Below, piece by piece: positions 1 through 64,000 of a stretch of 64,000 nt of DNA. The translations under genes were made by a program, and so were the position numbers. The DNA is from Phoronis australis (lineage: Eukaryota; Animalia; Phoronida), in assembly GCA_002633005.1 (NCBI GenBank), contig NMRA01000347.1:343311-407310 (forward strand), given 5' to 3'. The notes under the pieces were generated by a model. That model saw nothing but the letters and a program-made list of their open reading frames with translations, did no database searches and had not been told where the DNA came from. Positions within the stretch are counted from its first letter, which is position 1. Each line of letters opens with the position of its first letter.

Positions 1-1181
1 TAGATCAACGCTAAGCTCCGCCCACGTGACAGTCATATTTGTTTTGGTCGTCTGTCGTGCTTCACAAGTTCGAAAAAATGATTAAAATTACGCTGTAAAC
101 AAACAGGTATGTCACATTTTCTAAATATGAAGTAAATATCAGCTTTATTTCTAGTACTTCAACAAAAATTGGAACATAATGACCACGCATTCTGAACGAA
201 ATTTGATCTCGAGTGGCAATCGATGACCGCTTACATGTAACTTCAAAGCCGTTTTTCTCGGCTCGTGATTTCAGGATAGTGACAAGATTCTCGGGCCTAT
301 TTTTCCACAGCACGTGGGTCAATTTTTACGAAAGTTGCAAATTTGAAATCCTCTAGGACTGAAGTAAAATTGAGTGCCAGGGTTTTTTGATAAATGCACC
401 AGATTTTTAGTTATTAGACAGAAAGTGACCAAATGACAAAAAGTGGCGTGCTGGCCCCAACTCACACATAAAAAATGCCACAAAATCAAGATCATAATGA
501 TTTTGTACGTATATTTGGTATGTATAAGTAGAATATTGCGTAAGGAAACAGTTGATGATGATCCCTGTGCATTTTGAAAAAAATTCGAGGTAAAATTGGA
601 TTTTTTGAAAATTAAAAAATACGATTTAAAAAAACGAACTACAAAAAAAACTTTTTTTCGATTTTTGTCACTTTCAGAGTCATGTCTAACTAGTTAAAAC
701 TCCCTTTTTACTCATTTTAGTTAGGAACCTGGAGATTTAATCAGTGTATACGCCTACCTTAATATTGTTTGTATAATAGTTCTAAAGCAAAATGATTTTC
801 TAAAAGCCCAGCCAAACTCTAACTTCTGTATAAAATTTTAAAAACTCCTTATAAGTATTGCTAAACTGTGAACCTTGAAATGCACTTTAGGCTACTAAGA
901 AACCAGTCTCGTGTGCCTTAGTGTTGATAGAACATAAAATATTACAGCCGTTTCTAGGTGACGTAACACTAAAGATAGAAAATATCTAAAGAGAATAAAG
1001 CTTAACGTGAACATCAACATGTACAATTCAAGCATACAACTGTAATTTAAAAATAAGGGTGGTTGGATTTCAATTTAATTAAAAATTATGATTGGTGAGT
1101 TGCCAAATTAAATCTCGGGCGGAAAGTAGGTTTATAGCAGCTTTAAAAACTAGTGTGGTGGCAGCAATGTAGGCTACAAAT

Positions 1182-1888
1182 GGATAGTTCCTAAACCCCT
1201 TCGACCCTCTCGACCCACAACCCATCGACCCCACGACCCCCGATTTTACATATTGCATAAACCTATTGCGTCGCTGAGTGACTTTCCCATAAGACATACC
1301 TACACACGAGTCTGCTCTGGCTCAATTCTGGTGATAAAAACGGAAAGCGGCGTGAGAACGTGATCTGATATAGCGCACAGATATAGTTCCAGGCACCCTA
1401 TCAATGGCCCAGTTCTACTAAACTTAGCGAGAGAGTACGTTAATGTGAATGTGAATAATTTCTCGTTTTTATTATTTGCTTTCTGTTTTATCCTCTTTTA
1501 CAGTATACTCGGTATAACGTTGAAATACTTTTAGTAAACAGTTTGTTTTTTCAAACTGCATTTACTGATAAAATTACAGGTCTGTTATTCACTGGAGAGC
1601 AGACGAAACGATTACGCTCTGCCGGGAACGACATTTGTAACGTTGGTAGGTCTTTGAGTTTATTTGGTCGCGTTGTTTGTTTCTGTTTATGGCTCTTAAA
1701 CTTGCCATATAAACTCTCTTAATTGCAAAAAAACCGGAAAAATCCAGATGAACTCACTGCCCAAATCATTGGTCCTGCTATACAGCACGTGTTCTATGTT
1801 CAGATGGAGTCGAGCTTGTGTAGACAGGGTTGAGGGTGTTGTGGGTCGTGGGGGTCGAGGGCCCGGTGGAAGGGTTTTAGAACTATCC
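1182..1888. mobile_element. MITE with terminal inverted repeats and CGACCC subterminal repeats
   Basis: Left end GGATAGTTCCTAAACCCCTT (1182) matches the reverse complement of the right end, GGATAGTTCTAAAACCCTT (ends 1888). Both ends carry CGACCC/GGGTCG arrays pointing inward. No clean TSD. Confidence 0.6.
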
Positions 1889-2733
1889 CTTAATTGGAAT
1901 GTGAATTTCACCTCACTGCCTAACTAAAAAGCTGAAGAACACAGCTAGGTATAGGCACAAACGACTCACCAAAGAATGGTTCGACAGAATGTTTAATTAC
2001 AACACCACGGTGAAATATTTATCAGCTAAAAGAGAATTATCAAAGCTCTTTTATGCATTTTTGACCTAAAGGATTTTTTTTCGTTATCCTAATTCGCCTT
2101 GTGTGAAATAGGGACTCTCACCCAGTCTGAAGTTTATTCTATGACGTTTATCAGGTGAACGTTGTGACATGCAGGCACTGACCAATGAGCTTGCAGAAAA
2201 ACTAAACCATTGCAAAGGGAAAACCGGTTTATTTGACCGACTTATAGGATGTCGGATGGTCATCGTTGTCACATTTTAAATATACCGACATTAGGTTTAC
2301 CACTTCAAAAAAATTCAGAGGGGTGCTATGTGGCTAAAAAATAAAATGACGACGTCTCCGTCTATTAAACCTTTGTTAAGGACTGCGAAAGACTGTTCTC
2401 AGACGTATCCATCGATTTAGGAAATGAGAATTTAGAATCAATGACACTCTTTCCGCTCTACATTCACTGTATTACATCAAGAAAGTAGTTCGCGAATTAA
2501 TTTACCATTTGTCATGTGGTCCTTGTATCACAAGCGTATATTTGTGCCTTTTTGTGTAAATTGCGCAATTTATAAACTTATGTTTTATTTCAAAGTTTCG
2601 GCTTATATAATATTTGTCAGAATATAGACTCACACTGTTTTTGGTTGATTGTTTTGTTTTGTTGTTCTTTTTGATTTGCATGACCTCTGAGTTAAGTACA
2701 GTGATGATGTAATTTGTTTACCACACAAAAGTG

Positions 2734-3290
2734 TGTAACTTTCTAGAAGACGCTAGCATGCAGTCTCTAATATTCTAGAGACTAGTACATGTTTGTAGAA
2801 TGATTGGGTAGATTAAGGAAAGTTCTAGAATGTGCTTGAATTGATGTTAAGTTCCAGAACAATGAATCAGGCTATAAATACACAAGCATGGGTTTGTGTT
2901 AGTCAGATCAAGTCAGTTCATCAAAAGTTCAAGAAAGTTAATCATGAGAATCACAGTTGAGTTGCAGTAAAGAGAATCAGCAGTTACAGCGATAGTCAAT
3001 AGCGAGCCAGCTATAGAGACAGCAGGTTATTGAATCGACGAGTGTAACAGTTGCTGAACGTGTCTCAGAAGTTCATCACGAGTTAGTGAAGTCTTCGCAG
3101 GACTAGCTGGAGTATAAACAGACATTGCGTCCGGGACGTTTTGTTTGTCGGAATATGGCTTGTGAACGTACGGTCGGGATTAATAAAAGATTAACACTCG
3201 AACCAGTCCTCAGTCAATCGTCGCACCGAAAGCTATTAGCACCGGTCTGTAACAACCTGCGCCCATACATACACGGGGAAACACGTGACA
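2734..3290 (+). mobile_element. Solo LTR of an LTR retrotransposon (Gypsy/BEL-like)
   Basis: TGTAAC...GTGACA termini (TG..CA, 5/6 inverted match), TATAAATA at 2873-2880, AATAAA at 3182-3187, about 557 bp. No internal gag/pol sequence adjacent. Confidence 0.6.
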
Positions 3291-3525
3291 ATTTTCTTCC
3301 TGATATTTCTAATACTGACACGTGTTTATTCCTTCACTGTCTGTAATTTTACAACTACGTGGGCTCGGTGGACTTTGACTCATGTTCTCAGTTTAAATGG
3401 GCACAGAAGTTGCGTGAAAATTATTCTGTTCTATTCATGCCATTCTATCGAGAGCTCATGTTACTCGCTTTCCTGTCGCATCGGGTGCGGCTTCCTTACA
3501 AGTTGATGTAAGAACAACTCGCTGC

Positions 3526-5249
3526 TAATGATGGAATGTGACCCAAGCAGGACGGTTGCAAGGCCTTTATCTGCCATGAATTAACCTATCGCCAGGACTT
3601 TGAGTGACGGCTTAACTGACCAATCAACGCAGCATTCTTGACACATCTTCGTTTCCAAGCCGCCATTTTACCCCAAGAACACGTTGCCGGGCAGAACTGC
3701 TTGTTCGTTTGTCGACATTACACAAGGGGGCAGAGCTTGCAATAGGCCAATTCTAGGAGAAGGAGATTTGTTCCCGTCAGTTTCACTCGTGGAAGAACAC
3801 TAGTCTCCTCCACAGACCCTCTAGATTAGCTGAGGTCTGCTACAGCGCACTTTTCCATTCTTGGACTATTATTGGCTGTTCCGATTTCAAGAAACAAGGC
3901 ATTCTATTGGTCAGTTGCATAATGGGTCACTAACATGGCGACTTCCAGTGAAGGAATGTCATTGGATTTACAGCTGCTTAAATCTCTTTGCTTTCATCAA
4001 ACTCCCGCATTTCAAAGCTAACGAGTCAAGGACGTGACGTAAATGAATCAATTGGCCTAATGACAAATATGTTTTATATTGTGCTTGATTCTCATTGACA
4101 CTCATTTTAGGCATACTATAGCATCAAATAGCGGGGAAGGAGTAGCTGAGTGCGTCGCGGCCACGGGAGTTTGTCTCGATCTTTTCAGAGCACACCCTCT
4201 CCGTACATGTATGTTAACATGTTCATGTACATTAAGTTATATAAGCTCCCGTGAATACCGTGAAGTGGGTCAGACAAGGATATATGCTGAAATACTACCA
4301 TTCATTGCCAAGTGCATAATACACTGGCACATTTGTAACTAGTACTACTAATAGTCTAGCAATAGTTTTATAATGACTGACTTAATTGCTTCTGGCGATG
4401 CCATTTACAGTAGCAGTACCTTTCTCCTTTCCTTCCTTTATTTGTACACATGGCCATCCGCCCAAAGTTAAAAAAAAAACCAAGCAAACAAGATCATTGG
4501 AATGCTATGCACACTAGCTGTTCCGTTTTTTAGATGCGAATTATAAATAACTCACAACTGAGATATCGGAATTACATATGAAATTTAAGCAAACAGGGTC
4601 TTGTCCAGAGGCTCTCACTTATAAACTTAACTCTGATTTCGGAAAAGCGTCTCAAACTTACAAAAAGTGATTCATCCTAGGCACAATTCTTCGACCATAT
4701 TGTACACACTCTGTCTTGATGCATCACATTTACATGTACGTGACGACCAGTTTCTACTGCCAGTCTGTGGTTTGCACATCTGAAACGTGTAAAACTTTGC
4801 ACGAACACTCTTGGAAGATTTTCAATTTCTGAATAGTTTTCCTATTTAAATACATCCTTAAAATTTTGTAATGGTTTAACTTAAAAATGGAATCAATATC
4901 GGACTGCCATCTTTGCAAAGCACAGTCCTTGTTAAAAATATTTACAAACCACTCTTGACACGCGACTCCTTGGTTTACCCAAACATAGAAACCATACACT
5001 GGTAAAATTGATAAAAAATACAATGTTTACAGAAGTTGCAGTTTTGCATTTGGGCTCGACGTGTTTTGATTGTTTTGAGAACGAATTTAGAAATTGACTC
5101 ACATTTGACCGTAAAGATCCTCAACTAGTGTAGTGCAATAGTTGACCAAAAGGAGACATGCATTGGTAGTGTATATTGCTTTCCTAAACCCAAATATATT
5201 GTGGCAAGTTCGAGATTTTTTGTGATTTAAGTGTTCTGCTCAAGTGCAA
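3526..5249 (+). repeat. Near-identical copy of 5251-8535 (probable alternative haplotype), lacking about 1.57 kb
   Basis: TAATGATGGAATGTGACCC begins both 3526 and 5251. The copy ends at CTGCTCAAGTGCAA followed by the N at 5250, matching 8522-8535. Only SNPs and small indels apart from one large deletion. Confidence 0.85.
3578..3675 (+). repeat. Dispersed repeat, also at about 5303-5400 (+) and about 26562-26662 (-)
   Basis: CCTATCGCCAGGA(C/T)TTTGAGTGACGGCT...GCAGCATTCTTGACA...TTCGTTTCCAAG(C/A)CGCCATTTTACCC is found in reverse complement inside a cPLA2 intron. Confidence 0.75.
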
Positions 5250-6269
5250 NTAATGATGGAATGTGACCCAAGCAGGACGGTTGCAAGGCCTTTATCTGCC
5301 ATGAATTAACCTATCGCCAGGACTTTGAGTGACGGCTTAACTGACCAATCAACGCAGCATTCTTGACACATCTTCGTTTCCAAGCCGCCATTTTACCCCA
5401 ACAACACGTTGCCGGGCAAAACTGCTTGTTCGTTTGTCGACATTACGCAAGGGGGCAGAGCTTGCAATAGGCCAATTCTAGGAGAAGGAGATTTGTTCCC
5501 GTCAGTTTCACTCGTGGAAGAACACTAGTCTCCTCCACAGACCCTCTAGATTAGCTGAGGTCTGCTACAGCGCACTTTTCCATTCTTGGAATATTATTGG
5601 CTGTTCCGATTTCAAGAAACAAGGCATTCTATTGGTCAGTTGTATAATGGGTCACTAACATGGCGACTTCCAGTGAAGGAATGTCATTGGATTTACAGCT
5701 GCTTAAATCTCTTTGCTTTCATCAAACTCCCGCATTTCAAAGCTAACGAGACAAGGACGTAACGTATATGAAACATTTTGCCTAATGACAATTATGTTTT
5801 ATATTGTGCTTGACTCTCATTGACACTCATTTTAGGCATACTATAGCATCGAATAGCGGGGAAGGAGTAGCTGAGTGCGTCGCGGCCACGGGAGTTTGTC
5901 TCGATCTTTTCAGAGCACACCCTCTCCGTACATGTATGTTAACATGTTCATGTAAGTTATATAAGCTCCCGTGAATACCGTGAAGTGGGTCAGACAAGGA
6001 TTTATGCTGAAATACTACCATTCATTGCCAAGTGCATAAATACACTGGCAAACTTGTAACTAGTACTACTAATAGTCTAGCAATAGTTTTATAATGACTG
6101 ACTTTATTGCTTCTGGCGATGCCATTTAGCAGTACCTTTCTCCTTTCCTTCCTTCCTTTATTTGTACTCCTGGCCATCCGCCCAAAGTTAAAAAAACAAG
6201 CAAACAAGATCATTGGAATGTTAGGCGCACTATCTGTTCCGTTTTTTAGATGCGTAGTATACATAACTC

Positions 6270-7710
6270 ACAACTGAGATATCGGAATTACATATGAAAT
6301 TTAAGCAAACAGGGACTTGTCCAGAGGCTCTCACTTATAAACTTAACTCTGATTTCGGAAAAGCGTCGCAAACTTACAAAAAGTGATTCATCCTCGACAC
6401 AATTCTTCGACCACAATGTACACACTCTGTCTTGATGTATCACATTTACGTGACGACCAGTTTCTACTGCCAGTCTGTGGTTTGCACATCTGAAACGTGT
6501 AAAACTTTGCACGAACACTCTTCAAAGATTTTAAATTTCTGAATAGTTTTCATATTTAGATACATCCTTAAAATTTTGTAATGGTTTAACTTAAAAATGG
6601 AATCAATATCGGACTGCCATCTTGGCAAAGCACAGTCCTTAACCCGTTGTGAGACAATATTTACAAACGACTCTTTACACGCGACTCCTTGGTTTACCCA
6701 AACATCATAGAAATCATACAGTGACAATAAATTGCGGACTGAGCTTGTCCAATTATACATTTGTCTACCATTTTCATCTAGTCTGCACAACATGTTGTAA
6801 TTGGCCCTTGGATAACGTTCCTGTGGCATATTCAAAATTTTAAACCAGCATTTCATGCAGTATCTCGTAAACATAGGGTATCTGCCAAATTCACCCAATA
6901 CTGCAGCGTTAGAGCAAGAACTGCCAAGTCCCAGGGTCCATTTACAAAATTTTTAATGATTTTTTGTAAATCTCAGCACCATTACACAATGTTGGATACA
7001 CCAGTTTATCAAATAGCTGAAAGACAAGTGATGGAGGCATATCACAACATCTGAGCTGTAGTTTCAAAACACGTGATGCAGCTTTATTTGCTTGACAAGA
7101 AAGAGTTTTTGTCGTTTTCGACCATGACACATTAGGTGTGGTAAAAAGACCAAGATATTTACAATGAGATACAGCATCAACTTGCTCTTTGTTAAAAGAC
7201 ATTTCTCATAGTGTCTTAAGAGACCTCCTTTTTAAATACAATTATTTTGGTTTTCTTTAATTTCACAGCCACTCCCCATGAATCACAATAATCATTGAGA
7301 CAATTCAACATAACTTGCAAGTTTGACGCTGTTAGAGAGCACAAAACCATGTCATCTGCATATGATAGTGAATTAATACTGTATTTGTAGCATGTTCATC
7401 TAAGTAGATGCTATTTATATCGCAACGTGAACTGAGTTTTTCTAAAAACTCATTGAGATACAAAACAAATAGTAGAGGGCTTATCGTACAGCCTTGACGA
7501 GAACCAATAGTGCAATTAAATAAGTCTGTTAAACCATCACGTGTTTTAACACGTGGTCTCAACTTGCTATACATAGATCGCAGCATTGATATCATATTAC
7601 CATGAACATTAATTTGCATAAGTCTATAAAAACGTAAAATATGTGGTACTCGATCAAAAGCTTTTGAAAAGTCAATAAATGCGCAATAGAACCTAGCTGC
7701 CACCCTTTTT
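6270..7710 (-). mobile_element. Decayed, 5'-truncated non-LTR retrotransposon (LINE) ORF2: RT domain plus C-terminus, RTE-X-like
   Basis: FIDFSKAFDRVPH, GSRQGCTISPLLF, frameshifted YADD (TATGCAGATGAC, 7351-7362), KYLG, GEFGRYP and HRLAVETGR..RVC..EDE motifs spread over several frameshifted ORFs. A partial copy lies at about 4560-5000. Clade is inferred. Confidence 0.9.
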
Positions 7711-7740
7711 GCTTATGTGTTTCTGATATTTCGCATACAT

Positions 7741-8852
7741 ATAGGTTATACAACGTACGTGTTTGTACCAGTGGTTATTTTTCGAGATTCGTGATATGCA
7801 ATAGTATTTGAACGAGGGCGAAGCACACTGGTAAAACACGTACGTTATATAACCTATTTATCCTATGCGCCCCCATGCGGTTTCTTTAAAGAAGCGGGTT
7901 TACACAGATTGCTACGCTTGTTTTGGTGTCGTTTGTCATCTTTTATCAATGATAATTTTCAGATCACGTGACACGTATACGTGCACGCAATTTTTTTATG
8001 AATGAATTTTTGCAGCAATTGCACGTCACGGAAGTCAAGTTGGATTATACACCAGCTACAGGCTTGGGGCCGGGTGCATATCTGAGATTTTTAGTATTTT
8101 TGCATTGAGCTAAATCTATTTCTAAGTTAAAGTTTGCTTACATTTCTGACGATTTTTCTTGACTTCATTTATTAACAACTGTGCAGGACACCTAGACGTT
8201 GTGGCTGATGCACGTTCAGACGCGTCTTGAAAATGCTTCTTGCGCGGTTCTTATAATTTTTAGGTAGAAAGTATTCCGAAATTTATCGTAAAATTGACAA
8301 AAAATACAATGTTTACAGAAGTTGCAGTTTTGCATTTGGGCTCGACGTGTTTTGATTGTTTTGAGAACGAATTTAGAAATTGACTCACATTTGACCGTAA
8401 AGATCCTCAACTAGTGTAGTGCAATAGTTGACCAAAAGGAGACATGCATTGGTAGTGTATATTGCTTTCCTAAACCCAAATATATTGTGGCAAGTTCGAG
8501 ATTTTTTGTGATTTAAGTGTTCTGCTCAAGTGCAAAATTTGACGGTATATTAAGAAACATTGTCAGCAATATTTTTATTTCACTTTTTTGTTTAGTTTTC
8601 AAGACTCATATCATTGTATGGGTATGTGAAAATATTGCGCACGGAGCTGAACCCAAAGTGATGCTATATACAGGTGTACATAATCATGTTCCAACTCCTT
8701 CAAGTGTATTGTGTGCACAGCAGGGTATTTTGGCGAGAAAGAAGGCATCCGTTTTCAACGCGCGTTGAATTTGGAAAAGTAGTTCTTCTATATCAAACCT
8801 CAATATACCACCTGTATTTCATGACCATACAATTACGCGTACAGGATAAATA
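7741..8852. mobile_element. Non-autonomous DNA element with terminal hairpin and second inverted repeat (Crypton-like architecture)
   Basis: About 32-bp inverted repeat (7741-7773 / 7826-7857) around CGAGGGCGAAGC. A second inverted pair is TATTTATCCTATGCGC (7855-7870) / GCGTACAGGATAAATA (8837-8852). Confidence 0.5.
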
Positions 8853-8913
8853 TTTCTGGGTTTTAAATCAATTCATACAAGACGGGGCTAGAATCTGTTC
8901 AGCTCAAAAAGCA

Positions 8914-11015
8914 TTTAAATACAATGTGGAGAATAAGAAAACGTCTGCATTAAAATGTGTTGAAAAAAATGAACTCTTTTTAAGCTCCTTATCCACAAAT
9001 TGTACATTTTTCAAGCTGCTATTAACCCAACCTCTTTTTAGAACCGTCATGTAACAATATAAGATTGGTCTCGAACTAACAATGGTGTTTTGGACCAAAA
9101 TAGTACCAAAAATCTAATCACAATTGCTCGCATAAAGATTGGCATATCCAGCAGTTGGATTTGGATACTAGTGTCTGGTGTCAATCTTCACGTGTGTGCT
9201 CGTGATTTAGAGTGTTGATCTTGTACTGTTCCTTAGAGATTGCATGTGGTATGTTGGCTTCGGTTGAACTGATAGTTTGTTATTTCTTAAAACATGTTGC
9301 AATAACCTGGCGGGTCAAAGTGCACCAACCATAGCTTTCTTCCATGTCCACTAAGGAAAAAGTTGAGACAAGGATATATACAGGCCTTGGAATTTTCCTC
9401 TTTTAAGAGGATTTACTATTTTTGTTTTGATTTCCTCATATTTGATTGTCAGTTTCGTCTTTTTTATCATTATTTTGACTTGATTAATGCAAAAAAACAT
9501 TTATTTCAGTTAAATTTTCCAACACCAAAAATATTCCTGTTACACAAGACTATTTGTAAAACGATGCATCACCTGGTAAATTTTCCTCTTTTTGTCATTA
9601 GTCATTCCAATTCCTGTATATAGTGGTAAGTTGTTCAGATCAAAATTCATTCTTTTTCACATAAGACGCATTCATAGCAACTTTAAGGAATTTAATTCGA
9701 AGGAAAACTGGACCCCAGAAGACACCTTCTGCGAAGCACATTCTGAAATCAACAATTGTGCTTGGTTACTTTCCAAGATGTTCAACCCACATTGTTAGGT
9801 ATAGGGGATAGAGTTCATTTCACCATCCTTAGGCTTTAAGAGTAACCTCCTAAAACCATTCCAAGGGGTTACTCCCACAGGTTTATACAGGACATGACAC
9901 TCAGCTGGGAGATTTTTCTCAATTTCTCTTCAAAATGGTGATTGAAAAAATCCTTACCAAAGCAAACTTTTCCCATGAATACAACGGGTTTCACTCTGGA
10001 AATTAAAAACAGTGGAAATGGTACCTTTTTCCTACTGCAGATGGGACTTAAATACGATATCTGTATTACGTTGGACGCCAGACTCATTTTTGACAACAGG
10101 AATCTCTTAGTCGACTTCTTCAAGCTTATTGGGTGAAAAAGACAACTGTCCAAGAATTACTACGAAGGGATTAAGTTGTTAGCATTAACCCTTCTATTAA
10201 GCTTTTCCATTGGAACATTAGACTACATTTTTATTAACTCCAAACCTCGGACTACAATCTTAATGTTTTTTTGCCACTGCTTAAATGGGTGGAGATTCTT
10301 CTAGTACCAGAGTATGCATAAAACTAATGCTTAGGGCCCATTTGGGACACCTCTTGGGTATTTTCGTACAGTTTAGCTACACATTTACCCTCAGGACATC
10401 TAGAACACTTCGGCTATTTCCTATTTACAAATTTTTTTTCGAAACACTTCGGGTATTTTTGTAACCTCAAATATCCTTTCGGAGATGAACGTTATCCAAA
10501 ATATGGCAAGTCACATGATTTTCAGGCTTGAGAATAATAGGCTAACTGAAGTCCGCACACATCCAGAGAGCGTTCACCTATTAGGTGAAATTTGAGGTTT
10601 CAAAAACACCCGAGGTGTTCTGGATGTCCTTGAGAGTAAATGTTTTCAGTGCATGCTCGAACTTTGGTCATTATGGCCAATCATTCTCCACTATGTTTGA
10701 AAGTCACGCAGGTTAAACTCACCTCCAAGGTGAAATTTGAGGCTCCCAATATACCCGAGGTGATCTGAATGGCTTAGGAACCCCAACTTGTGCGGGGTCC
10801 CACATCAAAGAGGGAAACGGGAAGAAAAAATTATGGCAACGAGGGGAGGAGTGTATAGCTCGAGAATTGTGACTACCTGGAGGGTCAAAAATTGTGGTGT
10901 TCTAGGTAGTGAATGTGGTGTAGGCCACGGAGTGGTGGAAATTGGGCGCCAGCAGTGTCTACTGTATCACTGTACGGTGACGGATTTAGGGGGGGAAAGA
11001 GGGTCATAGCCCCGC
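8914..11015 (+). repeat. Near-identical copy of 11141-13249 (probable haplotype duplication at N 11016)
   Basis: TTTAAATACAATGTGGAGAATAAG starts both copies and both end TAGCCCCGC. The duplicate 94-aa and 64-aa spurious ORFs differ by a few SNPs. Confidence 0.85.
10382..10643. mobile_element. MITE with about 38-bp inverted repeats (piggyBac-like ends); allelic copy at about 12631-12872, related motifs at 33033-33228
   Basis: CATTTACCCTCAGGACATCTAGAACACTTCGG matches the reverse complement of CCGAGGTGTTCTGGATGTCCTTGAGAGTAAATG. The AACACCTCGGGTATTTT motif is repeated in both orientations. Confidence 0.55.
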
Positions 11016-13205
11016 NTATGTAAATAACTTTTTATAGCGACGTACAATTCAGTTAATGTTAAGAATATAGCAAGAATAATTATAAACACGAATTTAGAGC
11101 ATATTGTTGTTCAGATTGGTTGAGACCTTGCAATTTACACTTTAAATACAATGTGGAGAATAAGAAAACGTCTGCATTAAACTGTGTTGAAAAAATGAAC
11201 TCTTTTAAGTTCCTTATCCACAAATTGTACATTTTTCAAGCTGCTATTAACCCAACCACTTTTTAGAACCGTCATGTAAGAATATAAGATTGGTCTCGCA
11301 CTAACAATGGTGTTTTGGGCCAAAATAGTACCAAAAATCTAATCACAATTGCTCGCATAAAGATTGGCATATCCAGCAGTTGGATTTGGATACTAGTGTC
11401 TGGTGTCAATCTTCACGTGTGTGCTCGTGATTTAGAGTGTTGATCTTGTACTGTTCCTTATTGAGATTGCATGTGGTATATTGGCTTCGGTTGAACTGAT
11501 AGTTTGTTATTTCTTAAAACATGTTGCAATAACCTGGCGGGTCAAAGTGCACCAACCATAGCTTTGAGCAATAACAAAATTTGAGTTCTTCCATGTCCAC
11601 TAAGGAAAAAGTTGAGACAAGGATATATACAGGCCTTGGAATTTTCCTCTTTTAAGAGTATTTACTATTTTTTGTTTTGATTTCCTCTTATTTGATTGTC
11701 AGTTTCGTCTTTTTTATCACTATTTTGACTTGATTAATGCAAAAACATTTATTTCAGTTAAATTTTCCAACACCAAAAATATTCCTGTCACACAAGCCTA
11801 TTTGTAAAACGATGCATCACCTGGTAAATTTTCCTCTTTTTGTCATTAGTCATTCCAATTCCTGTATATAGTGGTAAGTTGTTCAGATCAAAATTCATTC
11901 TTTTTCAAATAAGACGCATTCATAGCAACTTTAAGGAATTTAATTCGAAGGAGAACTGGACCCCAGAAGACTCCTTCTGTGAAGCACATTCTGAAATCAA
12001 CAATTGTGCTTGGTAACTTCCCAAGATGTTCAACCCATATTGTTAGGTATAGGGGATAGAGTTCATTTCACCATCCTTGGGCTTTAAGAGTAACCTCCTA
12101 AAACCATTCCAAAGGGTTACTCCCACAGGTTTATAAAGGACATGACACTCAGCTGGGAGATTTTTCTCAATTTCTCTTCAAAATGGTGATTGAAAAAATC
12201 CTTACCAAAGCAAACTTTTCCCATGAATACAACGGGTTTCACTCTGGAAATTAAAAACACTGGAAATAGTACCTTTTTCCTGCTGCAGATGGGACTTAAA
12301 TACGATATCTGTATTACGTTGGACGCCAGACTCATTTTTGACAACAAAAATCTCTTAGTCGACTTCTTCAAGCTTAATGGGTGAAAAAGACAGCTGTCCA
12401 AGAATTACTACGAAGGGATTAAGTTGTTAGCATTAACCCTTCTATGAAGCTTTCCATTGGAACATTAGACTACATTTTTATTGAACTCCAAACCTCGGAC
12501 TACAAACTTAATGTTTTTTTTGCCACTGCTTAAATGGGTGGAGATTCTTCTAGTACCAGAGTATGCATAGAACTAATGCTTAGGGCCCATTTGGGACACC
12601 TCTTGGGTATTTTCAAACAGTTTAGCTACACATTTACCCTCAGAACATCTAGAACATTTCGGCTTTTTCCTATTTACAATTTTTTTTTTCGAAACACTTC
12701 GGGTATTTTTGTAACCTCAAATATCCTTTCGGAGATGAACGTTATTCAAAATATGGCAAGTCACATGATTTTCAGGCTGAAGTCCGCACAAATCCAGAGA
12801 GTGTTCACCTATTAGGTGACATTTGAGGTTTCAAAAACACCCGAGGTGTTCTGGATGTCCTTGAGAGTAAATGCTTTCAGTGCATGCTCGAACTTTGGTC
12901 ATTATGGCCAATCATTCTCCACTAAGTTTGAAAGTCACGCAGGTTAAACTTACCTCCAAGGTGAAATTTGAGGCTCCCAATATACTCGAGGTGATCTGAA
13001 TGGCTTAGGAACCCCAAGTTGTGTGGGGTCCCACATCAAAGAGGGAAAGGGGAAGAAAAAATTATGGCAACGAGGGGAGGAGTGTATAGCTCGAAAATTG
13101 TGGCTACCTGGAGGGTCAAAAATTGTGGTGTTCTAGGTAGTGAATAAGGTGTAGGCCGCGGAGTGGTGGAAATTGGGCGCCAGCAGTGTCTACTGTATCA
13201 CTGTA

Positions 13206-13367
13206 CGGTGACTGATTTAGGGGGGGGGGCAAGAGGGCCATAGCCCCGCCTGAAACTCTCCCAGATTCCATTCGGCAGTTTGGGGGTGAGAATGTATGAC
13301 GGGGAAAATCCTGTCTCTAATACTCTGCCCTTTCTCCTGNCCTCCACCCAACTCAAAATCCTGGATA
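13206..13367 (+). mobile_element. About 150-bp GC-rich MITE family (CAGTGGCGGAT-type TIR), copy 1
   Basis: Shares CTCCCAGATTCCATT.GGCAGTT.GGGGGTG...CCAACTCAAAATCCTGGAT with 48217-48367 (+) and 43026-43181 (-). Confidence 0.7.
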
Positions 13368-14471
13368 AGAGACGTTTTCATTTCATAAAAAGCGTTCAAA
13401 CAATGAAACTGAAAAATATCAAGTGAAAAGAGTGAAGCCATCGTCAATTTAGATTTATTTTCGTAACAAGGAATCGATAATTACATGAATTTCACCTCAC
13501 TTTGTTGATAATATCACAATATAAACAGCAATGCGTACAAACAGCTACTTCACCAGAGTTACGACTCGGTTTACCGGCTGACACAGCGCCACCTTTGGTA
13601 GCACTGTGAAAGAGTGTATACTGGATAAAAGCATGCGCACCTCAACTTCCTGGTTAAAAATTGCCAGCTGACAGCCAATGAAAAACATTGTTCTAGTGCG
13701 CTCTGCCTGGGCCCTCACAAGCTATCCGTGACGTCAGCGTGTGAGGCCCGGGAACCAGGTTAGGAAGAACACATGACGGCGTTTTCCCGTTGCTCCCATC
13801 TTGTTTGCTTCTATAGCCCAACAACAAGTAGGGAAGATGACCCCTGTAGCCAATATTTTACACGACTTATTAACTTCATTCTGGCATTTATGGTTGGAGG
13901 ACCAGCTCTCTTTTGTTCGATAATTGCTCTAATCTCCGATCAGATCGCATCTAGCCTGATTGGGCTGTGCTGTTAAAAATGGAAATTAAGTTACATCATA
14001 TTTGAACATAAACCAATAGCATTTCTGAATTCCTCGTCAAATACTGATGATTCTTAGTTTTTTGCATACTATGTACTTTCCTAAAATCACAATCTTCATT
14101 TTTAAACAAAGTGTTTCCACATGGATAGATGTATTAGTAAGAAAATACCTTTGCACAAGTGAGGTAAATTGAAATATTGTTTTTATTTTAAACAATCTCA
14201 GCCTGTAGGATCATAATGGCGACCATCTTACACCTCTTACTTAATAAACAATTGGATTTGACTATACCACTTGAACACTATCGATAACAAAGCACTGGCC
14301 GAAAGTGCTTTACTTTCTAAAACAAAGATGGCACTGCTAACAGGAGTGGAGGTTTTGAGTTATTAACTTTTCTGTTCATATTGTGCCGGAGTGGGGGGAA
14401 TCGATTCTGATACTGAAAGAATTTCACTGTGTGGAACCAGCCTTCCTTTCAGTAGCTGTAGGACCTTGCTA

Positions 14472-14545
14472 AAAAGCAAGACTTCGCGAGATTACGTAAG
14501 ATATTGTCAAGTATTTTAAAGGAGAACACATGACTTTGGCTCGAT
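14472..14545 (+). repeat. Dispersed repeat, also at about 15350-15422 (+) and about 51922-51985 (-)
   Basis: AAAAGCAAGACT(T/A)CGCGAGATTACG..AGA.A.TG....GTATTTT.AA.GAGA.CAC.TGA.T.TGGCT is shared between the copies. Confidence 0.6.
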
Positions 14546-16118
14546 TTTAGCTAGGTCCTCGGCTAGCGTAGAGTGTAGGTCCTAGCGATACTGAACACAT
14601 GCCAGGAATTTGCTTGAAATCGCGTAGTATTGAATCTAAGGAATGGAGGCCCATTTACATAGCACGCCAACACTTCCGATTTATCTCAATGTTTAGGTCT
14701 GGTCAGATTGTCTTCACATGTAATCGCATGGGGTTTTTTGGTCGAAAAAGCATGGCACTGCGATTTCTTATTCGTCTCACCTACATGTAAAAATCGTACC
14801 TCATCCGAACTGTTTTGAGCGGACTGGCGAAATATCGTTGATTTCCACGACATGCAGTTTGCTAGGTGGTACCCCACAGCGGGCCTGAGAAGGGCCTTAG
14901 CCCCCCCCCCTCCCCTTTTCAGTGCTGCGCCGCCCATGACGTGTAGTTGTAGGTCACTGGACTCGAGCGTGGAAGAGACAGTGTCGCCACATGGTGACTG
15001 ACACTCTGTGCTGTAGTGGTAAAATTAGAGGTAAGTAGGCTCCCAAAGCCTGCACATTGAGCACTGAAGCTAACTTACGATGCGTAGGCGCCACGTTCAA
15101 ATGCCAAAAGGTGGTTGGCTGCACCTACGTGCACCTACGCCCCACTGCAGCACTGCTGACACTAGAGATCTCTCCCAGTGCTGGGTGGTGCTTAATAATA
15201 TATGCATGATCTTTAGATAAGGTCGAAACATTGGTAATTTCTGAAAATGTTTCCACTGGTAGTTCGCAAGAGTATGGTAACTCTTTTGTCACCACTTTCC
15301 CTTTATTTGGTTTGGGATATAGTTCAGTAACGCCAGGACTCCTGGATAGAAAAGCAAGACTACGCGAGATTACGCGAGACAGTGCCGTGTATTTTCAATG
15401 AGAGCACGTGATTCTGGCTAGAAAACTCCCGCCGCGAGAGGGCTATTGAACTCTGCATGGGTGCAGGTGCTACAACTTTTTAACATATTGTTTGTATGTA
15501 GCTACTATAAAAAGCACATGGATATGGTACTGTATTATTTTGGTATGAGTTGTTTTCAAAAAGAAATTGTGAAATAAAATGTCATTTGTCCGCCATGTTG
15601 TGCCTTAAAAAGCTCTATTGGAACCACAATCGACTGCACATGTAACTGGATCTGCTTGGTATAATTATCTATAGGTCAACTAATTTTTCTCTGTGCAATA
15701 GGGCAAGGGTGCATAAAACAATCCCAATTGGAGACTCAACTAAGTTCTCTAAATCTTCGGATGTTTGTGTCTTTGTTCGCTCAAAAATGTTCGTTTTTAT
15801 ATCGTTATATCGTTTTCGGAAGAATAGAGTCAAAATAATGACAAAAGAGCGACATAAAAAAGAGGGAATTGCAAATCAAATTAGAGGAAAGTGAAACCAA
15901 AAACGAGGAAATCCTTTTAAGACAAAAAATCAAAACACTGTATATGAGACTATTTCATTGAACTGCCAACAGAGTCACGCTGACGTCACACCGCCAGATG
16001 GCGCCAGTTAAGACCGAGAAGACAGAATCGTTTGTATCCAAATTGTGCAGACAAGTCTGCTTTACGTCGTTCATTTCTAGCGCCGAGAGAAAGTAAGTAG
16101 GCTAATTAGAAACATTGT

Positions 16119-16124
16119 TTTATT
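16119..16124 (-). promoter_or_regulatory. Candidate polyadenylation signal of the cPLA2 gene
   Basis: AATAAA on the minus strand about 230 nt after the stop codon. Further candidates lie near 14182 and 13454. Confidence 0.35.
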
Positions 16125-16355
16125 TTGCATTTTTCTTTAATGCTCAAACAAAATATTTTTCATTGTTTTTCAATTTAAATAAATTAAAGTTTAATATTTT
16201 CAACACAAGTTACTTGTCCAAAACAGGAACAACTTAAAATTAAATCCTTGGCTCTTTCTTCATTTTCTTATCCGATTCCAAAAAGCACCATCCATCGTGA
16301 GGAAGGTATACGCGTAAATAACGTAATCACGAATTGTCTCTTTCAGGAACGTTAA

Positions 16356-16663
16356 TCACGACTGTCTCTTAGAGAAAAGTTTCGGCGCTATGTTTCCCCG
16401 AATTTTCTTCAACTTCGATTTTAGTAGCATAATCTGACTCAAATCTGCCAACACCGGTGCTTCTCTCTTTTTCTGAACACGCTGGATTATCTCTCGCTTT
16501 ATCAAGTCAACGTTAAGCAATATGTTGTACTTCACGAGGTCGTTGAGGCGGTCGAAGGCGTAAGGCTCGTACGAGAAGTTGTACGTGGAGTATGGATCTT
16601 TCGGGTCGTCGAAGATGGCAAAATTTCCGAAGTCCTTTTCCTCTTTAGTTTCTCTTAGGACAC
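16356..16663 (-). CDS. PLA2G4A: cPLA2 exon 15 (last coding exon, GVLRETKEEKDFGNFAIFDDP...RQS*)
   Basis: Acceptor TTCTAG at 16664, phase 1, TGA at 16356-16358. Matches the C-terminal FDDP..PYSTFNF motif. Confidence 0.92.
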
Positions 16664-19600
16664 CTAGAATTTCAAAGTATACATGTACGTGCATCACCAC
16701 AGTGATTACAACAAAACTTCGAAAATACGACATTTTTCGAAAATAACTGACAACTTTCTAAAACTGCAGTGGCAACACTAAATGAATGAAAAACATTTTG
16801 TTCCTATATCTTCCAGTCAGCCCTTTACTCTCCCAATCCACAGGCTCTCAGATGGTACTACGCCATAACTTCTCGATGTGCCTTCACCGCTTTGGTCCCT
16901 CGGCTTGGTGTCCTCTGACAACGAGGTTCCATTGACCTGGTACTCCCTCTACCGGTAAATTCTACTTGTGCACGACTTATTTGTGTGGATTAGGTGCATC
17001 AGTCCATGTTTGCAAAAAATAGATACGTTTCATGAATGCGGGGATTTGAAATGGGTGGTAACTTAGGGGTAATTTTCAAAAAACATGGGGAGGCGAACGA
17101 GTTTCGACGGAGGGATTCAGACAATGAACAGTAAGGGTTAGTGTTATCAGACAATTCCATATTCTTTCGCCTGTGATAAATGTACCCGTTACTGGCCTGT
17201 AGGAGACTGAAAAGGTAGCGACTGTGACAACTATTTCCCAACCTCAAACGAAGACCGGCTTCCATTAGCACGTAGTGCATAATGCATTCTACGTGTAATG
17301 CATTTAAATCGCAGCCACTTTACGGCGTTATGTAATGCTCATGCGCAGTCCTAAGTACACGACTGTCTTACCAGGTGCTCTGTAGTCCTTGAAGCTGATG
17401 TTAACCAATGGGAAGTGAAGTACAACTGGACAAGTGGGGTCGCTGTCGTCTTTGAAGACGTAACATTCCTTCCATCCTTCCTTCTCGATGATGTTGGCGT
17501 CAATAGGCGGAAATGGGACTCGGTTTAACCTGGCCCACTTCGAGGCTAACAGGAGTTCCTGTTGAGACAGTAATAATGAATGGTGTGGCTTGCCGAGCCC
17601 GAATGAGTGGGTTGTAATAGCCAATTAGAAGTCATTTTAGATTCATCGTTAATTTAAAAGAGTTTTATTGAAGAGAGAGAAGTACATGCACAATAAAACT
17701 GTTGGCACTAATCTATCACGTTCGAACGTATTTCTGATCATTTTAAATTGGTTTAGTATCGATTCAGTGCAAAGTGTTGTACCTAGCCGCTATTTCCTTC
17801 AATTGTACCATTTTGATATTTTGGTTTAATGCTAATTCCTTATTTTATTTCAAGTATGAGAAAAAACGTCGAAATATGACGCGACATAAAACTCACCTTA
17901 AAAGGAGGCGTACTGTCTTTTGGTCGTCTGCTGAAGTCAAAGGATAGATAGATGTCGACTCCTCTTTGAGGTCGCAGAAGTAATGGGTAAGGAGAATTGA
18001 ACGTAAGGCCAGCATCTACTAGGTACAGGGTCTTCGGTTCCGTCGATTGTTTCTCAAAGATCTCCCCGAAAGGAGTCTCCTCCTCGGGGTCAGCGCTCGG
18101 CGTGAGAGTCATGCTGGCAAGCGGAGAGAATGGGTACATTTCGGACAGGCATAGGCCCCTCATGAAATTGTGAATTTTGGCAGCCCTTCCGAACCGCTTA
18201 TACAACAACCCGGTGCTGTGCAGGAATGTCTGAAGTGCCCATTGAAGGAAAGTCTCACCATGTGTCATGTTTTCCAAGGGTGGGAGTTTTTCTCCGTTCT
18301 TGTCTTCCCCATTGGCGCTTTCAGTAACTTCAACGTGATTTCCGCCTCCTTGTCCTGTTCCGCCCTCTTCCAGTTTTTCCAATTCGCGAATCCTCTTGAT
18401 GCTTCTCCTCTTGAATGACGCCAGTGCCGCGGGAGATATTTCACTTCCGGCGTGATCTTCAATATTGACCTCTTCGATGGCCTTACGTAGAGATTTCCGA
18501 AGGGAACGTCGCTTTATGGATTTTTTAACTCTAGAATCCTCCAATTCACTCTCGTTTGTAGACCCACGGTTCATCAGACTTCTTCTAGCCGAGATTCGAC
18601 GCTTGGACAATCTCCTTTTTTGGTCTGAGAAAGTGTCGCTCTTTTTAGGACTATTCTGAACTGATTGAGTTGAGCTGCTCAAACCGTTATTATTACTTTC
18701 TTCTTGTCCATTTTCTTTATCGAGTTGACCTTTAAATGAGCTGCCTGGTCGTGATCTGATGGCGGAGCGAGATCGACTGTCTCTCTTTAGTGGACTGTTT
18801 CGAAAAGTCTCGTCATCGCTTTCTGATACCTCATCAAGCGCTGGGAGGAATTCGTCGTCTTCATCTTCATCCTCATCTCCTTCTTCTATGGCATCTTCGA
18901 ATAAATCGTCATCGTCTGACGTAGAGTCGTCTTCACCATCATTGAAGTCCTCTAGTTTTCCATCTCCTGCAGTGTCAATTTCGTCTGAAAAATATTTTAA
19001 TTTGTAACTGCTACTTCACGAATTCAAGAAATGAATTTAAATAAAGAAAACTCCTTCCCGAGGAATAACCTCACAAAACGATGGGCGGAACCAACTGACA
19101 CAAAGCATGGCTAAACCAAATCAGTAAGCGGATGCTAACGCACGTGAGCCAACTCATCATAGCTTGCCCTGTATTAGACCCAATACCCTTACCCAGTGAT
19201 TTTGTCGTTAAACATATATAGACTGAAACCTACAGTGTACGGGGCCTGCGGTTGTACCCACCCTTCCACAGTGGCACATACATGTAACATCATTCAGTAT
19301 ATCTGACCTCCTCTCCACATTATGCATACCGCCCCATATTTGAAAACATGAAAGAACGTGAATAACCTTGACATTATTAATCGTCTAATCTTACATCCTT
19401 ACCCATGGAGATGTCAGGACGCATTGTTTGTATGGGGTCTTTCTTGGTTCGGTTGAACACTCGTGTTAATAGTATGGTAAATGCGCTTCCCCATAAACCT
19501 GCAAAAGAGTTCTACTGTTATGTCATGTTGCGTCTTCGTACGTTAAATTCAAGAATTAGAGGCGCTGCTGTGTGGCAGACATTTTACTTCTGTCACTTAA

Positions 19601-22600
19601 GTTTTGATGTTCAAATATCTGTCTCTCTGAGCACCGTCAGATGCAAAGCACTTGTCAGCCAGTCTTTTATCTGTGAATCATTATGCAAAGTTGCCTCGCG
19701 CGCGTCTTAAATAACAAAACTTTTAATTTGGTTTGTCATATGATGCACTAAGCTGGAGAGTACTGGCACCTTGTGATTTTTCGAGAACCGACTCGATAAG
19801 ATGGCTTAACCACGTGACCATACTGCTTAAAAGCAAATACTAACGAGAGGTTTGCTTTCTTCAGCTCGTTATTAAATTTCAATTGGTGTTTTGCTTAAAA
19901 TTTGATTGTGCTGTTCCTTTAAAGACTATGAATCTCCCCGAGCGTACCTCCCGCTCATCGACACTAAAACTGAGCGGTTAGGTCGAATCTCGTAAATTTG
20001 GGCCCTGAAATGCCGCTGCCCGTTTTCGTATAAACGTTGAGTGGGGACAGAAGCACTATCCTGGAAACAGACCTATTGCACGATTGAAAGCAAAGTGGAT
20101 TTTGCTGTTCCGTTGGCGTCACGTTTCATTGCACAGTGATAATTCAATAGATTGTTCTGGGTTTCCACGTACAGGTGTGTGCATGAAACAACGTGGTGCT
20201 TTTTCCGTTGTTGTTATATCTGTCACTTGAAGACTATTGTAAAGTTCTAATTAAAAGAAATTGTGAAAAGACTATCAATACGAGAAAAAGCTCACCTAAA
20301 AGATAGTGCAGTGGTGGTTCCTCAAAAGTCTTGATTATCTTGCCCATGAAGAACATGCTGCCGAACTGTTTGACGGGAAGGAACGTGCCGTACTTCGCCA
20401 TGCCGATTTCGAATGGATTGAACTCGACCCACTCTGCAAGAGATATCCTCGCAGGTTAACAAACTACGTTCACCAGCGAAGGAAATGATTTTCCTGATAA
20501 ACAATTAACGGTAAAACGTAAATTATATGTAAATGCGGGAGGTGCAATTCTTGCTCATCAAGATGTATTTAAACTAATTCTCTTATCTGAACAGAGTGTG
20601 AACAAGTCGAAAACAAAACATTCATAAGTCTGCACGCTTTACTTTACTCTTCTTGGGTGTTTAGTCTATACGTGTGCACGTGCTTACACTGACTCGTTCA
20701 GTTAGTACTCTCCAATACTTAACAGATCCCCCATATGTGGACGGTGTAGAGGTTGCAACGGAAATTCTTACCATGGAATGTTAAAGCTGACACGTTCCGT
20801 TTTACATGAAGACAGGAGAACAGCGGAAAGGGCTGTGCTCCGTCTTTGATTTTTTCTTGCATGTCAGAGAGCCTGTATTCTTTTCTCTGCAAAGCAAACT
20901 TACACAATTTAAACACTTCGCTTTCCCACTAGCTTCTCCTTGAAAAGGTACCTAAACCGGTTTTAGCTTACCAATAGATACTAAGATTTCCCATCCTCTA
21001 TTCTGGATGCAAAATAATGCCCTGTAACCCTCGAGAACCGCCACAGTATGGAGAAAATTTCATAAACTCGTTTCAAATACTGCGGAACGGGCAAGCGTGA
21101 CCTACGTTTTTAGCGAATCAACCATCAAAAACCACAATGCCCGATTTGTGAGATAGGCAGGATGCGATTTTAATCGATTCTTGTCTTGACTAAGGTTGGC
21201 GCTAGTGTTGCATTAGCAGGGGACATAATGAGGATTGGTTGAAATCACCAGGGTATTCTTAAAGAGAGCTAGAGAGCCTGAGAAAAGATAATGTGGTTGA
21301 TGCTTTCAGAAATGTAAACCTTGAAGTTATAGATTATAGAATCTGCCAGAGGCTTAGAAGGTTGACTAATAATTTTCAATGATTTCCATTGCTTAAGTAC
21401 TGTCCGATCTTGGTTGAATGACAACGTATTGAGGTGGAAGTCCATGCACTCGGGAGCGATTTGCGACATAACATCAAAAGACATAAAATCAAAAGCATGC
21501 AGTCAAAAGACAACACTCCCATTTTTGTTGATACAAATCCAATATCAGCCAAATGATAACTGATCACCAGTCTCATATCAGTGTCGTTTAGTTCCTAGCA
21601 CCATGTATGGAAACTTCATTGGATAAGCCTCATCATGACACTGTTTACAGTAAAAAGAATTTAAAAAGGATTGGTGCTCCAACTATCGTGCATGAAAATT
21701 TAACAGTAAATAGGAATTCTTATCCATCGTTGGTATCAAACTTTATGTATGTACTAAATTAGGAGAAATGAATCCGCATAAATAATACTTCTAATGCTAT
21801 CAAACAAAAATGTTCCGGTAAATTTGGGCAAATTTATGAGCGCAAACGGTGGGGTAACTCTCAAGATATAGACAATGTACGACATTTCATGTACTGAAAG
21901 TTCCTTTGAATTGGGCCTTCTTACATTTTTGATAAGAGTCTCTCCGATAAGATGGCCGAAAAGGTCTGTAAAGCTGACTGGCTGTCCGCGTTGCTTCTTC
22001 TCCAGTACAGCCTCTAGATATTTATAGACGCGAGATGGCGTGTATAGCCAGAGCTGACTATGCCGGATGTTGGCTTTCAGCTCCTCCTGTAGGGCGGCCG
22101 CGTCCTCGCCAGGCCAACGCTCGTTGGAATAGAGCTGAGATAAGTACCTAAGAAGAGAATTATGTTCAAGGAAGTTTTCACGACCAAATTTGGAACTCTT
22201 CTTTGATACCCCAAGTAGATATTGCCATGTTTCTCTTGACAAAAATACGGTTGACGCATAGTAGTTCCTCCGAACACAGAGATCTATTCTAAACTGAGTC
22301 GCCAACAATTTTATAACCGACCACAAGAGACCTACATGTAGATTTGTGGCAGAAATCACGACTCTAATGAAGACTTCCGAGTTTGCCATGGTGGTAAAGA
22401 AGTTACTTGCGAACACGTCCTTCCTGGGATCAAATCGAGATGAGCTCTCCTTTACTTCGCAAATAAATGTTTAAAAGGTATTAAACTGATGTTACCATGT
22501 CAACAATCAATAGAGGAAATTTTTGACTCAAGAATTTTGACTATGGATGATTTCACAACTTCATAAAGTGACTAAATCATATTATGTGAGGCATAGCTAA

Positions 22601-25600
22601 TTCGGTCAGGACCAAGTCGAGTCAAACTGAATTACGTTAATTAGGTTGTAGGAAATCTTCACGTTTTACCAATCAATGAGTTATATTCGTTCCATGGTTT
22701 TATCGTGTAAAGTTGAAACACTTTCACGCCGTAAAATCAACAGCAAAAAACTTGGAACCCCAAAATGTTCCAAAACGTTGGTGCGTTTCCAAGATGCATG
22801 GATAGTTTTTGGAGCACGCACCGCGTCCTTGGCGCAAACGTATTTCAATTCACGCACTGTGATTACTATTCTATTAGACGGATTCTAAAAATACAAAAAC
22901 TATCATGGCCCATAGGCTCTCCAAATTACCCCCGTAGACTTGAATCGGTGTGTGTCAATTCACACACTTTATTTCTAAGACGATGCCTGAAGATGGCTTC
23001 TTCGACCTTTAAAACATTTGGTTTTATGCCAGTTCCAAACTTACCAAGAGGAGCCGGAGAGCACACCGGTATAGGTTACCAAGTCCCAAAGCTGGCTGTC
23101 AGTCAGCGCGCTGATAGCTCCGCCCATACCAACCATGGCACGGAAACCGCCTCCCGAGCCCAGCACGCCTATGGTTGGAACCTGAGAACGAAAAAGGCTC
23201 CCTGACAGTTTACGCATCATGCAACATCAATGAGTGAATACAAATAACACAGTGATGATATCTTAACTTGGTAGCATTGTAAACTTCATTTAATTGTACA
23301 GTTGTATGTACTTGACGCAAAATGAACTGGATCGCCATCAATATGAAAAGTGTGTAACGAAATCTCCACATAACAATCGCAAGTATACTATTGTAACACA
23401 ATATGCAAAACCCGCATAGTACTTGGATATATTTTTCGATTTCAGATACTCATTCGTATCTTGTTTGGCTTCGAACGCACGACAACACGAAAATTTTCTG
23501 GACTCACCTCTCTTGCAGTCTTGGGTCCATCCTCCCCAAACATGACTTTCATGCTCTCGAGGACCTTGTTCCTGCGAGCCTTTCTAAAGGTTTTCTCCTC
23601 CTGACATAGACTCAAGCTGTATCTGAGATCGTGTTTCGTTCTGAATAATAATTAACAATCACAACCATGATCATAACCATGACAACTGATCTTATCGTTG
23701 AAATACAAGTTTTCAAAAATACCAAGGAGTACTTAAAACAGATCTTATTTAATTCGCATTCTTATTAGTTAGAATTTTTTGCTTTTCATGGGAAAATGAG
23801 CACACGTGTATCTATAAGTTAATCACCTCCGGCAAAAACGATTGAAACAGGGTGCACATGTATCAACGAAGGCGTGACGGTGAGAAGTGTCGTTGAGTAG
23901 GTACACGTATATTATTTATATAGACAGCCCGTTCTGGTTGGTACACCTATGTAAAGATGAATAGACTCACACCTAAATGAATCATAGGCCTACTGTGCTA
24001 TTCAGAATCAATGGCGGGTAATAAAAAATTACCTTCTCAGCCAGCGATATAAATCTTTTGTTAAGCTGTGTTTGTAGTACAGTCGGGACAGTTGTATTAC
24101 TGCTTTGCTGTAGGACCATATTTTAGATCATCGTGATAACCTACTGTACCAAATTGTCACGTTTTACACTTGACGGGCCTAACATTCTACGGTCCTAACT
24201 TTAAGGCTTCATCGTACTAAACCGTCAAGTTGTCGCTACGCTGTTCCGTGATACTGATAAGACGAACCAATTGCCACGTTTATTCTTATTTCGAGACATG
24301 TTTAACTTTAAAATTGTACAGTTAACAGTGAGTAGACAGAAACAACACTGACAAAAACGAGAGTGTGCGAAATGGCGGGAAGCAGAGTATTTGCCAGATA
24401 CCCGCGTGCCCGCAAAGTAGGTCAGTCAATGTAAGCAACTTGTGCCCGGCTTGCTATGGCGCAGCACGTGTTACGTGGACGTTTTACAGTAAATTTTCAG
24501 GGCGGGGTTGCATAAAACTTCAAAATTATGCGCTGGACAAGTTTGATTGTTTCATGACGTCAGCTGGATCGTTCAACAACAACAACGTGACGCCTGATAA
24601 TGCGACGTCATTGTTGCTCTACGGTTTATAAGTTTTATGCAACTGGGCGCTGGTGTATCAATTTGAAAATATGCCAGACTAGTTTTTGCAATATTTTATC
24701 TATTATTGGAATCCTTAATTAGTATTCAGTAAAAAGTCCAAACCATAAAATAAAAAATTAAAAAGCCACGCTAAACACTGTTCTGTCACAAATAACAACA
24801 GTGACTGCATTATTAGAACTTTGAAAAAAAATACTATAAAACGCTCAGGGGAGCATCATGCCTGAGAGGTGTATTCCCAAAGTCTGCTAAATGGTCACGC
24901 GTGGTTCACGTTTTCGTTGAATTAATTTGCAGTAGTGGGAATTTGCTTCCCACCTCGAAATAGAGGATCATTTTGCGATACATCAAGGATTTGTTTTAGC
25001 TGAATAAGGCACAGAACTAGGCGAAAGTCTTGCTTTTGAGTGTTCAATGTCCCTTTAAGAGTGGATACACTACTCACATTACCGACGAGCCGATTTCCAA
25101 GTCGAGTTCACAACCCTGTGACAAAAGAAAATGTCGTAATGAATGCAGGTACCACATTGTCTAATGTCTATGACAATTCATGTATTGAAGTTGTACAGCC
25201 GTGGATTGCCTTTTTTATGGAATTTTTAAATGAAAATGCAACTTTTACATAAACATGACTTTGTTTATATTTTGATTGCCCTTGGGGCTTCTGTTTTATA
25301 TGTTACCACTTTAAATACACTAAGTCTGCTTGACATAACTTTTTGCAAAAAGGCACACTTTTTATCATCAGATGCACCCAAAGGGCACAGGTTCAAACCT
25401 GGTCAGGAATATTCCTAGTCATCGTATAATCGTCCACACTACACTAGTTGAAAGCGCTCGAAAATCATGCAGGCAGACTTAAATAGAGACTCCTGCACGA
25501 GTCTCAGGTTTATGATATGATCAAAACGAGTTGGAAATTTTGTCAAAATCCCGAGGCTTGCTGAAGAGTGTAGGATTTGTTTTCTCGCATGAACCGTAAA

Positions 25601-28600
25601 AACGATCTTTCTTGTCGAAAAATTCGACGTGTCTAAAACTTTCAACAACATGACGCAACCTTTGTTAAAACACGCTTGCGCCATGTAAAGCTCAATTACA
25701 ATTGTGAATTGCATCAAGCATTCGTAACAAATATTCAAGTTAGAGTCTAATAAATAATCTTTGAAGTAGTAATAATAAACTTAAAAATATGTTTATAAAT
25801 AAAAGTCAGCAAAGCTTCCCCGCAAGTGAGCACTGAATTGACCTTGAGACAGAACAGCTAGTCTGTCTCGTAGCGATTCTTGAGTTGGGGTTCGTCTCCG
25901 TTTGAAATTGAACGTGGATATGGAATTCGCCGCGATAGATGGGTCCGTTTCACTGAGAAGTTGCTTGCCTGTCCTTCCGACTAGTACGTACAGTCACGAC
26001 AGCCGATTTGTCAACCATAATCTTGTCACCTTCACGAATTCCATTATTGTGTTTTGCAGACGATAAAATGTAAGGCGTATGGAATTCTACTTTTTGAGTT
26101 GCCCATGTAATATCAAAAAAAATACTTACTCGGCGTTATTAACCAGTCGTATTGTAACACATTCCATGTCATTTGAGAAAATGCGATATTATTCCACCCC
26201 TGTTGAGATTTACATATTCATACAAACGATATCTTGTCATTAACTAAAACGGCATACAACCCATAAACCTTGAATCAAGTTTTAACAAAATTTGCCAAAA
26301 CCGATTTGGGAATAATCGACGAAAAGGAAAATCTTGTCATAAACTGAAATGAGGGTGTTAAGATTGTCAACTGCGTCCGAAAAGTGACAAGTGACTGCGT
26401 ATTCCTACTACATATATCTGCTTTAAGTAACCTCCGCCAAAATTGATGGACAGTTAATTTCTTATAGAAAACTAAACCGGCAAAAGGCAGTGCCGCGATC
26501 GTTGACTTATCGAAGCTCCGCCCCTTGCGCAATGTCGATAAACAAACAAAAAATTTTGTTTGTCGGGTAAAATGGCGTCTTGGAAACGAAGGAATGTCAA
26601 GAATGCTGCGTTCTGAGTGGTCAGCTAGCCGTCACTCAAAATCCTGGCGATAGGTCAATTGACAGGTTATGACTCATACCGTTACATAACCCTGCGTCAA
26701 ATTTCAACATGGTTTTTGAAACAGTTTTAGTGAAAATAGACAGACTATCAAAAATAACGACTGATTGACGTAAGTCTGACTTCATGCGGCGGCAGATTGT
26801 TTGTGAGCGCGTAAGGACAGATCGAGCAAGATTCCTTTACTTAGGCTGTATTCAAGAAGTCGCAACTAATGCCCGAGTCGATCAAATAATACTCACATAT
26901 TCCATTTTAAATGTAATCTTTTGAGCAGCGATGTCTTCTGACCGGATATGGTACTTAACACTTCCAAGGACCTCGTTGGTTATGTAGTTCTCGTCCATCA
27001 GAATTATTTCTAGAAACGACGACACAACGATATGCAGTCGAGGATGAAGCTAGGTTAGCTACGGAGGGTGTTTTGGCCAAGTGGTCAGCGTTGGACAATT
27101 ATCACGTGATGGCACACCTTCAATGCACACTTGCGCTTAAAGAGTTTCCCATAGAATAATCCGAGCCATCCACATTGCGTTTCTCTCAAAAATAAACAAT
27201 TTTTGATAGTCCGCTGCGCGTGGCGTGGGAGTTCCCTTAATTGGAAGGTACGAATGACGTTATTTACATACGTTACGAGTGCGACATGACTTAAGTTATA
27301 AAATTTGGGCATCTACAATTTTCAAAATTTTCTGAGGCGGATGGTGTGCATTTTTCAAGGGAATCGTGAAATCGAACTCATCGTAATTGTGCTCTGAATT
27401 TGTTATTACAGTGTTGCCTCGATGATTTGTGAAATTGGATAAAATTTGAGAACGCAAAGATTTGACTATTTGATACTGTATCAATACTCGGATCACTCAC
27501 CTGTCGGTTGTCACTTTTTGGAGTTGTCGTCGGAGTTCTAACTCAAATTAGGTTTTGGAAATCGCTATGTACCCCTATTCTCCGTGATGTGCAAAGCAGG
27601 TGAAAAAATTAAAACACGACTCTTCAATTTTGAAAAATCACCCTCAGGTTTCGTGAAGTGACACTCCTGCACCCCTTTTACCGACGTTAATTACCCTTGG
27701 AAGAGCCTACCTATGTCGTGCTCCGTATTGGCTTCAACAAAAAAGTCGAAGCTTTCGTTCCAGACGGGATTAATGTTGTTAACAAAGGCGGTCGTAGTGA
27801 CCTCGGGATGTGCCGCGCCATTCACACGTAATATTACGAACGGGTCGGGCGTATCCACTGTAAAATAAAGGTTTAAATGTAAGTGGTGAAATTATAAAAT
27901 CCAAATCAAAACGTTAAACAAGTTTTAATTGATTTCTTTTTGTTGCTAATTAATGCGACGAATAAAATCCAAAATATGCGACCGTAGACAAAATTTGGCA
28001 AAGAACTAAATACGTTGGCTTTTAGCCATCGCACCAGGAAGTACTTTCCAACGCTTGCAAGTGACTTTATTCTGATCTCTTAACCTTGTCAAAGTCATTC
28101 AATTGAAGCCAAATACGTTATTGAATTCCATACGGTGTCAACAGGAAAGCAGAAACATTCCAATTTAAAAAGTCCATATTTTCGTATACAACTAAAGGAA
28201 CCATGTTTTGCTCCTCAATTCGCAAAGTTTGTGTTTCCGCAGTGAATATACCGTGAATGTCGTCAAGTAGTCCATCCCCCCAAAACAAAACAGAACCTTA
28301 ACATAAGCCCATGGACCTACGTTTAAACGCGCGTTAAAATCACAGTCAGTAAGTTTTCCCCAAGTAAACAGTGTCAGCGAGTGTCGAACAAAAACAGACT
28401 TTACGAGAAACAAGGCTGAGTTTAATGTATTTCTGCACGTTATGGTTTAACTACTAAATAAGCCATCATTGACACCATAAACTGTCTCAACTCCACCTTC
28501 CTGTCCTCACTAGGTGTCGCTAGCTCATTTTCTGTTCAAAGATTCCCTGTTGTCGAATGTACGTACAGGATTATATCCGAGCTACAGTGTACTAGAAAGT

Positions 28601-31600
28601 AAAAACATGCCAATTTTCCGAACATGTGCCCTGCGTCTTATTATTGCCAGGAATTCCCGGAACCACCGGTTCCTATCTCTGCCTTAGATCTCGGCACAAC
28701 GCATACATTTATCAATTCATCACTGTTAACCTCTAGCTTATGCCTTGTTAAACAGATTTGGAGCGATATGAGCAGTATCTTTTACTTTGATGTGATGAAT
28801 ACAACAACAGAGGACCATACATGTATATAACATACCTAAGTCTCCAAGCAATCCTTTGGAAACCTTTCGTGCTTCCAAGACAGTCACCCTAATTACGCAG
28901 CATTCGTTGTGTTTAACCTGCGGAAAACACACATATGCGCGTGGTCTGTAATACGAGTTATTAATCCACTAAACACTGAATCAGATTAGTGATTGAATTT
29001 CACTAAGGAAAATAATACCGTATAATATTGTATTTTTACAGATGCAGGAAAAAGTATTCTGTGTGAACAACCTCTCGCATTAAGAACTCTGTTTCGAATA
29101 TTTTCAAACTGAAATGTGATCGATGTAAAACGAGTTGGAGTCCAATGTGCCACAAGCACGTGCCATTTAATTAATACCGAGTACCAACGTTACTCTCTAG
29201 TCTCTTTTCAGTGAGGAATGATAGTATCACATCACGTGATATGCAAGTATGAGGGACATAAAGTGCAGTGCCGGGTTTGATTTAATGCCCCAGCTTTGTG
29301 TAGCATCAGAAAATCTATTATTTCCAAGAGTAATAATTCTAAGTTCTCTGAGCAATATTCAGTCAAGGAGCGGATAAAAAACTAATTTGTTTCATGCACA
29401 AAACGGCATGACACAGTGACGGATTTTGATTACTGTTTTGATTCAAGTTCATAATCCGTCATCAGCGTTCACTTTACACTATATGCTGGAAAGCAATGCG
29501 CCGCGACACCTACGTGTATGCAAAAGAAACGTAGCCGTGATCCATAACAATTTCAATTAACCAAAAGGATTTAGAATAAAATGCATAACATCATATGTGT
29601 GGCAAAATTCATGTCGTTACTTTTTACGTATTGTAATATTTCCGTAATAAGTGATGAAGGAATTAAGTATCAGCCAAATATGGACACCGTTAGGTGGCAG
29701 CACAGTGTGTAAAATGTCCAAAGACTTACCTCGAACAGCTGAAACCAGTCAAACCTGCAATAATAAGAAATCGTTGGTAAAACAAGGCAACAAAACCAAC
29801 ACAAAGAATGGAATACACCCGCGACTACAACGCAAAACGGTGCGGTTATGTGAACGCTTTTAGAGCTCTAACTTTTGAACTCTAAGTGATGCAGAACGTC
29901 GAAGATGGATTAAGTTTATCATCAAAAACTATTTGCCAAATTTCATGAAAACCTGTTAAGAAACTCGAAGATTCAGAGGCAAACGCAAAAAGTCAAACTG
30001 CTTTTTCCTGTACGAGTGACATTGGTGGTCGGATTTTTCCGGAAGAAGTGAGTGCTTTCAAGTTTATATGCAAAAAAGTCACAAGGAGTATACAGAGACG
30101 TCGGACCCGCCCGAAAACCAACTTCAGTCGCGCTCTTACCAACAGGATCACATCCACCGAGTTTCGGGCCGATTTGACAGTTATAGAGACGGTCGAATCC
30201 AAAACAATATGGCGCAGGTGATACAAAATAACCCTCACTGCAGGGCGCTGCTGTTTCCGTAATAGAAAACCATCAGTGCGGACATGTTCAAAATTCGAAT
30301 TGAAAGTGATCGTTAAATATTTTGTTCATTTACTTTCCACTTTGATTGTGGATCGGTGAACTGACATGCATGCATGTTCGCGTGTGTGTGTTTCCGTTCT
30401 TTTAAATTCAGTACATGTCGATGGTAAGTTATCTATTGGCAGTCCTCCGTCGTTGGTCAAGAACCAGACATTTAAAGGCGAAAACAACGCTTTTCATGTA
30501 ACTTTTAGCAAAAATAACGTTCGTTGATTATCCCAGATACATTTTTCACTTAATTACAGCTTTTCGTAATTTGATTAATTTCTCGTCCTCTACTCCGGAA
30601 GTAACGTTTTGGGAGGCAAGAGTTTTACGCCAATTTCTTTTCATTATAGTCTGACTGTGAGAGCTGTCGAGTCAGTCATTGTTCTACCTCGGTGATTACG
30701 ACCGAAGCTCAAAAGAAATTTTACGCTCGTATTTTTCGCCACCACCCAGTAAATTAATAAGCACTTGATCTTGTTTTTGTTATGCAAATTGTTTGTTATT
30801 CAACTTTCTTGAATAAAAAGTGAGAGATTTACTAACAACATTTAGAAATTTTACTCCATAACCTCCCGAAACCGTTTTGAACCAATGTTTTTTGCAATGT
30901 CATATGTCATCTGCACGCATTGTTAAGAGTAAAAAATAGTTGTAGGCGGTCTGACACACGTTGTAGCAGACGTGCACAGGTCGTGCATGTGGGCCCAATG
31001 CACTTATCACCTGGAACCATTTTATGATATATGAATATATATTTAAAACCGAGCTGAGTAGCTTGAAACCTGACTCAAGTGACCCAGTGGGACTCGAACC
31101 CACGCCCTCGAGTAAAGAAAGCGGGCACTTATCACACTAGGCCGCACTGCCTCCTCCTATCGTTAAGATTAAAAGAATGAAACTTTGCGTAAATAAATGA
31201 AAAATATGGTTATTTTAAAAAATCATAGAAAAGCATTGTCAGACAACTTGCTACATATACAATTTGGCACATCAATATGTACTAAATCGAGACCACTTTC
31301 AAGTGCCTGGGACGGTTAGGTCAGCAAGTAAAAACATTTCAGTCAGTTTTTGATATTTTCAAACTTTTGCACTTATATACTTCGCATCTGAGATTTCACT
31401 TTCTGAATACATCATAACATGTAAAAAAAACGATCATAAAATTACGAACTTAAGACTACGACCGCAAAACAGTAGAGTAAAATTACGAGCGCACAACTGC
31501 TTCAGAGCTCACAAACCAATTTCTCATTGGATGTTACTATTTCTGCTGTAAAATACGAGCGAAATCTCGGTCGTAATTACTCGCGACACTTTCACCGGTG

Positions 31601-34600
31601 CGGACGCGGTACTTTCTGTGACACATTGCATCTGAATTTGAGCTGCATTCTATGCGAGTAACTGTTACGGCATCCTGGTTTCAGGTATTACAAAATCCGT
31701 CTGATCTCAGGAACGCAAAGCTGAGTGCCCCCTAATTAAGCTGGGCCAAGAGCCTTACCGAGAACTCGATATGTCGACGTTTGCAAAATATCAAAGGTCT
31801 ACCGTTCTACAAATTCGAACCACCCCCGCGTCATGCTGGCTACGGGCCTGAAAACCGAATTCCATCAAGGCCTGTCAAGGAAGATATAAAATACGCCAGA
31901 AAACAATAAAGATACGGAAGTCAACGCAAAAAAGTAAAACTGCCACTAGGGGGCACAGCGACAGTCAGATCATTTAGAAACTCATCGCCGTCAGTTGTCA
32001 GCTTCATCCGAACTTCTCTTCCAAACCTCATTAAGAGTAAATTCTGCAAGGCGTTTAGGAGACACAGCACCAGACGCCGCAGTCCTGGGCCGAAATGACG
32101 GCACTGTGAAATTCTATTTGCATATCCGAGCGCATAAAAAGACGTTAAAATGTGCATAAAAGGGGGGACCATATAGGGTACTTCAAGTGTGCTACGCTAC
32201 AAAGTATCAAGCTGGCGTCATAGCTTATCGGTAATATTGTCTGAGCCCACTTTTTGTATAACCCCAAAAACGTCAATGTCAAATTCATTATTGACACATA
32301 TATCATTAACCGCAATCTAATGTCGACATTTATCTGATCTAAACACAAAAGCCATTTAGCTTATGTTTTCCTCTGACACCAAAGTACTCTCGCTCAGTGT
32401 GATGGGCACTTGTGATATTAGCCGACACTTCCTTGATTTTCGGATAACTTCAAGTAATTCTAAGAGGGGCGATTGTCATCTGTGCAGCAAAAAATTATAT
32501 TGTATTGTATTACTATGCTTACAAAGGGATCTAAAAAAATTATTATTCAGTTGATTGGTGTTTGCTTTCATTTTAGTCTAATTGCATCCCAATAATTATT
32601 ATATTTGCGAAACAACATCAAAATTATGTTTTCCTCAAGTAATTTATAAATGATAATTCCTCAAAATTGGTTTTATGTCTAGAAATCTTGTTTTTACCCA
32701 AGATAATTATAATCTTCACCACAGGCTCAGGCCTGGCTTGAGGGTCTCGGTATACAACTTGGTCTCCACCCAGTAGGTGACGGTGTTCCAAATGTGTGAC
32801 TAGGCAAATTACACTAGGACGGCAATCTTGGGATATCTTGGCTTCTACTTCGGTACATTCCGAACCCTTCGTGAGGCGAGAGCCCACTAGACGACGGTCT
32901 ACTGGAGTCTAGAACCTTCTGCTTAGTTATCTGTATTGCTGCAGCTTGTGGAATATTGACTGACCCGTACGAATATTCAGTGACCTTTTTGCAAGTACGT
33001 GGAACGCAAATAAATGCGTGCGCCTTAGATTTCGTCCAGAACACCTCGGGTGTTTTGCTGATCTCAATTTTCTCTGGGAATTGAAAGCTATCTGCGCTTG
33101 TGTGGCAAGTCATTAAACTTTCGAAGATACCTTCTGCGTTGCATATGACCAGGACATAAATTTGTGGCATGGGGAACTCCTCGGGTATTTTCGTATGTTA
33201 CGAAAATACTCGAGGTGTTCCAGATGACCGCTATCTCACAATCCTTTGTTTGCGGATATGACGTTCCTCGTTATCCGTAAAAAGGTCAATATTCTAAGAC
33301 CTCTTGTGGTCATGATCAGGCACTCGGACCAGAGTCTCGAAATTTTGGTTCCATTTTGGTCGAGACCCAGTTGGTGAAATGAGCGGACGTGTTGTGATAA
33401 ATCAGACCTTTAAACAATACAGTGCGACACCACACCGAGCACAATACAGTGCGATGAAATTCGAAACAATACAATACGACATAATGCATTACGGTACGCT
33501 ACAATACGATTCAACACCACGTTGCAGTAAAACAAAACAAACAACATGGCATGATTTAATATGAAATAAAAATGTCTGCCGTGTCTCGATGACTGATACG
33601 TAAGACTACGGGGTACTTTTCTTTTCAAAATTCACAGCCGCTGTAAATCATAGTCCAGTGTTAAAAATAGCATCGACTTTCTTCACAGAGCATTTGTTCC
33701 TCAAAAGCAATGTTAGCGCGACAGTGTATTTCGTTTGAATAGAACTGTGCTACAACATACATGGGCTGCGCAACACTGAAAAAGTGGGGGGCTAAAGCCC
33801 CTCAGCCCCCTGTGGTGCACTAGCTATAGACCACGTGCGGCGTAGCACTGAAAAAGTGGGGGCTATAGCCCCAAGCTCCCTATGGTGAGTCGCCCATGTC
33901 ATATCGGCAGGACTTCCCAAGGGCCATAATACTTGCTGCCCTGGCGGCGGAAACTAACTCTCCGAGACAAGCAACTTAGGTGGGTCTCTATGAAGCAATA
34001 ACGACCTGTCAAGTCTTGTCAAACCTAGCAATCATTTTTACAAGAATCAATATGAGACTGGTCGAATACGATTAAGTGGGTTCCCAGAGTAATATAGATC
34101 CGTCTACCTCCTACACTGGGATGGGTCCGCCTAACTCCTACACTGGGATGGGTCCTACCTGCTACACTGGGATGGGTCCTACCTGCTACACTGGGATGGG
34201 TCCTACCTGCTACACTGGGATGGGTCCTACCTGCTACACTGGGATGGGTCCTACCTCCCACACCCCATTGTGTTTGCGCAGTGAATTTGAACAGCGTTTC
34301 CCTGTCTCCGCAAATCCGGCAATTGAAAATCAGCGAAGTATCTCAATATAGGTGGGGAACTTTTTTAAAAGTACATGGATTTCGTTGCCAAATCGATCCA
34401 AAGAAGACAGAACGGAAGAGCTTAGGCCTATTTTGTCACTCCTAAACGATATCTCTCATGTAATGTTTCTAACGCATAAATAGTTGGTGTATTTATTGAT
34501 GACACGTCCTAATGGATAATAAAAAAATATAAAAAATAATTACAGGCAGTCTGGTACACGTTGTAATAGACGTGCGCAGGCGCGCATGTGGGCCCATTGC

Positions 34601-36942
34601 ACTGATCACCTGGAAATATTTTTGTGCTTTATTAATATCTAGTTAAAACCGAGCCGAGGAGATAGAAACCTGACTCAAGGGTCTAGAAGTGTGGCCCAGT
34701 GGGACTCGAACCCACGACCTCCAGTAAAGAAAGCGGGCACCATCACACTAGGCCACACTGCCTCCTTCCCTAACGTATAAGGTCCTTGCATGTCTTTTTC
34801 TCGTTGTCCAAACGTGAGTATGAATAGTTACAAAAATAGACTTAATTTTCAAACATGCATTAGCTTCAAAAATTCGTAATAACTTCCGGCAAAAAAGATG
34901 AACACCGACAAATCACAAATTGTACTGTGTTCAGATATAAATTTTGGAACGAGATGTAGACATGTATGGCTGTGTGTAAACACTGCAGCAATGAAATTCA
35001 AAAAACACGTGTTATTGGTATGTAGTGGATGAATCGTGTCGGTCAACTATTCCACTTTTGATTGAAACACCTATAGATGAAATATGTTAAGCAAAGAATA
35101 AAAGATGCAAATGACCACTGAACTGAAAGAATGGCCTGTTATCGTCAGTTGCAAAGGCTTGGCGTTGACGTGCTAGGAACTTTAACTGGCTTTAACGCAC
35201 AGGCAGGGGTGAACATGCTTCCAATATGAAGTCATCGCTTGTATGTCGTGACATTTTCAATGAGATAGCGGTAATTTGTAAAACAAATAACAAGGAAGAA
35301 AGGAAATGTTTTAAACAACGCCCTCAGCAAGGAAATCATTTTTTCTCATATGCCGTTATCTTTTTTGTAATTACATAGAACAGAACCCACTCCGTACTTC
35401 TCGTGTTCACAGTCCCCCCATTACACACGTACGAACAAGATGACGTCCGTCACTTTGAAAACACAACCCTATATGCACGGCGATACATTAGTGCTGTAGG
35501 TTTTAAAATATCGGTGCCCTAGATCTACATGTAAGCTAATATGAACGTACCCGGCGGTAATGATTGAGAATGCAAGTTTTTAAAAGCCACATACCTTTGT
35601 ACAATATGAATCTGGTACACTAATGATAAACTCATCGATACGCATTATCGAGTTTTCATGGACAAAGCTTCTTCACGGCTTCTGATATACCACGTGATGT
35701 TCAACTTTGTTGGCAAATTTCGCACAGGTTTTCATAGGTCCAATTCAAAAGAGTTTTAAAACAAGGCCCCAGAGTCTATCTTAACACTAGGTACGACTGG
35801 AAAATCAAGATAATTTCTAGGTGTAGCGTGAACTCGGTGAAAAAGGAACACATTTGTAGTGACAATTGACACGTCGTAAAATGTAACAATTTCGTATCAT
35901 TGTTACATGTACATGATATTTGTCTCACGGAGGAAAACCGTTCACACTTAACGCCTTCTTTCTTGGTTTGTGTGAATGAATTTCTATCAAATGTGCCAGG
36001 TCGAATTTATAGATGTGCCCCTGTGTGCTTTCCATGTATTTTAAAATGTCTGAGTAGTTTTATGGTATAGTAAAAATTGTACAGCGTACAGTTTCAACAC
36101 CACACGAAAGGATTTTCCACGATCAGGTAACAAGTTTTTTTATTGTTAAAGCATTCTTGCAATATTTTGTTGACACTCACAGGTCATAAACCAATTGTGT
36201 TTCCGGCATTACAGTACACACGCTTCCTTTGGTAAGCACAACGACATCGTATTTGGCTGATATTTGTCGTACAGCATTTCTTCGGGAACAAACGACAAAA
36301 AACAAAGCCGAGTGATTCAAAGCGTGATCAGTTACATCATTGACGAGGTAAGTAAAGTTGTTGTCAGATTTAAAATAGGCAGTGTTTTCCGACGCGATAT
36401 AGCTTTCATAGCGTTAAAAAACAGTCCCATGTTTAGTAGAAATAAACAAAATTGTACAGGTCCAACTGAAATGGGCATTCTGCAATAACGTATCTATGCC
36501 ACGCTATATGTTTTCTGCGATTCAAAAGAACATATCAATGAAAAATCCTCAAACTGATGACCGAGTTTATTCCTAGGCAAGAACGATTCAAATCGATTTA
36601 AAGCTTACCAATGCGACATTGATGATATTTTATAGTTTTGCCGGCAATGCAGTTTTTTATCTCATTGAAAACTGAAATCGGGGGGCACTCTGTTCGAAAT
36701 TTCAAGACTGTACAATATTTGCATGCCACGACAAAGAGTACATGTATGTACACGAGGGCTGTCGGTCGTCCAATATATTAGAATAGACAAAAATTGCAAT
36801 AAATCTCCTTGGAGTTGCACTTGCCAAAGTTCTTAGTAGCTGTCAATGAAAAAAAGACGTCAATCAATTAATCAACTGTCAACGGTGAATAAAATTCCTT
36901 TCCATGGTCTAAAGAGACTTACTCATCACTTGAAGTAGCCAT
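16356..36942 (-). CDS. PLA2G4A: Cytosolic phospholipase A2 alpha (group IVA) homolog; 15 coding exons, 2850 nt, 949 aa
   Basis: All introns are GT-AG and the phases join in frame. C2 domain (DTPDP, NNINPVWNE, MDENY), GSGGGFRAM, LSGS catalytic Ser, DAGLTFN catalytic Asp and YPFSPL MAPK-type site are present. Confidence 0.93.
17372..17558 (-). CDS. PLA2G4A: cPLA2 exon 14 (ELLLASKWARLN...YRAPG)
   Basis: CAG acceptor, GTAAG donor, 187 bp. ELLLA.KWA..N..PFP.ID and CP..LHFPLVN motifs. Confidence 0.93.
17897..18984 (-). CDS. PLA2G4A: cPLA2 exon 13 (1088 bp: acidic and basic insert, GRAAKIHNFMRGL, YPFSPL, catalytic Asp DAGLTFN)
   Basis: TTTCAG acceptor at 18985, GTGAGT donor at 17896, open frame throughout, LVDAGLTFNSPYPLLLRPQRGVD. 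Confidence 0.9.
19403..19498 (-). CDS. PLA2G4A: cPLA2 exon 12 (GLWGSAFTILLTRVF...ISM)
   Basis: TTGCAG acceptor, GTAAGG donor, 96 bp, G.WGSAF motif. Confidence 0.88.
20296..20433 (-). CDS. PLA2G4A: cPLA2 exon 11 (EWVEFNPFEIGMAKYGTF...PLHYLL)
   Basis: 138 bp with canonical splice sites; strongly conserved WVEF.P.EIGMAKYGTF. Confidence 0.95.
20772..20886 (-). CDS. PLA2G4A: cPLA2 exon 10 (RKEYRLSDMQEK...PLFSCLHVK...FH)
   Basis: 115 bp, CAG/GTAAG, P.PLF.CLHVK motif. Confidence 0.93.
21064..21250 (+). repeat. Old interspersed repeat; an interrupted copy lies at about 42252-42375 plus 43886-43988
   Basis: AAGCGTGACCT.CG.TT.TAGCGA, AACCA.AATG and GAGGA.TGGTTGAAATCACCA are shared. Confidence 0.55.
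21925..22147 (-). CDS. PLA2G4A: cPLA2 exon 9 (YLSQLYS...GQPVSFTDLFGHLIGETLIKN)
   Basis: 223 bp, TAG/GTAAGA, KK..GQPV.FTD.FG.LIGETLI motif. Confidence 0.95.
23045..23181 (-). CDS. PLA2G4A: cPLA2 exon 8 (VPTIGVLGSGGGFRAM...TYTGVLSGSSW; oxyanion loop and catalytic Ser)
   Basis: 137 bp, CAG/GTAAGT, GSGGGFRAM and LSGS motifs. Confidence 0.96.
23508..23640 (-). CDS. PLA2G4A: cPLA2 exon 7 (TKHDLRYSLSLCQEEKTFRKAR...ARE)
   Basis: 133 bp, CAG/GTGAGT, DLR.S..LC..EK.FR motif. Confidence 0.93.
24498..24652. mobile_element. 155-bp MITE (Harbinger-like TIR)
   Basis: GTTGCATAAAACTT ... AAGTTTTATGCAAC, a perfect 14-bp inverted core within CAG...CTG ends. Confidence 0.6.
25078..25115 (-). CDS. PLA2G4A: cPLA2 exon 6 (GCELDLEIGSSV; end of C2 domain)
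   Basis: 38 bp, CACAG/GTGAGT; phase 0 to 2 is exactly what is needed to join exons 5 and 7. Confidence 0.8.
26897..27009 (-). CDS. PLA2G4A: cPLA2 exon 5 (EIILMDENYITNEVLG...; C2 domain)
   Basis: 113 bp, TAG/GTGAGT, LMD.NY calcium-binding loop 3. Confidence 0.9.
27711..27857 (-). CDS. PLA2G4A: cPLA2 exon 4 (VDTPDPFV...NNINPVWNESFDF; C2 domain)
   Basis: 147 bp, CAG/GTAGGC, DTPDP and NPVWNE.F motifs. Confidence 0.93.
28836..28917 (-). CDS. PLA2G4A: cPLA2 exon 3 (VKHNECCVIRVTVLEARKVSKGLLGDL)
   Basis: 82 bp, CAG/GTATG; aligns by eye with VEHQ...VLRATKVTKGAFGDM of human cPLA2 alpha. Confidence 0.9.
29730..29754 (-). CDS. PLA2G4A: cPLA2 exon 2, a 25-bp micro-exon ((E)FDWFQLFE)
   Basis: TTGCAG acceptor, GTAAGT donor, phase 2 to 0; resembles human FIDPYQHII. 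Confidence 0.75.
30690..31583. mobile_element. Old DNA element with inverted ATTACGACCGA / GCTCGTATTTT subterminal motifs, interrupted by a SINE
   Basis: 30690-30736 is a gapped inverted match of 31549-31583. Several AAAATTACGA motifs. Confidence 0.4.
30941..31154 (-). mobile_element. tRNA-derived SINE, copy 1
   Basis: Minus strand reads GGAGGCAGTGCGGCCTAGTG (A box)...GGGTTCGAGTCCC (B box), followed by a body shared with 34542-34765. Confidence 0.8.
33760..33898. mobile_element. Short GC-rich MITE (CATGGGC...GCCCATG) with internal duplication; related end at about 14890-14938
   Basis: CACTGAAAAAGTGGGGGCTA.AGCCCC occurs twice. CATGGGCGGCGCAGCACTGAAAAG is on the minus strand at 14938. Confidence 0.5.
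34104..34260. repeat. 24-bp minisatellite (CTACACTGGGATGGGTCCTACCTG), about 6 units
   Basis: Directly visible tandem units; they explain the YTGMGPTC and GRTHPSVA ORFs. Confidence 0.95.
34542..34765 (-). mobile_element. tRNA-derived SINE, copy 2
   Basis: A box TGGCCTAGTG, B box GGTTCGAGTCC; colinear with 30941-31154. Confidence 0.8.
36923..36942 (-). CDS. PLA2G4A: cPLA2 exon 1, coding part (MATSSD(E))
   Basis: AAGATGG start context and GTAAGT donor in phase 2, matching exon 2. No homology support, so a different first exon is possible. Confidence 0.55.
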
Positions 36943-39900
36943 CTTCAATACAATCTTCTATCGATACCTTCGTCCTTTCCGCGTGGCGAGATCTTGACAC
37001 GTCTGCCTTACTTGCCCACGATATCACTTATAACAGAGGCGGGGGTCGATAACAACCTGTTGAGATCTAGGAAACCATGCTGCGCCGTCTGGATGAATGA
37101 CAACTCACGAATAAATATGAGTCACTGCCGAACGTGCCTAAGAATAGCTCGTTTAGGTTCCCCCACCTTTGTGAATACACGGTCAACAGTAATGACAACT
37201 TGTAATAGAAATTCCTCACTTTTGTTCAGGGTTCCCGTTTTCAAAGGGAGGGCCAGTTGAACTGTTGCCGTCTGAAAAAACAAAAAACAGAAGTTCATAC
37301 AAAAGGTGTTTAGAGCAAACTGGGGTCAATCAGTTCAACAGAGGCATGCAGTTTAGAATTATAATTTCATGCTCGTTAAACAAATATTTTGGACACGCGT
37401 ACACCATGCCCCGGCTTTTGGTAGTCCTTCGGTTTGCTATAATAACGCTCCTTGCGATAGACCACAGGACCGTTGTTTGAAATAATTTGACCAAAAACAA
37501 AAATCCGGTGAATGCACAGTAGTATAGGTCTCTTAGTAATCATCTAAAATGGACCGTAAGTCCGCTACCTTACGCCCACAACAACCCCAGACAAATTGGT
37601 AGATCGATACGTTTGCTGAACCGTGTTCTAGGGCTGTGCCGACAAGGTTGAGCCTCAGAACTGGAATGGCGGTATACATTGCGTTCATAACCTTTTATTG
37701 AAAATTCAAATCAATCCCTCCCATCCTCTGGAATGTGTTCGAACATGAGAACACAAAGTTTAACCAGGACACGTATAGCTATGCCTTGCTGTAAGACCAA
37801 TGGGCTGAGTACTAAATATCATACTATAAGTTGGAAAGACTTCCGCCCTGGCTAACTGAAAACGGGGGGCAGTGTCACAAATTTACAACACTAGAATACA
37901 TTCACATCAGGTGTATCCAAACTGCTGCATGCACGCGCAGGCCAAGACATGATCTCGCGTCAAAGCATTGGAATGTTGACTAATCGTACTACGAATTCAC
38001 GACTTGTCGACTATCACCATGAACTATATTAGAATCCATGTTACAGTTGACGACAAATACATATGAACATGCACATTTTTTGACCATCAACTCATTCTGA
38101 TTAAAAGCCTGATATTTACCTTACTTGCCGTTTCCCCATTCGGTCAACTCAACGTGCATACATTGAATAAAAGTCTATTTACCCTTACCGACACTGTAAT
38201 GGTGACATTTAGCGCAATGTTTTCACCATTATTCACGAAGCGTCTGCATTGTTGAAACGCCGGCGTATGAACGGGCAATGATGCGAAACGCGCATATCTT
38301 AATCTATTGTGTGTGAATCGCTAGATAGCTGAAGAGCTTTCCTGCGGATTTTTGTTGAAAAGAACAATTAACCAATTTCAAGACTACACGCCATATACAC
38401 TGATGCAAAGTATGTATAGATTTGCCTAAAATGCATACTGATAAATAGATCCAGTTGTCGTGTGAGTTTAACGAGGCCATAGTACTGTGCCTTGGATTTC
38501 GTTTGGTGGTCCCATGTTTGCATCAACCTTTCTCTCCGTTTGAGGGAGCATTTCGGGATTTCGTGGGTAACTTGCCGACCGACAGTGATCGCCGCCAAAT
38601 GGCAATAACTTTTTACTAAAATTGTGTTGAAACAAAGAAAGCCCCACACATTCAAACGTACTTGCCAATATATTTTGTCCTTTGGGTATTGTTAGATCCT
38701 TTACATTTGCAATTAAAAATTCAATGCTACTTTAACCATATTTTCTTGGCCACATGCTAATGATCGTCCGTTAAACAGCCACGCTTTTTACGGCCAACAT
38801 CACAAATTCATAGTCAGGTGACCGATAATATGCATAACAAGGATAAAAAATAATGGGGAGATGGTTTAAGTTTTGGCAATGCATTGATATACCCAAACTA
38901 TTATCAAGAGGTAAATCTGTTTCCATTTATATTAATAGTAAATTTGTTTTATCGGTCAACAAGTAAATCCATTGAACAGCTCCTTTAGAGAATAATCGCC
39001 TGTGTGACTGCGACATCCACAGGTATTGCATTCCCTAGGACTTCCCCCGCGGCGTTCTCGCGCGCGCCATTCTTGGGGGACCATGAAGCCACCAAGTATC
39101 CTCACGTTACAGCGTACTGATGCTCTTGTGCACAGGGTTTTATTCGAACTGGTATTTTCAACGACTTTGTCGCAGTCGGATTTGTACGTGGCTCCAGTAA
39201 CAATGAAATGTCACGAGTCTAGTTACATGCCACAGCGTAGGCAACACATTGCGGGGCACTGACGCGTCGGTCTACTTTTTTCCAAGTACTACCACTTTTC
39301 TACTGAAGGTAGCGCTGTGACGCAGCAAAGTGCTCACAACTCTCCACTGTTGGCGACTGTGCAATCCATTGAGAGAGTGAAACAAAGCTTTTAGGCATCT
39401 ATTTAGCTGAGTTTTTAAAGTTTTCTGAGCATGTCCATTTCATAAGCGAAAATTCCATGCAAGCTGTGTTCTTTATCGTATACGTCGTTATCTTGATTTG
39501 CCATCTAAACTGAAAATTGTAAACGCCTTCCCAAATCTCATCTTACACATTGTTCGTTATCACGGTATTGTTGTGACGTTCAAAACTCTAATTAACTTGA
39601 GAAGGTATTCTTCAGGGCGTTGAGCTTTACTTTCAATGGCTACACGACATCTTATGCAAGTCAACTATAGGATAAAGAAACGGTGTTTTCCCTGTAGCCA
39701 GTCATGAGACCGATCGTGTTTTTAAGTTTAGAACTGCAAACAACATTGATCCTTACAGCCTTGGCAATATTTCCATTTCGTTCATAAGTATGGTTTGCGG
39801 TGAAGCACCATCTCTCGCAACTCACGGATAACAACGCGTCAACGCATGGTTGTGACTTATCGATGTACCGTGGAAATTAAATTGAATACATTGCCAAATA

Positions 39901-40710
39901 CTAGCATAAAGACGTCTACCACTGCTTATGAAGCCAACCTGTGAAATATTCATACTTGCGATTCCACTTATTGCGGTTGCCATTACCTTATAATAGACTT
40001 CTGCTGATTCTTTTGATATTTCAGTGCAGTCCTCTGCATGCATTGGTTATGGTTGGTCCTTCATTCTACAATATGTATCTCTTGTGTCGCGCGCTACTCT
40101 AGTATTACTATTCCTTCGTGGCTGTAACGTAACCATAAGCATTGGAAAGATAGTCTTAAAATTGATCGTATTTCTTCTCTGTTATTACGTCTTTGTGGTC
40201 GCATCTCGTGTTTCGTGTTCATGTTTCCTAGTTATAAGCTCTATATATGCGAATACTATGGAATTTCTCGCCGGATTGCTTGCTTGCTTGAATGCTTGCT
40301 TACACGTACTTAGACACTGTACGTATTTACTAACTTACTTACACACGTGTACTTACTTACTTAGAACAATAGAAGGTAAGTGTTAACCTATGGTGGCACT
40401 GTGAAGTTTTGCAGCTTCGGGCAATTTGTGCTCATAGAAAATATAGTGTGTAGTAGGTCAGGTTTCGGCGCCGTTTTAAGTCCAATAATTCTGGTTTGCT
40501 TGTGCTCGTGAATCAGAAATCACTGTACATCTCACTTCATTTACTGACAGAATAGCAGCTCCCTGTAGCAGAGCTGCATTGTAGTGCATTGATTGGGGAA
40601 TATGTTGCCACCAACTCAGAATTGCAAAAATTCGGACTTGGTCTCGCGTCCTTTGGATCACATTTGTGCAATCTACACGAAACTTTCTTTCGGAATCTAA
40701 TGTTAGCTGG

Positions 40711-40956
40711 CAGAAGCGGATCTACGGGGGATTCACCCCCCTCCCCCTCGGGACAGGATCTAAAATAAAAATTTAAAAAATGTCGCCAGAAAAACGAAAT
40801 AAGCTACTAAAACCAAAAAAATGTAACATAGGAGGAGGGAAATCCCCTCCAGACCATCCCTCCCTTCCGCTCGGCGCAACGTGCCTCGGATTAGCGCCAA
40901 TCCTAACCGCNCCCCCCCCCCCCCCCCGTTACCGAAAACGTACAGATCTGCCACTG
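40711..40956. mobile_element. GC-rich MITE with CAGTGGC(G/A)GATCT-type TIRs
   Basis: CAGAAGCGGATCTACGGGGG ... ACAGATCTGCCACTG, with poly-C tracts and an N at 40911. Confidence 0.5.
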
Positions 40957-41835
40957 TGCTCGTGTCAATGTTTGACAGTGAAGTGCAAGTCAATGTTGCT
41001 GTCACGTTCGTTTCGTGTGGGCGTGGCTTCGCCTTTTGGGTGGAAGCGAAACGAGCGGAAACACGAGTCACAATGAAGTTTCTGTGATCATGTGTTCTTA
41101 GCGTTCTTCACCGAGATGAAATGACTCCTAACCTTTCGTTTTGTTCATAGCTCTCGCCAGAGGGGAAACAAATGCGACATCTCCTCCCGCAGTAATGCGT
41201 GCACAGGCCTGGCAACTGGAGACGCAGTGAGATTTGAACAGTGCTTCCATTATGCGGGCATTCACCTTGGTAATCCAACACGAGCCTACCTTACACCATA
41301 TACTTAGATCTGGCCAGATTGCCTCCGTTATAACCACACATGGTGTTTCCAGACCAACAAAGCGTGGCATTATTTTGTACTATCGGGTATCAAAAGCAAC
41401 ATGCCAAATGAACATCGATCAATTCTGCTTTTGTTCAACCAGTCTTCAGTTTGCTCCTCGTTCTCGTAAATCATCTCTTTGTCAACCTATGTTTCAGCGG
41501 ACTCGCGATGAATGTTCATTTCCACCACATGTTGCGTGGCACGTTGTTCTAGGGGAGCCGACATGTGGGCGAGACGGTTTCGCCACCTAGAGTTGTACAT
41601 TAAGTGATCATTTACATGACAGTGTATGGTGGTCCAAGCATGCATGGATGTTGGTAGCTCAAACAACCACACGAAAACATATACTTGGCAAAATCGCGTT
41701 GGCTGATCGGAAGACACATGTATATAGTGACGTACCTGAGGTCCGTTCCTCACCATGAAACAATCAAACGTTAAAAGCGACTTTCAATAAAAGCGTTAAC
41801 ACTCATATTTTGGTGAAATAAATGTTTGATCACTC

Positions 41836-42013
41836 CGATCAAGTTTGAGTCTGATACTGGAATAACAACTTACAAAAATTAGCGACGTTGCGTCCGCATC
41901 CGTCACGGACTTCAGCTAACGTCGCTAATTTTTGTACATAAGTTGTTATTCCAGTATTAGACTCAAACTTGACCTGTTTTCTCAACTGGATGTCTCAAAT
42001 TTTCATGTTTTCA
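41836..42013. mobile_element. Foldback insertion, probably a Penelope-like element remnant with an 11-bp target-site duplication
   Basis: About 51-bp inverted arms (41839-41889 / 41918-41972). Direct repeat TTTGATCACTC at 41825-41835 and 42014-42024. Degenerate hammerhead-like core in the loop. Confidence 0.55.
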
Positions 42014-42375
42014 TTTGATCACTCTCTTCGAGACATTCTGTGGCAGGCACTTTGCCTGTCCACTATCTGGTTAAGTAGAACCACTTAATTGTTAGGCCTA
42101 TATCCGGCTTCTGGTAAGTGAACCCAAGATGCTATATAAGAGGATACCGAACTCTGTTTTAGTCTATTAAAACATATTAAAAACGACTTCCCAATCCAAA
42201 ACAATGTTTTGTAACCCTTGACAACTCTCAAAGGTTTGGAATTAAATTTGAAAACTCCTAACGAAATCGCCTATACGGATAAGCGTGACCTGCGCTTCTA
42301 GCGAGTTACGTGACAACTGTGGGGAGAGACAACCCACCGAGAACCATAATGTTCAATGTGGGACACAGACTGTAT

Positions 42376-43885
42376 CAGCCAATTTCATAAAGGTGGTTTA
42401 ACAAAACCCGATTTAAGACTTAGAACTGGTCTTCCTACACCTGGTCTAATTCTAGACCTAACTTGCATTTCACCAACATGATTTAAAAGTCTGAAAGCCT
42501 GGTTTTGTTAGACCGTGAAGCGAGTTTAGTAAAACTATGTTTAAAGTATCCAGCCACCCTACTGTGTTGATCCCGATTAACCCAACACAGAAACTATGGA
42601 AGTGCTTCAATGAAACCTTGATCACGTGGGTACACAATGACACACAGCAGTAGAATCAGTGCAGACATTTGCGACAAAGGGCTAAAAAGCTTTTCTCACG
42701 AGGAAAAAGCCAATGTAAAAGTCAGCAACAAGAAAATTGGGACCAAACCAAGTCAACGTAAGTAGCAGGCTTGGAGAGATACTGATCCAGAATAAAGGCC
42801 AGAAAATAAAATTTAATCACTGAAAAATTGCAAGGAAAAACGGCGAGGGACCCAGAGGCAGATCTACGATATCATGAGGAGATATTTTTTTCATTTTGTA
42901 TTGTCTGTGTCTAACACAAGTACAAACATTAATGTACTTGTTCACGATTAACTGCAACATAGTAAATGCTTACGTTTATTTCCATGTCATTTACTTTTTT
43001 GCTGCTAAAGAAATGGGGGGGAGCACAGGGGGAGGATCTAGGATTTTGAGTTAGGGAGGCCAGTGCAGAGTATTAGTCAGGATTTTGCCCGTCAGACATT
43101 CGCACCCCCGAACTGCCAAATGGAATTTGGGAGAGTTTTAGGGGGCATGGTCCCGCTGGCCCCCCTCTAAATCCGCCATTGGGGCAGGACCCCTGCCCGG
43201 CAACCTTAAACCGGGGACAAATTGTGATGGAACTCGGCCAGAATAATCATTAGGTGTCTTTTTATTCATACGCATAGCGCTTGCGACGATGAAGCTCTGC
43301 TCGAATCGTCAGATTCTGAGGAATTCAAAGGATACCCTTCAGTACTTACTGGTCTACGTATAGGCAGATCCAGGGGTTCAAGGGGTCCGGACCCCTTTCC
43401 CATGATTTAAGTGATATCAAATCTATAATTCTAAATTTTTGACCCAGGCCTTCCTTTCAAAAATCCTTGATCCGACCCCCCCCCCCTTTAAAAATTCTTG
43501 GTCCCCCCTATTACGTTTGATCTTGTGTCGTCCTAAAACTGAATATTGAAAATAGTCCGTCCTCGCTCTAAAACTGCGACATAAATGCACACCACAGCAT
43601 CATTCGGTTTTACTTTTATTGTACAAGTTTCCCTTATTAAACCTGGGTCTGACCAAGTCTAAAGTTAAACAGGGTTTAAGATCTTAATAGAGGTCTAATT
43701 AATATACACCTCGTTAGTGAACTGAAAACTGACTTAGATCAGGTCTAAACTGGAGTTAAGCCAGGTTTTACTAAACCACTGGTCTAAAAGTTAAACCACC
43801 TTATGAAATGCAGATTATCTTTACATCAGGTCTAAGACCAGTTTAAACCAGGTTTAACTTTTAACCACCTTTATGAAATCGGCTG
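42376..43885 (+). mobile_element. Internally deleted PIF/Harbinger DNA transposon
   Basis: TIR CAGCC(A/G)ATTTCATAAAGGTGGTT at both ends and 3-bp TSD TAT (42373-42375 / 43886-43888). Myb/SANT-like remnant RQRAK.SFSHEEK...RK*QAW at about 42672-42780. Subterminal GGTCTAA/AAACC arrays. Confidence 0.8.
43026..43181 (-). mobile_element. About 150-bp MITE family, copy 2 (nested in the Harbinger element)
   Basis: Reverse complement of 48217-48367. Confidence 0.75.
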
Positions 43886-46800
43886 TATGGGTCTAGTAGC
43901 CATTCCGCCAGATGCCGCTGTGACCCTACTTTTGGAAGCCAATGGTGCATTAACGGTTGAGAGCACGAGGAATGGTTGAAATCACCAAAATCAGCGCTTA
44001 GTATCCTAATGATGCGAAATCGTAATCAGTGAGAAATTATTTAGAATCGCTTCGCCAGTCAAAACGGTGTTTTTATGACGCGTTATCGTACACACTCTGA
44101 AGGTCTATCAATCTTTGTATCCACGTCAATCATCCAGGCGGTGACCAGGGCCCAGGACATAGTCTTTCTATTCCGACATTATTTTTGGCATATTCTAGCA
44201 AGATCCACATGCATTGTCGAAATTGGAAATACAATATCATAAAACAATCAGATGTAGCTAGCTTGAACTCATAAAAATTGTTCCTTAGAAGTATGTTGAT
44301 TTTATATGAGCAAAATGATGATTTATATTAATATTTTTCAGTGAAGTCTTCAGTCATGCACAATAAATAAACCACGGTAGTGTTATACCAAAATATTATT
44401 TAGATATGTTATCATACGAAAATTAAATCAGATAGTTTTAGTCAACTCGAGGTCATACCAAGTTCAAACAATGATAACTTCGAACTTCCCTACTAATAAG
44501 GTCGTCGTTCCATTCTTGTACATCCAGAGTCATGAGACTAAACGGCAAATTAATTGACTTGTGAAACGTAGTAAAGCATGTGAGCGGCAGTTGACTATGA
44601 CTAACAGTATCTTAGACAGACACTAAGCGTCTCTTGATCGTGATTTTTGCCTACGTACACACCGTTCTATGCCAACTTATAATGCAAATGTGGAGGACGC
44701 AGACATTTACAAAAAGAGTTGCACCAGTCACAAAATGCTTCCTTGGTAGCAAATACAGATGTTACATTCTAGTGTGACCATGCTTCATCCGGGTACTGTT
44801 AATCATAAACCAATGATGAGAGTGCTGCTCACTTAATGACCTGCTAGTAGTTACGTCATTATCATGACGCAAGTGTGAGCAGAATAACTGAGAATTTAAA
44901 ACGTTAATAACTTTGGCGATTCCTATCTGCCCACAGGTGAAAAAATATAAAACTTGTCTGCCTTCTCGATGCCTGAAGGTCCCAGAAATCATGCAGTAGA
45001 GATTAGTACATATGTGTTTACACCAAACAATTTATGAGGCAACATCGCAATGGATGTATCAATAAACACACCCACATATGGACATACGTTTTTAACAGAC
45101 ATTTAGAGAAAAATACAAACACTTTAAGGTACAAAGTTTTGGTGATGTTCACGGACTGAATCTTCGTAAGAGTTTATAGTGCTTCACATATTTTGTGTTG
45201 CGGTATCGTGTCCACTGATTTACTGTTTTCAGTCCTTCGACTTAGAACTCTTAATTGCTACGACAATTATCTCAGTGCCCTTAACTCCGGCCACACGAGC
45301 ATGACTTGGATACAGGAGCTGTGGTAATGAGTGGGCCCGGCATGCTTGTGTACTCAATTTCTGAAAGCACACCTAGGCGTACTCTTTAAACTGCAATTGT
45401 AAACCATCAGTTCTGACGATTTTCAATAGATCTAATTGATATTCAAAAACTTTATACCCACCTGGTAGAGATGTTAGTATTTTGACGCCCTAATCAATAA
45501 AATATAATCCCCAGAGCACACATGTACTTGCAAGTAGGCTATGTCACTGGCATTCGCACCCGAGAGCGTCGCTCGCTCTGACTCGGGCCGGTTACGTAAC
45601 GGACGGCTACATGCGTATTGTACTCAGACTTTGTGCTGAAGCGCTTGTCCTCTCGATGACGTTCCTTTTATTTCACCCCCATTCACATTGTAAATACCTT
45701 TTGTCACTTCTGACTGTGTGTCGCTGAACCACCGGGATAGCATTGGGGTTCTGACAAAACTCTCGACAGGACAGTCCCCGCCGAGTCGATGAATGCCAGA
45801 CAGGGCTCCGCGGGACCACTGAATCGTAACGTTTTTATAACATTATGAAGCAGCATTACATACAAAAGGCTAAGATTTAGCTTTTTTGTGGTGTCACGTT
45901 GTGCATGCCTCTTAACGGCAGGTGATTCAATACTTTTAAACAATGGAGCGATTTCTCTCACCTTTTTCTCTCAAGTCATCATTTTGCTTGTTTTTGGTCT
46001 ATGACACGTTTCCTTATGATGGATTAAATATTTCTTTTATTTATTCTGCGAATTGTATCTGTTGTTAAAACTAACTTCGAATTAATATTGGTTTGACAAG
46101 CCGTAGTAACAATGGTTCACGGTTTTGGTGGCACTGAACAGACCGAAATGTTAAAATCTATGGGTAGGCCAGGCTTGGGGGCATTTTGGTTAGGTATTGT
46201 ATGTAGGCCAAGTAAATTTGGTTTGTTTGTAATTGTGAACATGCTGAGAATTAAAAAAGGCCACATTCTTGGCTGTAGTTGCACTTTTCAAGATGGTGGC
46301 CCCCTGTTGCGGTTGTGCATTGCTGTATAGCAACTGAGAAATTGGCCGCGATTTCAGGTAGCCCTCAAAACTAGTTGGTTGACAGTACTTTTGGACCACA
46401 TTTTTGGAATCGGTAGGAATGTTGCTTTCGGAATCTAATGTTGGCTTTAGTCGAGCATCGGCAGGGAAGTGGTGGTTTTGGGGTGAAAAGTGCCAATTTT
46501 GCATTTTTTGTCCTTATTTTTCAAAGTTTCTGGGCTCATCTGTAGGACTTGTGATGTGAAATGACTCATAACTTTTCTTTATTTGCATGGAGTTTTTGAC
46601 AGAGTGAAGAAAGGGTGAAGAGTCCATTGAAGTGTGTTCTGATAGGCAAATCCCTGTAAGAACTGTTCAGTGCCTCTTTTTCTAGCCATGGCTCTGGTCC
46701 AGATTTGTCTCCCCTGATTCACACTGTTCACTCCGGCGACGCCAAATAAGAGAGACAAGTCCTATACTCCTGAGTAAATTCGGATAACAACCGATTACTC

Positions 46801-48216
46801 TCTATTACTTACTCAACAATGCTAAACACAACTCAGAATAATAGAAACATTTCTACCACGCCCGCTGATGAGACAATATTTGAAATTGTTTTGCTTACAA
46901 CATTTTTAGTGACCGTGCACTTGCAAAGTCGTCCTGTTTTTGTTTTAGGCTACATTTTTGCCAGTTCTACGGTAGGCAAGAGCTACTGATGAATAAAGCA
47001 AATGTTTAAAAGATGATCACTGAACTTTTCCTTATGTTCGCTGGAAAAACACGGAGGATATCACACATCCCGGTAACAGGGCTACTCTGAGAACATAGAC
47101 CCAAAAATACCGAACTCGGGACTGTTAAAAACATACATTCAAGTTCTCCGAAATAAAAGTCTAGCTCTGGTCAACGGGCCATGACGCGCACGATCGACAA
47201 CCTCTAGTTAGTTTCCCATGACGCAGACACAAATCGGAACAGGATTCAATCTCAGTCGACGAAAAACCAGTAAGCTTGCGTTCCCAGTCACACCCGGCTA
47301 GCACATAAGAAAGCAATGTCATATTGAATGTACTTCGTTCATTTCAGATCTGCTTTCCTCATACATGTATATGACCACGGTCAAAAATTCAACTAAACAC
47401 TGAAAAATCTTCAACTCCAACTGGGAATCGAACCACAGGTTTGTGGATTGCCGGTATATATTTATTTGATAAATTTTATTACTGGCCAACATCAGCGTCT
47501 GAATTTACTATGTCCAAATTTCAGATCTCCTACTTTTGCATGTCATCATTACTTCCCCTGAACCATAATAACTGGTGAAACACAAACAACATCAGTGCTG
47601 GATTCTTATTCTAGCGGCTAAAAAGTAACAATATAGAAATACTGCTGCGATACTCACCAAGATCTAAACCAAGCAACAAATATTTTCAGGTTTATGGATA
47701 CCTGGACCGCATTCGCAGCTGACAGGTTGTCCTTTTCCTAACCTGTCTAAACTGAAGGTCAGCTAAACTGCCGTGACGTTATCACTTTTTTGCAAACACC
47801 ACATCGCCATAAAATTCGTTTAATCCCGGTCACGAGTGACAAGCCTGTGTACTCTCGAATAATTTTGATATCGAAACAGCCCGTGAATAAACGAATAGCG
47901 ATGACTGTATAAATATTAGACACACGGGACAGGATTGTAAACCCAATGTCTGTCAGTGCTCGTAAGACACTCCTGGGCCTTCATGTTTGCTGTTTGCTCA
48001 CTGTCGCTAGGTATTGACACAAGCCCTTAGGAAGGCAAAAATTATGGGGGTGGGCACAAACCATTTCGACTTCGCCAAACACGTACCCTCCCCTCGCCAA
48101 ACACGTACCCCCCCCCCCCTTGCCACCACCTCCCCCACCCCCATCCCTCGTTCCCGTGCTCCCGATGCCACCATATTTGTACCGAATCTCCCACGACCCC
48201 CTATAGGTGGGGGGCA

Positions 48217-48367
48217 CAGTGGCGGATTTAGGGGTGCCCAAGGGGTCATGGCCCCCTAAAATTCTCCCAGATTCCATTTGGCAGTTCGGGGGTGCGAATT
48301 TCTGACGGGTAAATCCCTGGCTAACACTCTGCCCTGCCCCCAACTCAAAATCCTGGATCCGCCACCG
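48217..48367 (+). mobile_element. About 150-bp MITE family, copy 3 (best preserved)
   Basis: TIRs CAGTGGCGGAT ... ATCCGCCACCG. Confidence 0.8.
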
Positions 48368-50448
48368 GGATAATCCCGGGCCGGGATGAAGCCATCAAGA
48401 GTTGAGTAAAAAACCAGAACGGAGAGTAAGAATGGGCCTAAGACCAGTACACGGACCGGTAGCGAGGAGCTGCCTCAAGTAGCTATAGCTGAGATCTAAC
48501 AGTGTGAAATTATGAAATTCGATCCCAATGAACTACAGCTATTTGGTCAGTGGTCAGCTCAGCTCAGCTGTGATTCACTCGAGACAGGCAACTCGATCAT
48601 ACCGGCCGTCGGCGCTAGTAGCTCCAACTAAGGTCAAGATTCGTTTTGTTGTGATTCAGTTTCGGGAAAGCTTCATTTTATTATGGTCATTCTTTGAAGG
48701 ATTTTTATTTTGAAAAGGTAAGGTCCCGAAGACCCTGGTATAGTGCCTTTGGGACTGTTTCAAAATGCCTAGCTGAAACACGAACTGTAGGCCTAGTCCA
48801 GTTTCTGGTGGCTAGGGTGGCTAAGGAAAAGGATTGTGTGTCCCAAAAATGTACACAGATCCTGAACGCCTGGAGTTCAAATTCAGTTCCCGTGGATCGC
48901 TGAGATTCTGGGCGGGCCAACTGCATGGTTACATCTTATTTTTAACTTGCGGGTACGTCAGCCATGACGTGCACGCGAATTACGACAAGCAACCAATTCA
49001 GTTTTGAAGAACAAAAATTCAGCTCAATACTACTGGAAACTAAAAGCACCAAGGAAGTGCAAAGACAACCTATCAAAGCAATGAATTTGATTTTATTTAT
49101 TTAAGGATTTTTAAAACGTTTTTTCTGTCAACGGATTGTGAGACCGAATTTCATCAATGGTCTTTGAGGGTTATTTTAGATATGCAAAAATCGTCTACAA
49201 GTGTACTTTACAATTTGGGGATCGGATTATAGTTTTCCGACTTCAGGCTGCAACTAAATTCACTGAAACATCATCAGTTCTTGCAAGATTAGCTTCTTAT
49301 TGTCAACAATTATTTATGAATCTATCGATTTTCGTAGATTTATAAACAAGTAAATCAGAAATCAACGAAATTGTTTATCAAAACGGAATGTTATAAGCAA
49401 TTTCCGCATGCATCCTTGCAGACTTTTGACGGGTAACCGGGGGAATATAGGAGATGGGGTATTCGTATTAAGGTGTATTTTTGCTCATTTCAGAGGTACC
49501 TATAACAGTTCACGAGGTAAACTTGAACTCCACTGACAAAAAACGCTGAAATCTTTGTTTACGATTGCGAGAGTTCTTTGAGTACCTCCTTTCGACGTGT
49601 ACACGGTCATCACAAATAGTAGCCTATACAGCATGAGTGTTTTCCACATGTGGGAATTCCTTGCTAACAACTCATAGTAACCATCTTCAAAAGAGATACT
49701 TTTCTAGTGATACTACGGGAAACAGTAACATTATTTTATAACTAACCATCGGAAGTCGTCCTTTTGTGTAATTCACAGTGTGGTCTTCACGTTCTTCAAA
49801 ATTAAACCCTTTCGATGACGGCAATCCTACTGTATTTTTCACATTTTTTGGTTGTTTGGGTAGAACGACTGTGCTGTGCACGAATGTTTTGTGTTTTTGT
49901 TGAATTTGGAATCTCAACTTCTATCGTGAATACTTGGCAGTGCCAGATTTACATGTATAGAAGGACAAAGGAACATTTCCCCCCGAACTTGGCTCCACCG
50001 AGAGAGGGCGTCGTCTGAAATGGGACACCTTGAGATGAAAGGCTAAACATCATTAAGCTTGGAAAAAGGAGTGACAGTGCATTACACTGTCGTGTGGTCC
50101 CAAAACGATGCAGGGAGTGAACTCCTTCAACATGAAAGCCGGTTGCAGGATTTCACAAAAAAGGAAAATAGACATTGAGCCCTCTCTCCGTGAGCGGCCC
50201 CATAAGAATCTGTCAATAAAAACACAAAACGGGTGGCCACTTGAATGTCATCAATGGCCTCCTTCAAGGGCGGGGCCCCTGGGTATGAAAACATCTACAT
50301 TTTCAAATATCAGGAAATGCGCAGCAATTGATGTTATCTGTCAGGTGATCAGTTTTTCTCAAGTAATATACAGTTTCAAGAAAAAAATAAAGCGAAAGTT
50401 GTCTGCGTTATCCCTTGCCAGAGAGGGGCCTCTAGAAAAATATAGTTC

Positions 50449-51057
50449 TGCATTCGCAAAATTGACTTATTGAAGTTAACCATCCACTAAATTAGTACGT
50501 TCCGCAAAAGCTTCACTTTACAAATTTTTTCGATTTTTCGAAATATGTGCTTGCGTTTAGACGACCTGTGCTGCAAAATCGAAGACCATAACACGACAGT
50601 GGCCTGGCCAGAGTCCTCAAAAGGTAAATAATGCACTGATGCAGATTTGTTGAATGTTCTCTTGAATTTTCTCTCTCATCCGTTTTTCGCAGTCTTTCTT
50701 TTCTCGACTGTCCCCGGCACCTCGCCTACATGTATGTCGGTTGCATTCGCAAAACTGACTTATTAAATTTAAAAATTCAGTAAATAAGTACGCTCCGCAA
50801 AAGCTTCGCTTTACAAATTCTCTCGATTTTTCGAAATATATGAATAATTGATTTCGTGCACGTTTTCACGTGCGTTTAGGCGACCTGTGCTGCAAAAGTG
50901 GAGACCCTAACGACAATGTTCCGGTCAGGGTCCTCAAAAGTTAAACCATGCACTGATGCAGAGTTGTTGAATGTTCTCTTAAAATTTCTCTCTAATCCGC
51001 ATTTCTCAGTCTTTCTTTTCTCGACTGTACCCGGCCACGCCTACATGTATGTCGGTT
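50449..51057 (+). repeat. Tandem duplication of an approximately 295-bp unit (50449-50741 and 50742-51057)
   Basis: TGCATTCGCAAAA.TGACTTATT ... CCTACATGTATGTCGGTT occurs twice, diverged, with no N between the copies. Confidence 0.85.
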
Positions 51058-52789
51058 ACCACGGTTTAACCCTGACGCCTCAAAATTTTTTGGGGGCACG
51101 CCCCCCCCCCCGCCCTCCTCCCCCACCGCTCAATCCGACCCTGTGACATTGTTGAAACCTAAATCTATGTTTTGATGGTTTAACCTGCGTAAAGGTTTAT
51201 GTCCTGAATTTATCCAATCAATCCGCTAAGTTACCACGGCTAATCCTACATAGTCGATCCGCGGGTACAAGCCTAGACTCCCGCCTTCCAGTAATTTTCA
51301 CGTACAGACCCGCCTACTGGGCCATAAGCCCATCCCAAATAATCTCGTGGGCTTATACCCGAGTAGCTGATCTTTACCTTGCTTTCACGCCACGTCAAAT
51401 CCCCTCTTCTCTTTGTAGGTGAGGGGCTGGTCATCAGCCTAAAAAGACCCCCAACACAGCGTGTTCATCGAAAGCGCGCCTAAACAATAAGGGACCAAGT
51501 TTTCAGCGTAAGTGGCTGTACTGAATATAGTCGTTACTCGAGTTTGTTGCCACTTTAAGACTATACCAAAGATACTGTATAACTACAATAACTTTGACTA
51601 TACTTCACACGATTGCTGTTCCCTTTCCACCGACCGTAAACGCCAAAGCACACTGATCGACAGAGAGACAATCAGGTAATTATGTGCAAGAACCGCGGCA
51701 GTACGACATTTGATTTTCACCCGACAGGATGAGCCCGTACACGTAACACTTCACCCAAACTTAAAACAGCCAACACCAGCGTGCACGCCTAAACACCTCC
51801 AGGGCCGCATTCCCTAGATCCAAGACAGGTGGTTTGTGTGAAATGCATGACAATATCTCGTGGACTTGCGTGATCTTGCTCTACCGAACGCAGTCCAGTT
51901 AGCTGTCCAGCATCCAGAAAAATCTAGCCAAAACAACCTGTTCTCATTCAAAATACAGGATAATATCTCGCATAATCTCGCATAGCGAGGTTCTAACGTT
52001 TTTGAACTCTACCCAGGCTTGTTGTGGGCTTGACCTTTCATGTATACCTTACATGAATTCCAGGGTGGTTGTGAGCTTGACCCTATAACCTCACATGACC
52101 TCAGCAGTGGTTGTAGGTTGTAATTCATGAATAACCATAGGCTGCTTGACCAATCATAACACAGTATTCTTGGCTACGTAATCCATTATTGTCCAATCCA
52201 AGAGCATTTCAGATAACTACACAATACTCACATCACACACCCATACTCACAATAATGTACAACAACACAGTCACACAACTGAACCTTAACAGATTTTTCC
52301 TATACCAGTTGCTATGCAACATACAGACAGACCTCTGTCTATCCACTCCCGTTTTAGTGTAAGACAAGGTAATAAGATTTTCAAGCTCAGAGAACACATG
52401 TCTATACAAAGTTGGATACGACAATTGTTCAACGAAACAGGCAATAAACTTGGAGTGATTACACAGAGCTTACAGATGCTGGGCTCCAGTTTGGTGAATA
52501 GACTGGATAACATTCAAATTAAACTACATTTTTGTATGTTATACATTGACAGGAGTCATGACATTTGATCCGGCTACAAACCCAGCACTCTTTAGGCGCA
52601 CTCATCTTATATCAGAATTTTCCTGGGACCTCGACTGAAAATTTCCACGATTATTGTTCGACAACGCAATGACACATGGCTTTGGGAATCTTTGTACTGG
52701 GATCAACGATCGAGATTCGTTTCCATGCATAAAATTCAGTTTAATTCGAATTTTAGCCAAAGTGCTCAACCTCTGCACAGCATTTGTAT

Positions 52790-52884
52790 GAAGCTGAAAC
52801 CCTCAGATACGAGAAGCTGCAGCCCTCCGATACGAGAAGCTGCAGCCCTCCGATACGAGAAGCTGCAGCCCTCCGATACAAGAA
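52790..52884. repeat. 23-bp minisatellite (GATACGAGAAGCTGCAGCCCTCC), about 4 units
   Basis: Units start at 52806, 52829, 52852 and 52875. Confidence 0.9.
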
Positions 52885-53774
52885 CGATATAAAATCACTA
52901 AAAATATGACCACATCAATAGTTTCAAGCCTGATTAATAATCTCTCGGACTTTGGAGGTCTTTCTTTCCTATCAGCTAAACAAGACAAACACTCCGAGAG
53001 TTATAAACAAGACGATGACTATCTTTGCCAATAATAAATAGTTGAAAAAGACATGCAATAGGAATGTAGTGGTTACACACTCAAGCGGAGGCTCTTTGAG
53101 TTGAACTATAACTAATATTGACCAACAGGTCTGTATATGCATGAGAAGGCAACCATAACGCCAGTCACTCGCGACAAGAAATTAAATGGTTAACCAAACA
53201 TAAACTGCTTCCCAATCTCTGTCCATGGCGGACATGATGCTATGGTATTGATTCCATGAGCTTAGTCATACAACAGCTACCTTCCTCTAGGCCTTCTCTT
53301 ACAAAACTTAGAAGAAGTTATCATTACACAAAGCACTGCAGACATCAGATCTTGCTTTAAGTTCCTTAATTACACATTACACTGTGTTGCTATTGACAAC
53401 AGTGCAAGCCGCAATACCAACAGGTATACATTATGTATTAATCTCAACCAGAGATTCTACCAACATCCAGGAAATGTACATGTAGTCGCATTCTCCCAGT
53501 TTTCAGGAAAGCAATTGAGCTAGACCACTGCACCTCACACTACACAAGCTTTACTTCAAAAATCCTTGTTTGGCTGTAGACTATGATTAGTGTTATAAGA
53601 TTCAATAGAGTTCAGTGACTGTATGTATTAAGTAGTATTCTGCATTGACATTGCTTAAACACACCAGCACCATCTGCTGTTCGTATTTCACCTCTTTTTG
53701 ATTGTAAATCTGAGCGAAGCCTGCTTTGCATCATGGCCCAGTCGAGGCATCAATGATGCTGCGCTGATCGACTA

Positions 53775-53789
53775 TTAACTTGAGTGTTC
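53775..53789 (-). CDS. PNPLA6: Candidate terminal coding exon of the NTE gene (EHSS*)
   Basis: TTTCATTGCAG acceptor at 53790; phase 0 gives GAA CAC TCA AGT TAA. No homology support. Confidence 0.35.
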   Translation of the reverse strand, partial: EHSS

Positions 53790-56700
53790 CTGCAATGAAA
53801 TGACTGTAAGCTTAGGTGTTGAACTTCGTCAATACTCATTTTAAAACAAAGTAGAAAAGAATTTGGTCTACAAAATAACTTGTCAGCAAAATGTCTTATA
53901 AGATTTTTTTAAAACCACTTTGCAATTCTTCATAACTTTGAAAGTTCCCCGTTTCTAAAAGTTCAGGAACAACTAGATGGTTGACATCAGAACAACCTCA
54001 ACAACTATTCATACAACAAGGGCTCTTACCCATACGAGGGACCAGACGTAAACAGCAAGACTCTCAACCGAATAACAAGGACCCTAACACAAACAAGAAA
54101 AGCATTAACCCAAATGAAGACAATACTGCAGGGTCCCAACCCAACAATGAGGTCCCTAAAACAACAGAGCCCATAACCCAAACTGAGAATGTCTAACCCA
54201 AAGGAGGTTCCTCAACCAACAATGAGGGCCTAGCCAAAAAAACGAAGACCCTCACTCCAAAACTGTCCGATAATTAAGATTTGTGTACTAGACAAGAGCC
54301 ACGCAGAGTATTGAAATGCGCCCACGACTGCACCGCAAATGGTGTGCCTCTAGGGTTGCTTATTTATATCATAAAAATGGCCATTAGATGGCTCAGAATA
54401 CCATCCAAAAATGGGAAGGTGTCGTCCTCTCTCAAAATTATTCACCAAATTTTATAAAAATCCATCAAAGAACTCCAAAACACAAAACCAAATGTAAAAA
54501 GAAAACAAACTGCTATTAGGAACCACAGCAGTAGACGAATCCATGCATCTGCTGTCTAGTTAATAGGAATACAAGGCTTGCGCAAAATATTTCAAAAACA
54601 TCTTGCCAACATTTAGGAGATACAGCTGTAGATGCGAACTAGGGGACAACACAGAAGTTGGGACCTGTTAGGAAATCCACGTCAGTCATGCTGTTGCCCG
54701 AAGGAACACAGCTGCCAATTTACATAATGATCCTCAACGCAATTTGGAAGGAGCAGAAGCAAACAAAAATAATTCAAATGGCCATTAATTGGTGCGGAAT
54801 TCGTCGAATCCATCACAAAAAGGAAAGCTGCTGTGTTCTTGGTAATAGAAATTTATCTGCCCAATTTCATGAAAAAGAATCCAGGAACTCTGATGTTACA
54901 GAGGGCATAGCTGTATTTAGATTGGTCTGAAACTGGCCGTCATCTGTTGCCATCTCCACAAGAATACATCTGCTATATTTCAGAAAGATTTTGTAAAGGG
55001 TATAAAAGGAGAGACAGCCACGGAAGCAAAAAATAAAGTTGCCACTAAAGGGGTACAAGAGTAGTTGAACATGTCCGACGATCAACGTCAGCCTCGGTCT
55101 TCTCATCAGGAACACATCTCCAAATTTTCATAATGATCCTTCAAGCAGTTTGATAGTTGGAGAGGGCGACATCAAAAATGTACTTAAACATTGATTAAAA
55201 TGGCTACTGAGATACGCACAATACGTCAAATTCCCTCGAAAATGAAAAGATGTCGTTGTCTCCTTAACAGAAACCTAGTATTCCAAAAATAATAATAAAA
55301 CAGCTGCTTTACGTCCAATCTATCTGAAAAGGGAAATGTGTCGGCTCTTTAATGGAAACCTATAATATAATATGCAATTTCATAAAAATTAGCCAATGAG
55401 CTTCAAAGATATCGAGGACAATGGAAAAAAAAATTGGCACACTGGTAGTTGCACCATCCAAAAGTCATCGGCGTTCGCTGTCAACTTCACATAAATACAC
55501 TTGCCAAATTTAATAAAGATCCTGCAGAGGGTTTGGTAGATACAACCATGAGCAAAAAAAACTGCCACAGAAGAGGTGCCACAGTAGTCAAAATCCTCAC
55601 TCCTCACAGTAAGAATATATTATACGGCAATCATGGTTTCGGTGCTAGAGGGGATAAGACTTGAAAACAGTGAAAAAATACCTCAAATCAATCTGAAAAT
55701 GGGAGGATAGCAACATCTCATTAATAGATGCCTATCTGACAAATTGCATGAAAATACCTTGAGGATCTTTGAAGATACAGACTGAGGTAAACGTAAAAAT
55801 ACTAAAATTGTCACTAGGGGGCACCAGTAATCAGATCTGTCCCAAAGTTGGCTCATGCCGTCCCATCCACAAAAGGAACACGTGTGCAAAATTTCATGAA
55901 CATACATAGAAGGGTTTTGGAGTCAGAGCAGCGGATGCCGGACGGACGCCGGACGGACGGGTGGACAAACAGACAGGAATGACAGCATAATGTGCCCACA
56001 TATAAATATAAAAATTACTTAATAGTAATAGTCATCTGCATTCATAAACAAGTTTCTGACCTCATCAAGTGGTGGCAGGCTATCATCACTTTCATACTCA
56101 TCATCACCATCATCGTCAGAATACCCAGGCTTCTGTATAGTGCAGACTAACTCTGCCAGATCTGTGAACGAGCAGTTGGCAGGCATCAGCTGAAACAGAC
56201 AGACAGTTAGGCTAATGACAATAATATGACCTCAGTGTCTATGTAGTTACTGCTTCATTTATGTCAAGCTAATCGAAAAGAATTGGGTATTTAGTTGAAA
56301 CTTTCGAATTTCGACAATGCCTAATTTATTTTAAAAATTTCTGTTCATTGCCTTGTCATCATTTGTCGACAACTACACAAAGGGTTAATTATCTAATTCT
56401 ATGACCAAAATCAGGAGTAACCAGATTTCATCTGGCCTCAGTAGCCAAGTTTTATGACCCGTAAAAAATCTCAAGAGTTTTTTACGACTTCATGTTTCGA
56501 TTCATGGCCAAAAATGAGACAGAATAGCCCTGTCTTGCTTCTGAATCAGTATCAAAAGTTTATGTCCACTCATGAGCTAAAAACGCTTTGACGAGCTTCT
56601 GTATTCCACTTTTACGACATGTCAATACAGAACAGACAATAGACTGGGACCCACCACCACCCCGTTCTACCTGCTGCTGCTGTTCAAACTTCTTGACTCC

Positions 56701-59700
56701 CCTCTTGTCTTGTTTCTCCTGTAGAAGCTCCTTTACACGCTCCTCCTTGTGATATGTGGAGAAGTAGGCCTTCGCGTGGTGTAGACCCACATCCTGTGGA
56801 ACAGCACGGTACAATGAGAACACGTGATACAATGGGATGCTGAGGTTTCTTTTGCGTCATTGGTGGCAACAAGTCCCACTTCCATAACTGCTCAAATCCA
56901 ACCATATTCGACGACTGTCTATGCAAAGCTTCATGAGAGACTAGTCTGCTTGTTATGTTTTGTTTGTGTAACTAAATTAGATCGCGAAAATGAGTTTCAC
57001 AAAATTGACTTATGACTGGAACGTTCAACTTGGTGTTAGCTTCCCACTTCACAACAGCGGAAAAACACAGTCTACAAATAATTTACATATTGTTTCAGTA
57101 ATTTGCATAATATGTCCGCCCCAGATTACAAGGTGACAGAACTCTCCTTTGTCTCAAAGATAAGAAAATATGTGATCTATTTTATGAAATAAGACACATT
57201 TTTGTGTCTCTCATTGATGTAGAGAAGGCGAAGAATTTAAGATCACGCATCCGCGGGTATTTATCCACTTTATCAAACTTATTCACGTCGGAGTTGCCAC
57301 CCACAGCACAGCTGCAGCAATAATTTGTTGGCACTGGAAGGCCGAATAGAGTAATGTAACTGAGAAAAACTTGTAAAGAATCAGACAACAACAAATAACA
57401 TGTGAAACTCCAGTGGCATGCAAACGAGGCAGCAAATGTGCTTGACCGATGTTTATGGCATTGTGGGTAAAATACAGTGAGTTTCGAGTGTCGCTCTGTA
57501 ATCCGGGATGGCCCTGCTGATGAGTATATTCTTAGACACTTTGAATTTTTGTAAAGTGGCCCCTATTGAAAGCGTCTGCAGTTTAATCTTGACATCAAAA
57601 CAAAAACTGACATGAAACTAGTCGACGATACATCAATCTTCACAAATGATAAATGACCTCAACCAATAAGATTACACCGCACGTCACTTGCATAAATGTC
57701 CTCAACCAAAAAGATTATGCCACATGTCACTTACACACTAAATGTTCTCAGAGACAACCAATAAGATGATGCAACTCGTCGCGTACATAAATGTACTCAA
57801 CCAACATGAGTTTGCCCAATGTCACTTACATAAATGTCGTCAAACAGATTAAACTGTAGTGTGCCGAACTTGTCAATGGGTGGTCGGATGTACTCGCACA
57901 TCTCATTCTTCTGAATGGCCTCCATCAGGCGAACACATGACACATAGGCAAGTCGTGATTGGATCTCGTTCATGTCAGGCACCTAGGTGACAGCAAACAC
58001 AGCCAATCAGTATCATTATAACATAAAACACCAAGAAAATGTATCTAAGTGGAGTTTAGATTATGAAGGAACAACTATATTTAGTCTACAGATCCTTTTA
58101 ATTCACGCAATAAGAATTAAATTTTAGAAGACACCAGCTTTACAGCTGTGAAGAATATTTTAAAAGCAATCAATGTCATTTTGCAAGGGAACATATAATT
58201 TAGTGCATTCTCCAGCATACTCTCAAAACACTTGTCACTCGTGCGATTTTGTGTGGTCTTAAATTAACTTGTTTTTCACGATTTCTTGAGTCTTAGGAAC
58301 GCATCGCTGCCACATGGTTGGATGTCTAATCATTCTCTACACACACACAAACACTCACCTTCACCGGTGACGCCCATGGATTCCAGCGTTTCCATAGCAA
58401 CCACCAGCCTGACAACTCATCACCGTAGTTGGTCAGATTAATCTCATCTTGACTTCCAACGTCGACGGCAAACACTGTCTGAGCACCGTGTGCCCGCATG
58501 ACGTCCGCTGTAGAAACAATTGGGTCAAAGTCATAGCATATTAAGTAAAAAGAGCATTCAACACGTTTGAAGTTGCAAAAAGCCACACGCTAAGTCATGG
58601 AACTACATAGCTTTTCACGGGTTTTGAACAATTAAGGCGATATTTTACCAACTCTCACAAGAACAACACAGAGTGTTAAAATGCACCTACAACTGCACTG
58701 CAAACAGAATGCTTCAAGGAGCATCAAAAATCACCACTACGTGGTGCAGAATGTGTTTAACGTGTCCTGGTCGTGTCCCTAATAGACCAAATTTTATGAA
58801 AACATGACCAGGAACTCCGAAGCAAATGTAAAAATAGAATTGCCACCCCTCATCATCTGTCATCGCCATAGAAACACATTTGCCAAATCTCTTCAAGGGT
58901 TCAAGAGATACAGCACTGGGTTCCAGAAGCCTGAATGCTCATACAGAGATGACAGCAATATGCATCTACATACGGGTATATAAAAATTACAAAAAACAGT
59001 TTTCAATAATCATTATGGTTATAAATCACTATCTCTTGCATTTCAAATAAAAAACTGAGAAAGAATATTTCTTTACATGACCTTGCAATTTGTATGCGAT
59101 GGCAAGGTCAGATCAAAGTGAAATTTAATCACTGACAATGCTTTCCACAAAAAGTACTTTTGAGTTCTGGTATTGGTCTTGATGACACTCTTACCTACAG
59201 ATGACTAATTCTTCACCTCAGCTTAATTACAGATAATTTTGGAATGGAAAAGACCTATTTTTTGTGCTATCTAATCTGCCTGAACTTATTAGAAAATACA
59301 TATAGTAATACACGATTTCACACAAACCCAAAAAAGACACAAAACACTGTTGGAAGTTGCCATCACAGAGCTATGCTTGGGCTCCTATTCACATTAAAAG
59401 AATGACGGACAAAGCAAAAAATGGAAATATACAAAAAGAAAGAAAAACGAAGAAAAACCGTGTTTTGCCGGTTTATTATCAAAGCTAATGGTAATTGTCA
59501 AATCACAATCGCTTTGGAAACTAAAACTAATAAAAATAAAAAATAAAACCTGATGATTAGACAGTTGAATAAGCAATGAAACCAAGATGTTACAATCTAC
59601 AGTCACCCTGACTAATCACACTTTTCTGAGACATTATCATGTACAGATCTGATAGAGCGCCTCTACTTTGTCCATTACATATGATCATGTGACCTAATCA

Positions 59701-62700
59701 GTGACTTCAACAGCTCTTGACAGGCCAACATTGTAATTAAAGACTGCCCCAAAAATTGTGGGCCAACAACAGCTGAGGACATTAAAGTTTCTTTTTCTAA
59801 GTTTCCATTTAAGAGATTTCCATACAGATTGGTCTTGATCTATATGCGAGATCACATGTTATAATTTCGATTTTCATCCTTATGGATTTAGAAAAGTACT
59901 TCACCACCACGCGATATCTGGGAAGACATGAGAGCCCAGCTCGAACAAAATGTCAATGGGACAGAACAATTCATCCAAGAATTAAGATTGAGTAATTAGT
60001 CTCAGATAGACAGCAAAGTGCAGCCATTGGAGAACTCAAAAGTGTCACACATGATGTGTTCACAGACATGGCAGTACTGTTTGTTTATTTGTTCGTTTGT
60101 TTGTTTACAATGTACCTGGCAGGTTGTTTACGTAACCGCCGTCAAGGAGGAGATGTCCGTCTACGGGGTCACAGAGGGGGGGCATGTAGCCAGCCAGTGA
60201 CATGCTTGAACGGGCGTAACGCCACAATGAACCTAGAAAAACCAACACAAGGCAACAGTGCAACAGGGGGCGCTCAATGAAAACACAGACAGGAAACGGC
60301 TGGTACCACTATGTGAATGTGGAACTATGGAAAGTACCAATTACTTGACAGTTGTTCATCAACTGTTACGAAAAATAACTTTCAGAAATGTTTATAGAAA
60401 CCTTTCAGTGCTTTAGAAATGAAATGGCGACACATGTTTGGTACCATGTTGAAATGGCATCAGAATCTAAAAAAACTCAGTAATCTACACAGTCCCAAAG
60501 TCCTCACTGTCATTGGTGATCAGCCGTTTGCCCTTTGGTCAGTGCTGCGCCACCTGTTGGTAGCGTGCAACACTAAGGTTCAGCTAACCTGGCACAATGT
60601 TAACGTAAGCGCCATCTACCAGGTAATGGCCATCTATCGGGTCGCAGATCGGCGGCAGAACTACCACGATGGTCATGCTGGCGCGAACGTACCTCCACAG
60701 GGAACCTTGAGAAGACAGAGACAGTGTGATGGGCGCAAGAGGGCGCCACTAGACATACTGTAGGACTTCTGTCAGTCAGCAGGGATTAATGTGTAGTTTT
60801 TGATTATCAGAGATAGGTCAGACTTGGAAGCAGTAAACAACAGATAAATGAGACAAGAGGTTGGGAGTGTCACCATTAACTTGATTGTGAAGCAATTAGA
60901 TTGTACTGACACAATATCTCTTAATGGTTCTGGTTTTAGACTAAATTAATGCGAGAAAACAAATAACAAATATTAAATGCTAAGGCGAACGATGTGCAGA
61001 GTACATTGTCATTTAAGAAACAAAATGTCTGGACTCTATTGGACACTAGGTGGCGTGGTGATCAGTCTGATCAACAGCCTGATCACCATGTCATCTAACT
61101 TTGATGCGCACCAAATTTAATTTTTTTTTTGTTAAAGTTCTGCTATAAGAAAACAAATCACAGAATCATTAGCAGTTGTTGGTGTTCTTGTTAAAACTAA
61201 CATTCTTCAGATTGCTCAAACAATTTACAGCATAGCCAGAAAAACTCTCCAGAAGTTTTAGAGGTGTTAAAAGGCAGACAGACATTACCATTTCAATTAC
61301 CAGGAAGTAAAGTTCATGGTTAAACAACATGCATGTTTAGTAAGAATCCCTGAAGCACTTCAAACAAGACCTAGAGTTAGGGTAAAGAAACCATCCAGAA
61401 GCCGGAATCATAAATACTCTCACAACCGTGACGAATACAACTACACACAGGTTTGACTCTCCAAGCACTACTGCACATCAAATCCTGTGATGGGCCACCG
61501 AGAAAAAAACACTGAACGATAGGTAATTTATTTCCAAATACCAAACAAAAATCACAGTTTATCGTAATTATGACTCCCGCCACCGAGTGAAGTGAATGAA
61601 AGAATAGAAAACAGGGATTTAAGGTTTAATAAATTAATTAATTAGTCAAACGAGCATTAAGATTCATTGGTATACATTTCTTAACACTTACGGTAAAAAT
61701 TCTTCAATTTGGAACAAAAATGATAAATCTTGCTGAAACAGTCGAATTTCTATTTTTCAGAGGCTTGTCACATTGTTGCAAATGATCAAAATTTATTCAA
61801 ATTTGTTTGGTAATAACTGCGCTAGACAAACCATACTAAAGGCAAAGTAAATTTTCCTGTTGAAGAAATTGACAAAATGTCCAAAACTGAAGAATTTTTA
61901 TCGTACTATAGACTCTTGAAAATAATTTCAAATTATTTAAACGTTTTCTTAAATATTAAATTTATCGATTAACACTCATTTCTAATTGAATTTAAAATAG
62001 AAATTAAATCTGTATTACTTTCAGACAAGTCCGTGGTAATATCTCACAAATTCTGCAGAACTGGAGAAATTGCAAATTCAACTCATGTGGCTGAAAAAAC
62101 AACTACAGTTCACCTGAACAGTGTACTTAACACTCTTTAATTTCCTGGAAACTTCACTCCATTAGCAAACTGCTTTTTTTGAACACAACACTGGTAAGCA
62201 CTGGGAGATCTAATTTCAAAGTTCCTCAAAAACTCGAATCCCACTACGGCCAAGTTCTTGACGGAAACTCACCACTTGTGTGAACTCTCATTTTAGAACT
62301 GGTGATATCAGTGGATATGGCAAAGTATGGAATCCATAGGTCCTCAATCTGAATGTCACCGATCACTCCATGAATGATTCGGTTGAAGAATGCCCCTGAA
62401 AAGTAGAGCAACTACAAGTGAAAAGATATAAAATGTAACAATAAAACATTTTATACCACAATATTAGCGTCAAATGGCAGATACAACCGTGTAATAACCC
62501 ATAAAGTTATCTCACTAGTGAGATAACGATTTGGCGGGAAACCGAGGACGGAGTCGAACCCGGGACCTTGAGTTTGATGGTCGCCGACCTTAACCACTAC
62601 ACCACGCAGCGGCTGACGTCATCAAGAGTGAAAATAGAATACTTAAATGAGCACGCGCAATAATCGCACGTTCAACAAACCGCATTGTACTGTACTTANT

Positions 62701-63215
62701 GTCCAAAACTGAAGAATTTTTATCGTACTATAGACTCTTGAAAATAATTTCATATATTTAAACGCTTTCTTAAATATTAAATTTATCGATTAACGCTCAT
62801 TTCAAATTGAATTTAAAATAGAAATTAAATCTGTGTTACTTTCAGACAAGTCTGTGGTAATATTTCAAAATTCTGCAGAACTGGAGAAATTGCAAATTCA
62901 ACTCCTGTGGCTCAAAAAACAACAACAGTTCACCTGAGCAGTGTACTTAACACTCTTTAATTTCCTGGAAACTTCACTCCATTAGCAAACTGCTTCTTTT
63001 GAACACAACACCGGTAAGCACTGGGAGATCTAATTTCAAAGTTCCTCAAAAACTCGAATCCCACTACGACCAAGTTCTTGACGGAAACTCACCACTTGTG
63101 TGAACTCTCATTTTAGAACTGGTGATATCCGTGGATATGGCAAAGTATGGTATCCATAGGTCCTCAATCTGAATGTCACCGATCACTCCATGAATGATTC
63201 GGTTGAAGAATGCCC
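53775..63215 (-). CDS. PNPLA6: Neuropathy target esterase / swiss cheese (PNPLA6/PNPLA7) homolog, 3' portion; the gene continues beyond the right edge
   Basis: Exons encode [24 protein letters not shown]...[62 protein letters not shown] and FTDLAE. Phases are consistent. Co-orthologous to vertebrate PNPLA6 and PNPLA7. Confidence 0.93.
54287..56005 (+). mobile_element. Helentron/HINE (pearl-like) non-autonomous element with degenerate internal tandem units
   Basis: Starts ACTAGACAAGAG, has recurring AAATTTCATGAAAATCC-like cores, a (GGAC)n microsatellite at 55939-55966 and an A-rich end. A shorter relative lies at about 58690-58990. Confidence 0.6.
56061..56189 (-). CDS. PNPLA6: NTE exon ([21 protein letters not shown]...LDE)
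   Basis: 129 bp, TTTCAG/GTCAG, FTDLAE motif followed by an acidic tail. Confidence 0.85.
56671..56793 (-). CDS. PNPLA6: NTE exon ([11 protein letters not shown]...EQQQQ)
   Basis: 123 bp, CAG/GTAG, phase 0; corresponds to human DVGYQYGKAVF. Confidence 0.8.
57830..57982 (-). CDS. PNPLA6: NTE exon ([18 protein letters not shown]...[11 protein letters not shown]...DIY)
   Basis: 153 bp, TAG/GTAAGT; highly conserved peptide. Confidence 0.96.
58359..58507 (-). CDS. PNPLA6: NTE exon (ADVMRAHGA...DVGSQDE...[18 protein letters not shown])
   Basis: 149 bp, CAG/GTGAGT, phase 1 to 0. Confidence 0.96.
60116..60232 (-). CDS. PNPLA6: NTE catalytic-Asp exon, variant B (canonical): [39 protein letters not shown]
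   Basis: 117 bp, TTTTCTAG acceptor, GTAC donor, phase 1-1, patatin DGG motif. Not in the supplied ORF track; translated by hand. Confidence 0.95.
60589..60705 (-). CDS. PNPLA6: NTE catalytic-Asp exon, variant A (divergent paralogous exon): [39 protein letters not shown]
   Basis: 117 bp, pyrimidine tract plus TCAAG acceptor, GTTAG donor, phase 1-1, no stops; 24/39 aa identical to variant B. Confidence 0.88.
62273..62395 (-). CDS. PNPLA6: NTE exon ([41 protein letters not shown])
   Basis: 123 bp, TTCAG/GTGAGT, phase 1-1. Confidence 0.93.
62460..62620 (-). mobile_element. tRNA-headed repeat with an adjacent 22-bp perfect palindrome
   Basis: Minus strand has TGGTGTAGTGGTT (A box) and GGGTTCGACTCC (B box). 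Palindrome GTTATCTCACTAGTGAGATAAC at 62506-62527. Confidence 0.6.
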
Positions 63216-63280
63216 CTGGAAAGTAGAGCAACTACAAGTGAAAAAATGTAAAATGTAACAATAAAACACTTTATTTACCA
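62700..63280 (+). repeat. Near-identical copy of 61878-62458, including a second copy of the NTE exon at 63093-63215 (probable haplotype duplication at N 62699)
   Basis: Restarts TGTCCAAAACTGAAG immediately after the N. The exon copies differ only by 2 synonymous SNPs. Confidence 0.85.
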
Positions 63281-64000
63281 TTTGTGAATGCCCCTTTCTG
63301 AACATAAGACCATGATGATTAATGCACTTATTTCATTAGAAATCGCGTATTTTTACAAATTTGTTGAGGATGCAAATCGTTTGTGTTACAAGCAACACAT
63401 GTTACAGGCCCTAGCTCTTGAGAATTGGGAAGCAAACCAGCTCTTATCAAAATATTCACGGTTCATTTTGACACCAATTGATTGGAGGAATGGCAGATTT
63501 TTCAACGAGATGACACACCACCTCATACTCACCAGAGAACATGGAAGTGTAGGGATACGTCAGATCAATGACTTTTGACCACAGTGACATCATTTCCTGT
63601 TCAATAAGGAAGATGTATTAGAACAAAGATGAATCCACTTCAGTGGCCAACTCCTTCAATCCAAAATTGGCAAAATTTGTAACTAAAATTTGTCTACTAA
63701 AAACTTTTTTACACACAGAAATAAATTTGAACATCTCTCCATTGCCTTTACTTTTAACAGATTCAACTTTCCTTTCGTCAACATTCCTAGATCATTTCAG
63801 TTGGTGTCGAACAGACGTTTCAGCATGACTAGTTCGTAATACTAAAATCACGTATATTGGTTCTGCCTTCACGCCCACTGAGGTACAACACGTCCTACTC
63901 TACTGAGCACAGTGTGCGCACGTCATTTGAGCTTGCTCAGTGGAAGTGAATTCAGGGCCTTTTGCCGAGTCATACACATCACTATCTACTGTTGCATGAG

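What the first reader, a model, noticed from the sequence alone, without database searches (positions are those of the whole stretch)
60116..60705. Tandem duplicated catalytic exon of NTE/swiss cheese: candidate mutually exclusive active-site switch (DGG vs DGA)
Seen in sequence: two 117-bp exons 356 bp apart, both phase 1-1 with GT-AG sites and open frames. They encode paralogous peptides: A (upstream in the transcript) [39 protein letters not shown] and [40 protein letters not shown]. They are 24/39 identical with many synonymous differences, have unrelated flanking introns and no N nearby, so this is an old duplication under selection rather than an assembly artefact. Established knowledge: this segment holds the catalytic Asp of the patatin Ser-Asp dyad (DGG/DGA motif). 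Inference: including both would duplicate a core element, so they are probably spliced mutually exclusively. That would give two enzymes with different active-site linings (SLAGY to TIVVV, DGG to DGA, NNL to NIV) and possibly different lipid specificity or organophosphate sensitivity. From memory (unverified), Drosophila sws carries a similar alternative exon with a DGC motif placed after the canonical one. Here the variant precedes the canonical exon, which would imply independent duplication or rearrangement.
Basis: partly seen in the sequence, partly recalled or inferred. Interest (0 to 1): 0.88.

Follow-up and report, generated by a model that had tools for sequence, protein, structure and literature searches.

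The report
Swappable active-site exon of neuropathy esterase
This animal's neuropathy target esterase gene carries two old copies of the exon holding its catalytic aspartate, and RNA reads show each copy spliced to the preceding exon; this is likely the same either-or exon pair already catalogued in humans and flies, here with a predicted RNA stem that may pick between the copies, and what the second enzyme version does is untested.

Summary
Real, transcribed, and largely a known event. Exons A (60589-60705, DGA) and B (60116-60232, DGG) are as described. In three RNA runs the upstream exon joins B, skipping A, in 20 reads and joins A in 6. No A-B joint is listed, but no joint to the downstream exon is listed either, so a complete A-type mRNA is not shown. 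Human PNPLA6 has the same two 117-bp exons, variant first, dated to Bilateria with Drosophila sws (PMC8373072). This scan noted the pair before in arthropod genomes. Additions here: (1) an octocoral has RefSeq isoforms that differ only in this exon (DGG versus DGA), which would date the pair before Bilateria; (2) the order is reversed in arthropods and that octocoral lineage; (3) the 356-nt intron between A and B folds into a long stem (z -3.7) that buries B's acceptor-side region, resembling half of the ATE1 switch; its conservation could not be tested. No study of the variant enzyme was found.

The parts
60589..60705 (-). Exon A, variant copy ([10 protein letters not shown]...DGAYVNIVP), minor form
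   Evidence: AG/GT, open frame; joint from exon U in 4, 1 and 1 reads in runs X1-X3
60116..60232 (-). Exon B, canonical copy ([10 protein letters not shown]...DGGYVNNLP), major form
   Evidence: joint from exon U, skipping A, in 9, 4 and 7 reads
62273..62395 (-). Upstream shared exon U; its donor is used by both A and B
   Evidence: (joints at 62271 cut +2; loose end at 62396 continuing into the exon at about 63533-63596), tblastn
58359..58507 (-). Downstream shared exon D (DVMRAHG...PVK)
   Evidence: read depth and a 7-read loose end into the next exon in X1; no joint from A or B listed
60484..60559 (-). Intron element just after exon A (here 'R3'), 5' arm of the predicted stem
   Evidence: predicted, not probed
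60261..60330 (-). Intron element before exon B (here 'R4'), 3' arm of the predicted stem; encloses the best branch-point-like motif at 60281
   Evidence: Duplex -73.8 kcal/mol, z -4.1, 0 of 500 shuffles; best sense-strand partner of R3 in the 64 kb
60727..60797 (-). Candidate competing partner of R3 before exon A; weak
   Evidence: Duplex -49.9, z -1.2, 65 of 500 shuffles as good; local fold with exon A z -3.1
61033..61097 (-). Self-hairpin in the U-A intron with complementarity to R3; probably part of a dispersed repeat
   Evidence: Duplex -47.0, z -4.3, but no pairing to R3 in the regional fold; reads from other loci land on 61037-61069
61878..63274 (.). 96% direct repeat (61878-62454 and 62700-63274) around the single N at 62699, duplicating exon U; likely assembly overlap of two haplotypes
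   Evidence: the same pattern flanks Ns at 5250 and 11016; RNA alleles at 62310 and 62331 match the second copy
53700..57982 (-). Remaining 3' exons of the gene (57830-57982, 56671-56793, 56061-56189, last coding exon beginning at 53789)
   Evidence: Spliced joints 56792-57829, 56189-56671 and 53788-56060 in X1-X4

Best explanation
Exons A and B are two old copies of the catalytic-aspartate exon of an NTE/PNPLA6/swiss cheese gene, each spliced to the same upstream exon, and they are likely used one at a time, as the counterpart of the pair catalogued in human PNPLA6 and fly sws. B (DGG) is the major form; A (DGA) takes 6 of 26 upstream joints. Both keep the catalytic Asp, so both products are predicted to be folded esterases that differ in the loop before the two prolines and in the residue two after the Asp; a difference in substrate or inhibitor preference is inferred and untested. 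Frameshift decay cannot enforce exclusivity, because each exon is 117 nt. The likely device here is RNA structure: an element just after A is predicted to pair with the region before B, hiding B's branch-point region and leaving about 57 nt of the intron outside the stem, which would block both B use and A-B joining. When that element is instead held by sequence before A, which is transcribed earlier, A would be looped out and B used; this second state is weakly supported.
For: Shown: exon anatomy; U-B joints 9/4/7 and U-A joints 4/1/1 with GT-AG ends, no A-B row. Equal-length isoform pairs differing only in these 39 residues in Dendronephthya, Lycorma and Argiope. Human event 164 with two 117-bp exons, DGC first, ancestor 'Bilateria' (PMC8373072 section 17 and supplement). 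Two Drosophila isoforms of 1425 aa each (PMC9025805 passage). Exon tree splits 39 variant from 36 canonical rows at 100/99, at SH-aLRT 96 with the labelling column removed, and is not rejected with three diagnostic columns removed (p-AU 0.54). P18, P19, D25, L29, D31, G32, N36 and P39 are invariant in 39 of 39 variant rows. Among 150 distinct exon peptides, Leu13 goes with Gly33 in 46 of 46 and non-Leu13 with Cys or Ala33 in 104 of 104. Stem: intron fold -107.3 kcal/mol, z -3.7, 0 of 100 shuffles; six control introns give z from -1.5 to +1.4; about 40 expected pairs in the regional ensemble; no second copy of the intron in the window.
Against: No A-to-D joint is listed, and no B-to-D joint either (threshold 3 reads in a run; B's donor lies 7 nt from a skipped repeat). 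In X1 the intron after A has read depth (2.05 over 60380-60515), and retention there gives a stop two codons after A. Only about 18-19% of each run was read, all three from one study. 157 of 357 fetched proteins join both copies; the searches favour such models, but some may reflect real double inclusion. The stem is from one species: no covariation, the antisense duplex is as stable (-54.1 against -52.5), none of 13 other inter-exon introns of 150 nt or more shows this 5'-3' pairing (z -1.7 to +2.2), the target was chosen after looking at four candidates, and at equilibrium the B-hiding stem dominates although B is the major form. The tree has only 39 columns and convergence could produce the split.
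Confidence: 0.85

Rival explanations
1. Exon A is a regulatory, non-productive exon in this species: choosing it leads to retention of the next intron and a stop right after the exon, lowering the amount of active enzyme.
For: No A-D joint listed; read depth in the intron after A in X1; GGT TAG follows the exon; one insect model ends just after the variant exon (P0077); A has a long branch (0.6).
Against: X2 and X3 have no depth at 60244-60515; missing a joint of expected count 4 under a threshold of 3 has probability 0.24, and the expected B-D joint is missing too; catalytic and structural residues are invariant across 39 variant rows; full-length variant isoforms are annotated in many animals.
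Confidence: 0.07
2. The pair arose independently in this lineage and converged on the same substitutions.
For: Exon order differs between clades; three-copy loci L060 and L063 show that re-duplication occurs; several bivalve-like and coral-like loci have a single copy; PMC8373072 reports such convergence for ACOX1 and KCNMA1/slo.
Against: A groups with variant exons of other phyla and not with its neighbour B; its best match is the variant-first DGA exon of L060 (32 of 39 identical); synonymous sites between A and B are heavily changed.
Confidence: 0.1
3. The complementary elements are convergent CTCF-type DNA sites or repeat remnants, and exon choice depends on polymerase pausing or splicing factors and not on an RNA stem.
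For: 3 of the 5 matches to a CTCF-like 13-mer (pattern recalled, not from a call) in 64 kb lie at 60261, 60547 and 61044, against 0.14 expected; two of them form one helix of the stem; no sense-strand bias in stability.
Against: The 13-mer accounts for about 12 of about 40 predicted pairs; the intron has no second copy in the window; an unrelated helix is conserved with an A-U to G-U change in four annelid-like loci of the same cluster.
Confidence: 0.3
4. Both exons are routinely included together, giving a protein with a tandem repeat of the segment.
For: Many database models join both copies; joining keeps the frame.
Against: 20 reads join U directly to B and no A-B row reaches 3 reads in any run.
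Confidence: 0.04

Closest known systems
[quoted passage not shown] 2021, PMC8373072; section 17 and supplement passages read)
   Same: Same gene family, same 117-bp exon, same 39-residue segment, variant exon first and canonical DGG exon second.
   Different: Human variant is ASASYCPYLPP...DGC; here it is [11 protein letters not shown]...DGA. The human inter-exon intron is 85 nt by the table's coordinates, 356 nt here. The paper dates the event to Bilateria and reports no enzyme test in the passages read.
Drosophila swiss cheese (sws) and arthropod NTE alternative exon
   Same: Same duplicated exon; Ile13-type variant loop; DGA also occurs in a sea spider and two ostracods.
   Different: Canonical exon first in the arthropod two-copy models fetched; mostly DGC. 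Drosophila's own order was not checked here.
Human ATE1 exons 7a/7b competing RNA structures R1R3/R3R4 (PMC7797038; section 14 and passages read)
   Same: An element in the inter-exon intron pairs with the region just before the second exon and hides its 3' splice-site region.
   Different: [quoted passage not shown] Here the regions before A and B are not similar above chance, the partner before A is weak, and nothing is tested.
Patatin-family DGG/DGA motif (PMC10291501 passages)
   Same: Catalytic Asp motif kept in both exons; human PNPLA5 has DGA.
   Different: Here the two motifs are alternatives within one gene.

Membership tests
NTE/PNPLA6-7/swiss cheese | Patatin domain homologous to NTE with the Asp motif 120 residues after the GxSxG serine | tested here: met
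   Exons map in order onto bivalve and amphioxus NTE at 59-78% identity for the bivalve; spacing checked in homologs. The serine exon itself lies outside the window.
NTE/PNPLA6-7/swiss cheese | N-terminal membrane anchor and three cNMP-binding domains | not testable with these tools
   The 5' part of the gene is beyond position 64000 and no genome is held.
Tandem-duplicated mutually exclusive exon pair | Homologous adjacent exons, same length and phase, intact splice sites | tested here: met
Tandem-duplicated mutually exclusive exon pair | Each exon is joined to the upstream shared exon | tested here: met
   U-A 6 reads, U-B 20 reads
Tandem-duplicated mutually exclusive exon pair | Each exon is joined to the downstream shared exon | tested here: inconclusive
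   Neither A-D nor B-D is listed
Tandem-duplicated mutually exclusive exon pair | The two exons are not joined to each other and are not both skipped | tested here: inconclusive
   No A-B and no U-D row at a threshold of 3 reads in a run; depth is low
PNPLA6 event 164 / sws MXE orthologue | Variant exon groups with variant exons of other phyla, not with its neighbour | tested here: met
   39 columns only
ATE1-type competing RNA structure switch | Inter-exon element complementary to the region before the second exon | tested here: met
   z -4.1, 0 of 500 shuffles; predicted only
ATE1-type competing RNA structure switch | Similar elements before both exons competing for the same partner | tested here: not met
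   Local alignment of the two acceptor-side regions no better than shuffles (350 of 1000); duplex with the region before A z -1.2
ATE1-type competing RNA structure switch | Conservation with compensatory changes | not testable with these tools
   No close relative among 80 loci; intron has no match in them

The most novel reading that the evidence does not exclude
The catalytic-exon switch of NTE is older than Bilateria: an octocoral already has a canonical DGG exon and an Ile13/Val30/DGA variant nearly matching arthropod variants, so animals have kept two alternative active-site linings since the cnidarian-bilaterian split, while the exon order flipped and the exclusion device changed from a very short intron (36-85 nt) to an RNA stem as in this genome.
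Probability: 0.45. Interest if true: 0.68.

Novelty: new member of a known kind. Interest (0 to 1): 0.42.

Why it matters
NTE/PNPLA6 is the target in organophosphate-induced delayed neuropathy and is mutated in several inherited nerve and retinal diseases (PMC9025805). A second active-site exon kept across animals implies a second enzyme form, and none of the ten literature searches run here found a test of it. It would also mean that disease mutations in the canonical exon spare one isoform. This window adds direct splicing evidence from a likely spiralian, a candidate RNA switch that can be tested with a small minigene, and a lead that the pair is older than the published Bilateria date. The existence of the pair itself is not new.

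Tried and rejected
Assembly artefact for A/B: rejected (66% nt identity, both spliced); the real artefact-like duplication is exon U. A third copy in the window: none. Frameshift decay as the exclusion device: impossible, both exons are 117 nt. Plain steric hindrance: the intron is 356 nt. A distant branch point near A's donor: CUGAC at 60542 and CUGAU at 60523 exist, but they lie in the predicted stem and AG dinucleotides follow before B's acceptor; not pursued. The hairpin at 61033-61097 as the competing partner: strong as an isolated duplex but unpaired with R3 in regional folds and overlapping a repeat; rejected as unsupported. The A-B intron as a transposon with inverted ends: no other copy in the window or in the loci; the rest of the genome could not be searched. 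No RNA holder was listed by the word index; the raw-read runs came by species label. X4 contigs gave no information on A or B. The annelid-like helix motif is not present near the exons in the window. No solved structure of an NTE patatin domain was found; the nearest is bacterial PlpD, and no structure was predicted, so the placing of the changed residues in the active site rests on the motif, not on a model. Papers PMC11906636, PMC7462079, PMC11607010, PMC4408580 and PMC7917623 (find passages only) say nothing on this exon; the main text of PMC5740500 does not name PNPLA6 (its appendix figure S35 was not seen).

Full report
Observation. On the minus strand, 60589-60705 (A) and 60116-60232 (B) are 117-bp exons with AG before and GT after, both phase 1-1, 356 bp apart. 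There is no third copy in the window. The exons sit in an NTE/PNPLA6/swiss cheese gene, between an upstream exon U (62273-62395) and a downstream exon D (58359-58507). The Asp of the DGG/DGA motif lies 120 residues after the GxSxG serine in 5 of 8 homologs checked, as for human Ser1014 and Asp1134 (PMC9025805 and PMC10291501, passages). A single N at 62699 is flanked by a 577-bp 96% repeat that duplicates exon U; the same pattern flanks Ns at 5250 and 11016. This is most simply an uncollapsed haplotype overlap and does not involve A or B.

Expression. Three stranded RNA runs from one study, found by species label and read to about 18-19%, were laid on 58340-62410. U joins B, skipping A, in 9, 4 and 7 reads. 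U joins A in 4, 1 and 1 reads. Both joints have GT-AG ends. A thus takes 6 of 26 joints (23%, Wilson interval 11-42%). No A-B, U-D, A-D or B-D row is listed; a row needs 3 reads in one run. B's donor is 7 nt from a repeat that the tool skipped, which may explain the missing B-D row. For A-D, missing a joint of expected count 4 has probability 0.24. X1 also has depth in the intron after A (2.05 over 60380-60515); X2 and X3 have none. So B transcripts are shown to exclude A, and A is shown to be spliced in at its 5' end, but a complete A-type mRNA is not shown.

Relatives. Three protein searches and two cluster look-ups gave 357 proteins. 157 of them join two or more copies of the segment: 111 DGC-DGG, 35 DGG-DGC, 8 DGG-DGA, 2 DGA-DGG, 1 DGC-DGG-DGG; many are near-duplicates, and the searches favour two-copy models. 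Variant first: vertebrates, hagfish, amphioxus, bdelloid rotifers, cestodes. Canonical first: insects, crustaceans, ticks, spiders, a sea spider, and unnamed proteins whose canonical copy is identical to the octocoral Dendronephthya's (P0001). Equal-length isoform pairs differ only within these 39 residues in Dendronephthya (RefSeq X1 and X2, 1346 aa, DGG against DGA), Lycorma and Argiope. Of 80 metagenome loci, 33 have the exon bounded by AG/GT. Among them L046, L053, L070 and L076 have one variant before the canonical exon, L060 and L063 have two variants (DGA, DGC) before it, and arthropod-like loci and L068 have the variant after it. Bivalve-like L028 and L058 and coral-like L078-L080 show one copy only, and the listed isoforms of two clams and the octopuses are canonical only, so the variant has been lost, or never arose, in some groups. 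A 160-column tree of flanking exons places the window weakly (SH-aLRT 87) with Capitella, L046, L053 and a cestode, so it is likely a spiralian.

One origin or many. A tree of 75 hand-picked exon rows separates all 39 variant from all 36 canonical rows at 100/99. The split stays at SH-aLRT 96 when the column used for labelling is dropped, and is not rejected (p-AU 0.54) when columns 13, 30 and 33 are dropped. Exon A's best match is the DGA exon of L060 (32 of 39), and its nearest row by path is the sea spider variant. Eight positions including the Asp are invariant in all 39 variant rows. Among 150 distinct exon peptides, Leu13 always goes with Gly33 (46) and any other residue at 13 with Cys or Ala33 (104); related sequences inflate this count, but it suggests the two positions are coupled. 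With 39 columns, convergence is not excluded. A flip can arise by duplicating one exon and losing the first copy (inference); the three-copy loci show that such intermediates exist.

What is known. Martinez-Gomez et al. 2021 (PMC8373072; section 17, supplement part 6 and table rows read) list human PNPLA6 event 164: exons chr19:7556966-7557082 (DGC) and 7557168-7557284 (DGG), last common ancestor Bilateria, with two equivalent exons in Drosophila sws, and judge a common ancestor more likely. A review states that Drosophila has two isoforms of 1425 aa. Ten literature searches found no study of the variant enzyme and no report of the pair in cnidarians; subscription papers are not covered, and the appendix of PMC5740500 was not seen.

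How exclusion may work. Both exons keep the frame, so decay cannot enforce it. In some relatives the inter-exon intron is very short (36 nt implied by P0001, 41 in L070, 85 in L068 and human), which suggests steric exclusion. Here it is 356 nt but folds into a long stem: -107.3 kcal/mol, z -3.7, 0 of 100 shuffles, against z -1.5 to +1.4 for six control introns. The element after A pairs with 60261-60330 at -73.8 kcal/mol (z -4.1, 0 of 500), and that region is its best sense-strand partner among the 60-nt windows of the 64 kb (second of 4254 over both strands). The stem encloses the best branch-point-like motif of B (60281) and leaves about 57 nt outside it. This resembles R3R4 of human ATE1 (PMC7797038, section 14 and passages). 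The other half of such a switch is weak: the region before A pairs with the same element at z -1.2 as a duplex, though the local fold around A has z -3.1, and the regions before A and B are not similar. At equilibrium the B-hiding stem wins although B is the major form, so the model needs folding during transcription. The antisense duplex is as stable, no other locus shows this pairing, and three CTCF-like 13-mers cluster here. I put the stem's role in exon choice at about 0.45. A different helix is conserved in the same cluster in L046, L053, L060 and L063, with an A-U to G-U change, and would loop out the middle exon in the three-copy loci.

Function. Both exons keep the catalytic Asp, and DGA is the motif of human PNPLA5, so A is predicted to give a folded and probably active enzyme. 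The changes cluster at positions 12-17 and 28-38. Different lipid or inhibitor preference is a reasonable inference and has not been tested; no NTE patatin structure was found and none was predicted.

Verdict. It is a new member of a known kind. The worthwhile leads are the octocoral pair, the order flip and the candidate stem. Interest 0.42.

Noticed in passing
L060:101-1600 and L063:67-1589: Three tandem copies of the exon (DGA, DGC, then canonical DGG), all with AG/GT.
   Followed up: partly
L046:604 and 762; L053:637 and 793; L060:281 and 942; L063:247 and 915: A conserved intronic helix of 12-20 bp with an A-U to G-U change; in L060 and L063 it brackets the middle exon, in L046 and L053 both arms lie in one intron, as if a middle exon was lost.
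   Followed up: partly
L052:1173-1428 (also L059, L062; Daphnia-like): The variant exon is itself split into three pieces by two short introns, so the alternative is one exon against a three-exon block.
   Followed up: partly
L046:431-541 and L053:456-566: Variant exons are 111 nt, two residues shorter than the canonical copy.
   Followed up: no
P0007, P0009 and its cluster: A divergent NTE-like protein that carries only a DGC-type segment in all members showing the motif; possibly a separate gene that fixed the variant.
   Followed up: no
window 3526-6723, 8914-13249, 61878-63274: 94-96% direct repeats flanking single Ns, likely uncollapsed haplotype overlaps; the last duplicates exon U, and RNA alleles match the second copy.
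   Followed up: partly
window 60261-60273, 60547-60559, 61044-61056: Three of five CTCF-like 13-mers in the 64 kb cluster around exon A (pattern recalled).
   Followed up: partly
window 17840-19015 and 21754-22470 (minus strand): Open frames of 391 and 238 codons, the longest in the window; not identified.
   Followed up: no
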